64,000 nt of DNA from Thermoproteota archaeon (GTDB lineage Archaea; Korarchaeota; Korarchaeia; Korarchaeales; Korarchaeaceae), in the NCBI GenBank assembly GCA_027492205.1, contig JAOZFN010000009.1, forward strand, positions 32,001 to 96,000. Reading direction: 5' to 3'. The position numbers and the translations under genes are program-made. The notes under the pieces were generated by a model. The model made no database searches and had not been told where the DNA came from. It worked only from the letters and a program-made list of their open reading frames with translations. Numbering within the stretch: position 1 is the first letter of the stretch; every line of letters starts with the position of its first letter. Below are positions 1 to 64,000 of this stretch, one piece after another.

Positions 1-466
1 CGTCGGGCACTATAGATGCCTGCTCCCTGACGGTCTCCAGCACGAGCGAGGTGTTGGTCTCCCTCACGCCGGGGATGCTAAGTATCCTCTTCAGGAGCTC
101 GTTGAGCTCGTGCTGATCGCCAGCGATGAGCTTCACGACTATGTCGTACGGGCCCGTTATCTCGTGGACCTCGAGCACGTTCTGTGGGGCGATATCGACA
201 ACCTTCTTGGCCACCTCTGCGTGCTTGCCTGGCTCTGTCCTCATGAGGATTATGTACTTGTACCCCTTGCCCAGCTTGGCGTGGTCCACTAGGGCCGTGT
301 ACCCCTTGATGATCCCCAGCTCCTCCAGCTTCCTGACCTTCTTCATGACGCCAGCTGGACTCATGCCAAGCTCCCTGGCGATCTGGGTGTATGTCACCCT
401 CCCGTCCTCCACGAGCTTCTTCAGGATATTTAACTCCCGGTTGGTTATACCCTTCCTTCTGGGCAT
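1..466 (-). CDS. Lrp/AsnC family transcriptional regulator (3' end runs off the window)
   Basis: Not in the ORF track. Manual translation from ATG 466: MPRRKGITNRELNILKKLVEDGRVTYTQIARELGMSPAGVMKKVRKLEELGIIKGYTALVD...EVHEITGPYDIVVKL, an HTH plus RAM domain. Confidence 0.9.
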   Translation of the reverse strand, partial: MPRRKGITNRELNILKKLVEDGRVTYTQIARELGMSPAGVMKKVRKLEELGIIKGYTALVDHAKLGKGYKYIILMRTEPGKHAEVAKKVVDIAPQNVLEVHEITGPYDIVVKLIAGDQHELNELLKRILSIPGVRETNTSLVLETVREQASIVPD

Positions 467-576
467 TACAAAGTCACCCCTACATCCTCGACTCCGAAGG
501 GCGCATTATCGCGCCCTACCAACCCTAAACATCAGAAACCTAAATAAAAAGTTTCAAGTTAAGGCCGTGTCTCCCA

Positions 577-2310
577 ATGGCCTTCCCAATATTTTACAGG
601 GGAATAATCAAAGCCGCTAGAAGGGTCTTCAGATTAGGCAGTTTTCGACTGGCGGTCGGCATAGGAGCCCTTGAGGGCGCAGCACTATTCTTAGCGTGTT
701 TTTGGGTGTGCGACATCAACGCAACGATTTGGTTAACACTAACATATTCCGCATCTCTCGTAATTGCGTTCACACTGTTGAGCGGCGTCGGCGGGCCACT
801 CGACTCGAGGAGGGCCGCCTGGCTGGTAACACTCACACAGGCACCTCTTGCCATCGCACCCCTGGCGCTCGCCCCCCTCGGGGCCAGGGGGATCTACTCG
901 GGGCTGCTGGCTGGCCTCCACGCCTCCATCTATCTGAGGGCCCTCTCGGTCCTGTCAATGACCATGGAGGTTGGGAGGGCGCTTCCATCCTTTCTTGCGC
1001 CTCTTCTCGTGGCTTGGTGGCCGGTTAAGTCCGGTGAGATGGGACTTCCACTGCTCGGCCTCCCACTGCTGACCGCGGCACTCACACTCTGGCTGACGCT
1101 GGAGACGGAAGACAGGATTTCGAGGAGGCTCGTCGGAGAGAACGCCCTTCAGACGGTGAGGGCAATTGCCAGGCTCCTGCTTGTGGGCGACCCGGACCCC
1201 CTGGAGAGCATCCTCGCCGCGAGGGCCAAGCCGGGGAGGGTGGGGATCCTGGGGGTGAAGTTGGGGAGCGTGGCGGTTGTGGCCCCCGACTTCCACCCCG
1301 GACCGCTTGGAGATGCCGGCAGCTCCAACGGGCCCTACAGGGTCTTATCAAGCTTAGAGGGGGCTGGACTCAAGGCGATATTCCTCAGGAGGGTGAGCAC
1401 TCACGGGAGGAACCTCCCCAGCAGGTGGTGGATTGACAAGGTGGCCGAGCGCACCCTGGTGATCTTGAATTCTGCCCCCCCGGTTGAAGTGGGTCCCCCG
1501 GTGATCGTCAGATCGGAGACGGAGAGCATCGAGGTGTCCGCCCAGCGATTTGGCGACTACGTGCTGCTAGCAATATCCGGCTGGCCCAGAGACGCCGAGG
1601 ACTTCCCTGAGACGGTCGAGCTGAGGCTGAAGGAGCGGGTTTCCGCCTCGGGCGGCGGGCCTATCCCGCTGATCGTTGACAGGCACGACTCCCTCGGGGC
1701 CGGCGAGCCGTGGAGCGTTGAGCCCTTCAGCGTGGAGGAGGAGCTCATCTTGGAAGCCGCCTGGAGGGCGTATCGGGGGGCGGTCGGCTCCCCCACCTCC
1801 AAGCGAGTGCTCGTGGGATTCGGCTCGGCCCACGGTCTCAAGGATGAACTCTCAAGCGTGGGGCCCGGTGGAGTGAGGGTCGTAACCTTGAGGGCGGCCG
1901 ACGGATCCTGGGCCGTCGCCTACGTGTCTGTGGACGGAAACAACATGGTGCCGGAGCTCAGGGCCAGGATATGCGCGAGGCTCAGGTCGGCCAGATACGA
2001 GCCCATAGTCGCCACCACTGACACGCACTACACGCTCTCGCCCGAGACCCCGATCAACCCGGTGGGGTGGGAGGGTGAGGAGGAGGCCGTCCTTAGGCTG
2101 GTAGAGACGGCCCTGGAGGAGGCCGAGTCATCGGAGGCACCAGCGCCCGTGAGCGCAGGCTACGGTGAGTTGGAGGTCATGCTGGTCGGTCGAGAAGCCG
2201 TCGACTCCATCGCCCTCGCGGCCGTGACGGCAGACCACGCGGCCCCCCTCGTGGCGATGGGGGCCGCGGTGCCGATGCTGCCTACGGCGCTGGTGGGCCT
2301 CCTGTTCTGA
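577..2310 (+). CDS. DUF2070-like archaeal membrane protein
   Basis: Multi-TM N-terminus followed by motifs typical of DUF2070: PDFHPGP, STH, VDRHDS, DGNNM, TTDTH. Start codon uncertain. Confidence 0.7.
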   Translation: MAFPIFYRGIIKAARRVFRLGSFRLAVGIGALEGAALFLACFWVCDINATIWLTLTYSASLVIAFTLLSGVGGPLDSRRAAWLVTLTQAPLAIAPLALAPLGARGIYSGLLAGLHASIYLRALSVLSMTMEVGRALPSFLAPLLVAWWPVKSGEMGLPLLGLPLLTAALTLWLTLETEDRISRRLVGENALQTVRAIARLLLVGDPDPLESILAARAKPGRVGILGVKLGSVAVVAPDFHPGPLGDAGSSNGPYRVLSSLEGAGLKAIFLRRVSTHGRNLPSRWWIDKVAERTLVILNSAPPVEVGPPVIVRSETESIEVSAQRFGDYVLLAISGWPRDAEDFPETVELRLKERVSASGGGPIPLIVDRHDSLGAGEPWSVEPFSVEEELILEAAWRAYRGAVGSPTSKRVLVGFGSAHGLKDELSSVGPGGVRVVTLRAADGSWAVAYVSVDGNNMVPELRARICARLRSARYEPIVATTDTHYTLSPETPINPVGWEGEEEAVLRLVETALEEAESSEAPAPVSAGYGELEVMLVGREAVDSIALAAVTADHAAPLVAMGAAVPMLPTALVGLLF

Positions 2311-2340
2311 GGTGGGTTGGCCTAAGCTGAGGCGCGACAG

Positions 2341-2348
2341 ATTTAATT
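2341..2348 (+). promoter_or_regulatory. Probable TATA box of the tRNA-Lys gene
   Basis: ATTTAATT about 25-30 nt upstream of the tRNA 5' end, in GC-rich context. Confidence 0.5.
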
Positions 2349-2370
2349 CAGGAGAGGGGAGATTAAAGAG

Positions 2371-3640
<1,270 letters not shown>

Positions 3641-3644
<4 letters not shown>

Positions 3645-5194
3645 TCCTCACCCCTCGGGGCCCGCGCCGAGAGCCTGCCGATCACCAGCCCTATGCCCGC
3701 GGCCGCGACGGCCACCACCGCGGTAAAGGTGCTCGAGGCTCCCCCCAGCGGGGCTGACCGGGAGGGCGCGGCCGGGGTTCGCTCAGGCGAAGCCGACGGA
3801 ACGCTCACCTCAAAGTCGGAGAACTCCGGCTGTCCGGGCGCGGCCGCGTAGTAGACGCGCAGAGTCGAGGAGGTCTCGTTTCTGGACGGCTCGCACGATA
3901 TGGAGAACGTCAGGGTCTCCTCGGGATCGAGCTCGCCGAGGAAAACGCCCTGCCCCTCGCAAGCGCCCTCCACGACCGTGACGTTTACGCCCTTCGCTTG
4001 CCCGTCGCCGACGTTCGCCAGCAGACCGCGGACGTAGAGCTTGCCAGCCACCCACTCGGCCGAGGCTGAGGTGAGCGTCACCCGAGCCCTCTGGCTCCTG
4101 TAGAACCCGAGGGTCACGGTCCTCTGGGCTGGCCTGCCCCCGCTCGAGTACGCCAACTCGACCGTCAGGGAGTACGTCTCCGGGGCCTCGGACGGGAGCA
4201 CGCGGAGCCTGACCAGCGCAGACTCCCCCGGGGCTATGTCTCCGAGCCTAAGGGAGGAGGGTCCGAGAACCGTGGCCCCCTGCGAATGCACCGACAGGTG
4301 GACGTCCTCGGCCCCCAGCTCCCCCTCATTCGCGACCCTCAGGTCGATCACGTTCTCGACGCCAGGGGTCAGGCCCTCCTGGGCGATCGAGACCACGAGG
4401 TCGGCCTCGCCCTCCGATGACACCAGAACCGGCAGAGAGAACTCGGCCGTCCTCTCACCGGCCTCGAAGGCGTACCTCACCTTCAGGGCAATCACTGCCT
4501 CGCCCTCAAAGTCCGCCGGGGCGGAGACCGGTATGTCGAGCTCGGCCCACCCTCCGGGGCCTATCACGATCCCCTCGGCCAGGCTCGTCAGGAGGGGGGT
4601 GAGCTCCCTGGAGACCACCTGCACGGAGACTATGCGGGCGTCGACCCCTCCTCTGTTGATGAGGGTCACGCGAAGGGTGCCGGTGGACCCCTGCCTCAAG
4701 GAGAGTGATTGATGGGTTAGAACTAGCTCTGGGGGACCAGCCACCCTCAGGCCGTAGGTTAGGGCGCAAGCCTGGGCCTCCGCCGAGCGCATCCCCGCCT
4801 CCGAGAAGTTCAGCTCGAGCGTGATGAGCGCCGTCCCAGGGCCGGCGGCGGCCGTGACGTACGCGTCGAACTCTAGTGCCGCGCTCTGGGAGGGGCCTAT
4901 CACGATGGGAGTCGGGAGTTCGATAGAGGAGGCTCCCGACGCCGACCTGACCCCAGGCGGGAGCCTGACCCTCGCGTCCAGCACGGTCACCGACCTGGTC
5001 CCGTTGTTGCGGACGGCGAGCGAGACATGGACCAGACCCGTGCCCGGGAAGACGGGTCCCTGGTAAGTCGCGGGAGTCCACGAGGCCCCGTCCGCCTGGA
5101 GGACGCCACCACAGGACTGATCGGCCCCGGCCCGCGCGGGGGCCAAGGGGGCCGAGAGTAGGAGCACTAAGAGGGCCGCCTCACGGTATCGCAT
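3641..5194 (-). CDS. Secreted, membrane-anchored Ig-like repeat protein (COG1361 / CARDB-like)
   Basis: Signal peptide, repeated NxG...A..V and LGDIAPGES beta-sandwich motifs, C-terminal TM; sits between the ABC ATPase and permease. Confidence 0.75.
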
Positions 5195-5876
5195 CCGGGC
5201 TCACCTCCCTGAGGACCCTGCCGTCCTTCAGCAGAATCACCCTGTCGGCCCGAGAGGCCATCTCGCGGTCGTGCGTGACCATGACGACGGTCCTTCCCTG
5301 GCGGGCGAGGTCTGCCAGCATCCGAACGACCTGCTCTCCCGACCTGGAGTCCAGGTTGCCGGTAGGCTCGTCGGCCAGCACGATCCTGGGGTCGTTGGCC
5401 AAGGCCCTCGCTATGGCCACCCTCTGCTGCTCGCCGCCGCTGAGCTCCCCCGGCCTGTGGTGGGCGCGCTCCCTGAGCCCCACCTGGTCCAGCAGCTCCA
5501 TGGCCCTGCGCCTCCTGCCCCCCCTGTGGTCTCCAATGGCGAGCGCCAGCTCCACGTTCTCGACGGCCGTCAGCCAAGGCACCAAGTTGAAGGTCTGGAA
5601 GACCAACCCTATGCTCCCCCTCCTGAGCCTGGTCGCCTCGGCGTCCCGTACCCTGGTGACGTCGGACCCGAGCAGGCTGACCGTCCCCCTGGTGGGCCTC
5701 GTCATGAGGCCGAGCACCATGAGGAGGGTCGTCTTCCCAGACCCGGACGGCCCCATCACCGCGACGAACTCTCCGGCGTAGATCCTGAGGCTGACTCCCC
5801 TCAGCGCCGCCACCGCAGAGCTCCCCGCCCCGTAGATCTTCCAGACGTCGCTGAGCTCGTAGACTTCCTTGGGCAT
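5181..5876 (-). CDS. ABC transporter ATP-binding protein, LolD/MacB-like
   Basis: GPSGSGKT, LSGGEQQRVAIARAL, LADEPTGNLD, VTHD. Confidence 0.95.
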   Translation of the reverse strand: MPKEVYELSDVWKIYGAGSSAVAALRGVSLRIYAGEFVAVMGPSGSGKTTLLMVLGLMTRPTRGTVSLLGSDVTRVRDAEATRLRRGSIGLVFQTFNLVPWLTAVENVELALAIGDHRGGRRRRAMELLDQVGLRERAHHRPGELSGGEQQRVAIARALANDPRIVLADEPTGNLDSRSGEQVVRMLADLARQGRTVVMVTHDREMASRADRVILLKDGRVLREVSPDAIP

Positions 5877-5992
5877 CTGCGGGATTATGGCGGCCCCGAT
5901 ATATTAACCTCCGGCCCCCTGCCGCCCCCAGCGACGCCCCAGATCGCCCGGAGAATAAGCCTTTTTATCGAGGGGAGGGAGGCCCGCCCCAG

Positions 5993-8905
5993 GTGATCTA
6001 CTTCGCTGGCGAGGGGAGAGATGAGTTCAAGGATTGGCTCCGCTCGATAGAGGCCAAGTGGCAGAAGAGGTGGAGAGAGGCCAGGATCTTCGAGGCGGAC
6101 CCTGACCCCTCGCGACCAAAGTACTTCCTCACGGTACCGTACCCGTACACCTCGGGGCCGCTTCACATAGGCCACGGCAGGACCTACACCATCGGGGACG
6201 TGCACGCCCGCTACCTGAGGCACAAGGGCTACAACGTGCTCTGGCCGATGGCGTTCCACATCACCGGCACCCCCATAGAGGCCATCTCGGCCAGGATCAG
6301 GATGGGGGACGAGGAGTACATCAGACTCTACCGCTCCTACCTCAAGCTCTACGTGAAGGGCGAGGACGAGATCGACAGGCTCATTGAGAGGTTCAAGGAC
6401 CCGTGGGAGGTCATGAAGTTCTTCTCCAGCGTTATCAGCTCAGACTTCGACGCCCTCGGCTACTCCATCGACTGGAGGCGGAGGTTCACCACCGGAGACC
6501 CCGAGTACAACTCCTTCGTGTCCTGGCAGTTCATCAGGCTGAGGGAGAAGGGGTACATAGTCCAAGGGGGCCACCCAGTGCTCTACGACGTGATGGAGGA
6601 GCAGGCGGTCGGCGAGGACGACATACTCGGCGGCGACGAGATCAAGCCCGGGATTGTGGAGTTCACCGCCGTGAAGTTCGACGCCGGGGAGGGCAGGTAC
6701 CTAGTGGCGGCCACGCTGAGGCCGGAGACCCTGCCCGGCGTCACCAACGTCTGGGTGAACCCGGACGCAAGGTACGTGGAGCTCGAGGCCAAGGGAGAGC
6801 GGTGGATAGTCTCGGAGGAGGCAGAGGTCAAGCTCAGGCTCCAGCAGCACCCAGTGAAGAGGGTCGGGGAGCTCAGGGGAAGGGAGCTCGTCGGGCTCAG
6901 GGTCAGGGACCCGCTGGTGGGCAGGTCCGTCCCCGTGCTGCCCGGAACGTTCGTCGACCCGGACGAGGCCACCGGAGTGGTCTACAGCGTCCCGGCCCAC
7001 GCCCCCTACGACTACGCCGCCCTCATGGATGTCAAGGCGGACCCTGAGAGGTTCGGCGTCCCGAGAGAACTCGTGGAGGGCCTGCAGCCCATCCCCATAA
7101 TCAGGCTTCCGGGGTACGGCGAGCTGCCCGCCAAGGAGGCCTGCGAGCGACACGGGGTCCGGAGCCAGGAGGACAGGGAGGCCCTGGAGGCGGCCACGGA
7201 GGAGATCTACAAGAAGGAGTTCTACGAGGGCGTCATGACCGCCGGTCCCTTCGCCGGGCTCAAGGTGACGGAAGCCAAGGAGAGGACGAGGGAGTTCCTG
7301 TTCGGGCGGGGCCTGGGATTCACCTTCTACGAGGTGACTGCCCTCAAGAAGCCCGTCGTGAGCAGGTCGGGAGGGAAGGTCGTCGTCGCCGTGCTGCCAG
7401 ACCAGTGGTTCCTAGACTTCAACGCGCCCGGCTGGAAGGAGCGCGGCAGGGAGGCCCTCAAGGCAATGGCCATAGTCCCCGAGAAGTACAGGAAGCTGTT
7501 CGAGGACACGATAGAGTGGCTCGACAAGAGGCCCTGCGCCAGGAAGAGGGGCATAGGCACCAGGCTACCGTTCGACCCCCAGTGGATCATCGAGTCGCTC
7601 AGCGATTCCACGATCTACATGGCATTCTACACGGTCATCCACAGGATCAGGGCCCTCGGGATAGATCCCTCCAAGATGGGCGTCGAGTTCTGGGACTACG
7701 TGTTCTGGGGGAAGGGGGACCCGGACGAGCTGGCCCAGAGGGTGGAGGTCAGTCCTGAGGACCTCAAGGGCCTCAGGGAGGAGTTCGAGTACTGGTACCC
7801 GGTCGACCACAGGCACACCATGATCGCCCACATCACCAACCACCTGACGTTCTTCATCATGCACCACGCGGCCCTGTTCGACGAGAGGTACTGGCCCAAG
7901 AAGATCACCCTGAACGAGCCCGTCATCAGGGAGGGGACCAAGATGAGCAAGAGCAAGGGGAACGTGATACCGCTGGTGGAGATCCCGAAGGTGTACTCGG
8001 CCGACTGGTTCAGGCTCTACTCCGTCAGCGCCGCGGACCTGGCGACCGTGCTGGACTGGAGGGACAGGGACGTCCAGACCGTCGGCGGGAGGCTCAGGAG
8101 GTTCGTCGAGATATTCCGGATGGTGGCAGAGTCAGAGCCCAGCGGGGAGAGGGACGTCGGGGTGCTGGCGAGGTGGCTGGAGTCCAGGACGGCCTCCATG
8201 CTCCGGCAGGTCGACGAGATGCTGGCCAACCACAGGTACAGGGACGCCGCGATCCGGGCCTTCTTCGACCATCTCAGAGACGTGGAGATCTACCTGAGGT
8301 ACGGCGGGCGGGACTTTGGCCTGCTGAGGAAGATCTTCCGGAGCTGGGCCGTTGCCCTGGAGCCGTTCATCCCTCACCTCGCCGAGGAGGTCTGGGAGCG
8401 GCTGGGAGGGGAGGGGTTCGTCTCCCTCGCGCCGTGGCCGGAGCCCGAGGAGGGGGCCGTGAGGCCGGAACTCGAGGAGGCCTTCAGGGTGGTCGAGAGG
8501 ACCATAGAGGACGTCAACAAGATACTGCGGACGGTGAGGGAGAGGAAGGAGAGGCTGTTCATCTACCTAGCCCCGGACTGGAAGTACGAGATTATCTCGA
8601 GGCTGGAGGCGGAACTCAAGCCCCCCATCAGCCAGAAAGATGCCTTCAGAGTCGCGTCTGAGTTCCTCAGAGCCCACGGGAAGGAGGCCCAGCACCTGAT
8701 CAGGGAGTTCGTGGGCGAGCAGGGCGCCATAAGGCACTCCACCCCCGAGGCCGAGAGGGAGATGTTCTCGGCCCTTGTGGACATGATCAAGGACAGGACC
8801 GGCGTAAGGGAGGTCGTCATAGCCCTGCCGGGAGAGGGAGTCCCAGACCCGATGGGCAAGGCCAAGCTGGCGATTCCGGGCAGGCCGGCGCTCTACCTAG
8901 AGTAG
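5993..8905 (+). CDS. leuS: Leucyl-tRNA synthetase, archaeal type
   Basis: PYPYTSGPLHIGH (HIGH), ATLRPET and GTGVV-like/SVPAHAPYD editing domain, IESLSDSTIY, KMSKSKGN. Confidence 0.95.
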   Translation: MIYFAGEGRDEFKDWLRSIEAKWQKRWREARIFEADPDPSRPKYFLTVPYPYTSGPLHIGHGRTYTIGDVHARYLRHKGYNVLWPMAFHITGTPIEAISARIRMGDEEYIRLYRSYLKLYVKGEDEIDRLIERFKDPWEVMKFFSSVISSDFDALGYSIDWRRRFTTGDPEYNSFVSWQFIRLREKGYIVQGGHPVLYDVMEEQAVGEDDILGGDEIKPGIVEFTAVKFDAGEGRYLVAATLRPETLPGVTNVWVNPDARYVELEAKGERWIVSEEAEVKLRLQQHPVKRVGELRGRELVGLRVRDPLVGRSVPVLPGTFVDPDEATGVVYSVPAHAPYDYAALMDVKADPERFGVPRELVEGLQPIPIIRLPGYGELPAKEACERHGVRSQEDREALEAATEEIYKKEFYEGVMTAGPFAGLKVTEAKERTREFLFGRGLGFTFYEVTALKKPVVSRSGGKVVVAVLPDQWFLDFNAPGWKERGREALKAMAIVPEKYRKLFEDTIEWLDKRPCARKRGIGTRLPFDPQWIIESLSDSTIYMAFYTVIHRIRALGIDPSKMGVEFWDYVFWGKGDPDELAQRVEVSPEDLKGLREEFEYWYPVDHRHTMIAHITNHLTFFIMHHAALFDERYWPKKITLNEPVIREGTKMSKSKGNVIPLVEIPKVYSADWFRLYSVSAADLATVLDWRDRDVQTVGGRLRRFVEIFRMVAESEPSGERDVGVLARWLESRTASMLRQVDEMLANHRYRDAAIRAFFDHLRDVEIYLRYGGRDFGLLRKIFRSWAVALEPFIPHLAEEVWERLGGEGFVSLAPWPEPEEGAVRPELEEAFRVVERTIEDVNKILRTVRERKERLFIYLAPDWKYEIISRLEAELKPPISQKDAFRVASEFLRAHGKEAQHLIREFVGEQGAIRHSTPEAEREMFSALVDMIKDRTGVREVVIALPGEGVPDPMGKAKLAIPGRPALYLE

Positions 8906-8980
8906 TTTGCCTCCACCGCACACTTTTTATTTCACCCTTTGTTATACGTTATACCGATATACCGCGGCGTGGGGAGGGCC

Positions 8981-9505
8981 TTGTCGTCGCGCCAGCCTGA
9001 TGACGCAGAGGACCCCAGGGAGCAGAGCGGACTGCTCGAGAGGCTGATGAAGATCGAGCGTGAGATCAGGGCCGTTGAGAAGAGGTTGGCGACGATAGAG
9101 AAGCTGTTGGAGGGGGATCCCGAGGCGAGGGCCATAGTCCTCCTGTACATGAAGATCGTGGGTCTCCACAGGGCGAGCGTGGACAGGATCGCCACGGCCC
9201 TTCAGGCTCAGAGGGCCCTGACTCAGGCCGGCGTGATAGACGACATAGCGAGGGATGTGATAGAGGCCCTGGCCGTGAGGGGGCCTATGAACATTTCGGA
9301 ACTCACGAGAGAACTCAGAAAGGTGAGAGGATCGGCCTCGAGGAGGATAATCGCCCAGAGGCTCAGAATGCTGGAGAACTTGGGCGTAGTGAGGAGGGTT
9401 CCAGGCGGCAAGGGCAGGAGGTACGAGCTGTCGGGCGCGCTCACGGGTGGGCAGGAAGGATATAGCAATGATCCAAACGGTGATAGCGCAGGTGATTGGG
9501 AGTGA
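8981..9505 (+). CDS. Coiled-coil plus winged-helix DNA-binding protein
   Basis: Heptad N-terminus; GPMNISELTRELRK...SRRIIAQRLRMLENLGVV wHTH. TTG 8981 follows GGGAGG (the track starts at 8939). Confidence 0.7.
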   Translation: MSSRQPDDAEDPREQSGLLERLMKIEREIRAVEKRLATIEKLLEGDPEARAIVLLYMKIVGLHRASVDRIATALQAQRALTQAGVIDDIARDVIEALAVRGPMNISELTRELRKVRGSASRRIIAQRLRMLENLGVVRRVPGGKGRRYELSGALTGGQEGYSNDPNGDSAGDWE

Positions 9506-9846
9506 TAGATGTGGACTGGGAGGAGGACGGGGGGAGCGACGTTGAGGAGCTGAGGGAGGTCCTCTCTGCCGTTTCCGAGTTCCTCGACAAGCTGCCCGAG
9601 CTCGTGAAGAAGGTGCTCGACGCCCTATACTCCAAGGATCTCGGGGAGAGGGTGGGGGACAGCGTGGCCACCTTCTACAGGAAGCTCAGGGAGTCTGGGA
9701 TGCCCGAGGACATGGTGAACAAGATGACGATGGAGTTCTTCGACAGGAGCATGATCGTCGACCGCCTGGTGAGGGAGATTGTAGGGTCCATCAGAAAGGA
9801 GCTCGCCGAGGAGAAAGAGAGCGAGGATGAGGAAGAGGAGATATGA
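9496..9846 (+). CDS. Hypothetical acidic helical protein
   Basis: Overlaps the upstream stop; AGGTGA SD; typical codon usage; TFYRKLRESGMPEDMV motif. Confidence 0.7.
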   Translation: MGVIDVDWEEDGGSDVEELREVLSAVSEFLDKLPELVKKVLDALYSKDLGERVGDSVATFYRKLRESGMPEDMVNKMTMEFFDRSMIVDRLVREIVGSIRKELAEEKESEDEEEEI

Positions 9847-10151
9847 GTAGGGGCTCCGGCCTGAGGGTGGCGTCGAGGGTTCTGCTGTTCCTGGCTGGAG
9901 CACTGGCCGTGATCGCGGTCTACGCCCCCCTGCTCGCCCTCGGCACAGCGTGGCGCTACAGGAGAATGAGGTCTGGGTTCAGCCGCAGACTCAAGCGAGC
10001 CGGACTTCCGGCCGAGTTGAGGAGCCAGCTGTCCTCTCGCTTTGGGGAGGCAACCTCCCCCACCGGCCTGATGGACGCCCTGTCCGAGGGGCTCTCACGG
10101 GGGGCGCGCTTTTACAAGTGGCCCGGATTTGGACCTCGGGGTAGGGAATGA
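9843..10151 (+). CDS. Small membrane protein
   Basis: ATGA overlaps at both ends; one TM followed by a basic tail. Confidence 0.65.
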   Translation: MSRGSGLRVASRVLLFLAGALAVIAVYAPLLALGTAWRYRRMRSGFSRRLKRAGLPAELRSQLSSRFGEATSPTGLMDALSEGLSRGARFYKWPGFGPRGRE

Positions 10152-10876
10152 CTGCGGTCGTGAAGGAATGGGGACCGCGCCAGAGCAACCCCGTGGTGCT
10201 GCTCGGAATTCCGGGGCCTGGGCTCGTCGGGATCATAGCCGCTGACTACCTGATTGAGAAGCTGGGACTCCAGGAGAGCGGGGTGGTGGAAGTGCCCGCG
10301 CTCCCCTCGGTGGCCGCCGTGAGAGACGGCGTCCTCGTCCCCCCAGTCCGGGTGTACTCCGGGGGCGGCGTCTACGTCGTGAAGTCCGACGTGCCCCTCC
10401 TGCCAGACGCCTTCGTGGCGGTCGTGGAGGGAGTGATGAACTGGGCCATGGAGAAGAGGCCGAGGATGGCCGTGTTCATCGGGGGCGTTCCGGAGCAGTC
10501 CAGGATGGACATACAGAAGCCGGAGGTATTCGTGGTGTTCAACGGCCAGGACGCCAGCCGTGCGGCGGGGGACGTCAAGGCCACGAGGCTGGGGGACGGG
10601 CTCCTGTCGGGCTACCCGGTGGTCTTCCTGTGGGCGGCCAAGAGGAGGGGAATACCGGCGATGGCGCTGATGGTGCAGTCCTTCATGAAGTACCCAGACC
10701 CGGGGGCCGCCGCCGAGGCGATCAGGTCCATGGAGCCCTTCGTTGGTGAGATCGACCTTGGAGAGCTTGAGGCCAGGTCAGAGGCCATCAGGCTCAAGCT
10801 CAAGGACCTTATGGAGCAGACTAGCCAGGTGATGGCTCAGGGGGAGGAGGCGAAGGCCGTCCCGTACATCGCGTGA
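10148..10876 (+). CDS. PAC2 / PbaA-like proteasome assembly chaperone family protein
   Basis: GIPGPGLVGIIAADYLIEKL, PPVRVY, YPDPGAAAEAI, C-terminal YIA (HbYX-like). Confidence 0.85.
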   Translation: MTAVVKEWGPRQSNPVVLLGIPGPGLVGIIAADYLIEKLGLQESGVVEVPALPSVAAVRDGVLVPPVRVYSGGGVYVVKSDVPLLPDAFVAVVEGVMNWAMEKRPRMAVFIGGVPEQSRMDIQKPEVFVVFNGQDASRAAGDVKATRLGDGLLSGYPVVFLWAAKRRGIPAMALMVQSFMKYPDPGAAAEAIRSMEPFVGEIDLGELEARSEAIRLKLKDLMEQTSQVMAQGEEAKAVPYIA

Positions 10877-11226
10877 GGGGGGTGGTGGGAGTGGGGTGGT
10901 ACTACAGGGAGGTTAGGTGGGCCGTCTACTCCGTTAGGGGTCCAGTCGAGCCCATATCGGACGTGTTCGTTGAGAGGGACAGGGTGAAGGTCGTCGTGGA
11001 CCTGCCGGGGACGAGGAAGGAGGACGTCAACCTGCTGGTCAGGGAAGACGCCGTCTTCCTGGAGGCCAGGGCCAACGTCGGGGGGAATCCGGTGACGTAC
11101 AGGAAGCTCATCAGGCTGCCCGTCGAGGTCGACCCCGAGGGGGCCAGGGCGACCATGAGGTCCGGCATGCTCGTCGTCGAGGCCCCCATCAAGAGGCCCC
11201 AGTTCAGGAGGATAGGTGTAGAGTGA
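10873..11226 (+). CDS. Small heat shock protein (Hsp20 / alpha-crystallin)
   Basis: EPISDV...VVVDLPG...YRKLIRLPVEVDPEGARATMRSGMLVV. Confidence 0.85.
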   Translation: MRGVVGVGWYYREVRWAVYSVRGPVEPISDVFVERDRVKVVVDLPGTRKEDVNLLVREDAVFLEARANVGGNPVTYRKLIRLPVEVDPEGARATMRSGMLVVEAPIKRPQFRRIGVE

Positions 11227-11227
11227 T

Positions 11228-13012
11228 ATGCCCGACGAGCGGGACCTGCCCTTCGGCGTCCTCGCCGAGTGCTACTACAGGCTGGAGTCGACGTCCGGCC
11301 GACTGGACATGATATCCCTCCTGAGGGATCTCCTTAGCAGGACCCCCCCCGACGTCATAGACAAGGTCGTCTACCTGACGCTGGGTCGGGTTGCCCCGGA
11401 GTTCGTCGACCTTGAGCTGGGGATAGGGGAGAAGCTGGCCCTCAGGGCCATCGCCATGGCCAGCGGCATGGCGGAGAGCAAGGTGGAGGCCAAGTACAAG
11501 GAGCTGGGCGACATCGGCCTAGTCGCGGAGTGGGCGATCCAGAACAGGAGCGTCCTGGCGTTTCTCAAGGAGGAGCTCACCGTCAACAGGGTCTTCAATG
11601 CCCTCGTCAAGATAGCCAAGACGTCCGGCCCGAGTTCTCAAGACATCAAGCTGAAGACCCTCTCAGGCCTTCTGGCGGATGCGGAGCCCCTGGAGGCAAG
11701 GTACATCATGAGAATCATAACGGAGAAGCTCAGGCTGGGCGTCAGGGACATGACGATCCTGGACGCGCTGGCAGAAGCCTTCCTAGGAGGCAGGCAGAGG
11801 AGGGAGATGCTCGAGAGGAAGTACAACACCTACCCCGACATCGGGAGGATAGCAAGGGTGCTCGCCGAGAAGGGCGAGGCTGGCCTGGAGGAGATAAAGG
11901 TCTCCCTAGGGGTCCCGATAAGGCCCATGCTCGCCCAGAGGCTCAGAGAGGCGTCGGAGATCCTCGAGAAGATGGGCAGCAGGTTCCTCGCGGAGATGAA
12001 GTACGACGGGGAGAGGATGCAGGTACACGTGTGGCCGGACGGGCGCGTGGAGATATTCTCCAGGAGGCTGGAGAACATCACCCACCCGTATCCGGACGTG
12101 AGGGAGGGCGTTCGAGAGGCCTTCAAGGGAGAGAGCGCGATACTAGATGGAGAGGGGGTGGCCTTCAACCCCGATACCGGCGAGCTGTACCCGTTCCAGG
12201 AGCTGATGCACCGCAGGCGGAAGTACGGCGTGGAGGAGATGATGGAGAAGTACCCGGTCGTGCTCTTCCTGTTCGATCTGCTCTACCTCAATGGCGAGGA
12301 GCTGATCGACAGGCCGCTGGAGGAGAGGCGGAGGCTTCTAGAGCACGTGATCGAGGAGAGCGACCGGATAAAGCTGGCCGAGGGCTGGCTCCAGGAGTGG
12401 ACCACCGAGGAGCTGGAGAAGAGGCTAGAGCTGGCCGTGGAGAGGGGCACCGAGGGGCTGATGATCAAGGACCCGGCCTCCAGGTACCAGGCGGGCGTCA
12501 GGGGCTGGAGCTGGGTGAAGTACAAGAGGAGCTACGTCAGCAAGATGGTCGAGCCCGTCGACCTGGTGGCGGTGGGCGGGTTCTGGGGGAGGGGGAAGAG
12601 GGCGGGAACCTACGGGGCCCTGCTCCTGGCGGTATACGACCCGGGGACCGACACGTTCAAGACCGTCTGCAAGATGGGCACCGGCTTCACCGACGAGCAG
12701 CTCGCCCAGCTCCCGGAGATCTTCAAGGAGTACGTGATAGAGCACAGGCACCCCAGCGTGGTCAGCAACATAGAGGCCGACGTCTGGTTCGTCCCGGCCA
12801 AGGTCCTGGAGGTCATAGGAGACGAGATCACGCTGAGCCCGGTGCACACCTGCGCCTGGGGGAAGGTGAAACCCGACGCCGGCCTGGCAATCAGGTTCCC
12901 GAGGTTCACCGGCAGGTGGAGAGACGACAAGTCGCCTCAAGACGCGACCACCGAGCAGGAGATAGTTGAGATGTACAGAGAGCAGCTAAGAATTATTTCA
13001 GAAAAGCGTTGA
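11228..13012 (+). CDS. lig: ATP-dependent DNA ligase
   Basis: PMLAQ, EMKYDGER adenylation motif, EGLMIK, WVKYK, RFPRF...RDDK. Confidence 0.97.
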   Translation: MPDERDLPFGVLAECYYRLESTSGRLDMISLLRDLLSRTPPDVIDKVVYLTLGRVAPEFVDLELGIGEKLALRAIAMASGMAESKVEAKYKELGDIGLVAEWAIQNRSVLAFLKEELTVNRVFNALVKIAKTSGPSSQDIKLKTLSGLLADAEPLEARYIMRIITEKLRLGVRDMTILDALAEAFLGGRQRREMLERKYNTYPDIGRIARVLAEKGEAGLEEIKVSLGVPIRPMLAQRLREASEILEKMGSRFLAEMKYDGERMQVHVWPDGRVEIFSRRLENITHPYPDVREGVREAFKGESAILDGEGVAFNPDTGELYPFQELMHRRRKYGVEEMMEKYPVVLFLFDLLYLNGEELIDRPLEERRRLLEHVIEESDRIKLAEGWLQEWTTEELEKRLELAVERGTEGLMIKDPASRYQAGVRGWSWVKYKRSYVSKMVEPVDLVAVGGFWGRGKRAGTYGALLLAVYDPGTDTFKTVCKMGTGFTDEQLAQLPEIFKEYVIEHRHPSVVSNIEADVWFVPAKVLEVIGDEITLSPVHTCAWGKVKPDAGLAIRFPRFTGRWRDDKSPQDATTEQEIVEMYREQLRIISEKR

Positions 13013-13020
13013 TTTTTTTT
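13013..13020 (+). terminator. Oligo-T terminator of the lig operon
   Basis: T8 tract immediately after the lig stop codon. Confidence 0.6.
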
Positions 13021-13079
13021 ATCATAATTATGGGAAGAGGGCATGTTGCTGGGAAGACCAGCACAAATTAAGCCTTGCG

Positions 13080-13235
13080 AAGGGCAATACCTTCGACAAC
13101 AGGAACTCCACGCCTCGGTCACCTGCCCCCAGGCCATCCCCATGTCTCTCCGGCCTGTGCCTGGCCCTCCCCACCTTCTCCACGACCTTGACGTAGAAGG
13201 CCTCCACCTCCTCCGGAGTGAACTCGACCGCCAAG
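13080..13235 (-). pseudogene. Possible Fic/Doc-like toxin remnant
   Basis: VEFTPEEVEAFYVKVVEKVG followed, after a frameshift, by GRRDMGM. Loosely resembles Doc N-termini; no intact HPFxDGNKR motif. Confidence 0.2.
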
Positions 13236-13358
13236 CCCCGAGGCCCTCCCGCGCCTGCCGGTAACCTTCGACATCTGCTGACGGCCTGCTTACAACGCAA
13301 GTCGGTAACGCACCGGGCCCTCATCCTTTTATGGTGGTGCCGCAGAGATCAATCAGGC

Positions 13359-13577
13359 ATGCCTGCCAAGGCAAAGGTGAGGCCCAACATCAGGGTGAGC
13401 TACGAGGGCAACCCGGAGGAGGACGACCTCACCCCAGAGGAGGTCGAGTCCCTCAAGGAGGCAATAATGGATGTCCTCATGGGCAGGACGATGAGCTTCA
13501 ACGAGCTTCTAGACGAGCTGGTGAGAGAGGGGAAGCTCACCGAGGAGGAGGCGGAGGAACTCAGGGAGCCCGAATAG
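13359..13577 (+). CDS. Small acidic antitoxin-like protein
   Basis: MPAKAK...EDDLTPEEVESLKEAIMDVLMGRTMSFNELL matches the LT.EE...I..G...S..EL pattern of archaeal RelB-type antitoxins. Confidence 0.55.
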   Translation: MPAKAKVRPNIRVSYEGNPEEDDLTPEEVESLKEAIMDVLMGRTMSFNELLDELVREGKLTEEEAEELREPE

Positions 13578-13787
13578 GATCGAGGGGATCCTGAACCCCA
13601 TTCCCCTGAACCCCCTCCTTCTGTGCCAGACGTCCGGGAGGTAGATGACCTTTTCCTCCCAACCGATCGCGTAGAAGACCCTGTAGGCCCTCCTGGGGCC
13701 GACCTTCAGCTCCCAGATCGGGGCCTCGACCCGACCCATGGGGGTATCCACGGGGAAGGAGCCCCTCAGCCTCTTCCCCGTCGTGGG
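13509..13787 (-). pseudogene. RelE/ParE-family toxin, C-terminal part (interrupted by IS607)
   Basis: PTTGKRLRG...IWELKVGPRRAYRVFYAI...KVIYL.DVWHR is a RelE fold C-terminus. Confidence 0.75.
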
Positions 13788-13848
13788 CTGCTACATGAAA
13801 TAAGACAAACAGCGCATTTATATTCGAGTGAGTTGTATGTAAAAGTGA

Positions 13849-14457
13849 ATGAAACACCTCTACCGCATCGGCCAGGCCGCAAAGCTGCTGGGCGTCAGCA
13901 CCACCACGCTCAGGCGCTGGATCTACGCTGGCAAGGTCAAGGCAGTCAGGACGCAGGGAGGTCACTTCAGGATACCCGAATCGGAGGTCAAGAGGCTGCT
14001 GGGCGGCGCGGAGGAAGTCAGGGCCGCGATATACGCCAGGGTGAGCAGCAGGGATCAGCTAGATGACTTGGATAGGCAGGTGGAGAGGCTCCAGGACTAC
14101 TGCTCCGCCAGGGGATACAGGGTGGTGGCCACGATAACGGATGTCGCCTCTGGCCTCAACGAAAACAGGAGAGGGCTGAACAGGCTCTTCAAGCTTGTGG
14201 TGAGTGGGGAGGTGGATGCGGTGGTCATCGCATACAGAGACAGGCTGACCAGGTTCGGCTTCCGCTACCTGGAGAGGCTGTTTCGCGGGTATGGCGCCAG
14301 GATAGATGTGGTGCTGGGAGAAACTCCCAGAGACGCCAGGCAGGAGCTTGTGGAAGATCTGATATCGATTGTCACATCATTCGCTGGCAGGCTCTATGAG
14401 ATGAGGAGCAGGAGGGCCAGGGAGGTGGCCAAGGCTGTCCGAGAGCTGTTCAGTTAG
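13849..14457 (+). CDS. tnpA: IS607 serine transposase
   Basis: YRIGQAAKLLGVSTTTLRRW HTH; IYARVSS catalytic Ser; DVASGLN; DRLTRFGF; ELVEDLISIVTSFAGRLY. Confidence 0.95.
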   Translation: MKHLYRIGQAAKLLGVSTTTLRRWIYAGKVKAVRTQGGHFRIPESEVKRLLGGAEEVRAAIYARVSSRDQLDDLDRQVERLQDYCSARGYRVVATITDVASGLNENRRGLNRLFKLVVSGEVDAVVIAYRDRLTRFGFRYLERLFRGYGARIDVVLGETPRDARQELVEDLISIVTSFAGRLYEMRSRRAREVAKAVRELFS

Positions 14458-15613
14458 GCTGACGGCGAACTTCAAACTCGACGGCCCTACGGAGCGGCTG
14501 GAGCCGCTGTTCTCCACCTACAAAGATCTGGTGCGGGAACTCCTGGACCACGCCGTAAAACGCAACGTGACCAGCTTCAAGAGACTGAAGTCAGAGAAGT
14601 ATCGCGAGTTGCGGGCAAAGTATCCAGATCTGCCCTCTCACTACGTTTACACGGCCTGTCAGATGGCTGCCAGCATCTACAGGTCCTTCAGGAAGCACAA
14701 GAGGCGAGGGAAAGTCAGGAAGGAGAGACCGAGATTCAGGGGCTCGGTGCTGATGCTGGACGACCACCTGTTCAGGCTAGATCTGGAGAGGTGGGAGGCG
14801 CGGATCTCAACTCCCAGGGGGAGGCTGGCATTCAGGCTGATGCACGGAGACTACCACGAGAGGTTCAAGAGCGCCAAGGTAGGCCAGGCCTGGATAGTTC
14901 GCAGGGGCGATGAATACTACCTCAAGGCGGTCTTCCGGTTTGACGTGGAGCTAAGGGAACTGGATGGCTGCATCTTGGGCGTGGATGTCAACGAGAACAA
15001 CGTCACCGTGGCCTGGGACTCTGGGGCCGAGCGTGTGAAGACGGGAGAGCGCTCGATAAGGACGGCCTACTTCCTCAAGCGCAGGCGCATACAGTCCGCC
15101 CTAAAGGCTGGGGAGACGAGGGAGAGGCTCCTTGTCAAATACCGCGAGCGGGAGCGCAACCGCATAGCCGACCTCTACCACAAGTTGGCGCTTCAGATAG
15201 TCGAGAGAGCAATCGAGATCGGAGCCTCTGTGGTTGCGATGGAGGATCTAAAAGGAATCAGGAGAAGGATTCGCTACTCCCGGGCAATGAACGGGAGGCT
15301 GCACAGGTGGAGCTTCCGCAGGTTTCAGCAGATACTTGAGTACAAGGCCAGGCTTGCGGGGTTAAATGTCATATACGTGAACCCGAGGGGCACGTCCAGG
15401 CGGTGCCCGATATGTGGGGGCAAGCTGAGCCCGAATGGGCACCGCAGGCTCAAGTGCCCCAGATGTGGATTCGAGGGCGACCGAGACGTCGTGGGAGCCC
15501 TCAACGTGATGAAGAGGGCACGCGAGATGTGGGGAGCATCCGTTCCCCCCGAAGGCCCCCGTGTGAAGCCCCTGGCGGCGGACGGGGGAAGGCCCTCGCA
15601 TCATTTGATCTGA
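14435..15613 (+). CDS. tnpB: RNA-guided endonuclease TnpB
   Basis: RuvC residues GVDVN, MEDL and DRDVVGALN intact; CPICG/CPRCG zinc finger. Frame is open from CTG 14435, which follows GGAGGTG (track start is GTG 14531). Confidence 0.92.
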   Translation: MSESCSVRLTANFKLDGPTERLEPLFSTYKDLVRELLDHAVKRNVTSFKRLKSEKYRELRAKYPDLPSHYVYTACQMAASIYRSFRKHKRRGKVRKERPRFRGSVLMLDDHLFRLDLERWEARISTPRGRLAFRLMHGDYHERFKSAKVGQAWIVRRGDEYYLKAVFRFDVELRELDGCILGVDVNENNVTVAWDSGAERVKTGERSIRTAYFLKRRRIQSALKAGETRERLLVKYRERERNRIADLYHKLALQIVERAIEIGASVVAMEDLKGIRRRIRYSRAMNGRLHRWSFRRFQQILEYKARLAGLNVIYVNPRGTSRRCPICGGKLSPNGHRRLKCPRCGFEGDRDVVGALNVMKRAREMWGASVPPEGPRVKPLAADGGRPSHHLI

Positions 15614-15655
15614 ATGTATGCAAGGGTTAGAACGGTCCCGCTCGAGTCCAGACTC
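15500..15655 (+). ncRNA. Putative TnpB omega/reRNA (scaffold overlapping tnpB 3' end plus flanking guide)
   Basis: Hairpin-rich GTGGGGAGCATCCGTTCCCCCCGAAGGCCCCC...GGGGGAAGGCCC at the element right end, where TnpB RNAs are known to lie. Boundaries are estimates. Confidence 0.5.
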
Positions 15656-15745
15656 CCTGACGTCCCTCAGGATCTCCCTGACCACTGGCGGGTCGAGCTT
15701 TCCGAGCCTCTTGCAGAACCTCGACGTGGGGACGAGCCTCCACAT
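15635..15745 (-). pseudogene. RelE/ParE-family toxin, N-terminal part
   Basis: ATG 15745 after GGAGG: MWRLVPTSRFCKRLGKLDPPVVREILRDVRESGLERD, typical RelE beta1-alpha1-alpha2. Confidence 0.75.
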
Positions 15746-15859
15746 GCCAGACGCGCTCCTCCACGTCGTCTCGTCTTTTAAATAGGGATGTGCTCTTTTC
15801 CACTCTGAGGCCTCCCAAACCTCGCGCGTTACGCGTAACGCCCGGATCGTGGAGCTGGC

Positions 15860-16410
15860 CAGCCTCCCGACCTCTAAGAGCCGGAGGGTCGCTAAAAACC
15901 GCCTAGGAACAGGGTCCACGAGCGCGAGCTGGGCCGTCTAGGTCTTGCTGGCCCCCTTGTTCCCTATAAAGCCTATGCAGGCGGCTTCCCCTGGCGAGGA
16001 TCTGCTCTGGGTAGCTCAGCCCTCCTCGGGACTATGCTCAACTCTCCTCAGGGCCTTCTCGATCTCGCTCTTAGGCGGGCTGACGCGCGTCCTGACTATG
16101 CCCACGGCCTCCCTGAGGACAACGGGGGCGCGCTCTCTGACGGTCTAGCCATCTCCTCGTTCTCCCTGCGCTCTAAGTACCTCTTCTCTCCCTCGAGCCT
16201 GAGACCTTAGCCAGTCAGCGCGCGAAGGGTTCGCGGATCTCCTCCAATAAGCAAGCATACGACGCAAGCTTATAGGTCTCGGAGAGTGACCCCACGCCGA
16301 TCTCGGCATTAATCTCGATTCTCGTGGTTCTCATGTAGAGTTCGCAGGCGCTTACAATCTCTCTAATGCTCTTTGGGATGGACTCAAACGCCGCTTTATC
16401 GCCAGAGCCC
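15860..16410 (-). pseudogene. Decayed UPF0175-like antitoxin / DUF3368-like PIN toxin pair
   Basis: Fragments across frames with stops: GVGSLSETYKLA...EEIRE (antitoxin-like), then SPGEAACIG and FLATLRLLE (PIN GEA..I and GTL..L-like). Confidence 0.3.
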
Positions 16411-16465
16411 GCTCATCAGCCCAGGGAGCGGGACCTTCCCTAAGAGAGTTTATCGCGCGATGGGA

Positions 16466-17257
16466 CTAGTCAGGAGAGTCGGGAGGCTGCCTGTAATACC
16501 TCAGCCTCTGTAGGTGGTAGTCCCTGATAACCTGCCTGGCCGCCTCCGTAAGGTTGGGCTCTCCAGTGCTGGAGAATGTGAGGTTCCTCCTCCTAGCGAT
16601 CTCGGTCAAGACCTCCACAGGGTCTCCCTCCTCAACCCCGTAGACCCTGGACACCTCCCCGGGCAGCCTCCTCATGACGTCCCCCAGGAGGGCTGCGGCG
16701 GCCTCGACTGGATTCTCGAGGGCCTCCGGCTTGGCGCCCCTGAGGACCATCTCCAGGGGTGCTCCCTCGGGGGGGAGTATCCCGGGGGAGTCCACGAGAT
16801 AGAGGCCGCCTTCAACCCTGAACAGCTGGAAGTGCCTCGTGTATCCCGAGCTTCCGGGAACGGCGCTGACGCTGGCCGAGCGCCTTCCCTTTAGAACGTT
16901 GATTATGGAGCTCTTTCCGACCTTTGGAAAGCCGACCACCAGTATCCTTGAGGGCCTCTCGGTCGCGATCCTCCTCAGCTCCCTTCTCAGCCTCAGCGTG
17001 CCCAGCCTCTTTGTGGCGCTCGTGGTAAGGACGCTGAGGCCCTCGGCCCTGAACGCATTCACCCACCCCCAGAGTACTTCTTCCGGCACGAGGTCCGACT
17101 TGTTTACCACGACCAAGAGCCTCCTGCCTGCGTCGGAGACAAGCTCCTCAAGTCTTCCGTGTCTGGTCACGTCCGGCGCCCTCGCGTCCGTCACCTCAAT
17201 CACTATGTGGACGTCGCCCAGCATTCTCCTGATGTCCCTCAGCGTGGCGACCCTCAT
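16466..17257 (-). CDS. Circularly permuted GTPase, RbgA/YlqF family
   Basis: DAR-P, NKSD (G4) before GFPKVGKSS (G1), GYT (G2), DSPG (G3). Confidence 0.9.
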   Translation of the reverse strand: MRVATLRDIRRMLGDVHIVIEVTDARAPDVTRHGRLEELVSDAGRRLLVVVNKSDLVPEEVLWGWVNAFRAEGLSVLTTSATKRLGTLRLRRELRRIATERPSRILVVGFPKVGKSSIINVLKGRRSASVSAVPGSSGYTRHFQLFRVEGGLYLVDSPGILPPEGAPLEMVLRGAKPEALENPVEAAAALLGDVMRRLPGEVSRVYGVEEGDPVEVLTEIARRRNLTFSSTGEPNLTEAARQVIRDYHLQRLRYYRQPPDSPD

Positions 17258-17683
17258 CCGGCATCACGTTCCCCTCGTCCCCACCGTTCAGGCGGCTCTG
17301 GCGTTCCGATCGTTTGAGGAACCTTCTCCAAACCAAAAAAGTGAAGTGCCCGCCGGTTAAAGCGGCGGGAGAGGAAACGGTTGGATCACCCCTTGGGGAT
17401 CGTTGCCAACAGTCGCCGGAGACCTGACGCCGCGCTCTCTAAGAGCCGTCGCAGTTCGCCGAAGATCCACAGCGCGAGGAGAGCACCTTCTCCAGAATTC
17501 TCTCTAAGGTTCCGAAGAATCGCGGCGGTGCTAGTTTGACCCCTGAGACGTGCCCTGCGGAGTCCTTTGCCATCAGGGTAATAGAATGCCTCCCCTTGGT
17601 CAGGTTAACAGTCACGACGCTCCCGTTGCCCACTGCGGCGGTACGGTCTTAAGCAGGTCAGTGATGCGGCCCCTTCGATGTAG

Positions 17684-18298
17684 ATGGTGAGCTTTCCCTC
17701 GAGTCTGGATGAGATAGGGAGGCTGATCGCATCGTGCACGCTATGCGACCTACACATGTTTAGGAAGAACCCCGTGCCGGGGGAAGGCAGTCCCGACGCG
17801 GACCTGATGCTGATAGGGGAGGCCCCCGGGCGGACGGAGGATGAGACGGGCAGGCCGTTCGTGGGGTCGGCCGGAAAGATCCTCGATGAGGCCCTGGCCA
17901 AGGCCGGCCTCTCCAGAGAGGTCGTCTACATCACGAACGTGGTGAAGTGCCGTCCCCCCAACAACAGGGACCCGAGGCCGGAGGAGGTGCGGGCCTGCTC
18001 CCCCTACCTTGAGGCGCAGGTGAGGATTATATCCCCCAGGGTGATCCTGACGCTGGGGAGGCACAGCACGGGCCTCGTGTTCTCCTGGGCGGGCCTGCCC
18101 TTCAGGTCCATCATGGCGGTCAGGGGGAGAGCCCGTCGAGTGGAGGTGCTGGGTCTCCGGGTGACGGTGGTTCCCACCGTCCACCCGGCCGCATGCCTCT
18201 ACAACCCAAAGCTGAGACCCCTCCTCGAGGAGGACGTGAAGCTGGCCTCCCGGTTGTCGCGGGGAATGGGACTTGAGGGATCGCTTGAGCTGGAGTGA
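17684..18298 (+). CDS. udg: Family 4 uracil-DNA glycosylase (Fe-S)
   Basis: CxxC, GEAPG..ED..GRPFVG, NVVKCRPPNNRDP, HPAACLY. Confidence 0.93.
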   Translation: MVSFPSSLDEIGRLIASCTLCDLHMFRKNPVPGEGSPDADLMLIGEAPGRTEDETGRPFVGSAGKILDEALAKAGLSREVVYITNVVKCRPPNNRDPRPEEVRACSPYLEAQVRIISPRVILTLGRHSTGLVFSWAGLPFRSIMAVRGRARRVEVLGLRVTVVPTVHPAACLYNPKLRPLLEEDVKLASRLSRGMGLEGSLELE

Positions 18299-19688
18299 GC
18301 TGTACACGCTGATGGAGCGCGTCGAGGGCACCTACCGGTCCCTCGACATCAGGCTGCTCGCCTCTAGGCGCGGGTCTCTCCTTGAGCTCGTGACGGGCAG
18401 GGTGCTCCCCCTCCCCACCAGGAGGGCGAGGAAGAGGGAGAAGGTCCGGTTAGGGGGCTCCCTCGTCCTCGTCAGGGAGGTGACCGAACCCGACACTCTC
18501 GAGGGTCTCATGGAATCCGCCTCCTCCGGACAGGTGAGCGTGGCGGGCGCGAGGGTGAACCTCAGGCCCATAGAGGCGACCGTGTCTGAGAGGCCCCCGT
18601 GGCTGCAGGCCGTTGTGTGGGCGTTTCCATTCCCACTGGTGGTGGGGGAGCTGGCCAACTCGACGAGACCCCCAAACGAGATCGGGCCTGTGGTCCTGGA
18701 CGGTAGGGCCTACGAGGACCTCGACGCCCTAGTGAGGCAGGAGGTCATAATCCCGGAGGGGGTCGCGGCGTGGCGGCCCGGTCGCGGGTACCTCAGGTTC
18801 CTGCTCCCCATCTACGCCGGGATCACCGACGTCAAGCTCTCTGGGAGGGACGCGATAGTGACGGTGATACACCACGAGGACCTCTCTGGCAGGATATCGC
18901 TTCTCCCTGCAGTGAGGGGCGAAAGTCCGGGTGATTGCGGGGGAGCGGGGCTGAAGGAGGTTGCCAAGGCCGGTTCGCTGGTGAGGTCGAGGGCGCGCCT
19001 GCGCCTCTCTGGGTCGGTTGGTGGGTCGGCCGTGCTCACCCTTGACGGGGCGCCGGTGGACGAGGTCCCACTGGTACCTCGGAGAATACTCACCGGGGCC
19101 AGGATGGCCGTCTACAGCCACTTCGATCGCGGGCTCAGGAGGCTGAGGACCTGGCTGAGGCAGACTGACAGGATGGACGGCAGGAACTTTGAGTTTGCCG
19201 TGTTCTCCCTGCTCTACGTCCTTGGATTCGATCCCGTCTGGCTGGGGTACATGCCGTCCGACTCCCCAGACGTCGTGGCCGTCTCAGGAGACAGGGCCAT
19301 TCTGGTGGAGTGCACGGTGGCCCCGCCCAAGCCGGAGAAGGTGGCCATACTCGGCTCGAGGGCTGAAGATCTGGCCTACGCCACCGGCCTAAAGGTGGTG
19401 CCGGTCCTCTTCTTCGTGGGGAGAAGGAGCGAGCTGGATTCCGAGGTGATCGAGGAGGCCGAAGCCTCTGGGGTCCTGCTGGCGGACTCCCCCGTCATGG
19501 AGACGCTCCTGAAGGTGGCCTCCACTGGAGGGGGCGTGGAGAGGGCTCTGGAGGTCCTGCGACTGGGACTGGACTCTTATCCGACCTACAGGGCTTCAAA
19601 GCGGGAGATAGCCTGGGAGTGGCTCAGGGACGACGTGATGCCCGAGGTCCGAATTCTTCTCAGGGGACCTAGCCGCCGCCAAGCATGA
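18273..19688 (+). CDS. Hypothetical protein with C-terminal PD-(D/E)XK-like nuclease domain
   Basis: FEFAVFSLLYVLGF...SPDVVA...ILVECT resembles Mrr/restriction endonuclease-like cores. Confidence 0.55.
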   Translation: MRDRLSWSELYTLMERVEGTYRSLDIRLLASRRGSLLELVTGRVLPLPTRRARKREKVRLGGSLVLVREVTEPDTLEGLMESASSGQVSVAGARVNLRPIEATVSERPPWLQAVVWAFPFPLVVGELANSTRPPNEIGPVVLDGRAYEDLDALVRQEVIIPEGVAAWRPGRGYLRFLLPIYAGITDVKLSGRDAIVTVIHHEDLSGRISLLPAVRGESPGDCGGAGLKEVAKAGSLVRSRARLRLSGSVGGSAVLTLDGAPVDEVPLVPRRILTGARMAVYSHFDRGLRRLRTWLRQTDRMDGRNFEFAVFSLLYVLGFDPVWLGYMPSDSPDVVAVSGDRAILVECTVAPPKPEKVAILGSRAEDLAYATGLKVVPVLFFVGRRSELDSEVIEEAEASGVLLADSPVMETLLKVASTGGGVERALEVLRLGLDSYPTYRASKREIAWEWLRDDVMPEVRILLRGPSRRQA

Positions 19689-19935
19689 GGGATCCCCGAA
19701 GCACCTCCAGCGCTTCCGAGTCCCCCTCTGCGAGCACCTCTGTCCTCTCCATCACTATGGATCCGATCCTCCTCTCTCCGAGCGCCCTCAACCTCACCTC
19801 CACTCCTGGGCCCTCGATACTCACCTCGACGTCGAGGCCCGCTTCTAGGAGCTTGGAGACAACCCTCTTAACCGCCTCAGCCAGCGGCAGGGAGTACTCT
19901 CCGGAGAGGCGAGCCAGCTCCCTCAAGCTAGACAC
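19669..19935 (-). CDS. Small hypothetical protein
   Basis: ORF coupled to the amzA stop; GTG 19935 preferred as start. Confidence 0.5.
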   Translation of the reverse strand: MSSLRELARLSGEYSLPLAEAVKRVVSKLLEAGLDVEVSIEGPGVEVRLRALGERRIGSIVMERTEVLAEGDSEALEVLRGSLMLGGG

Positions 19936-20506
19936 CCCCAGACAGTGAGGATATGCCTGAGACTGACCGCTCACACTTGGTGCAGAGCCGCCAACCCTTT
20001 CGGTCCACGTCGGAGATCGAGTTGCTGAAGCTCATGACGCACCTCGGGTCGTCGCAGTGGCCCAGACCCAGGGTGTGACCGAGTTCGTGAACGGCCTCCT
20101 TAAGGGCCCTCACCGCGAGGAGCCTGGAGTCCGCCCCCGCCGCGAGCCGATCCAAGTAGATTACGGCGTAGGTTCCCCCAACCTCAGCCTGTCCGAAGAC
20201 GAAGTTTAGGGACTCCTCGTAGGCGTCAGCCGCCATGACGCCAAGGGCCTTCCCGAAGGGCTCTCCCACCATGGACCTCCTCCTGAGGAAGTCAAGGATC
20301 AGGCTCGATCTGAACTGACCCCTGAGGGAATCGTACGCGGACTTGGGGGCCACCAAGGAAGGTCCGAGCGAGACTGACGTGAAGTCGAGCGCCCTGGGGA
20401 TGTTCTTCAGTAGGAACTCTAAGAGCCAAGACGGCGGGGCCAGTCTGGTCAGTGGGTCCACGAGGGGGTGGAGCGTGATGTGGACGGGCTTCGACCGACT
20501 CCGCAC
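19928..20506 (-). CDS. amzA: Archaemetzincin Zn metalloprotease
   Basis: LNFVFGQA, KEAVHELGHTLGLGHCDDPRCVMSFSNS...D.K...LC..C. Confidence 0.93.
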   Translation of the reverse strand: MRSRSKPVHITLHPLVDPLTRLAPPSWLLEFLLKNIPRALDFTSVSLGPSLVAPKSAYDSLRGQFRSSLILDFLRRRSMVGEPFGKALGVMAADAYEESLNFVFGQAEVGGTYAVIYLDRLAAGADSRLLAVRALKEAVHELGHTLGLGHCDDPRCVMSFSNSISDVDRKGWRLCTKCERSVSGISSLSGGV

Positions 20507-20559
20507 CTGACCCCCGAATCCGGGGCCCGTTTAAATTTCGGCTTGTTGGGTTAGCCTGG

Positions 20560-21141
20560 ATGAAGAGGCTGATAGAGGCCATAGGGGCTCTGAAGTCGCT
20601 CGTTAGGACTGGTTGGTCTCAGTCCTCGGTTCCACCATCAGCGGGAGAGACGGTCGCGGCGCACTCTTTCGAAGCATCGATCATAGCCCTGGTCCTCGCG
20701 TCGCAGGCCAAAGAGCGCGGAATCTCGATTAGCCCCGACAGATCCGCGGCGATGGCCGCGGTCCACGATCTACCGGAGGCGGTTACCGGAGACCTGCCTC
20801 CCTGGAGCAAGGATCGGTGCGGGTCGATGGACGCAGAGGCAGCGTCAGTCTTGAGGGTTCAGGGCGAGCTGCTCCGGCTCGTTGAGGAGTTCAACTCCGG
20901 GGGGAGTCCAGAGGCGCTGGTCGCCCGGGTCGCGGATCTACTTGCCACCGCCGTCCAGGGAGCCAGATACGCCTCAATGGGATTTCGCAGGGCGGGAGAG
21001 GTCGGCGCAGCCTGCCTAGAGGAGGCCCTCGAACTGGCGAAGGGACGCGAGTGGCTCGCGGGGCTGGTATCCGAGAACTTCGAGTGGCTCGCGGAGGAGC
21101 TTCGCGGGTATGGTATTCCATCGGGGGGCTGGTTCGACTGA
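20560..21141 (+). CDS. HD-domain hydrolase, YfbR/HDDC2-like 5'-deoxynucleotidase
   Basis: LKSLVRTGW, ETVAAHS, HDLPEAVTGD, ADLL. Confidence 0.85.
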   Translation: MKRLIEAIGALKSLVRTGWSQSSVPPSAGETVAAHSFEASIIALVLASQAKERGISISPDRSAAMAAVHDLPEAVTGDLPPWSKDRCGSMDAEAASVLRVQGELLRLVEEFNSGGSPEALVARVADLLATAVQGARYASMGFRRAGEVGAACLEEALELAKGREWLAGLVSENFEWLAEELRGYGIPSGGWFD

Positions 21142-21863
21142 GCGGCGACGAGAAGGCAGCGCTGAGGGAGTGGATTTGGAGGATGCTTGAAGAGAGGGGT
21201 GTTGCCAGGTTCCCAAGGCCCATTAGGGGTAGGATACCCAACTTCGAGGGCGCGGAGAGGGCTGCCGAGAACCTGAGAAGTCTCCCGGAGTATCGAGAGG
21301 CTAGGGTGATCTTCTGCAACCCCGACTCACCCCAGGCTCCGGTCAGAAGGATGGCGCTGGCCGACGGGAAGGTCGTGGTCATGGCCACCCCGAGGCTGAG
21401 GAGGGGGTTTCTAGTCCTCGATCCGAGGGAGATTCCCCCGAGCGAACTTCGAAGGGCAGCGACCATCAGGGGGGCGTTCCGCTACGGCCGGCCCGTCGAT
21501 CCCTGGAGCGTCAGCGTCGACGTGAAGGTTGTCGGGTCCGTGGCCGTCAGCCCCGACGGGAGCAGGCTCGGTAAGGGGCACGGGTACTCCGACCTGGAGT
21601 TCGCCATCCTGAGCGAGGTGGGCGCGGTCACACAGGACACGCTGGTGGTGACGACGGTCCACGACCTCCAAGTGGTTGATCGGGTCCCCTCCTCCGACCA
21701 CGATGTCCCGGTGGACGTGATAGTGACCCCCACTAGGGTCATCAGGGCCCCGAAGAGAGAGAAGCCTTCCCGCATTGAGTGGGAACTCCTGTCGGAAGGG
21801 GCCGTGAGGGAAATGCCGATACTCAGAGATGTCAGGGAGAAGAGGGGCGCCAGAAGCCCTTAG
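21138..21863 (+). CDS. 5-formyltetrahydrofolate cyclo-ligase family protein (MTHFSD-like)
   Basis: GRIPNFEGAE, NPDSPQ, TPRL, GSVAV..DG.RLGKGHGYSDLE, HDVPVD. Probable CTG start at 21138 (track start 21051). Confidence 0.88.
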   Translation: MSGDEKAALREWIWRMLEERGVARFPRPIRGRIPNFEGAERAAENLRSLPEYREARVIFCNPDSPQAPVRRMALADGKVVVMATPRLRRGFLVLDPREIPPSELRRAATIRGAFRYGRPVDPWSVSVDVKVVGSVAVSPDGSRLGKGHGYSDLEFAILSEVGAVTQDTLVVTTVHDLQVVDRVPSSDHDVPVDVIVTPTRVIRAPKREKPSRIEWELLSEGAVREMPILRDVREKRGARSP

Positions 21864-21967
21864 GCGAGCGCAGCACTCCGCCCGGCTCGGGGAGGCGGTG
21901 TCAAGCGGGCCGTCTTTGAGTCAAGCTTATTATTCTCTGCCCGAGGGGGGAGAGCCAGAAAGTGGTC

Positions 21968-22297
21968 ATGGAAGAGAGTATAGAAGGGGAGAGGCTCAGA
22001 GATCCTATCACCGGACTCCCGATTGATCTTCTTGCCTGGGAGGAGATTGAGAAGGAGCAGCAGATCGTCAGAATCAAGGCGGAGCGCAGGAGGCACAAGC
22101 ACGTCACCATAATCGAGGGGCTCGACCTTCCCAAGGACATGATGAAGCGCCTTCTCAAGGACCTCAAGAGCAAGCTCGCCTGCGGCGGGACCTACAAGGA
22201 GGGTTACATACTCCTCCAGGGCGATCACAGGAGGAAGGTAAAGGACATACTCGTGAACGAGTGGGGGATCGAGGAGGACAAGATAGAGCTTGAGTGA
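21968..22297 (+). CDS. Translation initiation factor aIF1 (SUI1)
   Basis: K.VTIIEG...LKSKLACGGTYK...LQGDHR. Confidence 0.93.
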   Translation: MEESIEGERLRDPITGLPIDLLAWEEIEKEQQIVRIKAERRRHKHVTIIEGLDLPKDMMKRLLKDLKSKLACGGTYKEGYILLQGDHRRKVKDILVNEWGIEEDKIELE

Positions 22298-22353
22298 TCC
22301 GACAGCGGGGCAGGAATAAAACGGATCCCGGGGGCTGGCCCTGGGGTGATGTC

Positions 22354-23064
22354 ATGAGATACAAGATAATTGGGGATAACCTTCAGATGGTTCTGGTGGA
22401 GTTGGAGCCCGGCGAGAAGATCTACGCCGAGGCGGGCGCCCTTAACCACATGTCGGGGAACGTTCGGCTGAAGGCCACGGTCAGGGGAGGCTTCATCCAG
22501 GGGATAATGAGGAAGATAGCGGGGGAGAGCTTCTTTCTCACCGAGTTCACGGCCGAGGGAAGCCCTGGGGTAGTCGCCTTCTCCGGCACGGTGCCGGGCA
22601 AGATAACGGCCCTGAAGCTGGACGGGACCACTGAGTACTACGTTCAGAGGGGTGGGTTCTTGGCCGCCACCGACAGCGTCACGGTCAAGCCGGGAATCGC
22701 GAGGCGGCTCGGGGCGGCGCTCTTTGGAGGTGAGGGCCTCATAATGGAGAAAGTCAGCGGGGTCGGCACCGTCTTCGTGCACGCAGCCGGAGACTTCCTC
22801 GAGTACGACCTCAAGCCCGGGCAGGTGCTGAAGGTCGACACTGGGCAGCTGGTGGCCTTCGACGCTAGCGTGGACTACGACATCGAGAGGGTCGGCGGGA
22901 TAAGATCGATCCTGTTCGCTGGAGAGGGGCTGTTCCTGGCGACGCTGAGGGGCCCGGGGAGGGTCATCCTCCAGTCCATGAACATCCATGCGCTGGCCGC
23001 GGAGCTCGCGAGGTACATCCCAAGAGGGGGGAGCAGCGGATTCCAGCTGACCTTCGGAGACTGA
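22354..23064 (+). CDS. AIM24 / TIGR00266 family protein
   Basis: ATG 22354 after GGGGTGAT; AEAGA, GESFF, FGGEGL, GPGRVILQSM. Confidence 0.88.
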   Translation: MRYKIIGDNLQMVLVELEPGEKIYAEAGALNHMSGNVRLKATVRGGFIQGIMRKIAGESFFLTEFTAEGSPGVVAFSGTVPGKITALKLDGTTEYYVQRGGFLAATDSVTVKPGIARRLGAALFGGEGLIMEKVSGVGTVFVHAAGDFLEYDLKPGQVLKVDTGQLVAFDASVDYDIERVGGIRSILFAGEGLFLATLRGPGRVILQSMNIHALAAELARYIPRGGSSGFQLTFGD

Positions 23065-23068
23065 CCAC

Positions 23069-23395
23069 ATGCGGGCACCCAGCTCGAGGGAGGGGCGCTC
23101 AGACGTGAGGGCCAGGGACATGCTGGCGATCCTGGCCCTCGCCGCCCTCCTGCTGGTCCTGTCGGCGGTCATCCTCCTGTCGATATTGAAGTACCTCCCC
23201 CTGCTGAGCGCGGTCGTCCTCACTCTAATCGCCCTGTCGATAATCGTGTGGTTCGTATGGGGAACGCTCGCGGCCTCCGTGAAGATAATCGCCAGCCTGT
23301 ATTACGCGCTCCGTTCAAAGAGGGAAGGGGAGGTAGTGCGGCCTGTCAGGCTGGAGGAGGCCCGAGAGCCGGACAGGGGAGAGGGGGAGGACTAA
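23069..23395 (+). CDS. Small two-TM membrane protein
   Basis: Hydrophobic ORF directly after the AIM24 gene. Confidence 0.6.
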   Translation: MRAPSSREGRSDVRARDMLAILALAALLLVLSAVILLSILKYLPLLSAVVLTLIALSIIVWFVWGTLAASVKIIASLYYALRSKREGEVVRPVRLEEAREPDRGEGED

Positions 23396-23401
23396 GACTC
23401 C

Positions 23402-24853
23402 TCACGGAGCCCCAATCCTCTTCAAAGCCTCCCCGTACTTGATTAAGCCCACCATCGCCCTCGCGGCCCTCTCCGGGGTCGGGTAGGCCGGTATTCCAAG
23501 CTCGTCGAACCTCTCCCTGTAGGCGATTCCGTACTCTCCCTGCCCGATGTCGGCCACCAGGACGGGCTTGTCCCGCCTCTCCCTCACCTCGGCCGCGATC
23601 CTGTCTGGGAGGTCGGAGGTGAGGCCCGGCACGTGGTGAAGCGGGAGCACTATCACCCCGTCGACCTCGGGGGCGTCCAGGAGGATCCGGAGCGACTCCA
23701 CGAACGCGTCGTCCGTGGCGCTCCCCGTGACGTCCACCGGGTTGGCTACGGCCGAGATGGGGGGGATCACGCCCCTGTCCATCAGCTCCCTTAGCCTGGA
23801 CTGCGTCTCCTCGGAGAGCTGGACGACCACGGCCCCCCTGCTCTCGAGCTCGTCGGCCGTCATGACCCCAGCCCCGCCTCCGTCCGTTAGGACGGCGATC
23901 CTGGGCCCCTTGGCCGGAGGCTGCATGGAGAGGGCCTTGGTGACGTCGAAGAGTTCCTCCACTTCGTAGACCCTCACGACGCCAGCCTGCCTGAGGGCGG
24001 CGGAGTAAACCTCGTCAGCCCCCGCCAGCGCGGCTGTGTGCGAGCTCGCCGCCCTGGCGCCCGCCCCGGTCCTGCCAGCCTTGAGCACCACGACCGGCTT
24101 CTTCGGGACGGTTCTCCTGGCGGCCTCGATGAACCTCCTCCCCTCCTCGATCGACTCGGCGTATATCACGATCACCCTGGTTTTGGGGTCGTCGGCCAGG
24201 TACTCCATGAGCTCCACCTCGTCTATGTCCGCCTTGTTGCCGTAGCTTACGAACTTCGCCAGCCCCAGACCCTCGCCAGCCATGTAGTCCACGCAGGCCA
24301 CGCCAAACGCGCCGGACTGGGTGAGGAGGGATATGTTACCAGGCCCGGGCCTCGGGAGGGACAGGAGGTCCCTGCCACCCAGTTCTTTCTTGTAGGGAAG
24401 GAACATGGTGTCCACTCCCGTCTCTGGGCACACTATTCCCACGCAGTTCGGGCCCACCACGCGTATTCCGTGTTTCTTCGCCACCTCAACGAGTTTCTCC
24501 TGAAGCTCGACGCCTTCCCCTCCCACCTCGGCGAACCCACCTGAGATGACGATCACGTGCTTGATCCCCTTCCTGCCGCACTCGTCCACCACGGCCGGAA
24601 CTATCCTCGCCGGGACAACGATCACACCGAGGTCCACCGGCTCCGGCAGGTCGGTGACGCTCGGATAGGTGGGCACGCCCAAGATTGGTTCCTTCGCCTT
24701 GGGGTTCACTGCGTAGAGCCCGCCCTTGTAGAGGCCGCTCCTCTGGTTTTCGACCATAACCCTGAGGAGCTCGTGCCCCACCGAGCCCGGCTCCCGGGAG
24801 GCGCCTATCACGGCAACCGATTCCGGGTAGAAGAAGGGGTCCAGGTGCCCCAC
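23402..24853 (-). CDS. ADP-forming acyl-CoA synthetase (ACD) alpha subunit
   Basis: VAVIGAS, GPNCVG, TQSGA, SYGNKAD, KAGRT...AASSHTAALAG (phospho-His), NPVD. Confidence 0.92.
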   Translation of the reverse strand: MGHLDPFFYPESVAVIGASREPGSVGHELLRVMVENQRSGLYKGGLYAVNPKAKEPILGVPTYPSVTDLPEPVDLGVIVVPARIVPAVVDECGRKGIKHVIVISGGFAEVGGEGVELQEKLVEVAKKHGIRVVGPNCVGIVCPETGVDTMFLPYKKELGGRDLLSLPRPGPGNISLLTQSGAFGVACVDYMAGEGLGLAKFVSYGNKADIDEVELMEYLADDPKTRVIVIYAESIEEGRRFIEAARRTVPKKPVVVLKAGRTGAGARAASSHTAALAGADEVYSAALRQAGVVRVYEVEELFDVTKALSMQPPAKGPRIAVLTDGGGAGVMTADELESRGAVVVQLSEETQSRLRELMDRGVIPPISAVANPVDVTGSATDDAFVESLRILLDAPEVDGVIVLPLHHVPGLTSDLPDRIAAEVRERRDKPVLVADIGQGEYGIAYRERFDELGIPAYPTPERAARAMVGLIKYGEALKRIGAP

Positions 24854-24894
24854 GGTTATCCCGCGCGGCCGGCCGCGCATTCCGTTAAAAATCG

Positions 24895-26091
24895 TTAAGA
24901 CGAGGGGGCCGACTCGGCCTCCTCCCTGGCCTCGGCCGCGGTCAGCAGGTGCCTCTCAACCGCCTGCACGGAGGACTCGAACTCCTCCCTCGGCGTATCC
25001 TCCATCTTGGTGAGCTCCTCCTCGTGCACCTCGTAGTAGAGCCTGGCCTCCTTCAGGAGGGAGGGAAGCCTCACCAGCTCCGGCTCCACCAGCAGGATGG
25101 CTATCTCGAAGTACTTAGACCCAGGGGCGACCGCCAGCCCCTCTCTAACGTCCACCCCAGCTATCTTCTCGCTCAGGAGCCTCTTGGCCTCGAACACCGC
25201 GTCTACGTTGAGGTACTCCTCCGGACCCCTGACCACGAGCGCGGCCTTCAGGGCAGTGCCCGTCCTGACCTCGGCCAGGCAGCCCTCCCTGAGGGCGGCC
25301 TCCGTCAGGAACTCCAGGCTCCCGCCGACGGACTCCACCCTAGCCTTCATGTAGCAGGGTACCGTGAGGGAGGCCTCGAAGAACCTGAGGATGGACTTCA
25401 GGTCCTGCGAGTCGAAGGTGGTCTTGTACCCGCCCCTCAAGGGCTCCACGTCGGCCGCCGACATGGCGACCATGCAGCGGCCCACGAGGGAGTTTATCCT
25501 GTCTAGGACCTGCTCGTCGCTCAGCCCCGGCTCGTCCCTGAGGACGATCTCCCTGGCAGTCTCGTTGTCCAAGAGTATCAGCGAGTCGACCCTGCCGAGC
25601 ATGTTGGCCGTGGCTATGACCGAGTTGTAGGCGAACCTCATGCTCTCCTTGGGGAACTTGAAGGGGAGCACGCCCACGGAGACTATGGGCTGGGTGGGCG
25701 GGCCTCCCCCGCCGAGCATCTCCCTGACGTAGTCGGCTACCACCGGCATGGACCCGCTGCCGGTCCCCCCTCCCAAGGCCGCAGAGAGCACCACCGCCGT
25801 CGAGTTCGCTATGCCCCTCTCGGCGACGACCCTCGTGAAGAGTTCCTTGCTCTCGGGTTCCAGCATGGCCTTCATGGAGTCCTTCCACCTGGCGCCGACC
25901 CCAGCGCCGCCGAATTTGCCGAAGAGGTAGAACCTGTCCTTGAGCACCTGGAGCTTGGCCTGGTCAGACACAGAGGTGTTGAAGACTACGGCGTCCACCA
26001 TGGCCGACGGGGCCTCTCCCGTGAACGTGTCGTAGGTCCTGTCGATGATCGCCCCGCCTGCCCCGCCCAGCCCTATCCCAAACCAGCGCAT
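24895..26091 (-). CDS. Tubulin/FtsZ-superfamily GTPase, CetZ-like
   Basis: GLGGAGG, FNTS, GAGVG, signature LGGGTGSG, GVLP, LILLDNE, T7-like FDSQD. Confidence 0.88.
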   Translation of the reverse strand: MRWFGIGLGGAGGAIIDRTYDTFTGEAPSAMVDAVVFNTSVSDQAKLQVLKDRFYLFGKFGGAGVGARWKDSMKAMLEPESKELFTRVVAERGIANSTAVVLSAALGGGTGSGSMPVVADYVREMLGGGGPPTQPIVSVGVLPFKFPKESMRFAYNSVIATANMLGRVDSLILLDNETAREIVLRDEPGLSDEQVLDRINSLVGRCMVAMSAADVEPLRGGYKTTFDSQDLKSILRFFEASLTVPCYMKARVESVGGSLEFLTEAALREGCLAEVRTGTALKAALVVRGPEEYLNVDAVFEAKRLLSEKIAGVDVREGLAVAPGSKYFEIAILLVEPELVRLPSLLKEARLYYEVHEEELTKMEDTPREEFESSVQAVERHLLTAAEAREEAESAPSS

Positions 26092-26122
26092 TAGGCCACC
26101 TCTTCCTGACGGCCCAAGATGG

Positions 26123-26133
26123 GAATAATATTA
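26123..26133 (-). promoter_or_regulatory. TATA-like box upstream of the tubulin-like gene
   Basis: Minus strand TTAATATTATT about 35 nt before the ATG, plus GAGGTG SD. Confidence 0.45.
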
Positions 26134-26151
26134 ACGAGCGCCGACTCACGC

Positions 26152-28107
26152 TCAGGGTATCCTCCTCGCCAGTCTGCCGAGTAGCTCAGGCAGATCGCTG
26201 GCGGCACGATCGGTCCCGCCCGCTGAGAGTAGTCTCCTGAGTTCCGTGACCAAGCCGGACCTAACGGGCGCGCCCAGCCTCTCCTCCAGAAGGTCAAACA
26301 GTTCGGCGATCGCGTCGACCGCCGGAGCCGTGGGCGGCGCCTCAGGAGCTGGGGCTGGGGCCGGGAGCGGTGCGACGGGCTTCACGGCGGCTTCCTCTAT
26401 AGCCGGGGCTGTAGGTGTTTGCGTGGGCGCCTCCTCGAGTTTCGGTTCTGGCGTCTCGGCTGCGGCCGGCGCTACCGGCCCGCGCTCCGGGGCGCGCTCG
26501 GCCGGCTTAACAGCCTCCAGGCGCCGTACCTCCATCCGGGGAGCGGGCTTGGGCCTCGGGACTTCGACCCTGAGGGGCTTTATGAGATCGCCCTCGAGCT
26601 CCACGAGCCCCTCGTCCCTCAGCCTCCCGATCACCCACGGCCTCCACCTCTCCGGTATCTTCACCAGGTCCCCCACCCTAAGAGTCCCCGCCTTGGAGAG
26701 GGTAGTGAGGGCGTACTCCTTCCAGTAGGGGTAGAACCTCTCGGCGTCCGCCGCGGCCTCGAGGTACTCCGACAGCCTCCTCCGCACCTCCTTGAGCGGC
26801 GCCAGCGCCTGCCGGGCCTTCTCCTCAGGTGACATGGTAGGAACCTGAAGGGCCGCCCTTATGGTGGCCAGGACCGCGTCACCGTCCGAGACGAGCTTCA
26901 GCTGCTGAGAGATGGGTCCGGCCCTCTGCTCGGCTCTCCTGATGTATATCAGAAGTTCTAGGTTCTCTCTGATCCTCCTCACCTCCCGGTCGATCCTGTC
27001 CACGTCGTCTGGGTCCTTGACCTCGGCCCCCGCCCTGATCGAGGACAGCCTCACCGCCAGCGACCCTATCAGGGCGGTGAACGCGTTGGTGTTGAACTCC
27101 CTGTCGAGCATCTCGGCGGCCTTCTCGGCCTCGGAGATCAGGGCGAAGGCGCTCTCAAGCTCCAAGCTCAGTCTCTCTAGCTTCTCGAGCCCGTTCAGGA
27201 GGGGTTTGAGGGCCCTCTGCTCCAGAGACCTGAGGTCCACGAGGGCGTTCTCCATGCACTCCAGGTCCTCAGGGGGGCACCGGTTCTCGATCCGGGCGAT
27301 CCTGGCCTCGATCCACCTCACCGAGTCCTCGACGTAAACTGGGTCTATCCCGCTCTCCCTTATCCTGCTCGCCTTGAGGCGGATCGACTCTATCTGCCCC
27401 CTCACCCTAGAGAGCTCCGCCGCTAGGGCTGCCCTAGCCTCTTTAGACCTGGCGAGAACCTCTCTGATCTCTCTGATTTCTGAGTCGATCCTCTGGGTCT
27501 CTATAAGGGCGGCCTCGAGATCTGAAGTCGACTTCAGGGGAGAGCTCAGGAGTTCTTCCACCTTGGCGAGGTGGCCCCTCAGCTTGGAGGCTATCTCTGA
27601 GAACCCTCCCCTCTCGGCGGCGCCCAGCAGCTCCCTCGCATCCGCCTCGAGCGTCTCCAGCTTCCTCAGTAGGACTTTCCTGGCCTCCTCCCCTATCGCC
27701 CAGAGAACCGCCTCCAGAGAATCCATGAGGGACTCTATCCTGGGTGAGTACCGCCTGGCCACTCCCCCCTTCCCGAACGCCTTTCCCAGCGCCCTGGAGA
27801 GCGGACCCGGCTTCGAGGCGACGTCGGGATCGGAGGCCATCTCTCGAACGAGCTCGTCCACCTTCTCCACGACGCTCGTGAGTCTCGGCTTCAGCTCCTC
27901 CACCTGGAGGCTTCCGAGATCCTCCAGCCTCTGGAGTATGCCGTCCCCCCTCGCCGTCATCAGGAGGAGGAGCCCCAGTGCCTCCAGGATACCCGCCATC
28001 TCCAGGTTCTCGATCATGTACTCGACGACTTCGCTGGAGATCCCTCTCCTCTGCAGCTCTTTGAAGACGTATTCCCTGCTCGACTCGCTGCCCGACAGGG
28101 CAGGCAC
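26152..28107 (-). CDS. Long coiled-coil protein with wHTH-like segment and Pro/Ala-rich linker
   Basis: About 450 aa of heptads; YWKEYALTTL...IPERWRPWVIGRLRDEGLVELEGDLI; PAPAPAPEAPP linker; small helical C-terminal domain. Confidence 0.75.
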   Translation of the reverse strand: MPALSGSESSREYVFKELQRRGISSEVVEYMIENLEMAGILEALGLLLLMTARGDGILQRLEDLGSLQVEELKPRLTSVVEKVDELVREMASDPDVASKPGPLSRALGKAFGKGGVARRYSPRIESLMDSLEAVLWAIGEEARKVLLRKLETLEADARELLGAAERGGFSEIASKLRGHLAKVEELLSSPLKSTSDLEAALIETQRIDSEIREIREVLARSKEARAALAAELSRVRGQIESIRLKASRIRESGIDPVYVEDSVRWIEARIARIENRCPPEDLECMENALVDLRSLEQRALKPLLNGLEKLERLSLELESAFALISEAEKAAEMLDREFNTNAFTALIGSLAVRLSSIRAGAEVKDPDDVDRIDREVRRIRENLELLIYIRRAEQRAGPISQQLKLVSDGDAVLATIRAALQVPTMSPEEKARQALAPLKEVRRRLSEYLEAAADAERFYPYWKEYALTTLSKAGTLRVGDLVKIPERWRPWVIGRLRDEGLVELEGDLIKPLRVEVPRPKPAPRMEVRRLEAVKPAERAPERGPVAPAAAETPEPKLEEAPTQTPTAPAIEEAAVKPVAPLPAPAPAPEAPPTAPAVDAIAELFDLLEERLGAPVRSGLVTELRRLLSAGGTDRAASDLPELLGRLARRIP

Positions 28108-28108
28108 C

Positions 28109-28591
28109 TCAGAGGGTTTTCCGCCGCCTATTTTTATCGATGCTGGGTGGCACTTCGAAGAAGTTTCTGGCCAGCCTCGTGGCCCAAGCGTACATCTTGC
28201 CGTTCTTCTTCCTCACGCCGACCAGGCCCTCGCGCCTGAGCCTCTTGACGTGCCTGTAGGCCGACGCCCCCCTCACCCTCGCGAGGTCAACCAAGTACAT
28301 GCCGCCCCTCTCCAAGAGGACGGCGAGGGTCCTGAGCTCTCCCCTGGTCAGCTCCGGTCTCGGGGCCAGCCTCCCCACGACGCCGTGAAACTCCCGCTTG
28401 AGGGTCATGTACCACCCGGTGGGCCTCCGCTCGATGGCTATGGACCTGCCCCTGTAGACCTCCTCGAGTCGAGATATCCAGCCGGGCACCTCCTCTGGGG
28501 GCACACCCGCGACCTTGGCCAGTTCCTCCTCCGAGAGCGGCCTGCCGGCGATGAAGAGCGCGGCCTCAATCACCAACTCCGGTCTGGTCAA
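28109..28591 (-). CDS. scpB: Segregation and condensation protein B (kite)
   Basis: IEAALFIAGRPLS, ELTRGELRTLA, LARVRG..AY.HVK.L...GL, T..F-like end. Confidence 0.88.
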   Translation of the reverse strand: MTRPELVIEAALFIAGRPLSEEELAKVAGVPPEEVPGWISRLEEVYRGRSIAIERRPTGWYMTLKREFHGVVGRLAPRPELTRGELRTLAVLLERGGMYLVDLARVRGASAYRHVKRLRREGLVGVRKKNGKMYAWATRLARNFFEVPPSIDKNRRRKTL

Positions 28592-29153
28592 CCCGCCTCA
28601 ACCGTATTAGGATCTCACCAAAAAGGGTCTCCTGCTGAAGCTCGACCTCCCCCTCCAGCTCCATGTGGAGGAGGGAGACCATAGCCTCGGCCGCCTCGGA
28701 CCTGTCCCTGGCCAGCTCGTGGAAGGGAACCTCGCGGCGTCCCGATCTGCCGATCAACTCCAGGAGCCTGGACCTCACCCTGTCCAAGTGCTCCGCCAGG
28801 CTCATTGCCGCCGAGATTATCCTGGAGAGGCCGTCCTCAGCCCTCCCGAGCGTTCTCGCCCACTCGATCGCCGCGGCGAACTCTGAGGGTCTGGGCCTCC
28901 GGGCCGGCACCCTCCCCAGCAGGGGCTCGGGAATGGTGGCCGCGGGAGCGGGCCTAATCCGCCTGGCCCCGGGTTTGGTCCCCTGGGGAGCCTCCTCGTC
29001 CTCGCCCAGCTTCGCGAGTGAGTCGGCGAACCTCCTAAGCTCGACCGCCAGGGAGTAGAGGGTCCTGGCAGCCCAGGGCATGTCCCGGGTTCGGCGGAAC
29101 TCTGCGAGGACGCGCTCAACCCTCAGCAGTATATTCGACGCGATCGAACTCAT
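28566..29153 (-). CDS. scpA: Kleisin ScpA, short and divergent
   Basis: A..LY..AV.LR N-terminal helix; C-terminal wHTH VPFHEL...SLLHMELEGEVELQQETLFGEILI; lies between smc and scpB. Confidence 0.82.
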   Translation of the reverse strand: MSSIASNILLRVERVLAEFRRTRDMPWAARTLYSLAVELRRFADSLAKLGEDEEAPQGTKPGARRIRPAPAATIPEPLLGRVPARRPRPSEFAAAIEWARTLGRAEDGLSRIISAAMSLAEHLDRVRSRLLELIGRSGRREVPFHELARDRSEAAEAMVSLLHMELEGEVELQQETLFGEILIRLRRVDQTGVGD

Positions 29154-31476
29154 CGAGCCTCACGCCCACCACCTTAGACTCGCCGTTCACCATCCTCACG
29201 CCAAGTATGGCGTCCGCCTCCTCGAGCGTGTCCTTCTTGAGGGAGATTATGATCACCTGCGACCCCCTTGCCACCATCCTCCTCAGGAGGGCCGCGTACC
29301 TCTTGCAGTTCCTCCCGTCCAGCATCATGTCTGCCTCGTCGAAGAAGTAGAGCGGGCTGGGTCGGACGCTCTGGAGGGCGTATATGAAGGCCAAGGCCGT
29401 GAGAGACTTCTCCCCGCCCGAGAGCGCCTCCATCGGAACCTCTCCCTTCTCCGGGAGGTTGACCCTGACCTCGAGCTCCAGTCTCGGCCACTCGCCCGAC
29501 ATCCAGACCTCACCCTCCCCGCCGAACATCTCTCCTATGGCCTCGTTGAATGCCTTCGACACCTTCTCGACGGTTTCCCTCAGGACCGCATCCCTCTCCT
29601 TTGCTATCTCGTCCAGGGCCCTCTCTATCGAGGCCCTCGCCTCTTCCAGCTGGGCCAGCGTCTCATCCATCTCCCGGGCCTTCGCCTCCTCCCTCCTCAG
29701 CTCCTCCAACGCGTCTGGACCGACCAGCGGAATGGTCCGGAGCCTGGCCGCCACGGCGGCGTACTCGGACTCCGGATCGTCGGACTCGGCCGCCTCCACG
29801 TCCTTCAGGCTCGCGAGCCTTGTCCTGAGCTCCTCTAGCCTCTGAGTCAGCTTACCTCTCTCCTCGGCGACGGCGCGCATCCTTCGCTCGTACGCCAGCC
29901 TCGAACTCATGGCCCTCTCAAGGTCGGCTCTGAGTTCGTCTATCCTCCTCCTCACCTCCCTCAGGGCCTCCTCAACCTCATGGGCGCGCTCCGGCGGGGG
30001 GAGTTCCCGCGCCCTCGCCTCCAGCTCCTCCAGCCTCTCCATGACCCTCTCCCGCTCCTCCAGCAGCTCTTCCAGCCTCCTCCTGAGGCGCCTCTCCTGC
30101 GCTGGGGAGGGGGGAGAGGACAGGATGCTGCCGTCCCTCTCGAGGATCTCGCCGTGCAGGCTGACGAATCGGTACCTGCCAACGTCGGACCTGGGGATGG
30201 AGTCCAAGTCCTCCACGAGCACGGCGTTCCCGACAATCGCCCCCACGAGTCCCTCCACGCCGGGCTCCGCCAGGACGTATTCTCTGAGCAGCCCGAGGGA
30301 GTACTCGGGCGGGTTCACGGGTCTCGGAGGCCTCAGGACGTCAAGCGGGAGCACCCTTATCCTGCGGCTCAGTCTCGAGCCTCTGAGGGACCTCACCATC
30401 TCGAGTCCGGCCTCCAGGGTTCTGACCACCGCATCGCCAACCCTCGCCCCGGCGACCGCCCTGTAGGCCATCTCGTAGCCCTCCACGGGCCTCACCAGTT
30501 CCGCGACTATCCCTACGTAATCCGGGTGACTCGTCACCGACCTCGGGGGCGGGGAGGCCCCCATGGTCGCCAAGAGGGTTCTCACCCCCTCCAGCTCCGC
30601 TTCAAGGGACCTGAGCCTCTCCCTGAGGGTCGCTATTCGGGCCTTGACCGTGGCGGCCTCACGGGCCCTCTTGAGTTCTTCCGAGCCCTCCAGCTTCCTG
30701 AGTTCCGACTCAGCCCGCCTGACCTCCCTCTTAATCTCCTCGATCTCCTCCTCGGATATGGCGGGGGCCTCCGGGGGCTGCAGCTCTTCTAGGTCCCTCT
30801 CGGTTCTCTCCATCCTCCTCAGTAGGACGGCCTTCTCCAGGGAAGCCAGTCTGCGCTCCAGCTCTTCCCTCTCGCGGTACGCCTCCGCCCTCCTCCTCAG
30901 AAACTCCAGCCTCTCCAGCCTGTCCCTCTGGAGCGCCCTGAGCACCCTGATGCGCTCCTCCACTCGCTCTAACTCTCTCAGCGTCTCCTCTCTCTTCCTC
31001 TCGAACTCCTCGACTCCGCTGATCTCCAGAATCAGCGCTGCCCTCTCCCTCGGGGTCGACTCGATTACTGCAGTGACCTCGCCCTGGCTGACGAAGTTGT
31101 GTCCGTCGGCCCTTAGGCCGAGCTCTGCCAGGGCGTCTCTGACCTCGTTGGCGGACGCCAACCTGCCGTTGAGTCTGTAGGACCCTCCAGATCTAGTTAT
31201 CCTCCTCTCGAGCCTCAGCGCCCCACCGGGGTGTCTGAGGACCAGCTCGACGGAGCAGGTGGCGGCCCCCTTCCTGATCAGGCCCCTGAGCCCCTGGGAC
31301 CTGAGCCAGCTCCCCCTGGCGCCCATGGCGAACATGACCGCCTCCATCACGTTGGACTTGCCCGAGCCGTTGGGCCCTGTGATGGCGGTCAAGTCGGAGG
31401 GGAACTCTATGGCGGCGCTGCGGAAGGACTTGAAGTTCTTCAGCCTGATCTTCGTGAGCCTGACGCCTGTGGTCAG
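29116..31476 (-). CDS. smc: Chromosome segregation protein SMC, short-armed (about 786 aa)
   Basis: IRLKNFKSF, GPNGSGKSN, FVSQG, hinge (YVGIVAELV...RFVSLHGEILERDG), LSGGEKS, FFDEAD. The N-terminal strand lies upstream of the track start (31392), so CTG 31476 is needed. Confidence 0.92.
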   Translation of the reverse strand: MTTGVRLTKIRLKNFKSFRSAAIEFPSDLTAITGPNGSGKSNVMEAVMFAMGARGSWLRSQGLRGLIRKGAATCSVELVLRHPGGALRLERRITRSGGSYRLNGRLASANEVRDALAELGLRADGHNFVSQGEVTAVIESTPRERAALILEISGVEEFERKREETLRELERVEERIRVLRALQRDRLERLEFLRRRAEAYREREELERRLASLEKAVLLRRMERTERDLEELQPPEAPAISEEEIEEIKREVRRAESELRKLEGSEELKRAREAATVKARIATLRERLRSLEAELEGVRTLLATMGASPPPRSVTSHPDYVGIVAELVRPVEGYEMAYRAVAGARVGDAVVRTLEAGLEMVRSLRGSRLSRRIRVLPLDVLRPPRPVNPPEYSLGLLREYVLAEPGVEGLVGAIVGNAVLVEDLDSIPRSDVGRYRFVSLHGEILERDGSILSSPPSPAQERRLRRRLEELLEERERVMERLEELEARARELPPPERAHEVEEALREVRRRIDELRADLERAMSSRLAYERRMRAVAEERGKLTQRLEELRTRLASLKDVEAAESDDPESEYAAVAARLRTIPLVGPDALEELRREEAKAREMDETLAQLEEARASIERALDEIAKERDAVLRETVEKVSKAFNEAIGEMFGGEGEVWMSGEWPRLELEVRVNLPEKGEVPMEALSGGEKSLTALAFIYALQSVRPSPLYFFDEADMMLDGRNCKRYAALLRRMVARGSQVIIISLKKDTLEEADAILGVRMVNGESKVVGVRLDEFDRVEYTAEG

Positions 31477-32324
31477 GAGATCACCCTCCTGCCCTCCTCA
31501 GTGATCCTGAGGATGCTTCCCCTTGGGGTCTTCTCCATCTCGATGAAGCCCCCCTCGCTCAGCCTCCTAGCCCTGCGCCAGATCGTAGTCTTGGGCATCT
31601 CGAGGGCAGCCCTAAGCTCGGACAGGTAGGCAGATCCGCCCATCTGGTCCAGCTTCCTGAGGAGGGCTATGTCGTCGTACGAGAGCGGGGGCCTCTCTCC
31701 GGAGGTCCTCCTCCCCCGCGCCCGGAGGAGGAGTGCTATAGCGGCCGCCACGACGGCCCCGGCGGTCGCGATCCCGACCCAGAGGTATCTCAGCTCCCAC
31801 TCCGGCTGTGGTCCGTGAGATCTCGCCAGGAGGACGTAGGAGACCCAACAGGGGGTCTCCATGAAGACTATTGTCCTGTTGTCCACCGAGGTGACCGCGG
31901 AGGGCAGCTCAGACATCCCGACTAGGAGCGAGCCCTTCGGGAGTCGGATCTCGCAGGTACCCAGGTTGACGCTCAAGTTCACCGTCCAGACGTCTCCCTC
32001 CTTGGCAGTTATGGCCTGGGTCTCGTATGTGACGTTAACGAAGTCCGAGACCTCCCACACCAGGAGGATCCCTTCTGAGACGTTGTAGCCCAGAGGAACG
32101 CCTGCGTTGTCCGAGACGAGGAGAGACTCGGCCCCGGGTAGCAGGGGTATCGCGCTCACGAACCCCTCGGAGCTCCAATTCACAGAGACGAGGGCCCACC
32201 CGTCCTCGTACAGGGTGACCCTGCAGGGGGTCGGCTCGGCCTGAGCCTCGGCCACAATCAGCGGAACCAGAGCCATCAGCGCGATTGCCAGCGCGACACC
32301 CCGCCGCGGACGCAATGGATACAC
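31473..32324 (-). CDS. Membrane-anchored protein with C-terminal wHTH (COG2512-like)
   Basis: Signal peptide, beta-rich ectodomain, TM, then YLSELRAALEMPKTTIWRRARRLSEGGFIEMEK. Confidence 0.8.
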   Translation of the reverse strand: MYPLRPRRGVALAIALMALVPLIVAEAQAEPTPCRVTLYEDGWALVSVNWSSEGFVSAIPLLPGAESLLVSDNAGVPLGYNVSEGILLVWEVSDFVNVTYETQAITAKEGDVWTVNLSVNLGTCEIRLPKGSLLVGMSELPSAVTSVDNRTIVFMETPCWVSYVLLARSHGPQPEWELRYLWVGIATAGAVVAAAIALLLRARGRRTSGERPPLSYDDIALLRKLDQMGGSAYLSELRAALEMPKTTIWRRARRLSEGGFIEMEKTPRGSILRITEEGRRVIS

Positions 32325-32333
32325 CCCGGGGCC

Positions 32334-33083
32334 TCAATAGAACCCGGAGACCGCGTACTCCAGCCTCACCACACCCTTGCCCTTGCTCTTCCTCTTGAGG
32401 ATCTTGATGCCTCCTATCTCCCCGGTCCTCGCGACGTGAGTCCCGCCGCAGGGGTCCGCGCCCACGCCCACGATCTCCACGATCCTGATCTCTTCCATCC
32501 CCTCCTGAGCGGGTCCCAGGCCCGCGCCGTATCTCGCTAGGAGTTCCTCTGCCTTGTCCCTCGGCAGCACGTTGGCCCTGACCTCCGCGTCCATCTGGAC
32601 TATTCTATTGGCCTCCTCCTCTATCGCGGGGAGCTGATCTCGTGTTATCTTCGCAGCGAAGTCGAGCCGGCCAGAGCCCACACTCAGGCCGCTGCCGGCC
32701 AGCGCCGTTCGGCCGAAAAGTCGATCGACCGCGTGCATTAGCACGTGTGCCGCCGTGTGTGTCCTCATTATGGCGTACCGCCTATCCCAGTCCAGCACTC
32801 CCCTAACCCCATCACCCGGGGAGAAGGACCCCTCGAGTTCGCCGATGTGAAGCACGTCCTCTCCCCTATTCTCCGCCCAGACGACCTTGAGCTTGCCGGA
32901 GGGGCCCTCCAGAACCCCCGTGTCAGCTGGCTGTCCGCCGCCCTCGGGGTAGAAGGCGGTCCTGTCCAGCACCGCTCCTACCTTGCCGTCCGGGAGCTCC
33001 TCCACCGAGGCGACTATTGCGGTGAACTCCTTCAAGTACTGATCTTGGTAGTACAGCCTCTCCGTCGGCACAGGACCCTCCAA
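32334..33083 (-). CDS. alaX: Alanyl-tRNA editing protein, AlaX-M type
   Basis: LYYQDQY, TAFYPEGGGQPAD, MRTHTAAH, CGGTHV. Confidence 0.92.
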   Translation of the reverse strand: MEGPVPTERLYYQDQYLKEFTAIVASVEELPDGKVGAVLDRTAFYPEGGGQPADTGVLEGPSGKLKVVWAENRGEDVLHIGELEGSFSPGDGVRGVLDWDRRYAIMRTHTAAHVLMHAVDRLFGRTALAGSGLSVGSGRLDFAAKITRDQLPAIEEEANRIVQMDAEVRANVLPRDKAEELLARYGAGLGPAQEGMEEIRIVEIVGVGADPCGGTHVARTGEIGGIKILKRKSKGKGVVRLEYAVSGFY

Positions 33084-33122
33084 CGGCTCCTAAGTAAAAT
33101 GATTTTTCGGCTCGGGACGACC

Positions 33123-34343
33123 CTACTCCTTGCGCTGGAGGGAGAGTCTCTTCGTGGTTACGGTGAGGTCTACCGAGACTCCGAACCTGGCCACCTCTCG
33201 GAGGAAGGGCTCTGGGTCTATGGCGCGCTCGGGGAGGTGAACTCCAGGCTTCAGTTCTCCCTCTACCAGCATCCTGGCGGCCGTTATCGCTGGGGCGGCC
33301 ACCAAGATGCCGTGGGCCGACGCCGGAGGTTTCGTCCAAGACTCGGCCGATGCGGTGACAACGACTGTGGCTGGCCGATCTGAGATTGACCCCACGGCCG
33401 TGACGACCATCACGTCTACGTCGTCAGGGGTCCAGGATTTCCCCTGGATGGTCCTGTTGACTAGGTACTCCAAGATCTCCATAGGAGACCTTCCGCACCC
33501 CGGGAGATCAAGAGGATCCTCGGAGGCGAACCCCAGCTTAACCAAGAGACCGTACTTCTCGAGTAGGTCATCCGGGAATGAGAGCTTGTAGTCGACCAGC
33601 CTGATCCCGCGGTCCCTGAATGTCTCCCCGAGGCTCCAGGTCTCCGGGTGATCGACGTAGTAGCACGGCTGCCTCCCCACCGGTTCCGGGAACTCGAACT
33701 CCTCCCTGCCACCCCAGGGCAGCGTGGGCCTCGGCCCCTCCGCCGTCCACACCTCCCCCCCGTAGACGAACTCGTCCAGGATCGTCTCGAACGAGTAGGG
33801 AACCGGGAGCGGGATACCCAGGCCCTCGTAGTCAACCCGATCGACCCAACCCTCTCTCATCCGGATCTCTCGGACCTCCTCGAGCTGGTCAACGGCCAGC
33901 CTCGCGAGGACGTTGATCAGGCCCGGCGAGCCGCCCATGGCCGGGAGGGCCGGCACTCCGGCTCGCCGGAAGTCTTCGTCCAGAGAGAGCTGCCACTGGA
34001 GCGTCTCCCTGTCCGACCCGAAGTCTATGTATGGGATCCGCGCCTCCAAGGCCGCCTTCGTGAGCTGGGGGATCACCTTGAAGATCGCCCCGTTGATCAG
34101 GACGTCGTACTCCCTCACCAGGCCGACGACGGTGTCCACATCCCGCGCGTCGAGCTGGGCCCAGGAGACCTCCTTGGACCCAGTGAGGGTTCGACACTCC
34201 CCCGCAACTCTCTCGGCAGCCTCCGGGTCCTTGTCCGCTATCAGCAGCTCCCCCACCCATCCGGCGAGATCGTCTCTGGCCAGGGAGATCGCCACAACCC
34301 TCGACGTCATGCCCGCCCCGACCAGCGCCACCCGTGCAGACAT
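33123..34343 (-). CDS. Saccharopine dehydrogenase-like oxidoreductase
   Basis: VGAG Rossmann fold, YIDF, MGGSPGLIN, TILDE, HPE, GV.LPE. Confidence 0.8.
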   Translation of the reverse strand: MSARVALVGAGMTSRVVAISLARDDLAGWVGELLIADKDPEAAERVAGECRTLTGSKEVSWAQLDARDVDTVVGLVREYDVLINGAIFKVIPQLTKAALEARIPYIDFGSDRETLQWQLSLDEDFRRAGVPALPAMGGSPGLINVLARLAVDQLEEVREIRMREGWVDRVDYEGLGIPLPVPYSFETILDEFVYGGEVWTAEGPRPTLPWGGREEFEFPEPVGRQPCYYVDHPETWSLGETFRDRGIRLVDYKLSFPDDLLEKYGLLVKLGFASEDPLDLPGCGRSPMEILEYLVNRTIQGKSWTPDDVDVMVVTAVGSISDRPATVVVTASAESWTKPPASAHGILVAAPAITAARMLVEGELKPGVHLPERAIDPEPFLREVARFGVSVDLTVTTKRLSLQRKE

Positions 34344-34394
34344 CCAGCCTTCACCCTCGTCAGTCTATTAACCTGAACCACCGGAATTGACCGG

Positions 34395-35582
34395 GTGGGC
34401 CCATTGGATTGGGAGGTTGAGGTTCTCAGGCGCCTGGTCGCCCTCGACACCGACGCCACCCAGAGGAAGAACTACCGCGAGGCCGCCGAGCTGGTGGCCG
34501 GATACTTCAGGGAGATCGGCCTGAGCGTCGAGATCGTGGGGGAGGAGGTACCCAACGTCGTGGCGAGGCTCGACGTCGGCGCCGAGAGGGACCTCGCGCT
34601 CGTGAGCCACTACGACGTCGTCCCGGCCGGGGGACCGTGGGTCCTGAACGGCAGGGAGATCGACCCCTTCGAGCCCCTCCTGGTTAACGGCCGCCTCTAC
34701 GGGAGGGGTGCGGCCGACGACAAGTCTGCCATCGCGGCCACGCTGGGTGCCCTCAGGCGGATAGTCGAGAGCGGGCGGGGGGGTGAGCTGAGGTACAACC
34801 CCCTGGCCATCGTGGTCGGGGACGAGGAGGTCGGCGGCGCGGGGATAAGGGAGGTCGTCGAGGGGGCCGGGATCACGGGGGACGCCGCGGTCATACTGGA
34901 CGCCGCCATAGAGCACCTCAGCGTGGGCGCGAGCGGGGTGGCCGACGGCTGGATAACCGTCAGGGGGAAGGGAGGGCACGCCGGATACCCGCACAAGACG
35001 AGAAACCCCATCTACGGTCTGGTCAGGCTCATCTGCGAGCTGGAGAGCTTCTCGAGGCACAGGGCCACGAGGCTCTCCGACCTCCCGAGCCCGCCGGACT
35101 CCCCCGTGGAGAGGGTGTGGGGAAGGTTCACGGTCACGATGCTGCGCGCCGGGGAGAAGCACAACGCCGTGCCGAGCGAGGCCAGGCTAGGGTTCGACAT
35201 GAGGATCGTGCCCGGAGAGGATCCAGAGCGGGCGCTCGAGGAGCTGAGGTCCTTCCTCGCGGACGCCGCGGCCAGGCTGGGCCTCGAGGTGTCGATGGAG
35301 CTCGTGGGGGAGGTGAACACCGGTTGGATGACCCCGCCCGACCACCCCTTCGTGAGGGAGGCGCTCGACGCCATGGAGAGGGCCTTGGGCATGAGGAAGA
35401 TGGCCGCAGAGCTGGGAGGGAACGACGGCTACCTCTTCGCGTCGAGGGGGGTTCCCACGGTCGCCATAGGCGCCATCAGGGTGGACAACAACATACACGC
35501 CCCCCTAGAGTTCGTCTACCTGGAGGACGTAGCCGCGCTCGAGAGGTTCATCACGGAACTCCTAGTCCCAGGCGGGGCGTGA
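34395..35582 (+). CDS. M20 family metallopeptidase (ArgE/DapE-like)
   Basis: SHYDVVP, GRGAADDK, DEEVG, GHAG, IHAPLE. Confidence 0.9.
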   Translation: MGPLDWEVEVLRRLVALDTDATQRKNYREAAELVAGYFREIGLSVEIVGEEVPNVVARLDVGAERDLALVSHYDVVPAGGPWVLNGREIDPFEPLLVNGRLYGRGAADDKSAIAATLGALRRIVESGRGGELRYNPLAIVVGDEEVGGAGIREVVEGAGITGDAAVILDAAIEHLSVGASGVADGWITVRGKGGHAGYPHKTRNPIYGLVRLICELESFSRHRATRLSDLPSPPDSPVERVWGRFTVTMLRAGEKHNAVPSEARLGFDMRIVPGEDPERALEELRSFLADAAARLGLEVSMELVGEVNTGWMTPPDHPFVREALDAMERALGMRKMAAELGGNDGYLFASRGVPTVAIGAIRVDNNIHAPLEFVYLEDVAALERFITELLVPGGA

Positions 35583-36240
35583 GCCAGGCGAGCCCCGAGA
35601 CGACGAAGGGCACCTCGAGGTTGTCCTCCACTCCGTAGGCCTCAGACAACGCGGCGGCCGCGGACAGCAGAACGGCGCCCGCGGGGTCCCTGAACAGGAG
35701 GGCCACCGGGAGGATGGCCAGGAACCCGGCGACCGTGCCCTCCACCGTCGAGGTGGACGCGAAGGGCATTCTCAGCCTCCCCGCGTACGCCCCCACGACG
35801 GCCGAGGCGACGTCGGTAGTGGCGAGCGCCACGACCCCCCAGAGGAAGTTCCAGCCGAAGAGGAAGTAGGAGACCCCAACGCCTATGACCCCGTACATGA
35901 GGCCGACCCAACCGGCCCTCCTCTCGTACTCCCTCTCCAGCTGGCGTATCTTGGAGTCCAGCCACTTGACCACCGCGTCCACGCTCTGGCCCACCGGCGT
36001 CCTCTGCAGTATCCTCTCCAGCTCCTCCGGGGTGACCTCTATGGCGGGCCCCTTGACCCTCAGCGCGTTGACCCAGGCGGCGGCGATCATCAGGAGGCCG
36101 TAAACCTCGGCGGGAGACGGGCGATGGAGGAGAAACAGAGACTCCGGCAGCTTGGGGAGGATCACGGCCGGTGCGGCGAGGCTCAGGGCCATGACGGCGT
36201 GTATCATCTTGCGCAGCATCAGGCTCTTGAGATCCCGCAC
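35551..36240 (-). CDS. Dolichol/phytol kinase-like CTP-dependent membrane kinase
   Basis: RKMIH, D..SA.VG...G, TVEGT, EDNL motifs; multiple TM segments. Confidence 0.7.
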   Translation of the reverse strand: MRDLKSLMLRKMIHAVMALSLAAPAVILPKLPESLFLLHRPSPAEVYGLLMIAAAWVNALRVKGPAIEVTPEELERILQRTPVGQSVDAVVKWLDSKIRQLEREYERRAGWVGLMYGVIGVGVSYFLFGWNFLWGVVALATTDVASAVVGAYAGRLRMPFASTSTVEGTVAGFLAILPVALLFRDPAGAVLLSAAAALSEAYGVEDNLEVPFVVSGLAWLTPRLGLGVP

Positions 36241-36298
36241 GGACCGGTCGGGAGGGGCACGGTTAAAGTGATTTGCATCTCCATCGGCCGGAGATCGG

Positions 36299-36904
36299 AT
36301 GGGAAAAGAGGAGGAGAAGACCCCCCTCGCCTACCGCGTCGTCTACTCCCTTGGGCTCAGGAGCGTATACCGACCGGTCTCCGAGCTCATAAGCGTGGTC
36401 GGGCCCGGGGGGGTCGGAGTCGACGTGGGGGCCGGTTACGGTCTCTCCGCGGAGCTGATAGCCGACATGGTTGGCCACCTCATCCTGGTCGAGGTAGACA
36501 GGGAGATGGCCTCGTCGGCGAGGAGGCGCCTGGAGGACATGCCCAACGTCTCCGTGCTGAGGGCGGACGCCAGGATGCTGCCCCTCAGGGACGAGGTGGC
36601 CGATTTCGTCATATTCTTTGACTCCCTGCACCACATTCGAGGGCCGATGAGGGCCCTCAGGGAGGCTGTCAGGATCCTGAAAATCGGCGGTGTGCTTGGT
36701 ATCTACGATTTCGACGATTCTAGATTCGCCACTCGCATCTTGAGAAGGGTTGAGAAGATGATGGGGCTCCACTCGACCTTCCTCTCGCTGGATCGCCTGG
36801 TTGAGGGGTTGACGTCGCTCGGCATGCGCGTGGTGGGGGTGAGGGAGAGGTGGGCGGGACAGATCGACCTATTGGCCGTGAAGGTGGATTCGGTGTCCAC
36901 CTAG
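36299..36904 (+). CDS. Class I SAM-dependent methyltransferase
   Basis: VDVGAGYG, ADARMLP, SLHH, RILKIGG. Confidence 0.85.
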   Translation: MGKEEEKTPLAYRVVYSLGLRSVYRPVSELISVVGPGGVGVDVGAGYGLSAELIADMVGHLILVEVDREMASSARRRLEDMPNVSVLRADARMLPLRDEVADFVIFFDSLHHIRGPMRALREAVRILKIGGVLGIYDFDDSRFATRILRRVEKMMGLHSTFLSLDRLVEGLTSLGMRVVGVRERWAGQIDLLAVKVDSVST

Positions 36905-37788
36905 CAGCTGAGGTAGGTTATTCGAACCTCCCTCTCGAGCCTCCCTATGAGATCCGACGGAATTGGATGCGGGCCTGCGAATTTCGTTGACGCGGCGGCT
37001 GCGGCGACGGCAAATCTTGCCGCGCCGTCGATTCGCCCACCGTTGATCAGGGCCGCTCCTAGCGCGGCAGAGAAGACATCTCCGGCGCCGACGTCGTCCT
37101 CGGCGTTAACTGCCGGAGGCCTGGCGACGAGGGTACCGTCTGGACCCGACACGACCGCGCCCCTCTCGCCTAGCGTGACGGCAGCCACCCCAAACCTTCT
37201 AGAGAGAGCTCGGGCCGCCAGTAGCGGATCAGTCAAACCGGTGGCCTCTTTTGCCTCCGACTCGTTGGCGTGTACGACCGCCTGAATCCCCCCCAAGGAA
37301 CTGAGCCCTTCGGGGGCAAGAGACACGTGACCAGACGGGTCAAACCTTCTCAGGAATCCTTGGAGGTCTATCACAAGCACCTCGCACGACGACGCGCACT
37401 GGAGCGCCACCTGCCTCGAGATTTCACCGGCCACCGAGCCCAGATGGGTGACCTTCCCACGAAACGACGCCACGTCGGCAACTTGCAGCGGCCGCGCCCT
37501 TGAAGAGAGGGAGGAAACCACTCTATTGGGCCCGAGAACGATCCTGAATCTTGTACTGGGGCCCTCTCCAACCCTGACGCCAGAGAGATCCACTCCCTGT
37601 CGTCTAAGCCAGTCCAACTTATCGCGCGGGAAGTCCTCTCCGACAACGGACACCACCCCGGCGGACAGACCCAAGCCGGCGGCGAAGACGGAGCCGTACG
37701 CCGCTGCCCCGCCAATCCTCAACCTTCCACGCCCTAGCTCGTCCAGCGTGAGGTGGCCAACCGCGAGGTAGTCGTACTCCCTGGTCAC
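36901..37788 (-). CDS. PfkB family carbohydrate kinase
   Basis: GGAAAY, NESEA, VTLGERG, D.VGAGDVF. Confidence 0.88.
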   Translation of the reverse strand: MTREYDYLAVGHLTLDELGRGRLRIGGAAAYGSVFAAGLGLSAGVVSVVGEDFPRDKLDWLRRQGVDLSGVRVGEGPSTRFRIVLGPNRVVSSLSSRARPLQVADVASFRGKVTHLGSVAGEISRQVALQCASSCEVLVIDLQGFLRRFDPSGHVSLAPEGLSSLGGIQAVVHANESEAKEATGLTDPLLAARALSRRFGVAAVTLGERGAVVSGPDGTLVARPPAVNAEDDVGAGDVFSAALGAALINGGRIDGAARFAVAAAAASTKFAGPHPIPSDLIGRLEREVRITYLSC

Positions 37789-37795
37789 CGGACCC

Positions 37796-40453
37796 TCACT
37801 CCCTCTCCAGCAGTCCAGGGTACAAGATTATCCCGCCCGACGCGCCGATCAGCACCAGTACCCAGTCCCTGAAGTTGAGCGGAGCGGTCTTGAACACGAG
37901 CTGAAGTGGGGGGAGGTATATCGCGGCCAGTTGAAGCGCGAAGGAGGATGCGACCGCCAGCAACAGGGCCTTGTTGGCGGTAATAGCGGACCGAGATGTG
38001 TAGACGTACTTTCTGGGAGACCTGCAGTTCAAGGCCAAGAACAGCTCAAAGACGACGGCTATGGTGAAGGCGAGCGTCCTTGCACGCGCAACATCTCCGG
38101 TCACCTTCAGCTCGAGCCAGAATGGCACGAGGGAAGCGGCGGCCGCGACCAAGGCGGCCACTACGATGTACCACAGCATGCCGTGATATATCTCCTCATT
38201 CGGGTCCCTTGGGGGCCTCTCCATAACGTCCTCGTCTGGCGGGTCAAGGCCGAGCGCCATGGCGGGCAGACCGTCCGTCAGCAGGTTGAGCCACAGGATC
38301 TGGAGCGGGAGGAAGGGCAGGGGGAGATCCAGAAATGCCGCGGTGGAGATCACCATTATCTCGTCCCAGTTCGCGGACAGGAGGAGCCTGATGAACTTCC
38401 GAATATTCTCGTAGATTCGCCTTCCCTCCTCAATGGCGTTTACGATTGTTGCGAAGTTGTCGTCCGTCAGGACCATGTCCGCGGCCTCTCTAGTCACGTC
38501 AGATCCCCTGACGCCCATGGCTATGCCTATGTCAGCCTTCTTGACGGCGGGGGCGTCATTCACGCCGTCTCCGGTCATGGCCACGATGTCGCCGCCGGCC
38601 TTTAGGGCCTTCAGTATCCGGAGCTTGTGCTCGGGGCTCACCCTGGCGAACACGGATACCTCTCTGACGACCTCTTGGAGCTCCTCGTCGCTCATTGAGT
38701 CGAGCTCCCACCCGGTTACGACCCTGCCGGAGTCGTCGATTCCCACCTCCTTCGCCACGGCGGCGGCCGTGAGCGCGTGGTCTCCCGTGACCATCACGAT
38801 CCTGATCCCAGCCCTCTTAGCCTTCCGCACCGCGTCTGGAACCTCCGGCCTCGGAGGGTCCATCATGCCCACCAGGCCAACCAGCACCATGCCTGACTCC
38901 TGGTGGGCCCCCAGCTCCTCCCCCTCGGGGATCCTCTTGTAAGCGACCGCGAGGACCCTCAGGGCTCTGGCCGCCATGTCCCTCGTGACCTCGTTTATCT
39001 TCGCCCGCAGCTCTTCGTCAAGCTCCCTGAGCTCGCCCCCCTCCCAGAGCACTCTGTCGCAGAGCGAGAGTACGACCTCCGGCGCGCCCTTCGTGAAGGC
39101 GAGCATCCCCCCTCCCGTGGAGTGGAAGGTCGTCATCCTCTTCCTCGACGAGTCGAACGGAACCTCAGCCACGCGGGGATAGAGCCTCCTGAGTTCCCTG
39201 TGGTCTACTCTAAGGTTCCGGGCCATTGAGAGAAGAGCCAGCTCCGTCGGATCCCCGACCCTCACCAACTCCTCACCGCGCTCCTCAACGTCTGAGTCGT
39301 TGCAGAGGACCGAACCCTTTACCAGGGCGTCGACCGGGGAGTGTAAGCTTATCTCAGGGGCCAAAGAGAACTCTATAGAGCCAACGTCCAGCAGCCTCCC
39401 CGACACCCAGACCTGCCGGACGGTCATCTCGTTCATGGTTATCGTGCCGGTCTTGTCGGTGGCGATGACCGTGGCGCTCCCAAGGGTCTCGACGGCGGCC
39501 AGCCTCCTGACGATGGCGTTCCTCGAGGCCATCCTCTGAACGCCTATGGCGAGGGCCACCGTGACGACGGCCGGGAGCCCCTCCGGAACGGCGGAGACTG
39601 CCAAGCTTATTCCGGTCAGCACGACCTCCTCGAGGACGGACAGGCTCTCAAGCCCTCCAAGCTCGTAGATTCCCTCGACGGTCACGAGGGCGGTAAGGAG
39701 GAGTATGAAGGCCCCCAGCTTCTTTCCGAAGCTGTCCAACCTCCTCTGCAGGGGCGTTTCCTCCTTCTCCTCCAGCTGCACCATGGCCGCGATCCTGCCC
39801 ATCTCCGTGTTCATTCCCGTCTCGACCACCACGGCCTTGCCGCGCCCGTAGGCCACGACGGTTGAGGAGTAGACCATGTTCCTCCGCTCCGGCAGGGGGG
39901 TGTCCTCGTCCAGCGCCAGGTCCGCGAACTTCTCGACGGGAACCGACTCTCCGGTGAGGACCGACTCGTCCACCTTCAGATGCGCGCTCTCGATGAGTCT
40001 GGCGTCTGCCGGGACCCTGTCGCCCGCCTGGAGGACGATTATGTCCCCGGGCACGACCTCTGTGGAAGCGATCTTCACCTGCACGCCGTCCCTGATCACG
40101 GTTGCCCTTGGGGCGGCGAGCCGTTTCAGGGCCTCAAGGGCTCGCTCTGCCCTGTACTCCTGAATCGTCCCCAGGATAGAGTTCACAACCAAGATTGCTC
40201 CTATTGCGGCGGCGTCCACATACTCCCCGATCAGGACGCTGAAGATGGCGGCGAAGATCAGGAGCGCCACCAGGACGCTCTTGAATTGGTCGACGAATAC
40301 CTCCAACACTCCCCTCTTCTTGGTCTCCTCGAGCTCGTTAGGGCCGAATTCCCGAAGCCTAACAGACGCCTCTCGGGAGGATAGACCATTGAGAGACGTC
40401 TTTAACTCGTTCAGGACCTCTTCGACGGTCATCGCGTGCCAGGGGCGTCCCAT
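37796..40453 (-). CDS. Cation-transporting P-type ATPase, type IIA (Ca2+-like)
   Basis: LTGES, PEGL, DKTGT, KGAPE, TGD, GDGVNDAP, NLLTDG. Confidence 0.95.
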   Translation of the reverse strand: MGRPWHAMTVEEVLNELKTSLNGLSSREASVRLREFGPNELEETKKRGVLEVFVDQFKSVLVALLIFAAIFSVLIGEYVDAAAIGAILVVNSILGTIQEYRAERALEALKRLAAPRATVIRDGVQVKIASTEVVPGDIIVLQAGDRVPADARLIESAHLKVDESVLTGESVPVEKFADLALDEDTPLPERRNMVYSSTVVAYGRGKAVVVETGMNTEMGRIAAMVQLEEKEETPLQRRLDSFGKKLGAFILLLTALVTVEGIYELGGLESLSVLEEVVLTGISLAVSAVPEGLPAVVTVALAIGVQRMASRNAIVRRLAAVETLGSATVIATDKTGTITMNEMTVRQVWVSGRLLDVGSIEFSLAPEISLHSPVDALVKGSVLCNDSDVEERGEELVRVGDPTELALLSMARNLRVDHRELRRLYPRVAEVPFDSSRKRMTTFHSTGGGMLAFTKGAPEVVLSLCDRVLWEGGELRELDEELRAKINEVTRDMAARALRVLAVAYKRIPEGEELGAHQESGMVLVGLVGMMDPPRPEVPDAVRKAKRAGIRIVMVTGDHALTAAAVAKEVGIDDSGRVVTGWELDSMSDEELQEVVREVSVFARVSPEHKLRILKALKAGGDIVAMTGDGVNDAPAVKKADIGIAMGVRGSDVTREAADMVLTDDNFATIVNAIEEGRRIYENIRKFIRLLLSANWDEIMVISTAAFLDLPLPFLPLQILWLNLLTDGLPAMALGLDPPDEDVMERPPRDPNEEIYHGMLWYIVVAALVAAAASLVPFWLELKVTGDVARARTLAFTIAVVFELFLALNCRSPRKYVYTSRSAITANKALLLAVASSFALQLAAIYLPPLQLVFKTAPLNFRDWVLVLIGASGGIILYPGLLERE

Positions 40454-40569
40454 CTCCGTCGCGGGACCACTCCCATGCGGGATAAATACTTTGTAAGGGT
40501 GTAGATGCGGCAGAAGCGCCGCACGGAGAACGCAAAATCTTCCTTAAATAATCCCGAGGCGAGTCTCGC

Positions 40570-41505
40570 TTGAGCATGATGAGGAGAGTCGCGGCCCTGG
40601 CGCTGGTTGCAGTAGCTGTAGCCTCTGTGGCGCTCCTCTACCCGCGACTCAGGAACAACCCCCTGAAGGAGTATACATTCCAACACGAGCCATGGATGGA
40701 TGTGGTGCCCACGGGCTGGGATCAGGTGACCGCCCTCTTCCTTGGGCGTTGGGCGGGGGATCCCGAGCTAGAGAAGCACCTCACCGGGCCGAGCATACAG
40801 CTTCTCGGTGTAAGAGGGGCGACCTTCGCACCAAAAGATGTGGAGGTGCTTGTCCTCCCGCCGGGCGTCTGCCTGGCCGATTGTGACTCTCCCGTCCCCA
40901 CCAGAGCCACGATTTACCTCCTGAAGAACGAGAGTGCGAGGCGGCTCTACAAGGCGATGGCCGTGAGCGGGACCCTGAGATACAGACACTCGGGCTTCAC
41001 CGTCTTCTTCGCCGTAGGCCGAATGCCGGATGGAAAGAGGGACAGGGACTACGCCTCCCTGGCTGCCTTCAGAGATGACCTGATGGTCCTGGTGTGGGGC
41101 CCCCCCAAAGAGGCCAAGGCCGCTCTGGAGCAGCTCCTGACGCTGTCCGAGGGTGAGAAGCTGTTTGACGACGAGGGGATGAGGAAGGCCTTCGCAATCA
41201 CGTCTTCCGGCCTCAGACAGCTGAAGCTCAGGGCGGGCGGCGGAGACCTCTTAGGCGTCCAGGCCAGGAGGGTTGTCCTCACACTCGGCATAGACGAGGA
41301 GGGGGGTGTGAGGCTGAGGGCCGCGGCGGCGACGGGGGGGACGGGTGAGCTGAGCCCAGAGATCCTCGAGCGCGCCGTATCCAACCTCTCCTCCCTGCAG
41401 GGCGTGAGCCTCTCTCCCACAGAATCCTACTCCGGCGACGGCGTCGTTGCGGTCGAGTTCGAGATCCCGAGGGAGCAGCTGGAGGTCGCGCTGAGCAAGC
41501 TCTGA
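40570..41505 (+). CDS. Hypothetical secreted or membrane-anchored protein
   Basis: N-terminal signal/TM segment; no recognised motif. Confidence 0.6.
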   Translation: MSMMRRVAALALVAVAVASVALLYPRLRNNPLKEYTFQHEPWMDVVPTGWDQVTALFLGRWAGDPELEKHLTGPSIQLLGVRGATFAPKDVEVLVLPPGVCLADCDSPVPTRATIYLLKNESARRLYKAMAVSGTLRYRHSGFTVFFAVGRMPDGKRDRDYASLAAFRDDLMVLVWGPPKEAKAALEQLLTLSEGEKLFDDEGMRKAFAITSSGLRQLKLRAGGGDLLGVQARRVVLTLGIDEEGGVRLRAAAATGGTGELSPEILERAVSNLSSLQGVSLSPTESYSGDGVVAVEFEIPREQLEVALSKL

Positions 41506-41526
41506 TAGCGCCTGGGGTGAGGTCCC

Positions 41527-42348
41527 ATCGCCGAGATCCGAGGAAGGTCTCTCACGGTCAGGCTGGGGGACCTCGTCTACTCCCTTCTGGGAAGGATACA
41601 GATCCCCGTATACGAGAGGTACCTGTCCCGCAAAGTCCGTGAGGGCGCGATTCCTGAGCACATCGGGATAATCCTCGACGGGAACAGGAGGTTCGCCAGA
41701 TCGATGGGGCTCGACATCGCTGAGGGCTACAGGCTCGGGGCCGCGAAGGTCAAGGAGGTACTGGAGTGGTGCGACGAGATCGGCGTCAAGCACGTCACCC
41801 TTTTCGCCTTCTCGACTGAAAACTTCTCGAGACCTCCGGAACAGGTCAGAGCCGTTCTGTCAGTCATCCGAGAGGAGATTGACCGGCTCAGAAGCGAGCT
41901 CGACGACCTCAGGAGGAGGGGGGTCAGGGTTAGGTTCATTGGCAGGCTCGATCTCCTCCCAGAGGACCTCAAGGAAGCGGCCCGACGGCTGGAGTCAGCC
42001 ACGAGGGACTTTGGGGAGCGGACGGTCAACGTGGCGCTCGCCTACGGAGGGAGGGCTGAGATAATCGACGCGGTGAGGGAGATCGCCAGGAGGGTAAAGG
42101 CTGGGGAGCTCAGCCCCGATGAGATAGACGAGGGGACGTTCAAGAAGTTCCTCTACCTCCCGGACGTTCCCGACCCGGACCTGATCATAAGGACCTCGGG
42201 GGAGGAGCGCATAAGCAACTTTCTCCTGTGGCACTCCGCCTACTCTGAGTTCTACTTCATGGAGGCCTATCTGCCAGCTCTAAGGAAGGTGGACTTCCTC
42301 AGGGCCATCAGAGACTTTCAGAGGAGGCAGAGGCGCTATGGGAAGTGA
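41527..42348 (+). CDS. uppS: cis-prenyltransferase (polyprenyl diphosphate synthase)
   Basis: Catalytic PEHIGIILDGNRR lies upstream of the track start (41704); FSTEN, YGGR, DLIIRTSGE.R.SNFL, RRYG. Start probably ATC 41527 or CTG 41563. Confidence 0.92.
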   Translation: MAEIRGRSLTVRLGDLVYSLLGRIQIPVYERYLSRKVREGAIPEHIGIILDGNRRFARSMGLDIAEGYRLGAAKVKEVLEWCDEIGVKHVTLFAFSTENFSRPPEQVRAVLSVIREEIDRLRSELDDLRRRGVRVRFIGRLDLLPEDLKEAARRLESATRDFGERTVNVALAYGGRAEIIDAVREIARRVKAGELSPDEIDEGTFKKFLYLPDVPDPDLIIRTSGEERISNFLLWHSAYSEFYFMEAYLPALRKVDFLRAIRDFQRRQRRYGK

Positions 42349-43720
42349 CGGCCTGCTGTCGCGCACCTGTTTCCGTGAGTACGACATCAGGGGGGTCTAC
42401 GGTAGAGACCTAGATGCGGGAGGGGCGTACAGGGTTGGACTCGCTCTGGGAGAGTACCTCAGGTGCGGCGACGTGGTGGTCGGCAGGGACGGCCGGCTGT
42501 CCTCCCCGCAATTGGCCTCCGGAGTGATTGAGGGCCTCTTGGATCGCGGGTGCTCCGTTCTGGACATAGGGATGGTGCCCACGCCCGCGTTCTACTGGGC
42601 CGTCAGGAGACTCGGGGCCAGAGGGGGAGCGATGGTGACAGCCAGTCACAACCCCCCCGAGTGGAACGGCTTCAAGCTCGTCAAAGAAGATGCTAAGCCG
42701 CTCGCTCGCGGGTTCGGACTGGAGGTAGTCGAGGAGCTGGCTCTTTCCGATCTCAGTATGCTCGTGTCCGGGGAGAGGGGCACCAGAAGAGGGCTCGAGA
42801 TCTTGGATGAATACGTCACGGAGATCTCCGGCCTGGCGTCCGTCGGCGGCTCGCACAGAGTCGCGGTGGATGCGTCGAACGGGGTGGCCGCTCTCACCGC
42901 CCCACAGGCTTTGAGTAAAATTGGATGCGAGGTGAGGGTTCTGAATGGAGAGATCGATGGGAGGCTCCCATCCCACCCACCGGAGCCCCTACCCGAGCAC
43001 TTGGGTGAGCTGAGGGATGAGGTTCGGAGGGGAGGGTACGATCTGGGCGTTGCGTTCGACGGCGACGGCGACAGGTCCGCCTACGTTGACGATCGCGGTA
43101 GGGTGCTGACGGGAGACCAAGCCCTCGCGATCCTGAGCATGATGTACCTGGAGGATCACCCGGGGGGGGCCGTCGTCTTCGACGTCTCGTCCTCGTCGGT
43201 CGTGAGGGAGGTGGTGGAGGAACTCGGCGGGGTACCCGTTGAGGTGAGGGTGGGCAGCGCGTTCGTCAAGGAGAAGATGCTGGAGGTTGGCGCGGTCCTG
43301 GGTGGGGAGCGGAGCGGGCACCTGTACTTCTCCGAACTCGGCGGGACGGACGACGCCACGTTCGCCGCGCTGAAGATGGTCGAGGTCGTCGACCGCCTGG
43401 GCCCCTTATCCGCCCTGGTTGATTCTCTCCCCAAGTACCACATGATCTCCGCCACGGTCGAGTGTCCAGACGAGCTGAAGGGGACCGTGGTGGAGGCCGT
43501 CGCCAAGAAGATTGCCGAGGCGGCAGACAGGGTCGATCGGCTGGATGGGGTGAAGGCCTGGTTCGGCGACTCGTGGGTGCTGATACGTGCGTCGAACACG
43601 CAACCCCTGATACGCGTGACCGCCGAGTCCAAGTTGAGAGGGGAGGCGGAGAAGCTCGTCAACGAGGTCCTGAGGGCGTTGCGCGAGGTGAGGCTCAATG
43701 GATGGGGAGAGAGGCGGTGA
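42338..43720 (+). CDS. Phosphomannomutase/phosphoglucomutase
   Basis: YDIRG, TASHNP, FDGDGDR, GERSGH, RASNTQP. Confidence 0.93.
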   Translation: MGSDGLLSRTCFREYDIRGVYGRDLDAGGAYRVGLALGEYLRCGDVVVGRDGRLSSPQLASGVIEGLLDRGCSVLDIGMVPTPAFYWAVRRLGARGGAMVTASHNPPEWNGFKLVKEDAKPLARGFGLEVVEELALSDLSMLVSGERGTRRGLEILDEYVTEISGLASVGGSHRVAVDASNGVAALTAPQALSKIGCEVRVLNGEIDGRLPSHPPEPLPEHLGELRDEVRRGGYDLGVAFDGDGDRSAYVDDRGRVLTGDQALAILSMMYLEDHPGGAVVFDVSSSSVVREVVEELGGVPVEVRVGSAFVKEKMLEVGAVLGGERSGHLYFSELGGTDDATFAALKMVEVVDRLGPLSALVDSLPKYHMISATVECPDELKGTVVEAVAKKIAEAADRVDRLDGVKAWFGDSWVLIRASNTQPLIRVTAESKLRGEAEKLVNEVLRALREVRLNGWGERR

Positions 43721-44273
43721 GGTGCGCCCTGGGGGCGAGTTCGTTCTCTGGCCGATAAGAGTCAGGGCGATCCGAATCCGGACGAGGTCTGGAGAGAGGG
43801 AGAGGCCGCTCGTTGAACACCCGGGAGCCGCGGCCGTCGTCCCGGTGGAGGCGGGGGCTGTCTATCTCGTGAGACAGTGGAGGTACGCGGTGGGCGAGGA
43901 CCTCCTGGAGATCCCCGCGGGTACCAGGGAGGAGGGGGAGACCTTGGAGGAGTGCGCGTCCAGGGAGCTGATGGAGGAGGCGGGCCTGCGGGCGGGGAGG
44001 TTGGTCAGGCTCTTCGAAGGGTACCCCACCCCTGGATACGGGAGCGAGAGGTTGGCGATTTTCCTGGGGCTGGACCTGGAGCACGTTGAACGCGACTTAG
44101 AGGAGGACGAGTTCTTAGAGGTCGTGAGTATGCCGCTTCGAGAGGCCGTCCGCATGGTCCGAACGGGGCTCATTCGCGACATGAAGACTGCGCTCGGAAT
44201 CCTCTTGGCTTGGCAGGCGATTCAATTGGGGGAAGTCAGCCCGGGCTCGGGCCCCTCCAGCGGCGTACCCTGA
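43698..44273 (+). CDS. Nudix hydrolase, ADP-ribose pyrophosphatase-like
   Basis: HPGA, QWRY, Nudix box PAG...GE....CASRELMEEAG. Confidence 0.88.
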   Translation: MDGERGGEVRPGGEFVLWPIRVRAIRIRTRSGERERPLVEHPGAAAVVPVEAGAVYLVRQWRYAVGEDLLEIPAGTREEGETLEECASRELMEEAGLRAGRLVRLFEGYPTPGYGSERLAIFLGLDLEHVERDLEEDEFLEVVSMPLREAVRMVRTGLIRDMKTALGILLAWQAIQLGEVSPGSGPSSGVP

Positions 44274-44670
44274 AGAGTGAATCCACCGGCTGAGAGAGGA
44301 CCCAGTCCACCGCCTCGCTCAGGCTTCCCTCCATCGACCGGAGCTTCACCAGGACCTCCTCTCTCACGGCGACCTCGAGCCTCTCGCCCGACTTGACGTT
44401 CAGAAAGGTGGCGGAAATCCCCTCGCCGGAGGGAGACTCAGCAACCTCGATGCTGAGCTTGCCCAGCGTGCAGCGCGACGAGCACTGGACGCCATCCAGG
44501 AAGCAGGTCTCCGGCCTCCTCGGGGGGAGCTCGACCCTGACCGTGAGGTCGAACTCCGACTGGGGATCGAGCTGAGAGACGGCCAGCTCCCCCGCAAGGT
44601 ACCCCAGGGTCAGGTAGGGCCCCAGGTGCCCGTGGAACACACCCGCTTCCTCAAGACTCAGACGACGCAT
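44236..44670 (-). CDS. FmdE family protein
   Basis: FHGHLGPYLTLG, CFLDGVQ....CTLGK. Confidence 0.85.
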   Translation of the reverse strand: MRRLSLEEAGVFHGHLGPYLTLGYLAGELAVSQLDPQSEFDLTVRVELPPRRPETCFLDGVQCSSRCTLGKLSIEVAESPSGEGISATFLNVKSGERLEVAVREEVLVKLRSMEGSLSEAVDWVLSQPVDSLFRVRRWRGPSPG

Positions 44671-44733
44671 CCTCGGTCGACCTCGCCCATCGGCAGAAGG
44701 ACCACTTAAGCGCGCCATTTATGAGCCCGAAGG

Positions 44734-45540
44734 GTGCCTCCTTACAAGGTGACCGTAGAGAGGCTGAGCACCGGCGTCCCCGGAATTGACGGCATGCTGG
44801 GCGGCGGTATACCCAGGGGGTTCCTCGTGGCAGTGACGGGAGAGCCCGGGACCGGGAAGACCATCTTCTGCCTGCACTTCTCGTGGCAGGGGGTGAGGGA
44901 GGGTGACAAGGTCGTCTACGTGACCACGGAGGAGAGCAGAGAGTCGATACTGAGCCAGGCCGAGCAGTTCAACATGGACCTCGGAGGCGCCGTAGCCGAG
45001 GGCAAGGCCGTGGTGATCGACGCCCTCATGGGCAGGGCCAGCGACCAGTGGTCCCTCCGCTCCCTCAACCCGGAGGACCTGGTGGAGATCGTCCTGAAGG
45101 CCAAGAAGTACCTGGGCTACGGGAGAGCGAGGCTGGTGATCGACAGCATGAGCGCCTTCTGGCTCGACAAGCCGGCCATGGCCAGGAAGTACAGCTACTA
45201 CGTGAAGAAGGTCCTGTCCAGGTGGGACTTCACGGTCCTGGCCGTCAGCCAGTACGCCATAACGACTTCAGAGGCCTTCGGCTGGGGAATAGAGCACGTC
45301 GCCGACGGCATCATCCGCTTTCGTAGGTTCGTGCGGAGCGGAGTCCTGCGCAGGTACGTGATGGTCGAAAAGATGAGGCAGACCCCCCACGACCTCAGAA
45401 TGTACGAGATCTCCGTCGAGGACGGGCGCGGGTTGGTCGTCCTCCGACCGGCTGACATGAGGGCGGAGGACGTTGCCCTCCCTCCCAAGGTGACTGAGAG
45501 GATAGTGAGGGCCAGGAGGAGGGAGGAGGGGGCCCTTTAA
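44734..45540 (+). CDS. KaiC-like single-domain RecA-superfamily ATPase
   Basis: STGVPGID, GEPGTGKT, TTEES, IDS, EHVADGII, EKMRQT. Confidence 0.9.
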   Translation: MPPYKVTVERLSTGVPGIDGMLGGGIPRGFLVAVTGEPGTGKTIFCLHFSWQGVREGDKVVYVTTEESRESILSQAEQFNMDLGGAVAEGKAVVIDALMGRASDQWSLRSLNPEDLVEIVLKAKKYLGYGRARLVIDSMSAFWLDKPAMARKYSYYVKKVLSRWDFTVLAVSQYAITTSEAFGWGIEHVADGIIRFRRFVRSGVLRRYVMVEKMRQTPHDLRMYEISVEDGRGLVVLRPADMRAEDVALPPKVTERIVRARRREEGAL

Positions 45541-45565
45541 TCTGATTTTGCTGAGTCTGCGCGTC

Positions 45566-45838
45566 TTACACACGTTGGGGCCTCGCAAAGAGACCGTACA
45601 GGCCTAGATAGCTCAGGACGGTTCCCGCCACGGCCGAAATAAACGCCACCATGACGCTTGGGAAATCTGGGGTCTTCCAGTTCATCACCATCGCGAAGGA
45701 CAGTGCCAGAGCGATCAAAAGGAGGATCAGACCCAGTAGAGTCAGCCTTACTGCCCGGGGAACGATCGCCTCCATCGGAGGCGGCTCAGAGAGCGCGAAA
45801 ATGGTGGGTGAGGGGTCGTGGTGGTTCAATTCTCCCAC
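45566..45838 (-). CDS. Small two-TM membrane protein
   Basis: Hydrophobic ORF at the end of the ABC operon. Confidence 0.5.
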   Translation of the reverse strand: MGELNHHDPSPTIFALSEPPPMEAIVPRAVRLTLLGLILLLIALALSFAMVMNWKTPDFPSVMVAFISAVAGTVLSYLGLYGLFARPQRV

Positions 45839-46840
45839 TCACCTCTTGGAGTACAGGTGGCAGGCCACCCAGTGGCCCGGCTCGACCTCTATGAACGGAG
45901 GCTCCTCCTTGTCGCAGGGCTCGAACCTGTACGGGCAGCGGGGGTGGAACCTGCAACCAGGCGGAACGTTGGCGGCGCTTGGGACCTCGCCCTTTATGGG
46001 GATCTCCTTGATGACGTCCTTCATGCTGGGCTCGGGCTCCGGGACTGCGGCTATGAGAGCCTTAGTGTAGGGGTGGAGCGGGTTCTCGACCAGCGTGTCC
46101 GAATCGGCGAGCTCGACGATCTTGCCGAGGTACATTATGGCGATCCTGTCTGAAAAGTACCGAGCCGTGGACAGGTCGTGGGTGATGTAGAGGTAGGTCA
46201 GGCCGAACCTCTTCTTAACATCCTCCATCAGATTGAGTATCTCCGCCCTGATCGAGAGGTCGAGCATGGACACCGGCTCGTCGGCCACTATGAACTCGGG
46301 GTTGAGGATGAGCGCCCTGGCTATCGCAACTCTCTGCCTCTGACCCCCGGAGAGCTGATGCGGGAACCTACCCAGGAACTCCTCAGGGGGGACCATCCGC
46401 ACGCTCTCGAGGGCCCTTATGATCAGCTCCTCCCTCTCCGACCTGGTGTCTCCGATGCCCTGCAGGATGAGTGGCTCCTCCAAAACGTTGTAGACCCTGA
46501 ACCTCGGGTTGAGCGATCCGTAGGGGTCCTGGAAGATTATCTGAACCTTCTTCCTATACTCCCTCTCCTCCTCTCTGCTGAGGGTCGTTATGTCGGTCCC
46601 GTTGAAGTAGATCTTCCCGGAGGTGGGCTCGAGGAGCTTCACAATCAGCCTGCCGGTGGTTGTCTTCCCGCAGCCGGACTCGCCCGCCAGAGCGAAGACC
46701 TCGCCCTTGTGGATCTCAAATGAGACGTCGTCCACCGCCTTAACGCTCCGCGGGGGGGCTCCCTTGAGGAACTCTACGACGGACCTCCTGAGAGGGAAGT
46801 ACTTCTTCAGGTTCTCAACCTTGACCACCACTTCCGCCAT
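45839..46840 (-). CDS. Peptide ABC transporter ATPase (OppF/DppF-like)
   Basis: GESGCGKT, LSGGQRQR, DEPVS, C-terminal GCRFHPRC...C...C. Confidence 0.93.
   Translation of the reverse strand: MAEVVVKVENLKKYFPLRRSVVEFLKGAPPRSVKAVDDVSFEIHKGEVFALAGESGCGKTTTGRLIVKLLEPTSGKIYFNGTDITTLSREEEREYRKKVQIIFQDPYGSLNPRFRVYNVLEEPLILQGIGDTRSEREELIIRALESVRMVPPEEFLGRFPHQLSGGQRQRVAIARALILNPEFIVADEPVSMLDLSIRAEILNLMEDVKKRFGLTYLYITHDLSTARYFSDRIAIMYLGKIVELADSDTLVENPLHPYTKALIAAVPEPEPSMKDVIKEIPIKGEVPSAANVPPGCRFHPRCPYRFEPCDKEEPPFIEVEPGHWVACHLYSKR
45871..45955. repeat. 85-bp exact direct repeat, copy 1
   Basis: Identical to 46879-46963; related partial copy at 54139-54239. Confidence 0.85.
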
Positions 46841-46846
46841 GCTCCC

Positions 46847-47818
46847 TCACCTCTTGGCGAACAGATGACACCTCACGTAGTGGCCCGGCTCGACCTCTAT
46901 GAACGGAGGCTCCTCCTTGTCGCAGGGCTCGAACCTGTACGGGCAGCGGGGGTGGAACCTGCAGCCCGATGGCGGGTGTATCAGGTTGGGCGGGGCTCCC
47001 GGAATGAACTCCAGTCTCTCCACCTTCTTCTTCAGCCTCGGAATCGCGCCCAGCAGCTTCTGCGTGTATGGGTGTCGCGGGTTGAGGTATAGGTTTTCGG
47101 AGGGTCCTATCTCAACTATCTCGCCGGCGTACATTATCGCGAGCCTGTCGGCTATCTCCGAGATGACCGCCAGGTCGTGGGAGATGAAGATTATGGAGAG
47201 GTTGAGCTTCTTCTTCAGGGACTTTAGCAGATTGAGGATCTGAGCCTGAACGATGACGTCGAGAGCCGTGGTCGGCTCGTCCGCTATGATGACGTCCGGG
47301 TGCTCCAGCAGGGCCATGGCGATGACGGCCCTCTGCTTCATCCCGCCGCTTAGCTCGTGCGGGTACCTCTTGTAGATGTCCGGATCGAGTCCCACCAGCT
47401 CAAGGTGTTCCTTCACCCTCTCTGTGGCCTCCTCCTTTGACACGCCCTGGTGATATATTAGAGGCTCCGAGAGCTGGTCGCCGATCGTCAGGACAGGGTT
47501 GAGGGCGTTCATGGCTCCCTGGAATATCATCGAGATCTTCTTCCACCGGACCTCCCTCCTAAGCTCCTCGTCCGGCTTGCCCACGACCTCTATCCCGTCT
47601 ATCTTTATGCTCCCGTCAACGATCTTCCCTGGCGGCGGAAGCAGGTTGATGAGGGCAAAGCCGAGGGTACTCTTCCCGCAGCCGGACTCGCCCGCAAGGC
47701 CCAGGGACTCTCCCCTCTCAAGATCAAAGGAGACGTTGTCCACGGCCTTGACGGGCCCTCTGCTGGTCAGGTAATAGGCCTTCAGGTTCCGTACCTCTAG
47801 CAGGGGCATCGCAAACAC
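46847..47818 (-). CDS. Peptide ABC transporter ATPase (OppD/DppD-like)
   Basis: GESGCGKS, LSGGMKQR, DEPTTALD. Confidence 0.93.
   Translation of the reverse strand: MFAMPLLEVRNLKAYYLTSRGPVKAVDNVSFDLERGESLGLAGESGCGKSTLGFALINLLPPPGKIVDGSIKIDGIEVVGKPDEELRREVRWKKISMIFQGAMNALNPVLTIGDQLSEPLIYHQGVSKEEATERVKEHLELVGLDPDIYKRYPHELSGGMKQRAVIAMALLEHPDVIIADEPTTALDVIVQAQILNLLKSLKKKLNLSIIFISHDLAVISEIADRLAIMYAGEIVEIGPSENLYLNPRHPYTQKLLGAIPRLKKKVERLEFIPGAPPNLIHPPSGCRFHPRCPYRFEPCDKEEPPFIEVEPGHYVRCHLFAKR
46879..46963. repeat. 85-bp exact direct repeat, copy 2
   Basis: Identical to 45871-45955. Confidence 0.85.
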
Positions 47819-47819
47819 C

Positions 47820-49256
47820 TCACAGGGTCCTCATCTTCGGACTCAGGATCTTGTTCAGCGCCGAGCCAAGGAGCGCGAAGGAGAGGCCGAGCATCGCTAT
47901 GGCGAGCCCAGGGGGTACGACCCACCACCACATCCCGTTGAGGGCAGCGGCGGATCCCTGCGCGTCGTGGAGTATCTGCCCCCAGGTCACCCTGCTGACG
48001 TCGCCCAATCCCAGGAACGACAACCCCGCCTCTAGAAGCACGTAGCCGGGAACGCCCAGAGCTATGGAGGCGAAGACGTACGGCAGGATCTGGGGCATCA
48101 TGTGCCTCAGTATTATCCACCTGCCGCCGGCGCCCAGGGCCCTGGCCGCCTCAACGTACTGCATCTCCTTGAGCTGGAACCCCATGCTCCTCACGACCTT
48201 GTTGGTCCCAGGCCAGGAGAAGAGGGTCATCAGGATGATCACCGGCCAGATCGTGGGCTTGTAGAACTCGAAGATGATGATCAGGAGGGGCAGAACGGGG
48301 ATCGAGGCGACGATCTCCGCCACCCTCTGCATCGCCTCGTCGGTCCAGCCCCCAAAGTAGGCGCTTGCCACCCCGTAGACCACTCCAATTAGCGTGGTCA
48401 GGACGGAGCTCACGATCCCCACCGCAAGAGAGACCCTCGTTCCCCAGACCAGGCCGGAGAAGAGATCCCTCCGCAGGGTGTCGGTGCCCAAGAGTCCGTA
48501 GACCTTGCCTGCCATGACGAGCTTAGGCTCAGAGATCTCATCGGCCGGATTGAATGTGTACACCTTCGCGGTGAAGACGTACTTGCCCTTGAGGGGGACT
48601 GCGCCCTTGGCAGTCATGATGCCCTCCTTGGCCTCTGAGAAGAGTATCCTCATGGGATCTATGAGCTGGTACTCCAGCGTGGAGGCGACCTCCGGGTTCT
48701 CGTACTCCCTCGCAAAGCCCACTAGTCGGGCTTTGAAGTCCTTCAGCGATGAGATCAAGAGCCTCTGCTCTCCTACCCCGCTCCCGGCGAGCTTGGTGGA
48801 CACCAGGTCTACCGTGGTCCCATCGGGCCTAGTCACTGTGAGGACGAGTGTGGGCGGCTTCGCAGGGTCTGTTACGTTGGCGGATATCAGGAGCATTAGG
48901 TCCGTCGGATAATCGTCGTAGGTGAAGTCGTACTCGAACACGAATGTATTCTCCGTTATCTGCCCCATCTGGCGGACGTCGGTGGAGGCAGGCTGTAGGA
49001 TCAGGTGGGGCGGCTTCTTCTTGGTGGAGAACACGTTTGTCCAGGCGGGTGGCACGGCTCGGGGGAGGTTCTGCCAGTAGGGAACGTCTCGCCAATGGGC
49101 GCTTGCGTCGGCGGGAGCTATGTACGGCGCGAAGACTGCCAGAACTATGAAGAATATCAGGATGACCATCCCAACTATCCCGCTCTTCTCCCTCCTGAAC
49201 TCGAACCAGAAGTCCGATAGGCTAGCCTTGAAATCCTCCCAGCGCACGCCAAACAC
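47820..49256 (-). CDS. Peptide ABC permease (OppC-like) with large extracellular insert
   Basis: LGTD..RD, G.R.SL, YVEAARALGA EAA motif. Confidence 0.9.
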   Translation of the reverse strand: MFGVRWEDFKASLSDFWFEFRREKSGIVGMVILIFFIVLAVFAPYIAPADASAHWRDVPYWQNLPRAVPPAWTNVFSTKKKPPHLILQPASTDVRQMGQITENTFVFEYDFTYDDYPTDLMLLISANVTDPAKPPTLVLTVTRPDGTTVDLVSTKLAGSGVGEQRLLISSLKDFKARLVGFAREYENPEVASTLEYQLIDPMRILFSEAKEGIMTAKGAVPLKGKYVFTAKVYTFNPADEISEPKLVMAGKVYGLLGTDTLRRDLFSGLVWGTRVSLAVGIVSSVLTTLIGVVYGVASAYFGGWTDEAMQRVAEIVASIPVLPLLIIIFEFYKPTIWPVIILMTLFSWPGTNKVVRSMGFQLKEMQYVEAARALGAGGRWIILRHMMPQILPYVFASIALGVPGYVLLEAGLSFLGLGDVSRVTWGQILHDAQGSAAALNGMWWWVVPPGLAIAMLGLSFALLGSALNKILSPKMRTL

Positions 49257-49265
49257 CTCCTTTTC

Positions 49266-50333
49266 TCAGACCGCCACCTGGGCCCCGACTTTCACCCTCG
49301 GATCGAGCAGGCCGTAGATCAGGTCCATTATGACAAGCGACGCGAGGTAAAGGATTATGCTGAATGTGGTGTTTCCGAGGAGCACCGGGACGTCGTGCTC
49401 CTGCAGTGCGATCCAGTACAGCCTCCCCATGCCGGGCCAGTTGAACACTATCTCTGATATCATCGCGCCGCCCAGCGAGCCCAGGAGGCCGAAGACCATC
49501 ATCGTTACAATCGGCGGAGCCGCGGCCCTCAGCACGTGCTTGTAGAGGACCTTCCTCTCTGGCACGCCCTTGGCCCGAGCGGCCATGACGTAGTCCTCTT
49601 GGAACTGGCTGAGAACTACGCTCCTCGCAGTATACGCCCACCCCCCGAAGCTCACCAAGACGGCGGTCGACACCGGCAGGATCATGTGGTAGATTATGTC
49701 CGCAACCCTCTCCAGCGTGCCCTCCGGCGGGGGTATGGAGGTCATGCCTCCAGAGGGAAGCAGGTCGAGGTAGTAGGAGAACACGATGATGGCGAGCATC
49801 CCGACCCACCACATCGGGAAGCTGTAGGTGATAAGGGCGAATATGGACAGGGACTTGTCGAGCATGCTGCCGGCTCTTTGGGCCGCCTTGAGGCCGAGGA
49901 TCAGGCCGATTATCGTGACTATTATGGTCGCAGTGGTGAAGAGGAGGATCGTCCTCGGCAGGGCCTCCAGTATTATCCTAGACACGTCGCTGGATCCAGT
50001 GGCGGACCTGAGGGTGTGAGACTTCCCCATGTCTAGCTTGAGCTGGTCAATGGCCCGTGACATGACCCGTTGGAGCAAGGGCTTGTCGAGGCCGTACCTC
50101 TTGTAGAGGATCTCCTTCTGCGTCTGATACCATATATCCCTCGCGGTCTTGTTCACCGAGAAGATCTTCAGCAGTTCCGGGTTCTTCATTTGGGCAGCAA
50201 TCTGCTCCTCTATCTGCGCGCGGAGCTCCCTGTCGGCAACGCTGGAGAAGATCAGGGATACGAGAAAGACCGCTATAACCAGCACTAGCAAGGCGTTTAG
50301 CACCCTAACTACGATGTACCGGCCATACCCCAA
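49266..50333 (-). CDS. Peptide ABC permease (OppB-like)
   Basis: YGLDKP, DYVMAARAKG, E.VFNWPGMG. Confidence 0.9.
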   Translation of the reverse strand: MGYGRYIVVRVLNALLVLVIAVFLVSLIFSSVADRELRAQIEEQIAAQMKNPELLKIFSVNKTARDIWYQTQKEILYKRYGLDKPLLQRVMSRAIDQLKLDMGKSHTLRSATGSSDVSRIILEALPRTILLFTTATIIVTIIGLILGLKAAQRAGSMLDKSLSIFALITYSFPMWWVGMLAIIVFSYYLDLLPSGGMTSIPPPEGTLERVADIIYHMILPVSTAVLVSFGGWAYTARSVVLSQFQEDYVMAARAKGVPERKVLYKHVLRAAAPPIVTMMVFGLLGSLGGAMISEIVFNWPGMGRLYWIALQEHDVPVLLGNTTFSIILYLASLVIMDLIYGLLDPRVKVGAQVAV

Positions 50334-50442
50334 TCGCCAGCACCGACGCGCGGCGTTCTAACAGGATATAAAATGGTTAGCAGGGCAGCCTCAAAACGCT
50401 ATTCAAAACTGGCGGGGATTTTTGTTATAATTCTCTAAATTT

Positions 50443-50455
50443 AAAGAAAAAGGGG
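50443..50455 (-). terminator. T-rich terminator after the substrate-binding protein gene
   Basis: Minus strand CCCCTTTTTCTTT about 25 nt past the stop. Confidence 0.4.
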
Positions 50456-50478
50456 AATGGGAGGCCCCTACACTCAAC

Positions 50479-53190
50479 TCAGGACTTCTTCCTCATGAGG
50501 AGGAAGGCGGCGACGACGATCACTATCAGCACTATGACGCCGCCGATGAGGGCCCAGTTCGGCCCTGCCGGCGGAGCGGTGGTCGGCGGCGGGGGAGCTG
50601 TGGTCGTGGCCGGCGGGGGAGCTGTGGTCGGCGGGGCGGTGGTGGTCGGAGCCTCGGTGGTCGGCGGCGGGGCGGGCGCGGCGATGATGATGTCGACGCT
50701 GGAGGTTCCAGTCACGAGGGTGGAGGTCTTGCCGGCCAGCACCTCGATGGTGAAGGCGCCCTCCTTGCCCTCGGTGGCGCTGCCAGGTATGGTGGCCTTG
50801 AACTGGCCGGGCGACACCATGGACATCTCGGTCTCGTAGACGATGTTGCCAGCGGAGTCCTTGAGTCTGACGGCCACGTACGCCTCCTCAGCCGGATACT
50901 CCTTGACCTCAGGATACTCCTGAGACTCTATCACGCTCGCGGTCACGTCGATCGCGTCACCGGCGGTTATGCTCGTTGGGGCGTTGATAGCCTCAACGCG
51001 CTCCCTGACTACGAAGAACTTGTTCACCCAGTAGTCTTCTGTGAACGGGTAGGTCGGGTCCCTGAAGGCGACGAGCCTCATGTACATCTTCTGAGGATCG
51101 TACTTCACGAGCATGAAGGGACCGTTGGAGACCCATGCAGTGCCATACTGGTCCATGAACCTGAGCAGTGCGTTGTACCTCTCGACAGCCTGAGTCGGGG
51201 TGATGCTTCCCTTCAGCGCGTCGGGTATGTGGCCCTCGAGCCTCAGCTCCTCTACGGCCGCCCTCAGGTCGACGAGGTGGGCCGGGGAGATGAGGTCGAG
51301 GTACTCCTTGCCCTCCTCCTTGTACCAGCTGTACTCGTTGCCGCTGACTGGGCCGCCGTTGGCTATGATGTAAGAGGCAGCCTCGTAGACCTCCCACGGG
51401 AGCACGGGCCACCAGACGTAGAAGCTGGCGGTCTCGTTCTCAGAGACAATGTGCAGGTAGTCGCCGTAGACGATGATGGTGTCGGGCTCCACGAACTGGA
51501 AGCCCTTGTAGTATTCAAGCTGAGGAGCCATGCCAGAGGCGTACTCTGGGTGGTAGTAGGGGTCGCCCTCCTCATCCTCGTGAGACCACTCGTAGGCGAA
51601 GGCGATGGCGTACTTGATGTCGTCGAGTGTCATCGGGATGCCGTGGTGCCAGTTACCGAGCTTGTACTTGATGACGGCCTTGACTACAGCCTTCTGGCCG
51701 GATCCCACACTGACCCACTCGTTCTTCACGGAGTCGTACACAACGGCGTCGGAGGGTACATCAATGTTGCCGACCTTGTTGCCCTCCTCATCGACGGTGT
51801 AGTCGATCTGAAGTTCCCAAGACGCCCTTACCGGCATGTACTCAGCGTTTGTTGGGTGTCTGGCAGCGCCCTGGTCGTAGGTGGCCCTAGCAACCAGGTG
51901 GGAGTAGACGTCGTCGAGACCCCCGAGCGGGTTCCAGGCGCTTGTGTACATCTGCGCCTGCTGGGCCTCGACCGCCACCCTAAGCTTCCCGTCAACGGTC
52001 TCTACGGTCCTCCAGGGCCAGAAGGACCACAGACCAGTCACCGCATCGTAGCCTATCCTGGTCACCCTCTCCTTGTTGACCGGGAAGTAGTCTATGGTGG
52101 TCGCCGTGAAGACCCTTATGCTCTCGCTCACTCCCATCTCCATTACCTTCCTAGCCTTGTCCCAGTACTCGTCGGCGCTAGCGACGTTCATGAACACCAA
52201 GTCCTCAGTCAACTTGTCGATCGTCTCGTTCTGCCACTCCCACCAACCGGCCATCTGGTAGGCCGGCATCCACCCAAACTCGGGCGAGTAGTACCAAGCC
52301 AAGTCGCCTTCAACGAACGGAGAAGCGGCGGTAGCGCCCCACCCGGCGGTGTAGAGGTTCCACTCGTAGTCCGCAGGGTTGCTGAAGTAGACCGTGTAGA
52401 TGCACTTGAGGAAGTTGGCCTCTATCCTCTCAACCTTGATGCCAGCCTTCTCTATCTGGCTGGCGACGTAGAGGCCCTCCTCGTGCCTCTCGTCCTCTAT
52501 TCTTATGAAGAACTTCACGGTGACAGGCTCGCCGTCGAAGGTCCACCAATAGCCAGCTGGGGCCCTCGGATCTGGTACCTTTCTGAGCCTACCGCCGAGC
52601 TCCTCGGCGGCCTGGGTGAGCGCCTCGTCGATCATCTGAAGTCCAAGTTCTTCGTTGCCCTCCGGAGTGAATCCAAAGTTCTTGAAGATGTCCTCGAAGT
52701 ACTTGTAGGCCGGGTGAGAGGGAGATATTGGCGAGTAGGCAACCTCGCCGCCTCCCTTGAGGACCTCGTCCACCAAGTACTTCCTGTTGATCAGGTAGTT
52801 CATCGCGAACCTGACCTTCCTGATGGCGAAGGGGTTGAAGTACGTCTTGCCCTCGACGTTGACGAGGTAGGGGGTTCCCTCCTCATAGTACGGGTTCAGA
52901 GTTATCTCCCAAGTACCTCCCGCGTTGGGTATGAGCCTCAGGTTCTCCTTGAGATACTCCGGGAGGCCCTCATAGACCGTTGGAGCCAGAGACTTAGAGT
53001 AGAAGTCGAGTCTGCCCGTGGCGACGTCGCCAACCGCTACCTCTCCAGTAGCCCTAGTCTCTACAATGACCTCGTCGACTGCCGGTCCCTTCCTCGGCTG
53101 AGCAGAGATGGCCCCGAGCGGAAGCAGGAGCACAGTGAGGACGAAGGCCAGTGCGGCTACACCTATTCTCTTTCTACCCCACATCTGCAT
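50479..53190 (-). CDS. Family 5 substrate-binding protein, large archaeal type with C-terminal anchor
   Basis: Signal peptide, NPF...VRFAMN, NGPF, Ig-like domain, Pro/Thr linker, C-terminal TM plus RKKS. Confidence 0.88.
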   Translation of the reverse strand: MQMWGRKRIGVAALAFVLTVLLLPLGAISAQPRKGPAVDEVIVETRATGEVAVGDVATGRLDFYSKSLAPTVYEGLPEYLKENLRLIPNAGGTWEITLNPYYEEGTPYLVNVEGKTYFNPFAIRKVRFAMNYLINRKYLVDEVLKGGGEVAYSPISPSHPAYKYFEDIFKNFGFTPEGNEELGLQMIDEALTQAAEELGGRLRKVPDPRAPAGYWWTFDGEPVTVKFFIRIEDERHEEGLYVASQIEKAGIKVERIEANFLKCIYTVYFSNPADYEWNLYTAGWGATAASPFVEGDLAWYYSPEFGWMPAYQMAGWWEWQNETIDKLTEDLVFMNVASADEYWDKARKVMEMGVSESIRVFTATTIDYFPVNKERVTRIGYDAVTGLWSFWPWRTVETVDGKLRVAVEAQQAQMYTSAWNPLGGLDDVYSHLVARATYDQGAARHPTNAEYMPVRASWELQIDYTVDEEGNKVGNIDVPSDAVVYDSVKNEWVSVGSGQKAVVKAVIKYKLGNWHHGIPMTLDDIKYAIAFAYEWSHEDEEGDPYYHPEYASGMAPQLEYYKGFQFVEPDTIIVYGDYLHIVSENETASFYVWWPVLPWEVYEAASYIIANGGPVSGNEYSWYKEEGKEYLDLISPAHLVDLRAAVEELRLEGHIPDALKGSITPTQAVERYNALLRFMDQYGTAWVSNGPFMLVKYDPQKMYMRLVAFRDPTYPFTEDYWVNKFFVVRERVEAINAPTSITAGDAIDVTASVIESQEYPEVKEYPAEEAYVAVRLKDSAGNIVYETEMSMVSPGQFKATIPGSATEGKEGAFTIEVLAGKTSTLVTGTSSVDIIIAAPAPPPTTEAPTTTAPPTTAPPPATTTAPPPPTTAPPAGPNWALIGGVIVLIVIVVAAFLLMRKKS

Positions 53191-53491
53191 ACCCCCTCTA
53201 GGCCGGGGATATCACCCCGCCCTTAGGGCTGGGCTGTTGAAGACTGCTGAAGATCACAAATAAAAAGGCTATTTCATCAGGTCAACTCCGAAACCTCAGG
53301 ATTCAGGCGGTTTGACAGGCCTAATCTTTCAGGTCCCGGTGGCGAGGGGGCGCCGAGACCCAGTAGGCTAGAGCGCACGTGTCACCGTCCACTCAAAGTC
53401 AACGACCCCCGCGGATCTGAGCGGATCTGAGGGGCGCTGTGGTCGCGGTTGAACACTCCAGTCGAGGGGTTCTGTACCAAAGGAACCGCGC

Positions 53492-54061
53492 TCAGGCCCT
53501 AGCAGGTAGCTGGGCTATGCAGGCCTTTACGTCGTCTGCTATCCGCCTTCCTATCCCGCCGGACTCCCCAACTATCAGCTCAATGACCCAGTCGCCAGAG
53601 TACCACATCTCCCAGGTCAAGCCGGGGTACTCGAACCTCGCATGGCCCTCGTCACCCCCGACGTCGCACTCCCAGCTCGTGTAGTTCGCCGTGAAGTTGG
53701 CGGCGTAGTCCGCGATCTTCTCCCCTATCCGCCTGGCCGACGTACTGTTGTCGAACTTCATGAACGCTATCATGACCATGACCCTCGGGTACCTGTACTC
53801 GGCCAGGAACTGCACGCCCTCCCCGCCCTCGAGCGGAAAGCCCTCCGGGGTCGTCGAGAGCATCATGGCGCTGTTGATTACGGCCCTCCCGGGGCAGTCG
53901 AACGTGTACCTTATCTGCTCGATTGTCACGTCCTTGGGGGGGACCGGGTAGCTCTCGCCCATGAGAAGCGTGAGCCCATACGCCAAGGAGCCGAAGGCCA
54001 TGATCCCTATGAACGCCAAGGCCATCAGGCGCCTGGAGTTGGCTCCCTTCTTTCGGGGCAT
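53492..54061 (-). CDS. Hypothetical membrane-anchored protein
   Basis: Basic N-terminus plus TM, GGAGGT SD, ectodomain with Cys residues. Confidence 0.65.
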   Translation of the reverse strand: MPRKKGANSRRLMALAFIGIMAFGSLAYGLTLLMGESYPVPPKDVTIEQIRYTFDCPGRAVINSAMMLSTTPEGFPLEGGEGVQFLAEYRYPRVMVMIAFMKFDNSTSARRIGEKIADYAANFTANYTSWECDVGGDEGHARFEYPGLTWEMWYSGDWVIELIVGESGGIGRRIADDVKACIAQLPARA

Positions 54062-54122
54062 TCGAACCTCCTCTCAACGAACAGGGATCTTCCCCCCGAT
54101 CAATAAAGAATTTGGGCCGCCC

Positions 54123-55223
54123 CTACCCAGGCGGGTAGAGGTGGCAGGCCACCCAGTGGCCCGGCTCGACCTCAATGAGGTGCGGCTCCTCCTTGTCGCA
54201 GGGCTCGAACCTCTTGGGGCAGCGGGGGTGGAACCTGCAGCCTGACGGCGGATTCACTGGGCTGGGAACGTCGCCCTTCAGCACGATCCTCTTCTTCTTC
54301 CTTGCGAGCACGGGGTCGGGCACAGGCTTCGCGGAGAAAAGGGCCTGGGTGTACGGGTGCAGGGGCTTCTCGAAGATGGTCTGCGTGTCCGCAAGCTCGA
54401 CGATCTTGCCGAGGTACATCACGGCGACCCTGTCGCTGATCACCTGCACCTGGGAGAGGTCGTGGCTTATGAACAGGTAGGTAAGGCCGTACTTCTCCTG
54501 GAGTTCCCCGAGGAGCTTCAGTAGCCTGGCCCTGACCGAGACGTCAACCGCTGAGGTGGGCTCGTCGAGGACGAGGAACTCGGGCCTGAGGACCAGCGCC
54601 CTAGCGATGGCGATCCTCTGCCTCTGCCCCCCGCTGAACTCGTGGGGGTACCTCCTGAGATGCTCCCTGCCCAGGCCCACCGCCTGGAGCGCCTCGAGCA
54701 CGCGCTCCATCGCCGCCTCGCCCTTCGCGATTCCCTGGACGACGAGTGGCTCGGCGACGATGTCCTTCACCATCATCCTGGGGTTGAGGGCCGTGAGCGG
54801 GTTCTGAAACACAATCTGCATCCTTCTCCTATATTCCTTCAGCTTCTTGCCCTTCATGGCGGCCAGGTCGAACTGTTCCCTCAGCCTCTTCAGCTCTTGC
54901 TTGTCGCCGCGCTCCTCTGCTTCGATTATACGCTTTATCGTCTCCTCGGGCAGGTCGTAGAATATGTGACCCTCGGTCGGATCGAGCAGCCTGATTATGG
55001 TCCTCCCCAGGGTGGTCTTTCCGCAGCCCGACTCGCCCACCAGCCCGAGCGTCTCCCCCCTCTGAATCCAGATGTCCACGCCGTCGACGGCCCTGACCCA
55101 GGCCACCGGACGCTTGAGCACTCCCCCTAGGACTGGGAAGTGCTTCTTGAGTCCCATCGTTCGGAGCAGGGCACCCTGAGTCTTCTCCAGCCAGCTCTCC
55201 GCGTATTCCCTCGCGATCATCAC
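54123..55223 (-). CDS. Peptide ABC transporter ATPase (DppF-like)
   Basis: GESGCGKT, FSGGQRQR, DEPTS. Confidence 0.93.
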   Translation of the reverse strand: MMIAREYAESWLEKTQGALLRTMGLKKHFPVLGGVLKRPVAWVRAVDGVDIWIQRGETLGLVGESGCGKTTLGRTIIRLLDPTEGHIFYDLPEETIKRIIEAEERGDKQELKRLREQFDLAAMKGKKLKEYRRRMQIVFQNPLTALNPRMMVKDIVAEPLVVQGIAKGEAAMERVLEALQAVGLGREHLRRYPHEFSGGQRQRIAIARALVLRPEFLVLDEPTSAVDVSVRARLLKLLGELQEKYGLTYLFISHDLSQVQVISDRVAVMYLGKIVELADTQTIFEKPLHPYTQALFSAKPVPDPVLARKKKRIVLKGDVPSPVNPPSGCRFHPRCPKRFEPCDKEEPHLIEVEPGHWVACHLYPPG

Positions 55224-56476
55224 TCCTCGCCCCCCTCGTCGGCCACCTGATCGTGGTAGAGGAAGCAGGCAACCTTGTGACCCGGCCTCACCTCGATGAG
55301 CCTCGGCTTGTGCTCCTCACACTTCGGCATCGCGTAGGCGCACCTGGGATGGAATCTGCATCCCGTCGGCGGGTTGATCAGGTTGGGGACGGTGCCCGGG
55401 ATGGCCTTCAGCTCCCTGCCGGGCATCGGAATGGCCTCAAGCAGTCCCTTTGTGTAGGGGTGGAGGGGCTCCTTGAACAGCGTGAAGACGTCGGCGACCT
55501 CGCATATGTTGCCGGCGTACATAACAGCGACCCTGTCGGAGACCTCCGCTATGACCCCCATGTCGTGGGTTATGTATACGAGCGTGGAGCCGAACTGCTT
55601 CTTCAGCTCCTTCATGAGCTCGAGTATCTGGGCCTCGACCGTGACGTCCAAGTTGGTGGTTGGCTCGTCGGCTATGAGCATCCTGGGGTTGCAGGAGAGG
55701 GCTGTCGCTATCACTATCCTCTGCTGCATCCCCCCGCTCAGCTCGTGCGGGTACATGTCGTAAACCCGGTCCGGATCCGGGATCCCCATGAGGCCGAGGA
55801 GTCTAACAACGTCCCTCCTGGCCTCTGCGCTCACCGGAGACCAGTAGAGTCTCCTGAGGATTGGGACCCTTAGGAGGAGCTTCAGGCCGAGGCCACTAGG
55901 GCTTTTCTTGGCCATCCTCATGACTGCGAGCTTGGCCCTGGCCAGCGCCCCCCTCAGGCCGCCTGCCTTGGACTCCTCCTCGAGGGTCGCTATCGCCCTC
56001 CCGATCATCTCGTCCATCCTGTGTATCAGGATGGCCTCGGCCACCTGGTCACCGACCTTGAAGACTGGGTTCAGGGCGGCCTTCGGCTCTTGGAAGATCC
56101 TCGAGATCTCGGCCCCCCTCAGCTTCCTGAGGTCCTCCTCATCCATCTCCGTGAGGACCAAGGGCTTCCCATCCATGTAGTAGACGACTCTGCCGGCGAC
56201 GATCTTCCCGGGGGGCGGGATGAGGTTCATCATAGCGTAGGTAGTGACGGACTTCCCGCTGCCGGTCTCGCCGACGATCCCCAGGGTCTCCCCTTCCAGG
56301 ACGTCCAAGTCGACGCCGTCAATGGCCTTCACGACCCCCTCGTAGGTGTAGAATCGGACCTTCAGGTCCCTGACCTCCATCAGCACGTTCCTCTCCTGGG
56401 CCGAGGCTTTGACCTCGGGCCTCTCCTCAACCGCCTCAAGCGCGCCGGGATTGGAATCGGGGTTGGGCATTCTCAC
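55220..56476 (-). CDS. Peptide ABC transporter ATPase (DppD-like) with helical insert
   Basis: GETGSGKS, LSGGMQQR, DEPTTNLD. Confidence 0.93.
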   Translation of the reverse strand: MRMPNPDSNPGALEAVEERPEVKASAQERNVLMEVRDLKVRFYTYEGVVKAIDGVDLDVLEGETLGIVGETGSGKSVTTYAMMNLIPPPGKIVAGRVVYYMDGKPLVLTEMDEEDLRKLRGAEISRIFQEPKAALNPVFKVGDQVAEAILIHRMDEMIGRAIATLEEESKAGGLRGALARAKLAVMRMAKKSPSGLGLKLLLRVPILRRLYWSPVSAEARRDVVRLLGLMGIPDPDRVYDMYPHELSGGMQQRIVIATALSCNPRMLIADEPTTNLDVTVEAQILELMKELKKQFGSTLVYITHDMGVIAEVSDRVAVMYAGNICEVADVFTLFKEPLHPYTKGLLEAIPMPGRELKAIPGTVPNLINPPTGCRFHPRCAYAMPKCEEHKPRLIEVRPGHKVACFLYHDQVADEGGEE

Positions 56477-57414
56477 CTCCTCCTGAGGGTCGGATCCAGT
56501 ATGTCTCGGAACGCGTCGCCGAGCAGGTTCCAGCCGAGGACGAACGTGAAGATGAAGATGCCGGGGATCGTGTAGGTGTGCCAGTAGGCGAACGGGTTGC
56601 CAGCCTCTCCCAGTATCCAGTTTCGGGACATGGATATGAGCTGGCCCCAGTCCGCGTAGCCTATGGGCGCGCCCAGGCCGAGGAAGCTTAGCGCGGCCGC
56701 CGTGAGCACCATGGATCCGATGTCGAGGGTTGAGACTATTACGACTGGGTAGATGCTGTTCGGCAGGACGTGCTTCAGCAGTATCCTAGCGTTTGACGCG
56801 CCTATCGCCCTGGCCGCCTCGACGTAGTCCTCCTGCCTGACCTGAAGCACTCCGGCCCTGGTGAGTCGAGCGTAGGTGGGCCAGCCCACCAGGATTAGCG
56901 CCTTGATCACGTTGTCCAGGCCGACCCCAAAGGCCGTCACGAACGCCATGGCGAGGATCAGCCCCGGGAATGCGTACATGATGTCGGTGATCCTCATGAT
57001 TATCTCATCCAGGATACCGCCGAAGTACCCGGACAGGGCCCCGAGGGTCACCCCTATGGCCAGGGCCCCGCCAACGACTAGGAGGCCGACCCTGAAGGCC
57101 GTCCTAGTCCCCCAAATGCAGCCGTAGAACATGTCGTACTGGCCCTCGGTGGTCCCGAATGGGAACTCGTCGCTCGGGGGCTTTGGAGTCGCCAAGTAAC
57201 CATGCCTGGGCATGACGTATGGATCCCTGCCGGGTTGGGGCGGGGCTATCAGTGGCGCGAATATGGCTATGATCGCGAAGAACGCGACGATCGTCAGGCC
57301 CGCCAGAGAGAGCGGACTCTCCCTTATTCTCTTGAGGGTGAAAACCAGCTCCTTGAACCACGCCCTCTCTCGCAGAGGCACCCTGCCGAGCTCCTTCTCC
57401 TTACTCCCTGCCAC
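56473..57414 (-). CDS. Peptide ABC permease (DppC-like)
   Basis: FGT, DYVEAARAIGA, HVLPN, WNLLGDAFRDILDP. Confidence 0.92.
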   Translation of the reverse strand: MAGSKEKELGRVPLRERAWFKELVFTLKRIRESPLSLAGLTIVAFFAIIAIFAPLIAPPQPGRDPYVMPRHGYLATPKPPSDEFPFGTTEGQYDMFYGCIWGTRTAFRVGLLVVGGALAIGVTLGALSGYFGGILDEIIMRITDIMYAFPGLILAMAFVTAFGVGLDNVIKALILVGWPTYARLTRAGVLQVRQEDYVEAARAIGASNARILLKHVLPNSIYPVVIVSTLDIGSMVLTAAALSFLGLGAPIGYADWGQLISMSRNWILGEAGNPFAYWHTYTIPGIFIFTFVLGWNLLGDAFRDILDPTLRRR

Positions 57415-57421
57415 CTCAACA

Positions 57422-58462
57422 TCACCCCAGCCTTATCCTCGGATCCAGGTAGGCGTAGAGTATGTCCACCAAGAGGTTAGAGACAACGAACACTATCCCG
57501 GAGAACAGGGCGAACGCCAGCACGGCTGGGAAGTCCAGCTGCGTGGCGGCGTGGGCGGCCCAGTACCCGAGGCCCTTGAACTCGAAGACCGTCTCCGTGA
57601 TGACAAGCCCCGTCAGGAAGCCGGCCACCAGCACCCCGGCCATCGTGACGACCGGTATCATGGCGTTTCTCATGGCGTGCTTGTTTATCACCGCCTTCTC
57701 GGGCACCCCCTTGGTTCTGGCGGCCATCACGTACTCCTTGTGGAGCTCCTCGAGCAGGCTGGACCTCATCACCCTCATTATGCCGGCGTTTCCGACGATG
57801 ACGAGGTTGAGGACGGGGAGGAAGAGGTGTCTGAGCGCGTCGACGAACACGAACAGGTTCCTGTTGAGTATGGCGTCTATTGTGTAGAGCCCCGTGTAGC
57901 TCACCCACTCTGCAGAGTGGACAATGCTCTGCGCCTCGGGGCTCAGTCTCCCCGGCGGGAACCATCCCAGCGCCCCGTAGAATATGGCGAGAAGTACGAT
58001 CGCGGACCAGAAGGTGGGGAGGGACCAACCAACTATAGCGAATATCCTCGAGATGTGGTCGGGCCACCTGTCCCTGTGGACCGCCGATATCCTTCCCAGC
58101 ACGATGCCAGTTATCACTATGAGGGGGGCCGCGTAGATCGCTATCTCTACCGACGCGGGCCAGAGTTCGGTGAAGGCCCTGGCAACCGGGATGTTCAACG
58201 ACTTCGACCACCCGAGGTTGCCTTGGAGAACGTTCTTCAGCCAGTTATAGTACTGAACGTAGACTGGCTGGTCCAGGCCGTACTTCTTGATTATCGCCTG
58301 AATCCTAGCGGCCGCCTTGAACCCTCCCTCGCCGACGTACAGCGCGGCCCTCTCCTCGGGAGAGAACACCATTGATACGGAGAATACGAGTATTGAAACG
58401 CCAAGCAGCGTGGGGATTATTAGGAGGAGCCGCCTGATTATGTAAGTTCTCATACCTCCCAT
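57422..58462 (-). CDS. Peptide ABC permease (DppB-like)
   Basis: YIIRRL, YGLDQP, EYVMAARTKG, DILYAYLDPRIR. Confidence 0.92.
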   Translation of the reverse strand: MGGMRTYIIRRLLLIIPTLLGVSILVFSVSMVFSPEERAALYVGEGGFKAAARIQAIIKKYGLDQPVYVQYYNWLKNVLQGNLGWSKSLNIPVARAFTELWPASVEIAIYAAPLIVITGIVLGRISAVHRDRWPDHISRIFAIVGWSLPTFWSAIVLLAIFYGALGWFPPGRLSPEAQSIVHSAEWVSYTGLYTIDAILNRNLFVFVDALRHLFLPVLNLVIVGNAGIMRVMRSSLLEELHKEYVMAARTKGVPEKAVINKHAMRNAMIPVVTMAGVLVAGFLTGLVITETVFEFKGLGYWAAHAATQLDFPAVLAFALFSGIVFVVSNLLVDILYAYLDPRIRLG

Positions 58463-58636
58463 TCGGGTTCACCCGACGGATCTCCGAGGGCGGGGATCTT
58501 TCCCCGCTATGGTAAAAAAGTGTTCCCAAAAGGTGCTTTCGGCCAGCCGGCTGGCGGAAGGTCCCGTGAACACCAGGAAATCGGGCAAACCCGGAGATTC
58601 TCTACCCGGCTTCAAAAAAGAAGTGGAAGGGTTGAC

Positions 58637-60478
58637 TCAGCCCTTCCAGAGCGGATAGGCGTAGACTCCTGGGTAGATCGGGTTGTAGTACCAGCCGTGG
58701 ACCCAGGTCCTCTCGTAGTGCCTGCCGAGCGGCTGGTAGATGATGAAGCTGGGTACCTCCTCGTAGTAGATCTGGGTGAGTTCCCTGCAGATCTCGATCC
58801 TCCTGTTCTGGTCCGAGGTCGTGATCAGCTCCTCGACGAGTTCGTCAACGTGCGGGTTGCTGTAGCCCTGCCAGGCGGCAAAGGTTCCGGAGGAGTGCAT
58901 GTACGGGAAGACGAAGTTGTACGGGTCGGGGTAGTCGGCGAGCCAGCCGATGATGAACATCGGCAGCTGGCGCCTGACCATGGCCTTGAGGTATTCGGGC
59001 CACTCGACGCCCCTTACGTAGACCTTAAACTTCGGATTGAGGCTCTCCACGTTCTCCTTGATCATCTCAGCAGCGGTCTTCCTCTGGACGTTGCCCACGT
59101 TGTAGAGCAGCTCGAAGTAGAAGCCCTTCTCCCAGACCTGGCCGTTCCAGGCCTTCTTGAAGTACTCCTCGGCCTTGGTCAGGTTGAACTCGTACATCGG
59201 CAGGTTGGGGTCGTAGCCAGGCAGGCCCTGCGGGATCGGACCAGGCGTCCTCACTGCCTCGCCGAACCAAGCCTCCTCTATGTACCTGTCGAAGTCGAAG
59301 GAGTAGGCGAACGCCTTTCTGAGGTTGATGTCGGAGAAGAAGTCGGGCGGGATCCCGTTGCCGTCGAGCTTGCCGCTGCCTATGTAGGGGCTGTTCGGAT
59401 CGACCTCGAAGGTGAAGAACACCGCGGCGTTGGACACCGTGGGCAGGTTCTTGACGACCCTGATGCCCTCGGCCCCCTCGATCTCCTTCATGTGCTGCCT
59501 GGGCACGTAGGCCATGTCAACGTCGCCCTTGAGGAACATGAGCTTCCTGGTGGCCCACTCGTCGACCTTCATGATGATGAACTCGCTGAAGTTGGCCGGA
59601 CCCCTCCAGTAGTCGTCGAACCTCTTCAGGACGACCTGCTTGCCGTGCTCCCACCTGTCGAGCATGAACGGACCGGAGCCGCAGTCGGCCTCCTGGAGCG
59701 GAGGTACCTCAGGGTTGTTGTAGTCCTGCCAGGTCTCCGGGGTCCCCGGCCAGGCCCCGTGCTCGATGGCGCACTGCTTGTCCACTATGCTGCTCCAAGT
59801 CTGGGACAGGATTTGGAAGAGCACGGTGATCGGGTAGGGCTTGGCCAGGTGGAGCACCACGTTGTTGCCCTCGACCTCGACGGCCTTGTCTATCTGGTCC
59901 CAGGTGACGACCAGGTTGCCCTCTCCATCCCTGGTGGTCTCAACGCCGAGGAGCGGGTCGAGGAGCATCCAGGACGGACCGCCGTCCCTGTCCATGACGA
60001 GGACGCGCTCTAGGGAGTACTCGACGTCCTCCGGGGTGAGCTCCCTGCCGGAGTGGAACTTGATGCCAGACCTGATCGGGAACACGATGGTCATGCCGTT
60101 GTCCCTGATCAGGCCGTTCTCGACGGAGGGAACCTGCTCAGCTATTATCGGTATGAACTGGTCCACCTTGTCCCTGTCGAAGAAGATGAGGGTCTCGTAG
60201 ATGTTGAAGATCACCTCTCCGCTCGCGGTGTCATACGCCCACGCCGGGTCGAGGGTCTCGGGCTCGCCGATGGTGGCCACTATGAGCTTGTCCGGGTTCT
60301 TCACCTCCATCGGCGGCGGAGTTGTCTCGGGCGGCGCCGTTGTCGTCGCTGGCGGAGCAGTCGTCGCGGGTGGGGCCGTCGTTGCAGGCGGCGCCGCCTT
60401 CTTGCCGGCTATGTAGGCCAGTCCCCCGACCACTATGAGGAGGACGATGAAAACGCCTACTAGGGTCTTTGTCTCCAT
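58637..60478 (-). CDS. Family 5 substrate-binding protein (DppA-like), N-terminal anchor
   Basis: N-terminal TM, PPATTA repeats, ETLDPAWAYD, GSGPF, GWLADYPDP. Confidence 0.92.
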   Translation of the reverse strand: METKTLVGVFIVLLIVVGGLAYIAGKKAAPPATTAPPATTAPPATTTAPPETTPPPMEVKNPDKLIVATIGEPETLDPAWAYDTASGEVIFNIYETLIFFDRDKVDQFIPIIAEQVPSVENGLIRDNGMTIVFPIRSGIKFHSGRELTPEDVEYSLERVLVMDRDGGPSWMLLDPLLGVETTRDGEGNLVVTWDQIDKAVEVEGNNVVLHLAKPYPITVLFQILSQTWSSIVDKQCAIEHGAWPGTPETWQDYNNPEVPPLQEADCGSGPFMLDRWEHGKQVVLKRFDDYWRGPANFSEFIIMKVDEWATRKLMFLKGDVDMAYVPRQHMKEIEGAEGIRVVKNLPTVSNAAVFFTFEVDPNSPYIGSGKLDGNGIPPDFFSDINLRKAFAYSFDFDRYIEEAWFGEAVRTPGPIPQGLPGYDPNLPMYEFNLTKAEEYFKKAWNGQVWEKGFYFELLYNVGNVQRKTAAEMIKENVESLNPKFKVYVRGVEWPEYLKAMVRRQLPMFIIGWLADYPDPYNFVFPYMHSSGTFAAWQGYSNPHVDELVEELITTSDQNRRIEICRELTQIYYEEVPSFIIYQPLGRHYERTWVHGWYYNPIYPGVYAYPLWKG

Positions 60479-60643
60479 TCACTATCCCCCCACCGGGGTC
60501 TTAGGGGTCTTTGCCCCCGACGGGCAATCTGTCGATCCTAATTAAGACTTTTGTTGAAACGGAGGGATCGGAGGTGCAGAGAGGCGGGCCGCCCCATCCC
60601 CCCGCGTTTGGTTAATAACACAGCGATGCCCGTCTGACTGAGC

Positions 60644-61156
60644 ATGGACCGCTACCAGCTGGCCTACCTGCTGCTGGTGCTGGGATTGGCCACCTCCGTC
60701 ATCTACTCGGCGAGGACTAAGGAGGAAGCTCCCCCGGCGGTCAGCGAGGACCGCCTCCCCGTCAGCGGGGGGGATGCTGTCAGACTGACATACGAGACTG
60801 GGGAGGTCGTCGAGCTGTGGCTCAGGGAAGAGGAGGGTGGGGCTGGCCGACTCACAATCGCAGTGAGGGCGCACAAGGGCTCGCTCGTTGAGGCTGTGCG
60901 CGCAAACCTCACCGGAAGTTTCAGCTGGCTCGGGCTGTCGACCATGAGACCTCTGGAGGGGAGGCTCTACGTCAACGAGTCTCTTGGAGTCTACGAGTTT
61001 GCCCTAGAGGGGATAGGGGTCTCGGGGGCCGACGGCCTGGCGGTCGACTTCCTGCTGATCCCGCCGGGCCGGGTGTCAATCGAGCTGGAGGTGGACGTCA
61101 GGAGAGGGGCCACCCTGAGACACCTCCGGGCGAGCGAGACGCTGGCTCATCCGTGA
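60644..61156 (+). CDS. Hypothetical membrane-anchored protein
   Basis: N-terminal TM plus beta-rich domain. Confidence 0.6.
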   Translation: MDRYQLAYLLLVLGLATSVIYSARTKEEAPPAVSEDRLPVSGGDAVRLTYETGEVVELWLREEEGGAGRLTIAVRAHKGSLVEAVRANLTGSFSWLGLSTMRPLEGRLYVNESLGVYEFALEGIGVSGADGLAVDFLLIPPGRVSIELEVDVRRGATLRHLRASETLAHP

Positions 61157-61159
61157 GAC

Positions 61160-61705
61160 TCACGGCCCCTTGGAGCTGCTCCACAGGCTCTCGGCCAAGA
61201 ACGGGACCAGTGCCATGTAGACTCCATGCTCGTAGAGGTCCGCACGTGAGACGAGGCCTCTAGTGAATATACCGATTGCCCCCTCGGCCCTCTTTACTCC
61301 GCTCCGGCCAACTCTCTCGTCCATTAGCTTCCCCAGCTCGACCCCCTCAAGCATCCTCCTCACGAGGTAGTCAGGGCACTGAAACCACCCACTGGTGCCG
61401 AGCCCAGTCAGCCCGTCCCTGCGGACGATCGCCACGAAGCCGGTGCAGAAGGTCTGCCCGTAGAGTTCGACCAGCGCGCCCTCTATTCCGACTCCGAACT
61501 CCGCCCTTGGGACTTCGCGCAGGCTCTCCCGCGCCCTGTTCAGGGCCCCCACGGGCCCCTCCTCGTTGACCGGCTGAGGGGGGACTCCCGAACTAACCGA
61601 CACGGATACGACCTCCACCGACCCATATGCCCTGGTGAAGGCCCTCCTCACCGCCTCGACCTTAACCGGGTTCTCGGAACCGACGGCCACCACGACCCCT
61701 CGCAT
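61160..61705 (-). CDS. yjjX: Inosine/xanthosine triphosphatase (YjjX family)
   Basis: GSENPVKV.AV, SGV..QP, GA.NRA, GIEG, GAIG.FT. Confidence 0.9.
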   Translation of the reverse strand: MRGVVVAVGSENPVKVEAVRRAFTRAYGSVEVVSVSVSSGVPPQPVNEEGPVGALNRARESLREVPRAEFGVGIEGALVELYGQTFCTGFVAIVRRDGLTGLGTSGWFQCPDYLVRRMLEGVELGKLMDERVGRSGVKRAEGAIGIFTRGLVSRADLYEHGVYMALVPFLAESLWSSSKGP

Positions 61706-61774
61706 CGGCCGACTCGCAACCCTGAGACGTTATTATGTAGACCTTTTGAGATCCCCAAGAGCCGGGGGGTCGGT

Positions 61775-62113
61775 TTGCGCAGGGTCCGGTGCCCCAAGTG
61801 CGGGAGGGTCCACGAGATTCCCCCTGATCACCCAGACGGGAGGTTCTTCCTGCCGTGCGGGGAGGATCACGACCTCGTCATCTGGGTGAGCGGCGGCATG
61901 GTGAGAGAGGTGGACGTGGCCGAGTCTGTCTTCGCCAGGGTGGGTTTCGAGCTGATTCCGGAGAGGGCCCCGCTGGCGCCCTCTTGGGTCGACATGGACA
62001 GGGTGAGGGCGCTCCTCTCCGGAAGGGTCAGGCCTAGCTCTGAGGACATAGACGTCCTAATGCTCTTGGAGGAGCTCGGCGTGGTGAGGAGGAAGGCGCG
62101 CGCCGCGACCTGA
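61775..62113 (+). CDS. Small zinc-ribbon protein with helical C-terminus
   Basis: CPKCG...C...H, C-terminal LLEELGVV. Confidence 0.65.
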   Translation: MRRVRCPKCGRVHEIPPDHPDGRFFLPCGEDHDLVIWVSGGMVREVDVAESVFARVGFELIPERAPLAPSWVDMDRVRALLSGRVRPSSEDIDVLMLLEELGVVRRKARAAT

Positions 62114-62128
62114 CCAGAGGGAGTCCCG

Positions 62129-63151
62129 TTGTTCGCCCTCTACACGCGGGGCCTGTTCGGGAGGGGGACTTACTCCTCCACGCTCCGACACGCCGGGCTG
62201 GACAAGGGAGAGGTTAGGTCGGCCTCCAGGGAACTCAGGAGCTACGTTGTATACTGGATCTACGCGGCTCTATCCGACTCCGGGCTCCTCAAGGAGATAG
62301 AGGGAAGCTACAGGCGAAGGATGCGCCGGTCAGTTAGGAACCCAGCCCTTCTGGACGCCATCCTCGATCTCCTCCTCGACGCCGAAGTGCTGAGGTCGTA
62401 CGAAGATATATTCTCCTTTGAGGCTGAGCCTGACAGGCCCACTCTGTCAATTTGGTGGCTGAAGAGAGCCCTCACCGGAATGGAGGATAGGTTCAGCCAG
62501 CTCGCGGAAGATGTCAGGTCGGGGGTGAAACCTTCCCAAGACCCAGCGCACACGCTGGCGATGTACGACAACCCACTCACGCTCCTAGAGACGGGGCTCG
62601 CCGTTGAAGGTTTTGGGTTGGGGGCCGACATCAGTGCCCTCCTGCTCCCCTGGTCTGGACTCGGGGAGTACGTCTTCTCACTTAGATCCATCGTGGGCGA
62701 CGTAAGGATCATGGCCGCGGCTCCACCCGGGCTTGAGAGGGTGGTCAGGCTGGCGCTCAGGACAAGGGGGATCTATGAGGGCGGCACGATCACAATCTTC
62801 TCGGCCCGGCCGGAGGTGGCTGGACTGGAGTGCCTGAAGCAGGTGGAGGGAACTGGGACCCCTCCAGAGGCAGCCCTGCTCCTGAACGCGATTCAGTGGT
62901 CTTCATCCCCGGAGGCCGCGGTGCGATCGGCCGTTACCGGAGTGAGGTCTGGGGGGCGGGTCTACATTCTTCAGACGCTGAGATCGAGTGAGAGCCTCCC
63001 AATGGTTATATTGGGTCGGCTGCTCGGGGCTAACCTGCTTCCCACTTGGGAGGAACTGGAGAGGTCCCTCAGGGGGGCGGGCGTGAGGTGGAGGGTCATA
63101 TCGAGGACGGGCAGCGCGGTGGCACTGGAGGTGACCACGGGGGTGAGGTAG
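62129..63151 (+). CDS. Divergent methyltransferase-fold protein, paralog 1
   Basis: Helical N-domain; LLLPWSGLGEY at the motif-I position; AIQW...GGRVYI...L..AG. Confidence 0.55.
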   Translation: MFALYTRGLFGRGTYSSTLRHAGLDKGEVRSASRELRSYVVYWIYAALSDSGLLKEIEGSYRRRMRRSVRNPALLDAILDLLLDAEVLRSYEDIFSFEAEPDRPTLSIWWLKRALTGMEDRFSQLAEDVRSGVKPSQDPAHTLAMYDNPLTLLETGLAVEGFGLGADISALLLPWSGLGEYVFSLRSIVGDVRIMAAAPPGLERVVRLALRTRGIYEGGTITIFSARPEVAGLECLKQVEGTGTPPEAALLLNAIQWSSSPEAAVRSAVTGVRSGGRVYILQTLRSSESLPMVILGRLLGANLLPTWEELERSLRGAGVRWRVISRTGSAVALEVTTGVR

Positions 63152-63167
63152 CCTGTATGGGTCCCTG

Positions 63168-64000
63168 ATGACGGGGGCCGCCCCTGAGCTCGTCGAGGCG
63201 AGGGCCTTCGAGTACGCGGGGATTGAGCCGACGGAGCTGGCGGTCGGGCACGACAGCCTGGTGAAGTCCATAGGATACGAGTGCTATCGTGCCCTCTATG
63301 CGTCTGGCCTCGCTAGGCGAATGGAGGGGGTTAGCCTCTCCAAGCTCAAGGAGGTCTCGGCCTATCCCGAGCTAATGGAGGCCGTGGTAGGGGCCATGGC
63401 AAGGGGAGGATACGTTCGACTTGCCGGCGGGAGGGTTAGCAGGTTCCTAGATCTCACTCCGCCGCCAGAGACGGTTCCCTGGGTGGACCGGATCATGCGC
63501 TCCCTTAGGTCTGCATTCGAGGCCCTTCCCGATCTCCTCATATCCGGAGCCCAACCGAAGCTGGATCGCGAGACGAGGAGGTTGGCCACGCTGGCGATGT
63601 ACGACAACCCCGTAGCTAGATTCCAGTCCGCGCTCGCGCTCCTCGGGATGGGGATGACGGACGCTCAGCTCATCAGGAGATGGGCCGACGTGGGGCTCAT
63701 ACCGGCGACCGTGCTCCTCCCCTGGTCCGGTATCGGGATGGTGGCGGTCGACGCCCTGAGGCTCATCGGAGCCAAGATCGTCGCGGGTGTTCCCCCCGGA
63801 GACCTGCGGGCGGCGCGGCTCGTGGTGTCGACGCTGAAGGCGCCAGAGGCCGGCAGGCTCCGGCTGGTAGAGTCCGACCTCGAATCCTTTGGGCAGAAGG
63901 TACGATCGAGCCCGGGCCTGGTGGAGGGACAGGCCGACGCTGCCGTTCTCATAGACGCGGTTCAGTGGGCTGGGGCCGACTTTGAGGCCCTCATAAAGTC
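63168..64000 (+). CDS. Divergent methyltransferase-fold protein, paralog 2 (runs off the window)
   Basis: Not in the track. Manual translation MTGAAPELVEARAFEYAGI...YRALYASGL...TLAMYDNP...VLLPWSGIG...DAVQW shares motifs with 62129-63151. Confidence 0.65.
   Translation, partial: MTGAAPELVEARAFEYAGIEPTELAVGHDSLVKSIGYECYRALYASGLARRMEGVSLSKLKEVSAYPELMEAVVGAMARGGYVRLAGGRVSRFLDLTPPPETVPWVDRIMRSLRSAFEALPDLLISGAQPKLDRETRRLATLAMYDNPVARFQSALALLGMGMTDAQLIRRWADVGLIPATVLLPWSGIGMVAVDALRLIGAKIVAGVPPGDLRAARLVVSTLKAPEAGRLRLVESDLESFGQKVRSSPGLVEGQADAAVLIDAVQWAGADFEALIK

Follow-up and report, generated by a model that had tools for sequence, protein, structure and literature searches.

The locus described here raises the question of whether a condensin and a tubulin-like protein that are encoded side by side belong to a single system. 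It lies within a 64-kb stretch of DNA (the window) from a metagenome-assembled Korarchaeota genome (G000, genus g1). An earlier note on this DNA proposed a coiled-coil protein, here called cc, that links a tubulin filament to condensin-organised DNA. The analysis below leads us to favour, at a probability of roughly 0.55, a different answer, in which the genes for cc and the CetZ-like tubulin make up a cytoskeletal module of their own, a pair separate from the abutting genes smc, scpA and scpB, which encode the organism's ordinary short-armed condensin. The figure applies jointly to both halves of this explanation.

Organisation of the locus

Inspection of the open reading frames places six genes on the minus strand. 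In order, these encode a membrane winged-helix protein (31473–32324, 283 aa, with its TGA stop at 31475–31473), SMC (29116–31476, 786 aa), a ScpA-like kleisin (scpA, 28566–29153, 195 aa), the kite subunit ScpB (28109–28591, 160 aa), the helical protein cc (26152–28107, 651 aa) and a CetZ-like GTPase of the tubulin superfamily (24895–26091, 398 aa). The overlap between smc and scpA is 38 nt (29116–29153) and that between scpA and scpB is 26 nt (28566–28591), while scpB is separated from cc by 1 nt (28109/28107) and cc from the tubulin gene by 60 nt (26092–26151). The five tightly spaced genes, with the tubulin GTPase 60 nt further on, are therefore present on the strand and with the spacing that the earlier note had given. 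Close packing is not peculiar to these six genes, since functionally unrelated neighbours on the same strand are equally tight: the gap is 39 nt from saccharopine dehydrogenase to AlaX, 9 nt from AlaX to the membrane winged-helix gene, and 14 nt from the tubulin gene to an ADP-forming acyl-CoA synthetase.

From its sequence, the membrane protein has two hydrophobic segments, the first of them N-terminal, with an extracytoplasmic domain between them, and a winged helix-turn-helix at the C terminus; the domain matches are below cut-off (HTH_27, 0.0045; MarR, 0.0074). Its gene is confined to the loci of genus g1, being present in all three of the other g1 loci and missing at the g4 locus.

The start region of the tubulin gene has a Shine-Dalgarno sequence, GAGGTGG, at 26096–26102, and about 38 nt upstream of the ATG there is an AT-only box (TTAATATTATT, 26124–26134, minus strand), which is a candidate internal archaeal promoter. 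The TATA-like box previously placed at 26123–26133 is thus real, with its position off by one base. The box is retained in three other g1 genomes (G001, G003 and G004), where one copy reads TTAATAATATC; in g5 genomes, TTTAAAATA is found at a comparable distance from the tubulin start. This conservation is consistent with the GTPase having a separate promoter.

A short-armed condensin

The SMC protein matches SMC_N (5.2e-45) and SMC_hinge (8.8e-15) and has the Walker A motif GPNGSGKS. Against the prokaryotic SMC equivalog TIGR02169 it scores 416.9 bits in three matched stretches and does not reach the cut-off of 729.4, a result that fits SMC arms of about half the usual length. It is the sole hinge-bearing SMC of the genome, the other SMC_N matches there being a 578-aa protein, a 912-aa protein and weaker ABC-type matches. 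In relatives, SMC proteins are about 765–830 aa long in families f1 and f2, and about 790–950 aa in f4.

The smc reading frame has no ATG, GTG or TTG ahead of the Walker A region. Its first canonical start is TTG at 31392 (giving an open reading frame of 29116–31392), use of which would cost about 28 conserved N-terminal residues. The length of 786 aa is counted from a CTG at 31476–31474, which overlaps the TGA of the upstream gene, is preceded by a strong Shine-Dalgarno sequence, GGAGGGTGATC, and is the only start compatible with the gene overlap described in the earlier note.

ScpB is readily identified (PF04079, 6.2e-22, 78.3 bits against a cut-off of 27.4) and is the only ScpB match in the genome. 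The putative kleisin ScpA, whose gene lies between smc and scpB and overlaps both, has no match in Pfam or NCBIfam and a weak match to the Rad21_Rec8 C-terminal region (E 0.081). A profile of five ScpA sequences (A4) gave weak matches (E 0.0054–0.96), mostly to kleisin C-terminal winged helices, the best being 8p0a_C (Rad21, 0.0054), 4i99_C (Pyrococcus ScpA, 0.041) and 5xns_C (0.046).

The CetZ-like tubulin

The GTPase matches PF00091 (3.6e-17, 63.7 bits against a cut-off of 33). Its T4 signature GGGTGSG is intact, as had been reported, and alignment with three CetZ rows identifies its T7 motif as D227-x-x-D230. There are two conserved C-terminal helices (341–394). The CetZ C-terminal domain CetZ_C (PF21011) scores 17.2 bits, under the gathering score of 21.6, and precomputed PF21011 matches are present on two g5-type relatives. 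The closest solved relatives are CetZ1, CetZ2 and Methanosaeta CetZ (structures 4b46, 4b45 and 3zid), with match strengths of 1.3e-13 by sequence, 1.9e-21 by profile and 1.1e-14 by Foldseek; the profile match to TubZ (4xcq) is 5.7e-7, as against 1.9e-21 for CetZ1. The comparison with FtsZ gave no FtsZ_C match and 40.6 bits for TIGR00065 (cut-off 295.2). A canonical FtsZ is encoded elsewhere in the genome (G000:C10, FtsZ_C 110 bits). The single-chain model of the tubulin is poor in the C-terminal domain, with pLDDT below 50 over residues 212–270.

In a tree built without near-duplicates (G001, G008 and G012), the second g3 array (G019), named CetZ1/CetZ2 and other reference tubulins, TubZ, artubulin and OdinTubulin, the Korarchaeotal tubulins form a clade with support of 99/99 and a stem length of 1.12. 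A 100/99 split puts this clade with three CetZ_C-passing proteins, opposite 23 FtsZ-type rows. The clade joins two non-canonical proteins and is not nested among the three CetZ rows, and the branches are long. The phylogeny that the earlier note had suggested, though without named reference rows, thus puts the GTPase on the side of the CetZ rows, away from FtsZ, and fits its description as tubulin/CetZ-like. Sequence, fold and tree all put the protein nearest to CetZ, yet it belongs to a separate, long-branched clade. Within this clade the T7 DxxD is retained in g1, g4 and g5, whereas both aspartates are gone in all four g2 sequences, which lie on a long branch.

Structure and distribution of cc

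The model of cc (pLDDT 80) has a helical-bundle rod (residues 9–473), a winged helix (455–513, encoded at 26569–26745 on the minus strand), a Pro/Ala-rich linker (514–593, encoded at 26329–26568 on the minus strand), which is predicted to be disordered (pLDDT below 50), and three C-terminal helices. The 651-aa helical protein described previously therefore exists, but it is modelled as a helical-bundle rod and not as one long coiled coil. The winged helix has fold matches in 9j89_D (Z 9.2, rmsd 1.6, 59 aligned), 4kmf_A (Z 8.8, rmsd 1.6, 56 aligned) and 9f27 (Z 8.5, rmsd 1.8, 58 aligned). It also holds the only invariant or near-invariant residues of the cc family, namely W462, P485 and W488. 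The linker is confined to g1 and g4, and its coding sequence contains a 12-nt imperfect repeat at 26459–26503.

No family in Pfam or NCBIfam matches cc. A Foldseek search of the PDB with the model found nothing at E ≤ 0.001 (best 0.11), a search of PDB sequences with cc profile A1 gave no match under E 0.038, and in the ESM Atlas the first match was at 0.81, too low to count as a lead. A relationship to the gamma-tubulin ring complex was considered and rejected, the matches to 7as4_I and 9qvm_A having Foldseek probabilities of 0.10 and 0.05, which we take as noise. A search of 401 genomes with profile A5 found the family in one Korarchaeotal family only; on the basis of these searches, cc is a new family limited to that lineage. 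With the A3 profile, no partner like cc was found in the flanks of three other archaeal CetZ genes and one non-canonical tubulin locus. It is worth adding that a 288-aa coiled-coil protein in G038, which has a weak winged helix and whose gene overlaps the end of a CetZ gene, was rejected as a homologue (hhalign probability 0.4%).

Conservation and modelling of the cc–tubulin pair

A tubulin orthologue is found in all 15 genomes of g1, g2, g4 and g5, and in none of the 10 genomes of g3, a genus with an array of five FtsZ-like proteins. The cc gene is adjacent to and directly upstream of it in 11 of the 15 tubulin-bearing genomes, across four genera. The spacing is 56–60 nt in g1 and 45–46 nt in g5, and the two genes overlap by 4 nt in g2. 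There is a 1551-nt insert between them in g4, and they are non-adjacent in two of the four g5 genomes.

Modelling of the complex of cc with the tubulin gave a score of 0.62 (three runs: 0.62, 0.63 and 0.57), with the best of three controls at 0.00. For calibration, 58 solved complexes out of 80 pass the threshold for such models, as do 2 mismatched pairs out of 110; since our own alignments were used, these counts apply here only approximately. The runs share at least 89% of their contacts, and the partner has a pLDDT of at least 86. On the cc side the predicted tubulin-binding surface consists of residues 447–465 and 482–488, which include W462, P485 and W488. On the tubulin side it consists of residues 250–269 in the C-terminal domain (the S7-H9 loop and helix H9), a stretch that holds the clade-invariant residues R251, L259, L262, E264, A266 and L267 and is followed directly by the invariant G270. 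The association of cc with the GTPase, as one half of the link proposed in the earlier note, is thus supported both by synteny and by the complex model.

These observations suggest how the pair might work. The tubulin would polymerise in a GTP-dependent manner, as judged from its intact GTP-binding loops and T7 Asp-x-x-Asp, and cc would dock by its Trp-bearing winged helix on the tubulin C-terminal domain. The face of tubulins that carries the S7-H9 loop and helix H9 makes lateral contacts. Because cc is modelled on this face, its rod would be a filament-associated scaffold or anchor, by analogy with EzrA, SepF and TubR for their respective filaments. The N-terminal domain and C-terminal helices of cc, at the far ends of the rod, would attach the filament to something else.

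The W/P/W motif is equally conserved in the cc paralogues of g3, a genus without the tubulin. This implies that the motif may be there for some other partner common to these proteins, and that the interface in the model may be incorrect. A related explanation is that cc is not a structural adaptor but a general GTPase regulator or effector (GAP-, GEF- or effector-like), of a family that pairs with whichever GTPase it controls. Genes for small Ras/Arf-like GTPases do lie within flanks of about 1.5 kb at 16 of 16 g3 paralogue loci and at both loci of the second g2 paralogue, the tubulin-paired subfamily also adjoins a GTPase, and the motif is common to both subfamilies. However, no Ras-like GTPase gene was found in the flanks of four further g5 paralogue loci, and the model puts the contact with cc in the C-terminal domain of the tubulin, distant from the nucleotide pocket. 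Moreover, the folds and regulators of tubulin-type GTPases are unrelated to those of the Ras type, so that a single shared binding motif would be unusual. We therefore regard a regulatory role of this kind as doubtful.

It could also be proposed that cc and the tubulin form a chromosomal partition system without condensin, in which cc would bind DNA by its winged helix and act as the adaptor between a treadmilling tubulin and a centromere-like site, as in TubZRC. The order of the genes, adaptor then tubulin, resembles tubR-tubZ, and the cc winged helix resembles those of nucleic-acid binders, including Z-alpha domains (Z 9.2 and 8.8) and MarR-type regulators (Z 8.1–8.4). Against this, the tubulin is much nearer to CetZ than to TubZ on the profile matches given above, in the complex model the conserved winged-helix face packs on the tubulin, and the locus is a chromosomal one amid housekeeping genes. 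In addition, positions 22000–35000 contain no iteron or centromere-like array, the only tandem repeat there being the coding repeat in the cc linker. Partition of this type is quite unlikely.

Relationship of the pair to the condensin genes

The survey of gene neighbourhoods in relatives, which the earlier note had called for, shows that the tubulin and cc genes largely lack synteny with smc. The SMC genes adjoin the pair in genera g1 and g4 only, where the string smc-scpA-scpB-cc-tubulin is kept in six genomes. In g5, SMC and the tubulin are on different contigs in all four genomes. In g2 the pair is kept, with ScpB found in none of five genomes and an SMC hinge in one of five, while g3 has smc-scpA-scpB and no tubulin of this kind. 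In g3, g5 and family f2, smc-scpA-scpB is a stand-alone trio with other genes after it. It should be noted that the g2 tubulin may have changed function, given its loss of T7 and its long branch, which makes g2 a weaker counter-example than first appears.

By the topology of the tree, g1 and g4 are sister genera, so the adjacency may reflect a single event; it is consistent with one rearrangement. The cc start lies 1 nt past the scpB stop in the window and 3 nt past it in g4, and for this reason co-transcription of cc with the condensin genes is likely in these two genera, where a functional tie may exist.

The strongest form of the original proposal is that of a tubulin-based chromosome segregation apparatus, at least in g1 and g4, with cc as the bridge between CetZ-like filaments and the DNA that Smc-ScpAB organises. 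The close spacing and the shared five-gene string favour it, as do the presence in cc of a winged helix, as in ScpB and kleisins, and the co-occurrence of SMC with a tubulin of intact T7 in g1, g4 and g5. On the other hand, the adjacency is limited to two sister genera, the two systems are unlinked in g5, the pair is kept in g2, where ScpB was found in none of five genomes, and condensin is kept in g3, where the tubulin was not found. The winged helix is modelled on tubulin and not on DNA or ScpAB, and unrelated flanking genes are packed just as tightly. The bridge to condensin is accordingly improbable, and synteny argues against this half of the earlier link. A narrower version, in which the module was recruited into the condensin operon of g1 and g4, with the cc winged helix on the filament and its other end on ScpB, kleisin or DNA, and the polymer moving condensin-loaded chromosomes, is very improbable; if true, the recruited module would amount to a prokaryotic precursor of spindle-like organisation. 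The position of cc and the tubulin gene behind scpB is probably a lineage-specific local gene order within a long run of unrelated genes on the same strand, rather than functional coupling. The condensin–cytoskeleton reading is thus shown to rest on the gene order of one lineage.

Novelty and comparison with known systems

To our knowledge, few partners of archaeal tubulin homologues have been described. We take the locus to be a new tubulin-adaptor pair, in which the binding is modelled. It provides a compact combination of a family-specific rod protein and a divergent tubulin of CetZ-like type that belongs to an uncultured lineage of thermophiles, with W462, P485 and W488 as a predicted binding motif that is open to mutation. 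The cc paralogues beside Ras-like GTPases hint at a broader family of GTPase adaptors in Korarchaeota. The literature consulted on Korarchaeota CetZ, FtsZ and SMC/ScpA and on CetZ neighbourhoods, supplements aside, contains no account of the cluster or the cc family, although Korarchaeotal members of the tubulin superfamily may be given in Table S1 of PMC9856176.

EzrA is a regulator of FtsZ. Like EzrA, cc is a rod of successive antiparallel helical bundles encoded in company with a tubulin-superfamily protein, and EzrA (4uxv_A) is among the VIA fold matches of cc, over 378 residues (Z 9.6, rmsd 21.5). However, a Z of 9.6 is within the range common for helical proteins, and there is no sequence similarity between the two.

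In TubZRC, a tubulin-superfamily GTPase is encoded beside a winged-helix adaptor, and the locus likewise has a tubulin-superfamily gene beside that of a winged-helix protein. Unlike this plasmid and phage type III partition system (TubZ-TubR-tubC), the locus is chromosomal and has no centromere-like repeats, its tubulin is not TubZ-like, and the partner is a 651-aa protein that is mostly helical rod and whose winged helix, in the model, contacts the body of the tubulin and not its tail.

The condensin genes resemble Smc-ScpAB in encoding an SMC that has an ATPase head and a hinge, a putative kleisin and a ScpB kite, and in their order, smc-scpA-scpB, which the relevant text of PMC7055376 gives for three of three Korarchaeota species. 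They differ in the SMC, a protein of 786 aa with arms of only about 150 aa, which falls under the TIGR02169 cut-off and has a non-canonical start codon. The arms are near a minor mode of SMC arm lengths, at 163 aa, that is reported in the pertinent part of PMC5344682.

Finally, the tubulin shares T4 GGGTGSG and T7 DxxD with the three aligned CetZ rows, has its best sequence, profile and fold matches in CetZ, and falls on the CetZ side where the tree divides from FtsZ. It differs in its sub-cut-off CetZ_C score (17.2 against 21.6 bits) and in its place outside the CetZ rows of the tree. The text sections of PMC9856176 on CetZ diversity set the family boundary at Thermococcales and do not mention Korarchaeota; for CetZ neighbourhoods they describe genes for type IV pili, cofactor biosynthesis and a sugar epimerase, and for CetZ-type proteins no dedicated adaptor. 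The tubulin of this locus, unlike the CetZ proteins described there, has a dedicated upstream partner gene, cc.

Gene content and the condensin genes

Six genes lie on the minus strand of the window (G000:C11:32001-96000, within a 1.94-Mb genome of 17 contigs) at 24895-32324, with the same overlaps and gaps as those given in the earlier note. Their near-identical relatives in databases are labelled 'Candidatus Korarchaeota archaeon'. The six genes encode a membrane protein of 283 aa with a weakly matched winged helix-turn-helix at the C-terminus, SMC (SMC_N 5.2e-45, hinge 8.8e-15), a 195-aa protein without a family match between smc and scpB, ScpB (PF04079, 6.2e-22), the 651-aa helical protein cc (26152-28107), again without a family match, and a 398-aa tubulin/FtsZ-superfamily GTPase (24895-26091; PF00091 3.6e-17) in which GGGTGSG is present. 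Genes for saccharopine dehydrogenase, AlaX and acyl-CoA synthetase are spaced 9-39 nt apart on the same strand of the window. Unrelated neighbours are thus packed just as closely, and tight packing alone is no sign of shared function.

The SMC is an ordinary condensin with short arms. It has about 786 aa (29116-31476), with arms of roughly 150 aa, and all searched Korarchaeotal relatives with a match have SMCs of about 765-830 aa; a minor mode of SMC arm length at 163 aa is described in PMC5344682. It is the sole hinge-bearing SMC in the window genome, the remaining SMC_N matches being one protein of 578 aa, one of 912 aa and weaker ABC-type matches, and ScpB is single-copy as well. The best reading of the 195-aa protein is a putative kleisin, given its position between smc and scpB and the weak matches of a five-sequence profile to kleisin C-terminal winged helices (E 0.0054-0.05). 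A compact trio of smc, scpA and scpB is also found in genera g3 (genome G013) and g5 (G011) and in a second family, f2 (G025), the scpA of G011, missed by tblastn, being assigned from its position alone. The genes that follow the trio differ among these three genomes. Neighbouring smc, scpA and scpB genes have already been reported in three of three Korarchaeota species (PMC7055376).

No in-frame ATG, GTG or TTG precedes the conserved N-terminus of smc (31473-31500). Near this N-terminus, a CTG (31476-31474) shares bases with the TGA of the upstream gene in the sequence CTGA. A near-perfect Shine-Dalgarno sequence, GGAGGGTGATC, precedes the CTG, with its GGAGG core 8 nt away. The arrangement is the same in G001 and G003; in G004 an in-frame GTG stands in place of the window's GTC, and smc starts with TTG in g4.

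The conserved gene pair

The conserved unit is cc together with the tubulin. Across the 41 genomes searched, tubulin orthologues (E 4e-57 or better) were found in all 15 genomes of genera g1 (that of the window), g2, g4 and g5, and in none of the ten g3 genomes, where the best matches (E 1e-4 to 1e-6) are at the level of FtsZ. In 11 of these 15, cc lies directly upstream of the tubulin: with a gap of 56-60 nt in g1 (G000, G001, G003, G004) and of 45-46 nt in g5 (G008, G011), with a 4-nt overlap in g2 (G005, G009, G012, G015), and at a distance of 1551 nt, holding an extra ORF without a family, in g4 (G007). Elsewhere, the two genes are on separate contigs in G014 and G017 (g5), with other sequence upstream of the tubulin, the locus is broken by a contig end in G002, and cc was not found in G018, a genome 71% complete. 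The 1.5-kb insert in G007 (locus L016, 10617-12108) has overlapping ORFs of 327 and 464 aa, for which no Pfam match was found.

The earlier note had proposed a possible segregation module in which cc links a tubulin-like filament to DNA organised by condensin. The partnership of cc and tubulin is supported by synteny and by the controlled complex model described below; the link to condensin is not. Among the relatives, smc-scpAB adjoins the pair in g1 and g4 only. SMC and tubulin are on different contigs in all four g5 genomes. In g2, two of whose five genomes are at least 90% complete, the SMC query gave no match at E <= 1e-20 in four of the five, ScpB was found in none, and an SMC hinge in one, at a contig end. 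Since g1 and g4 are sisters in the tubulin tree (support 93/89), one rearrangement can explain the adjacency of smc. A condensin-cytoskeleton system is not supported, and we see a small chance of a lineage-specific condensin link in g1 and g4, through putative co-transcription with scpB.

The helical protein and its predicted complex

As modelled (pLDDT 80), cc consists of helical bundles (residues 9-473), a small alpha/beta domain (455-513), a disordered Pro/Ala-rich linker (514-593) and three C-terminal helices. VIA-align matches the small domain to winged helices (9j89_D, Z 9.2, rmsd 1.6, 59 residues aligned; 4kmf_A, 8.8, 1.6 and 56; 9f27, 8.5, 1.8 and 58), and finds only generic three-helix bundles for the rod. 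EzrA aligns to the rod with Z 9.6 and rmsd 21.5, such a Z being common for helical proteins.

A cc profile run against 1.84 billion representative proteins gave 30 matches at E <= 0.001, 11 of them at <= 1e-30. Family profiles detected cc in 31 of 35 genomes of the Korarchaeotal family f1 plus the window genome, in none of seven genomes from the phylum's other families, and in none of the 365 non-f1 genomes of a 401-genome sample. In the genomes searched, these profiles found cc in f1 only. Besides the start Met, the only invariant or near-invariant residues among 29 diverse members are W462, P485 and W488, within the winged-helix motif YPxW...IPxxWRxW.

This motif also occurs behind other N-terminal parts in four metagenomic proteins, with long hydrophobic, membrane-like regions in P0049 and P0051, and a different N-terminal domain ahead of it in P0036 and P0039. 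Linker length differs between g1 genomes, and the linker's coding sequence in the window holds an imperfect 12-nt tandem repeat of 3.8 copies (26459-26503).

Structure prediction of cc with the GTPase, as suggested in the earlier note, favours binding. The model of cc 1-513 with the tubulin scored 0.62 (runs 0.62, 0.63 and 0.57) vs 0.00 for the best of three controls, with at least 89% contact agreement between runs and a partner pLDDT of at least 86. Of 80 solved complexes 58 attain the score mark, as do 2 of 110 mismatched pairs, rates that are only rough for cc-tubulin because own alignments were used. The predicted interface joins cc 447-465 and 482-488, containing the W/P/W motif, to tubulin residues 250-269 and 326. 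The tubulin stretch is assigned to the S7-H9 loop and H9, and is the most conserved stretch of the C-terminal domain in the clade. Lateral contacts in tubulins involve this region.

Other GTPase neighbours

Genomes of g3 have one cc paralogue of 528-560 aa and lack the CetZ-like tubulin. In G013 this paralogue overlaps the gene of a 201-aa Ras/Arf-like GTPase, with an array of five tandem FtsZ-like genes some 3 kb away; in G019 the ORF layout is as in G013, with similarity confirmed for the GTPase gene only. A Ras-like GTPase gene is present within flanks of about 1.5 kb at all 16 g3 loci and both second-paralogue loci of g2, and at none of four further g5 paralogue loci. The cc family thus recurrently adjoins GTPase genes of two unrelated folds, which suggests a GTPase-associated role, and which precludes specificity of the shared motif for the CetZ-like tubulin.

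The G013 locus (L057, G013:C1:898000-914000) has the FtsZ-like genes at 2592-8158 and the paralogue/GTPase operon at 11463-13651; the FtsZ-like proteins have 323-342 aa (PF00091 1.5e-27 to 3e-41), and locus L058 shares the ORF layout. In G038, an unrelated archaeon, the 3' end of a gene for a CetZ passing the CetZ_C cut-off is overlapped by a 288-aa coiled-coil gene (L026, 2597-3463), whose product has a weak C-terminal TrmB/MarR-like winged helix (E 0.014-0.044). Comparison by hhalign gave no homology between this protein and the cc family; it may be an analogous CetZ partner.

Relationship to known tubulins

The nearest solved relatives of the tubulin are CetZ1 (4b46), Methanosaeta CetZ (3zid) and CetZ2 (4b45), with phmmer E-values of 1.3e-13, 5.9e-13 and 1.2e-8. 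In a profile search CetZ1 reached 1.9e-21, the best FtsZ 2.8e-12 and TubZ 5.7e-7, and in Foldseek the CetZs (1.1e-14 to 9.5e-14) ranked above eukaryotic beta-tubulins (about 2e-11) and FtsZ (1.4e-10); the AlphaFold model is good in the GTPase domain and two C-terminal helices and poor over 212-335. A canonical FtsZ is encoded elsewhere in the window genome.

In alignment, D227-x-x-D230, the T7 motif, corresponds to DxxD/E of CetZ and to NxDxxD of FtsZ. Genera g1, g4 and g5 retain it, and all four g2 sequences have lost it. In these (loci L020-L023, tubulin-clade alignment A2), LSAQS or LSAQG replaces FDSQD, so that both aspartates are gone.

A maximum-likelihood tree of 38 rows groups the Korarchaeal tubulins (9 rows) in a clade with 99/99 support and splits them, together with three proteins passing the CetZ_C cut-off, from 23 FtsZ-type rows at 100/99. 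The clade has a long stem and is not nested within the three CetZ rows, and the window tubulin scores 17.2 bits for CetZ_C, below the cut-off of 21.6 bits. On its CetZ-nearest matches, its separate long-stemmed clade and this sub-threshold score, it is filed as a CetZ-like, non-canonical protein of the tubulin superfamily, not as a member of the CetZ family.
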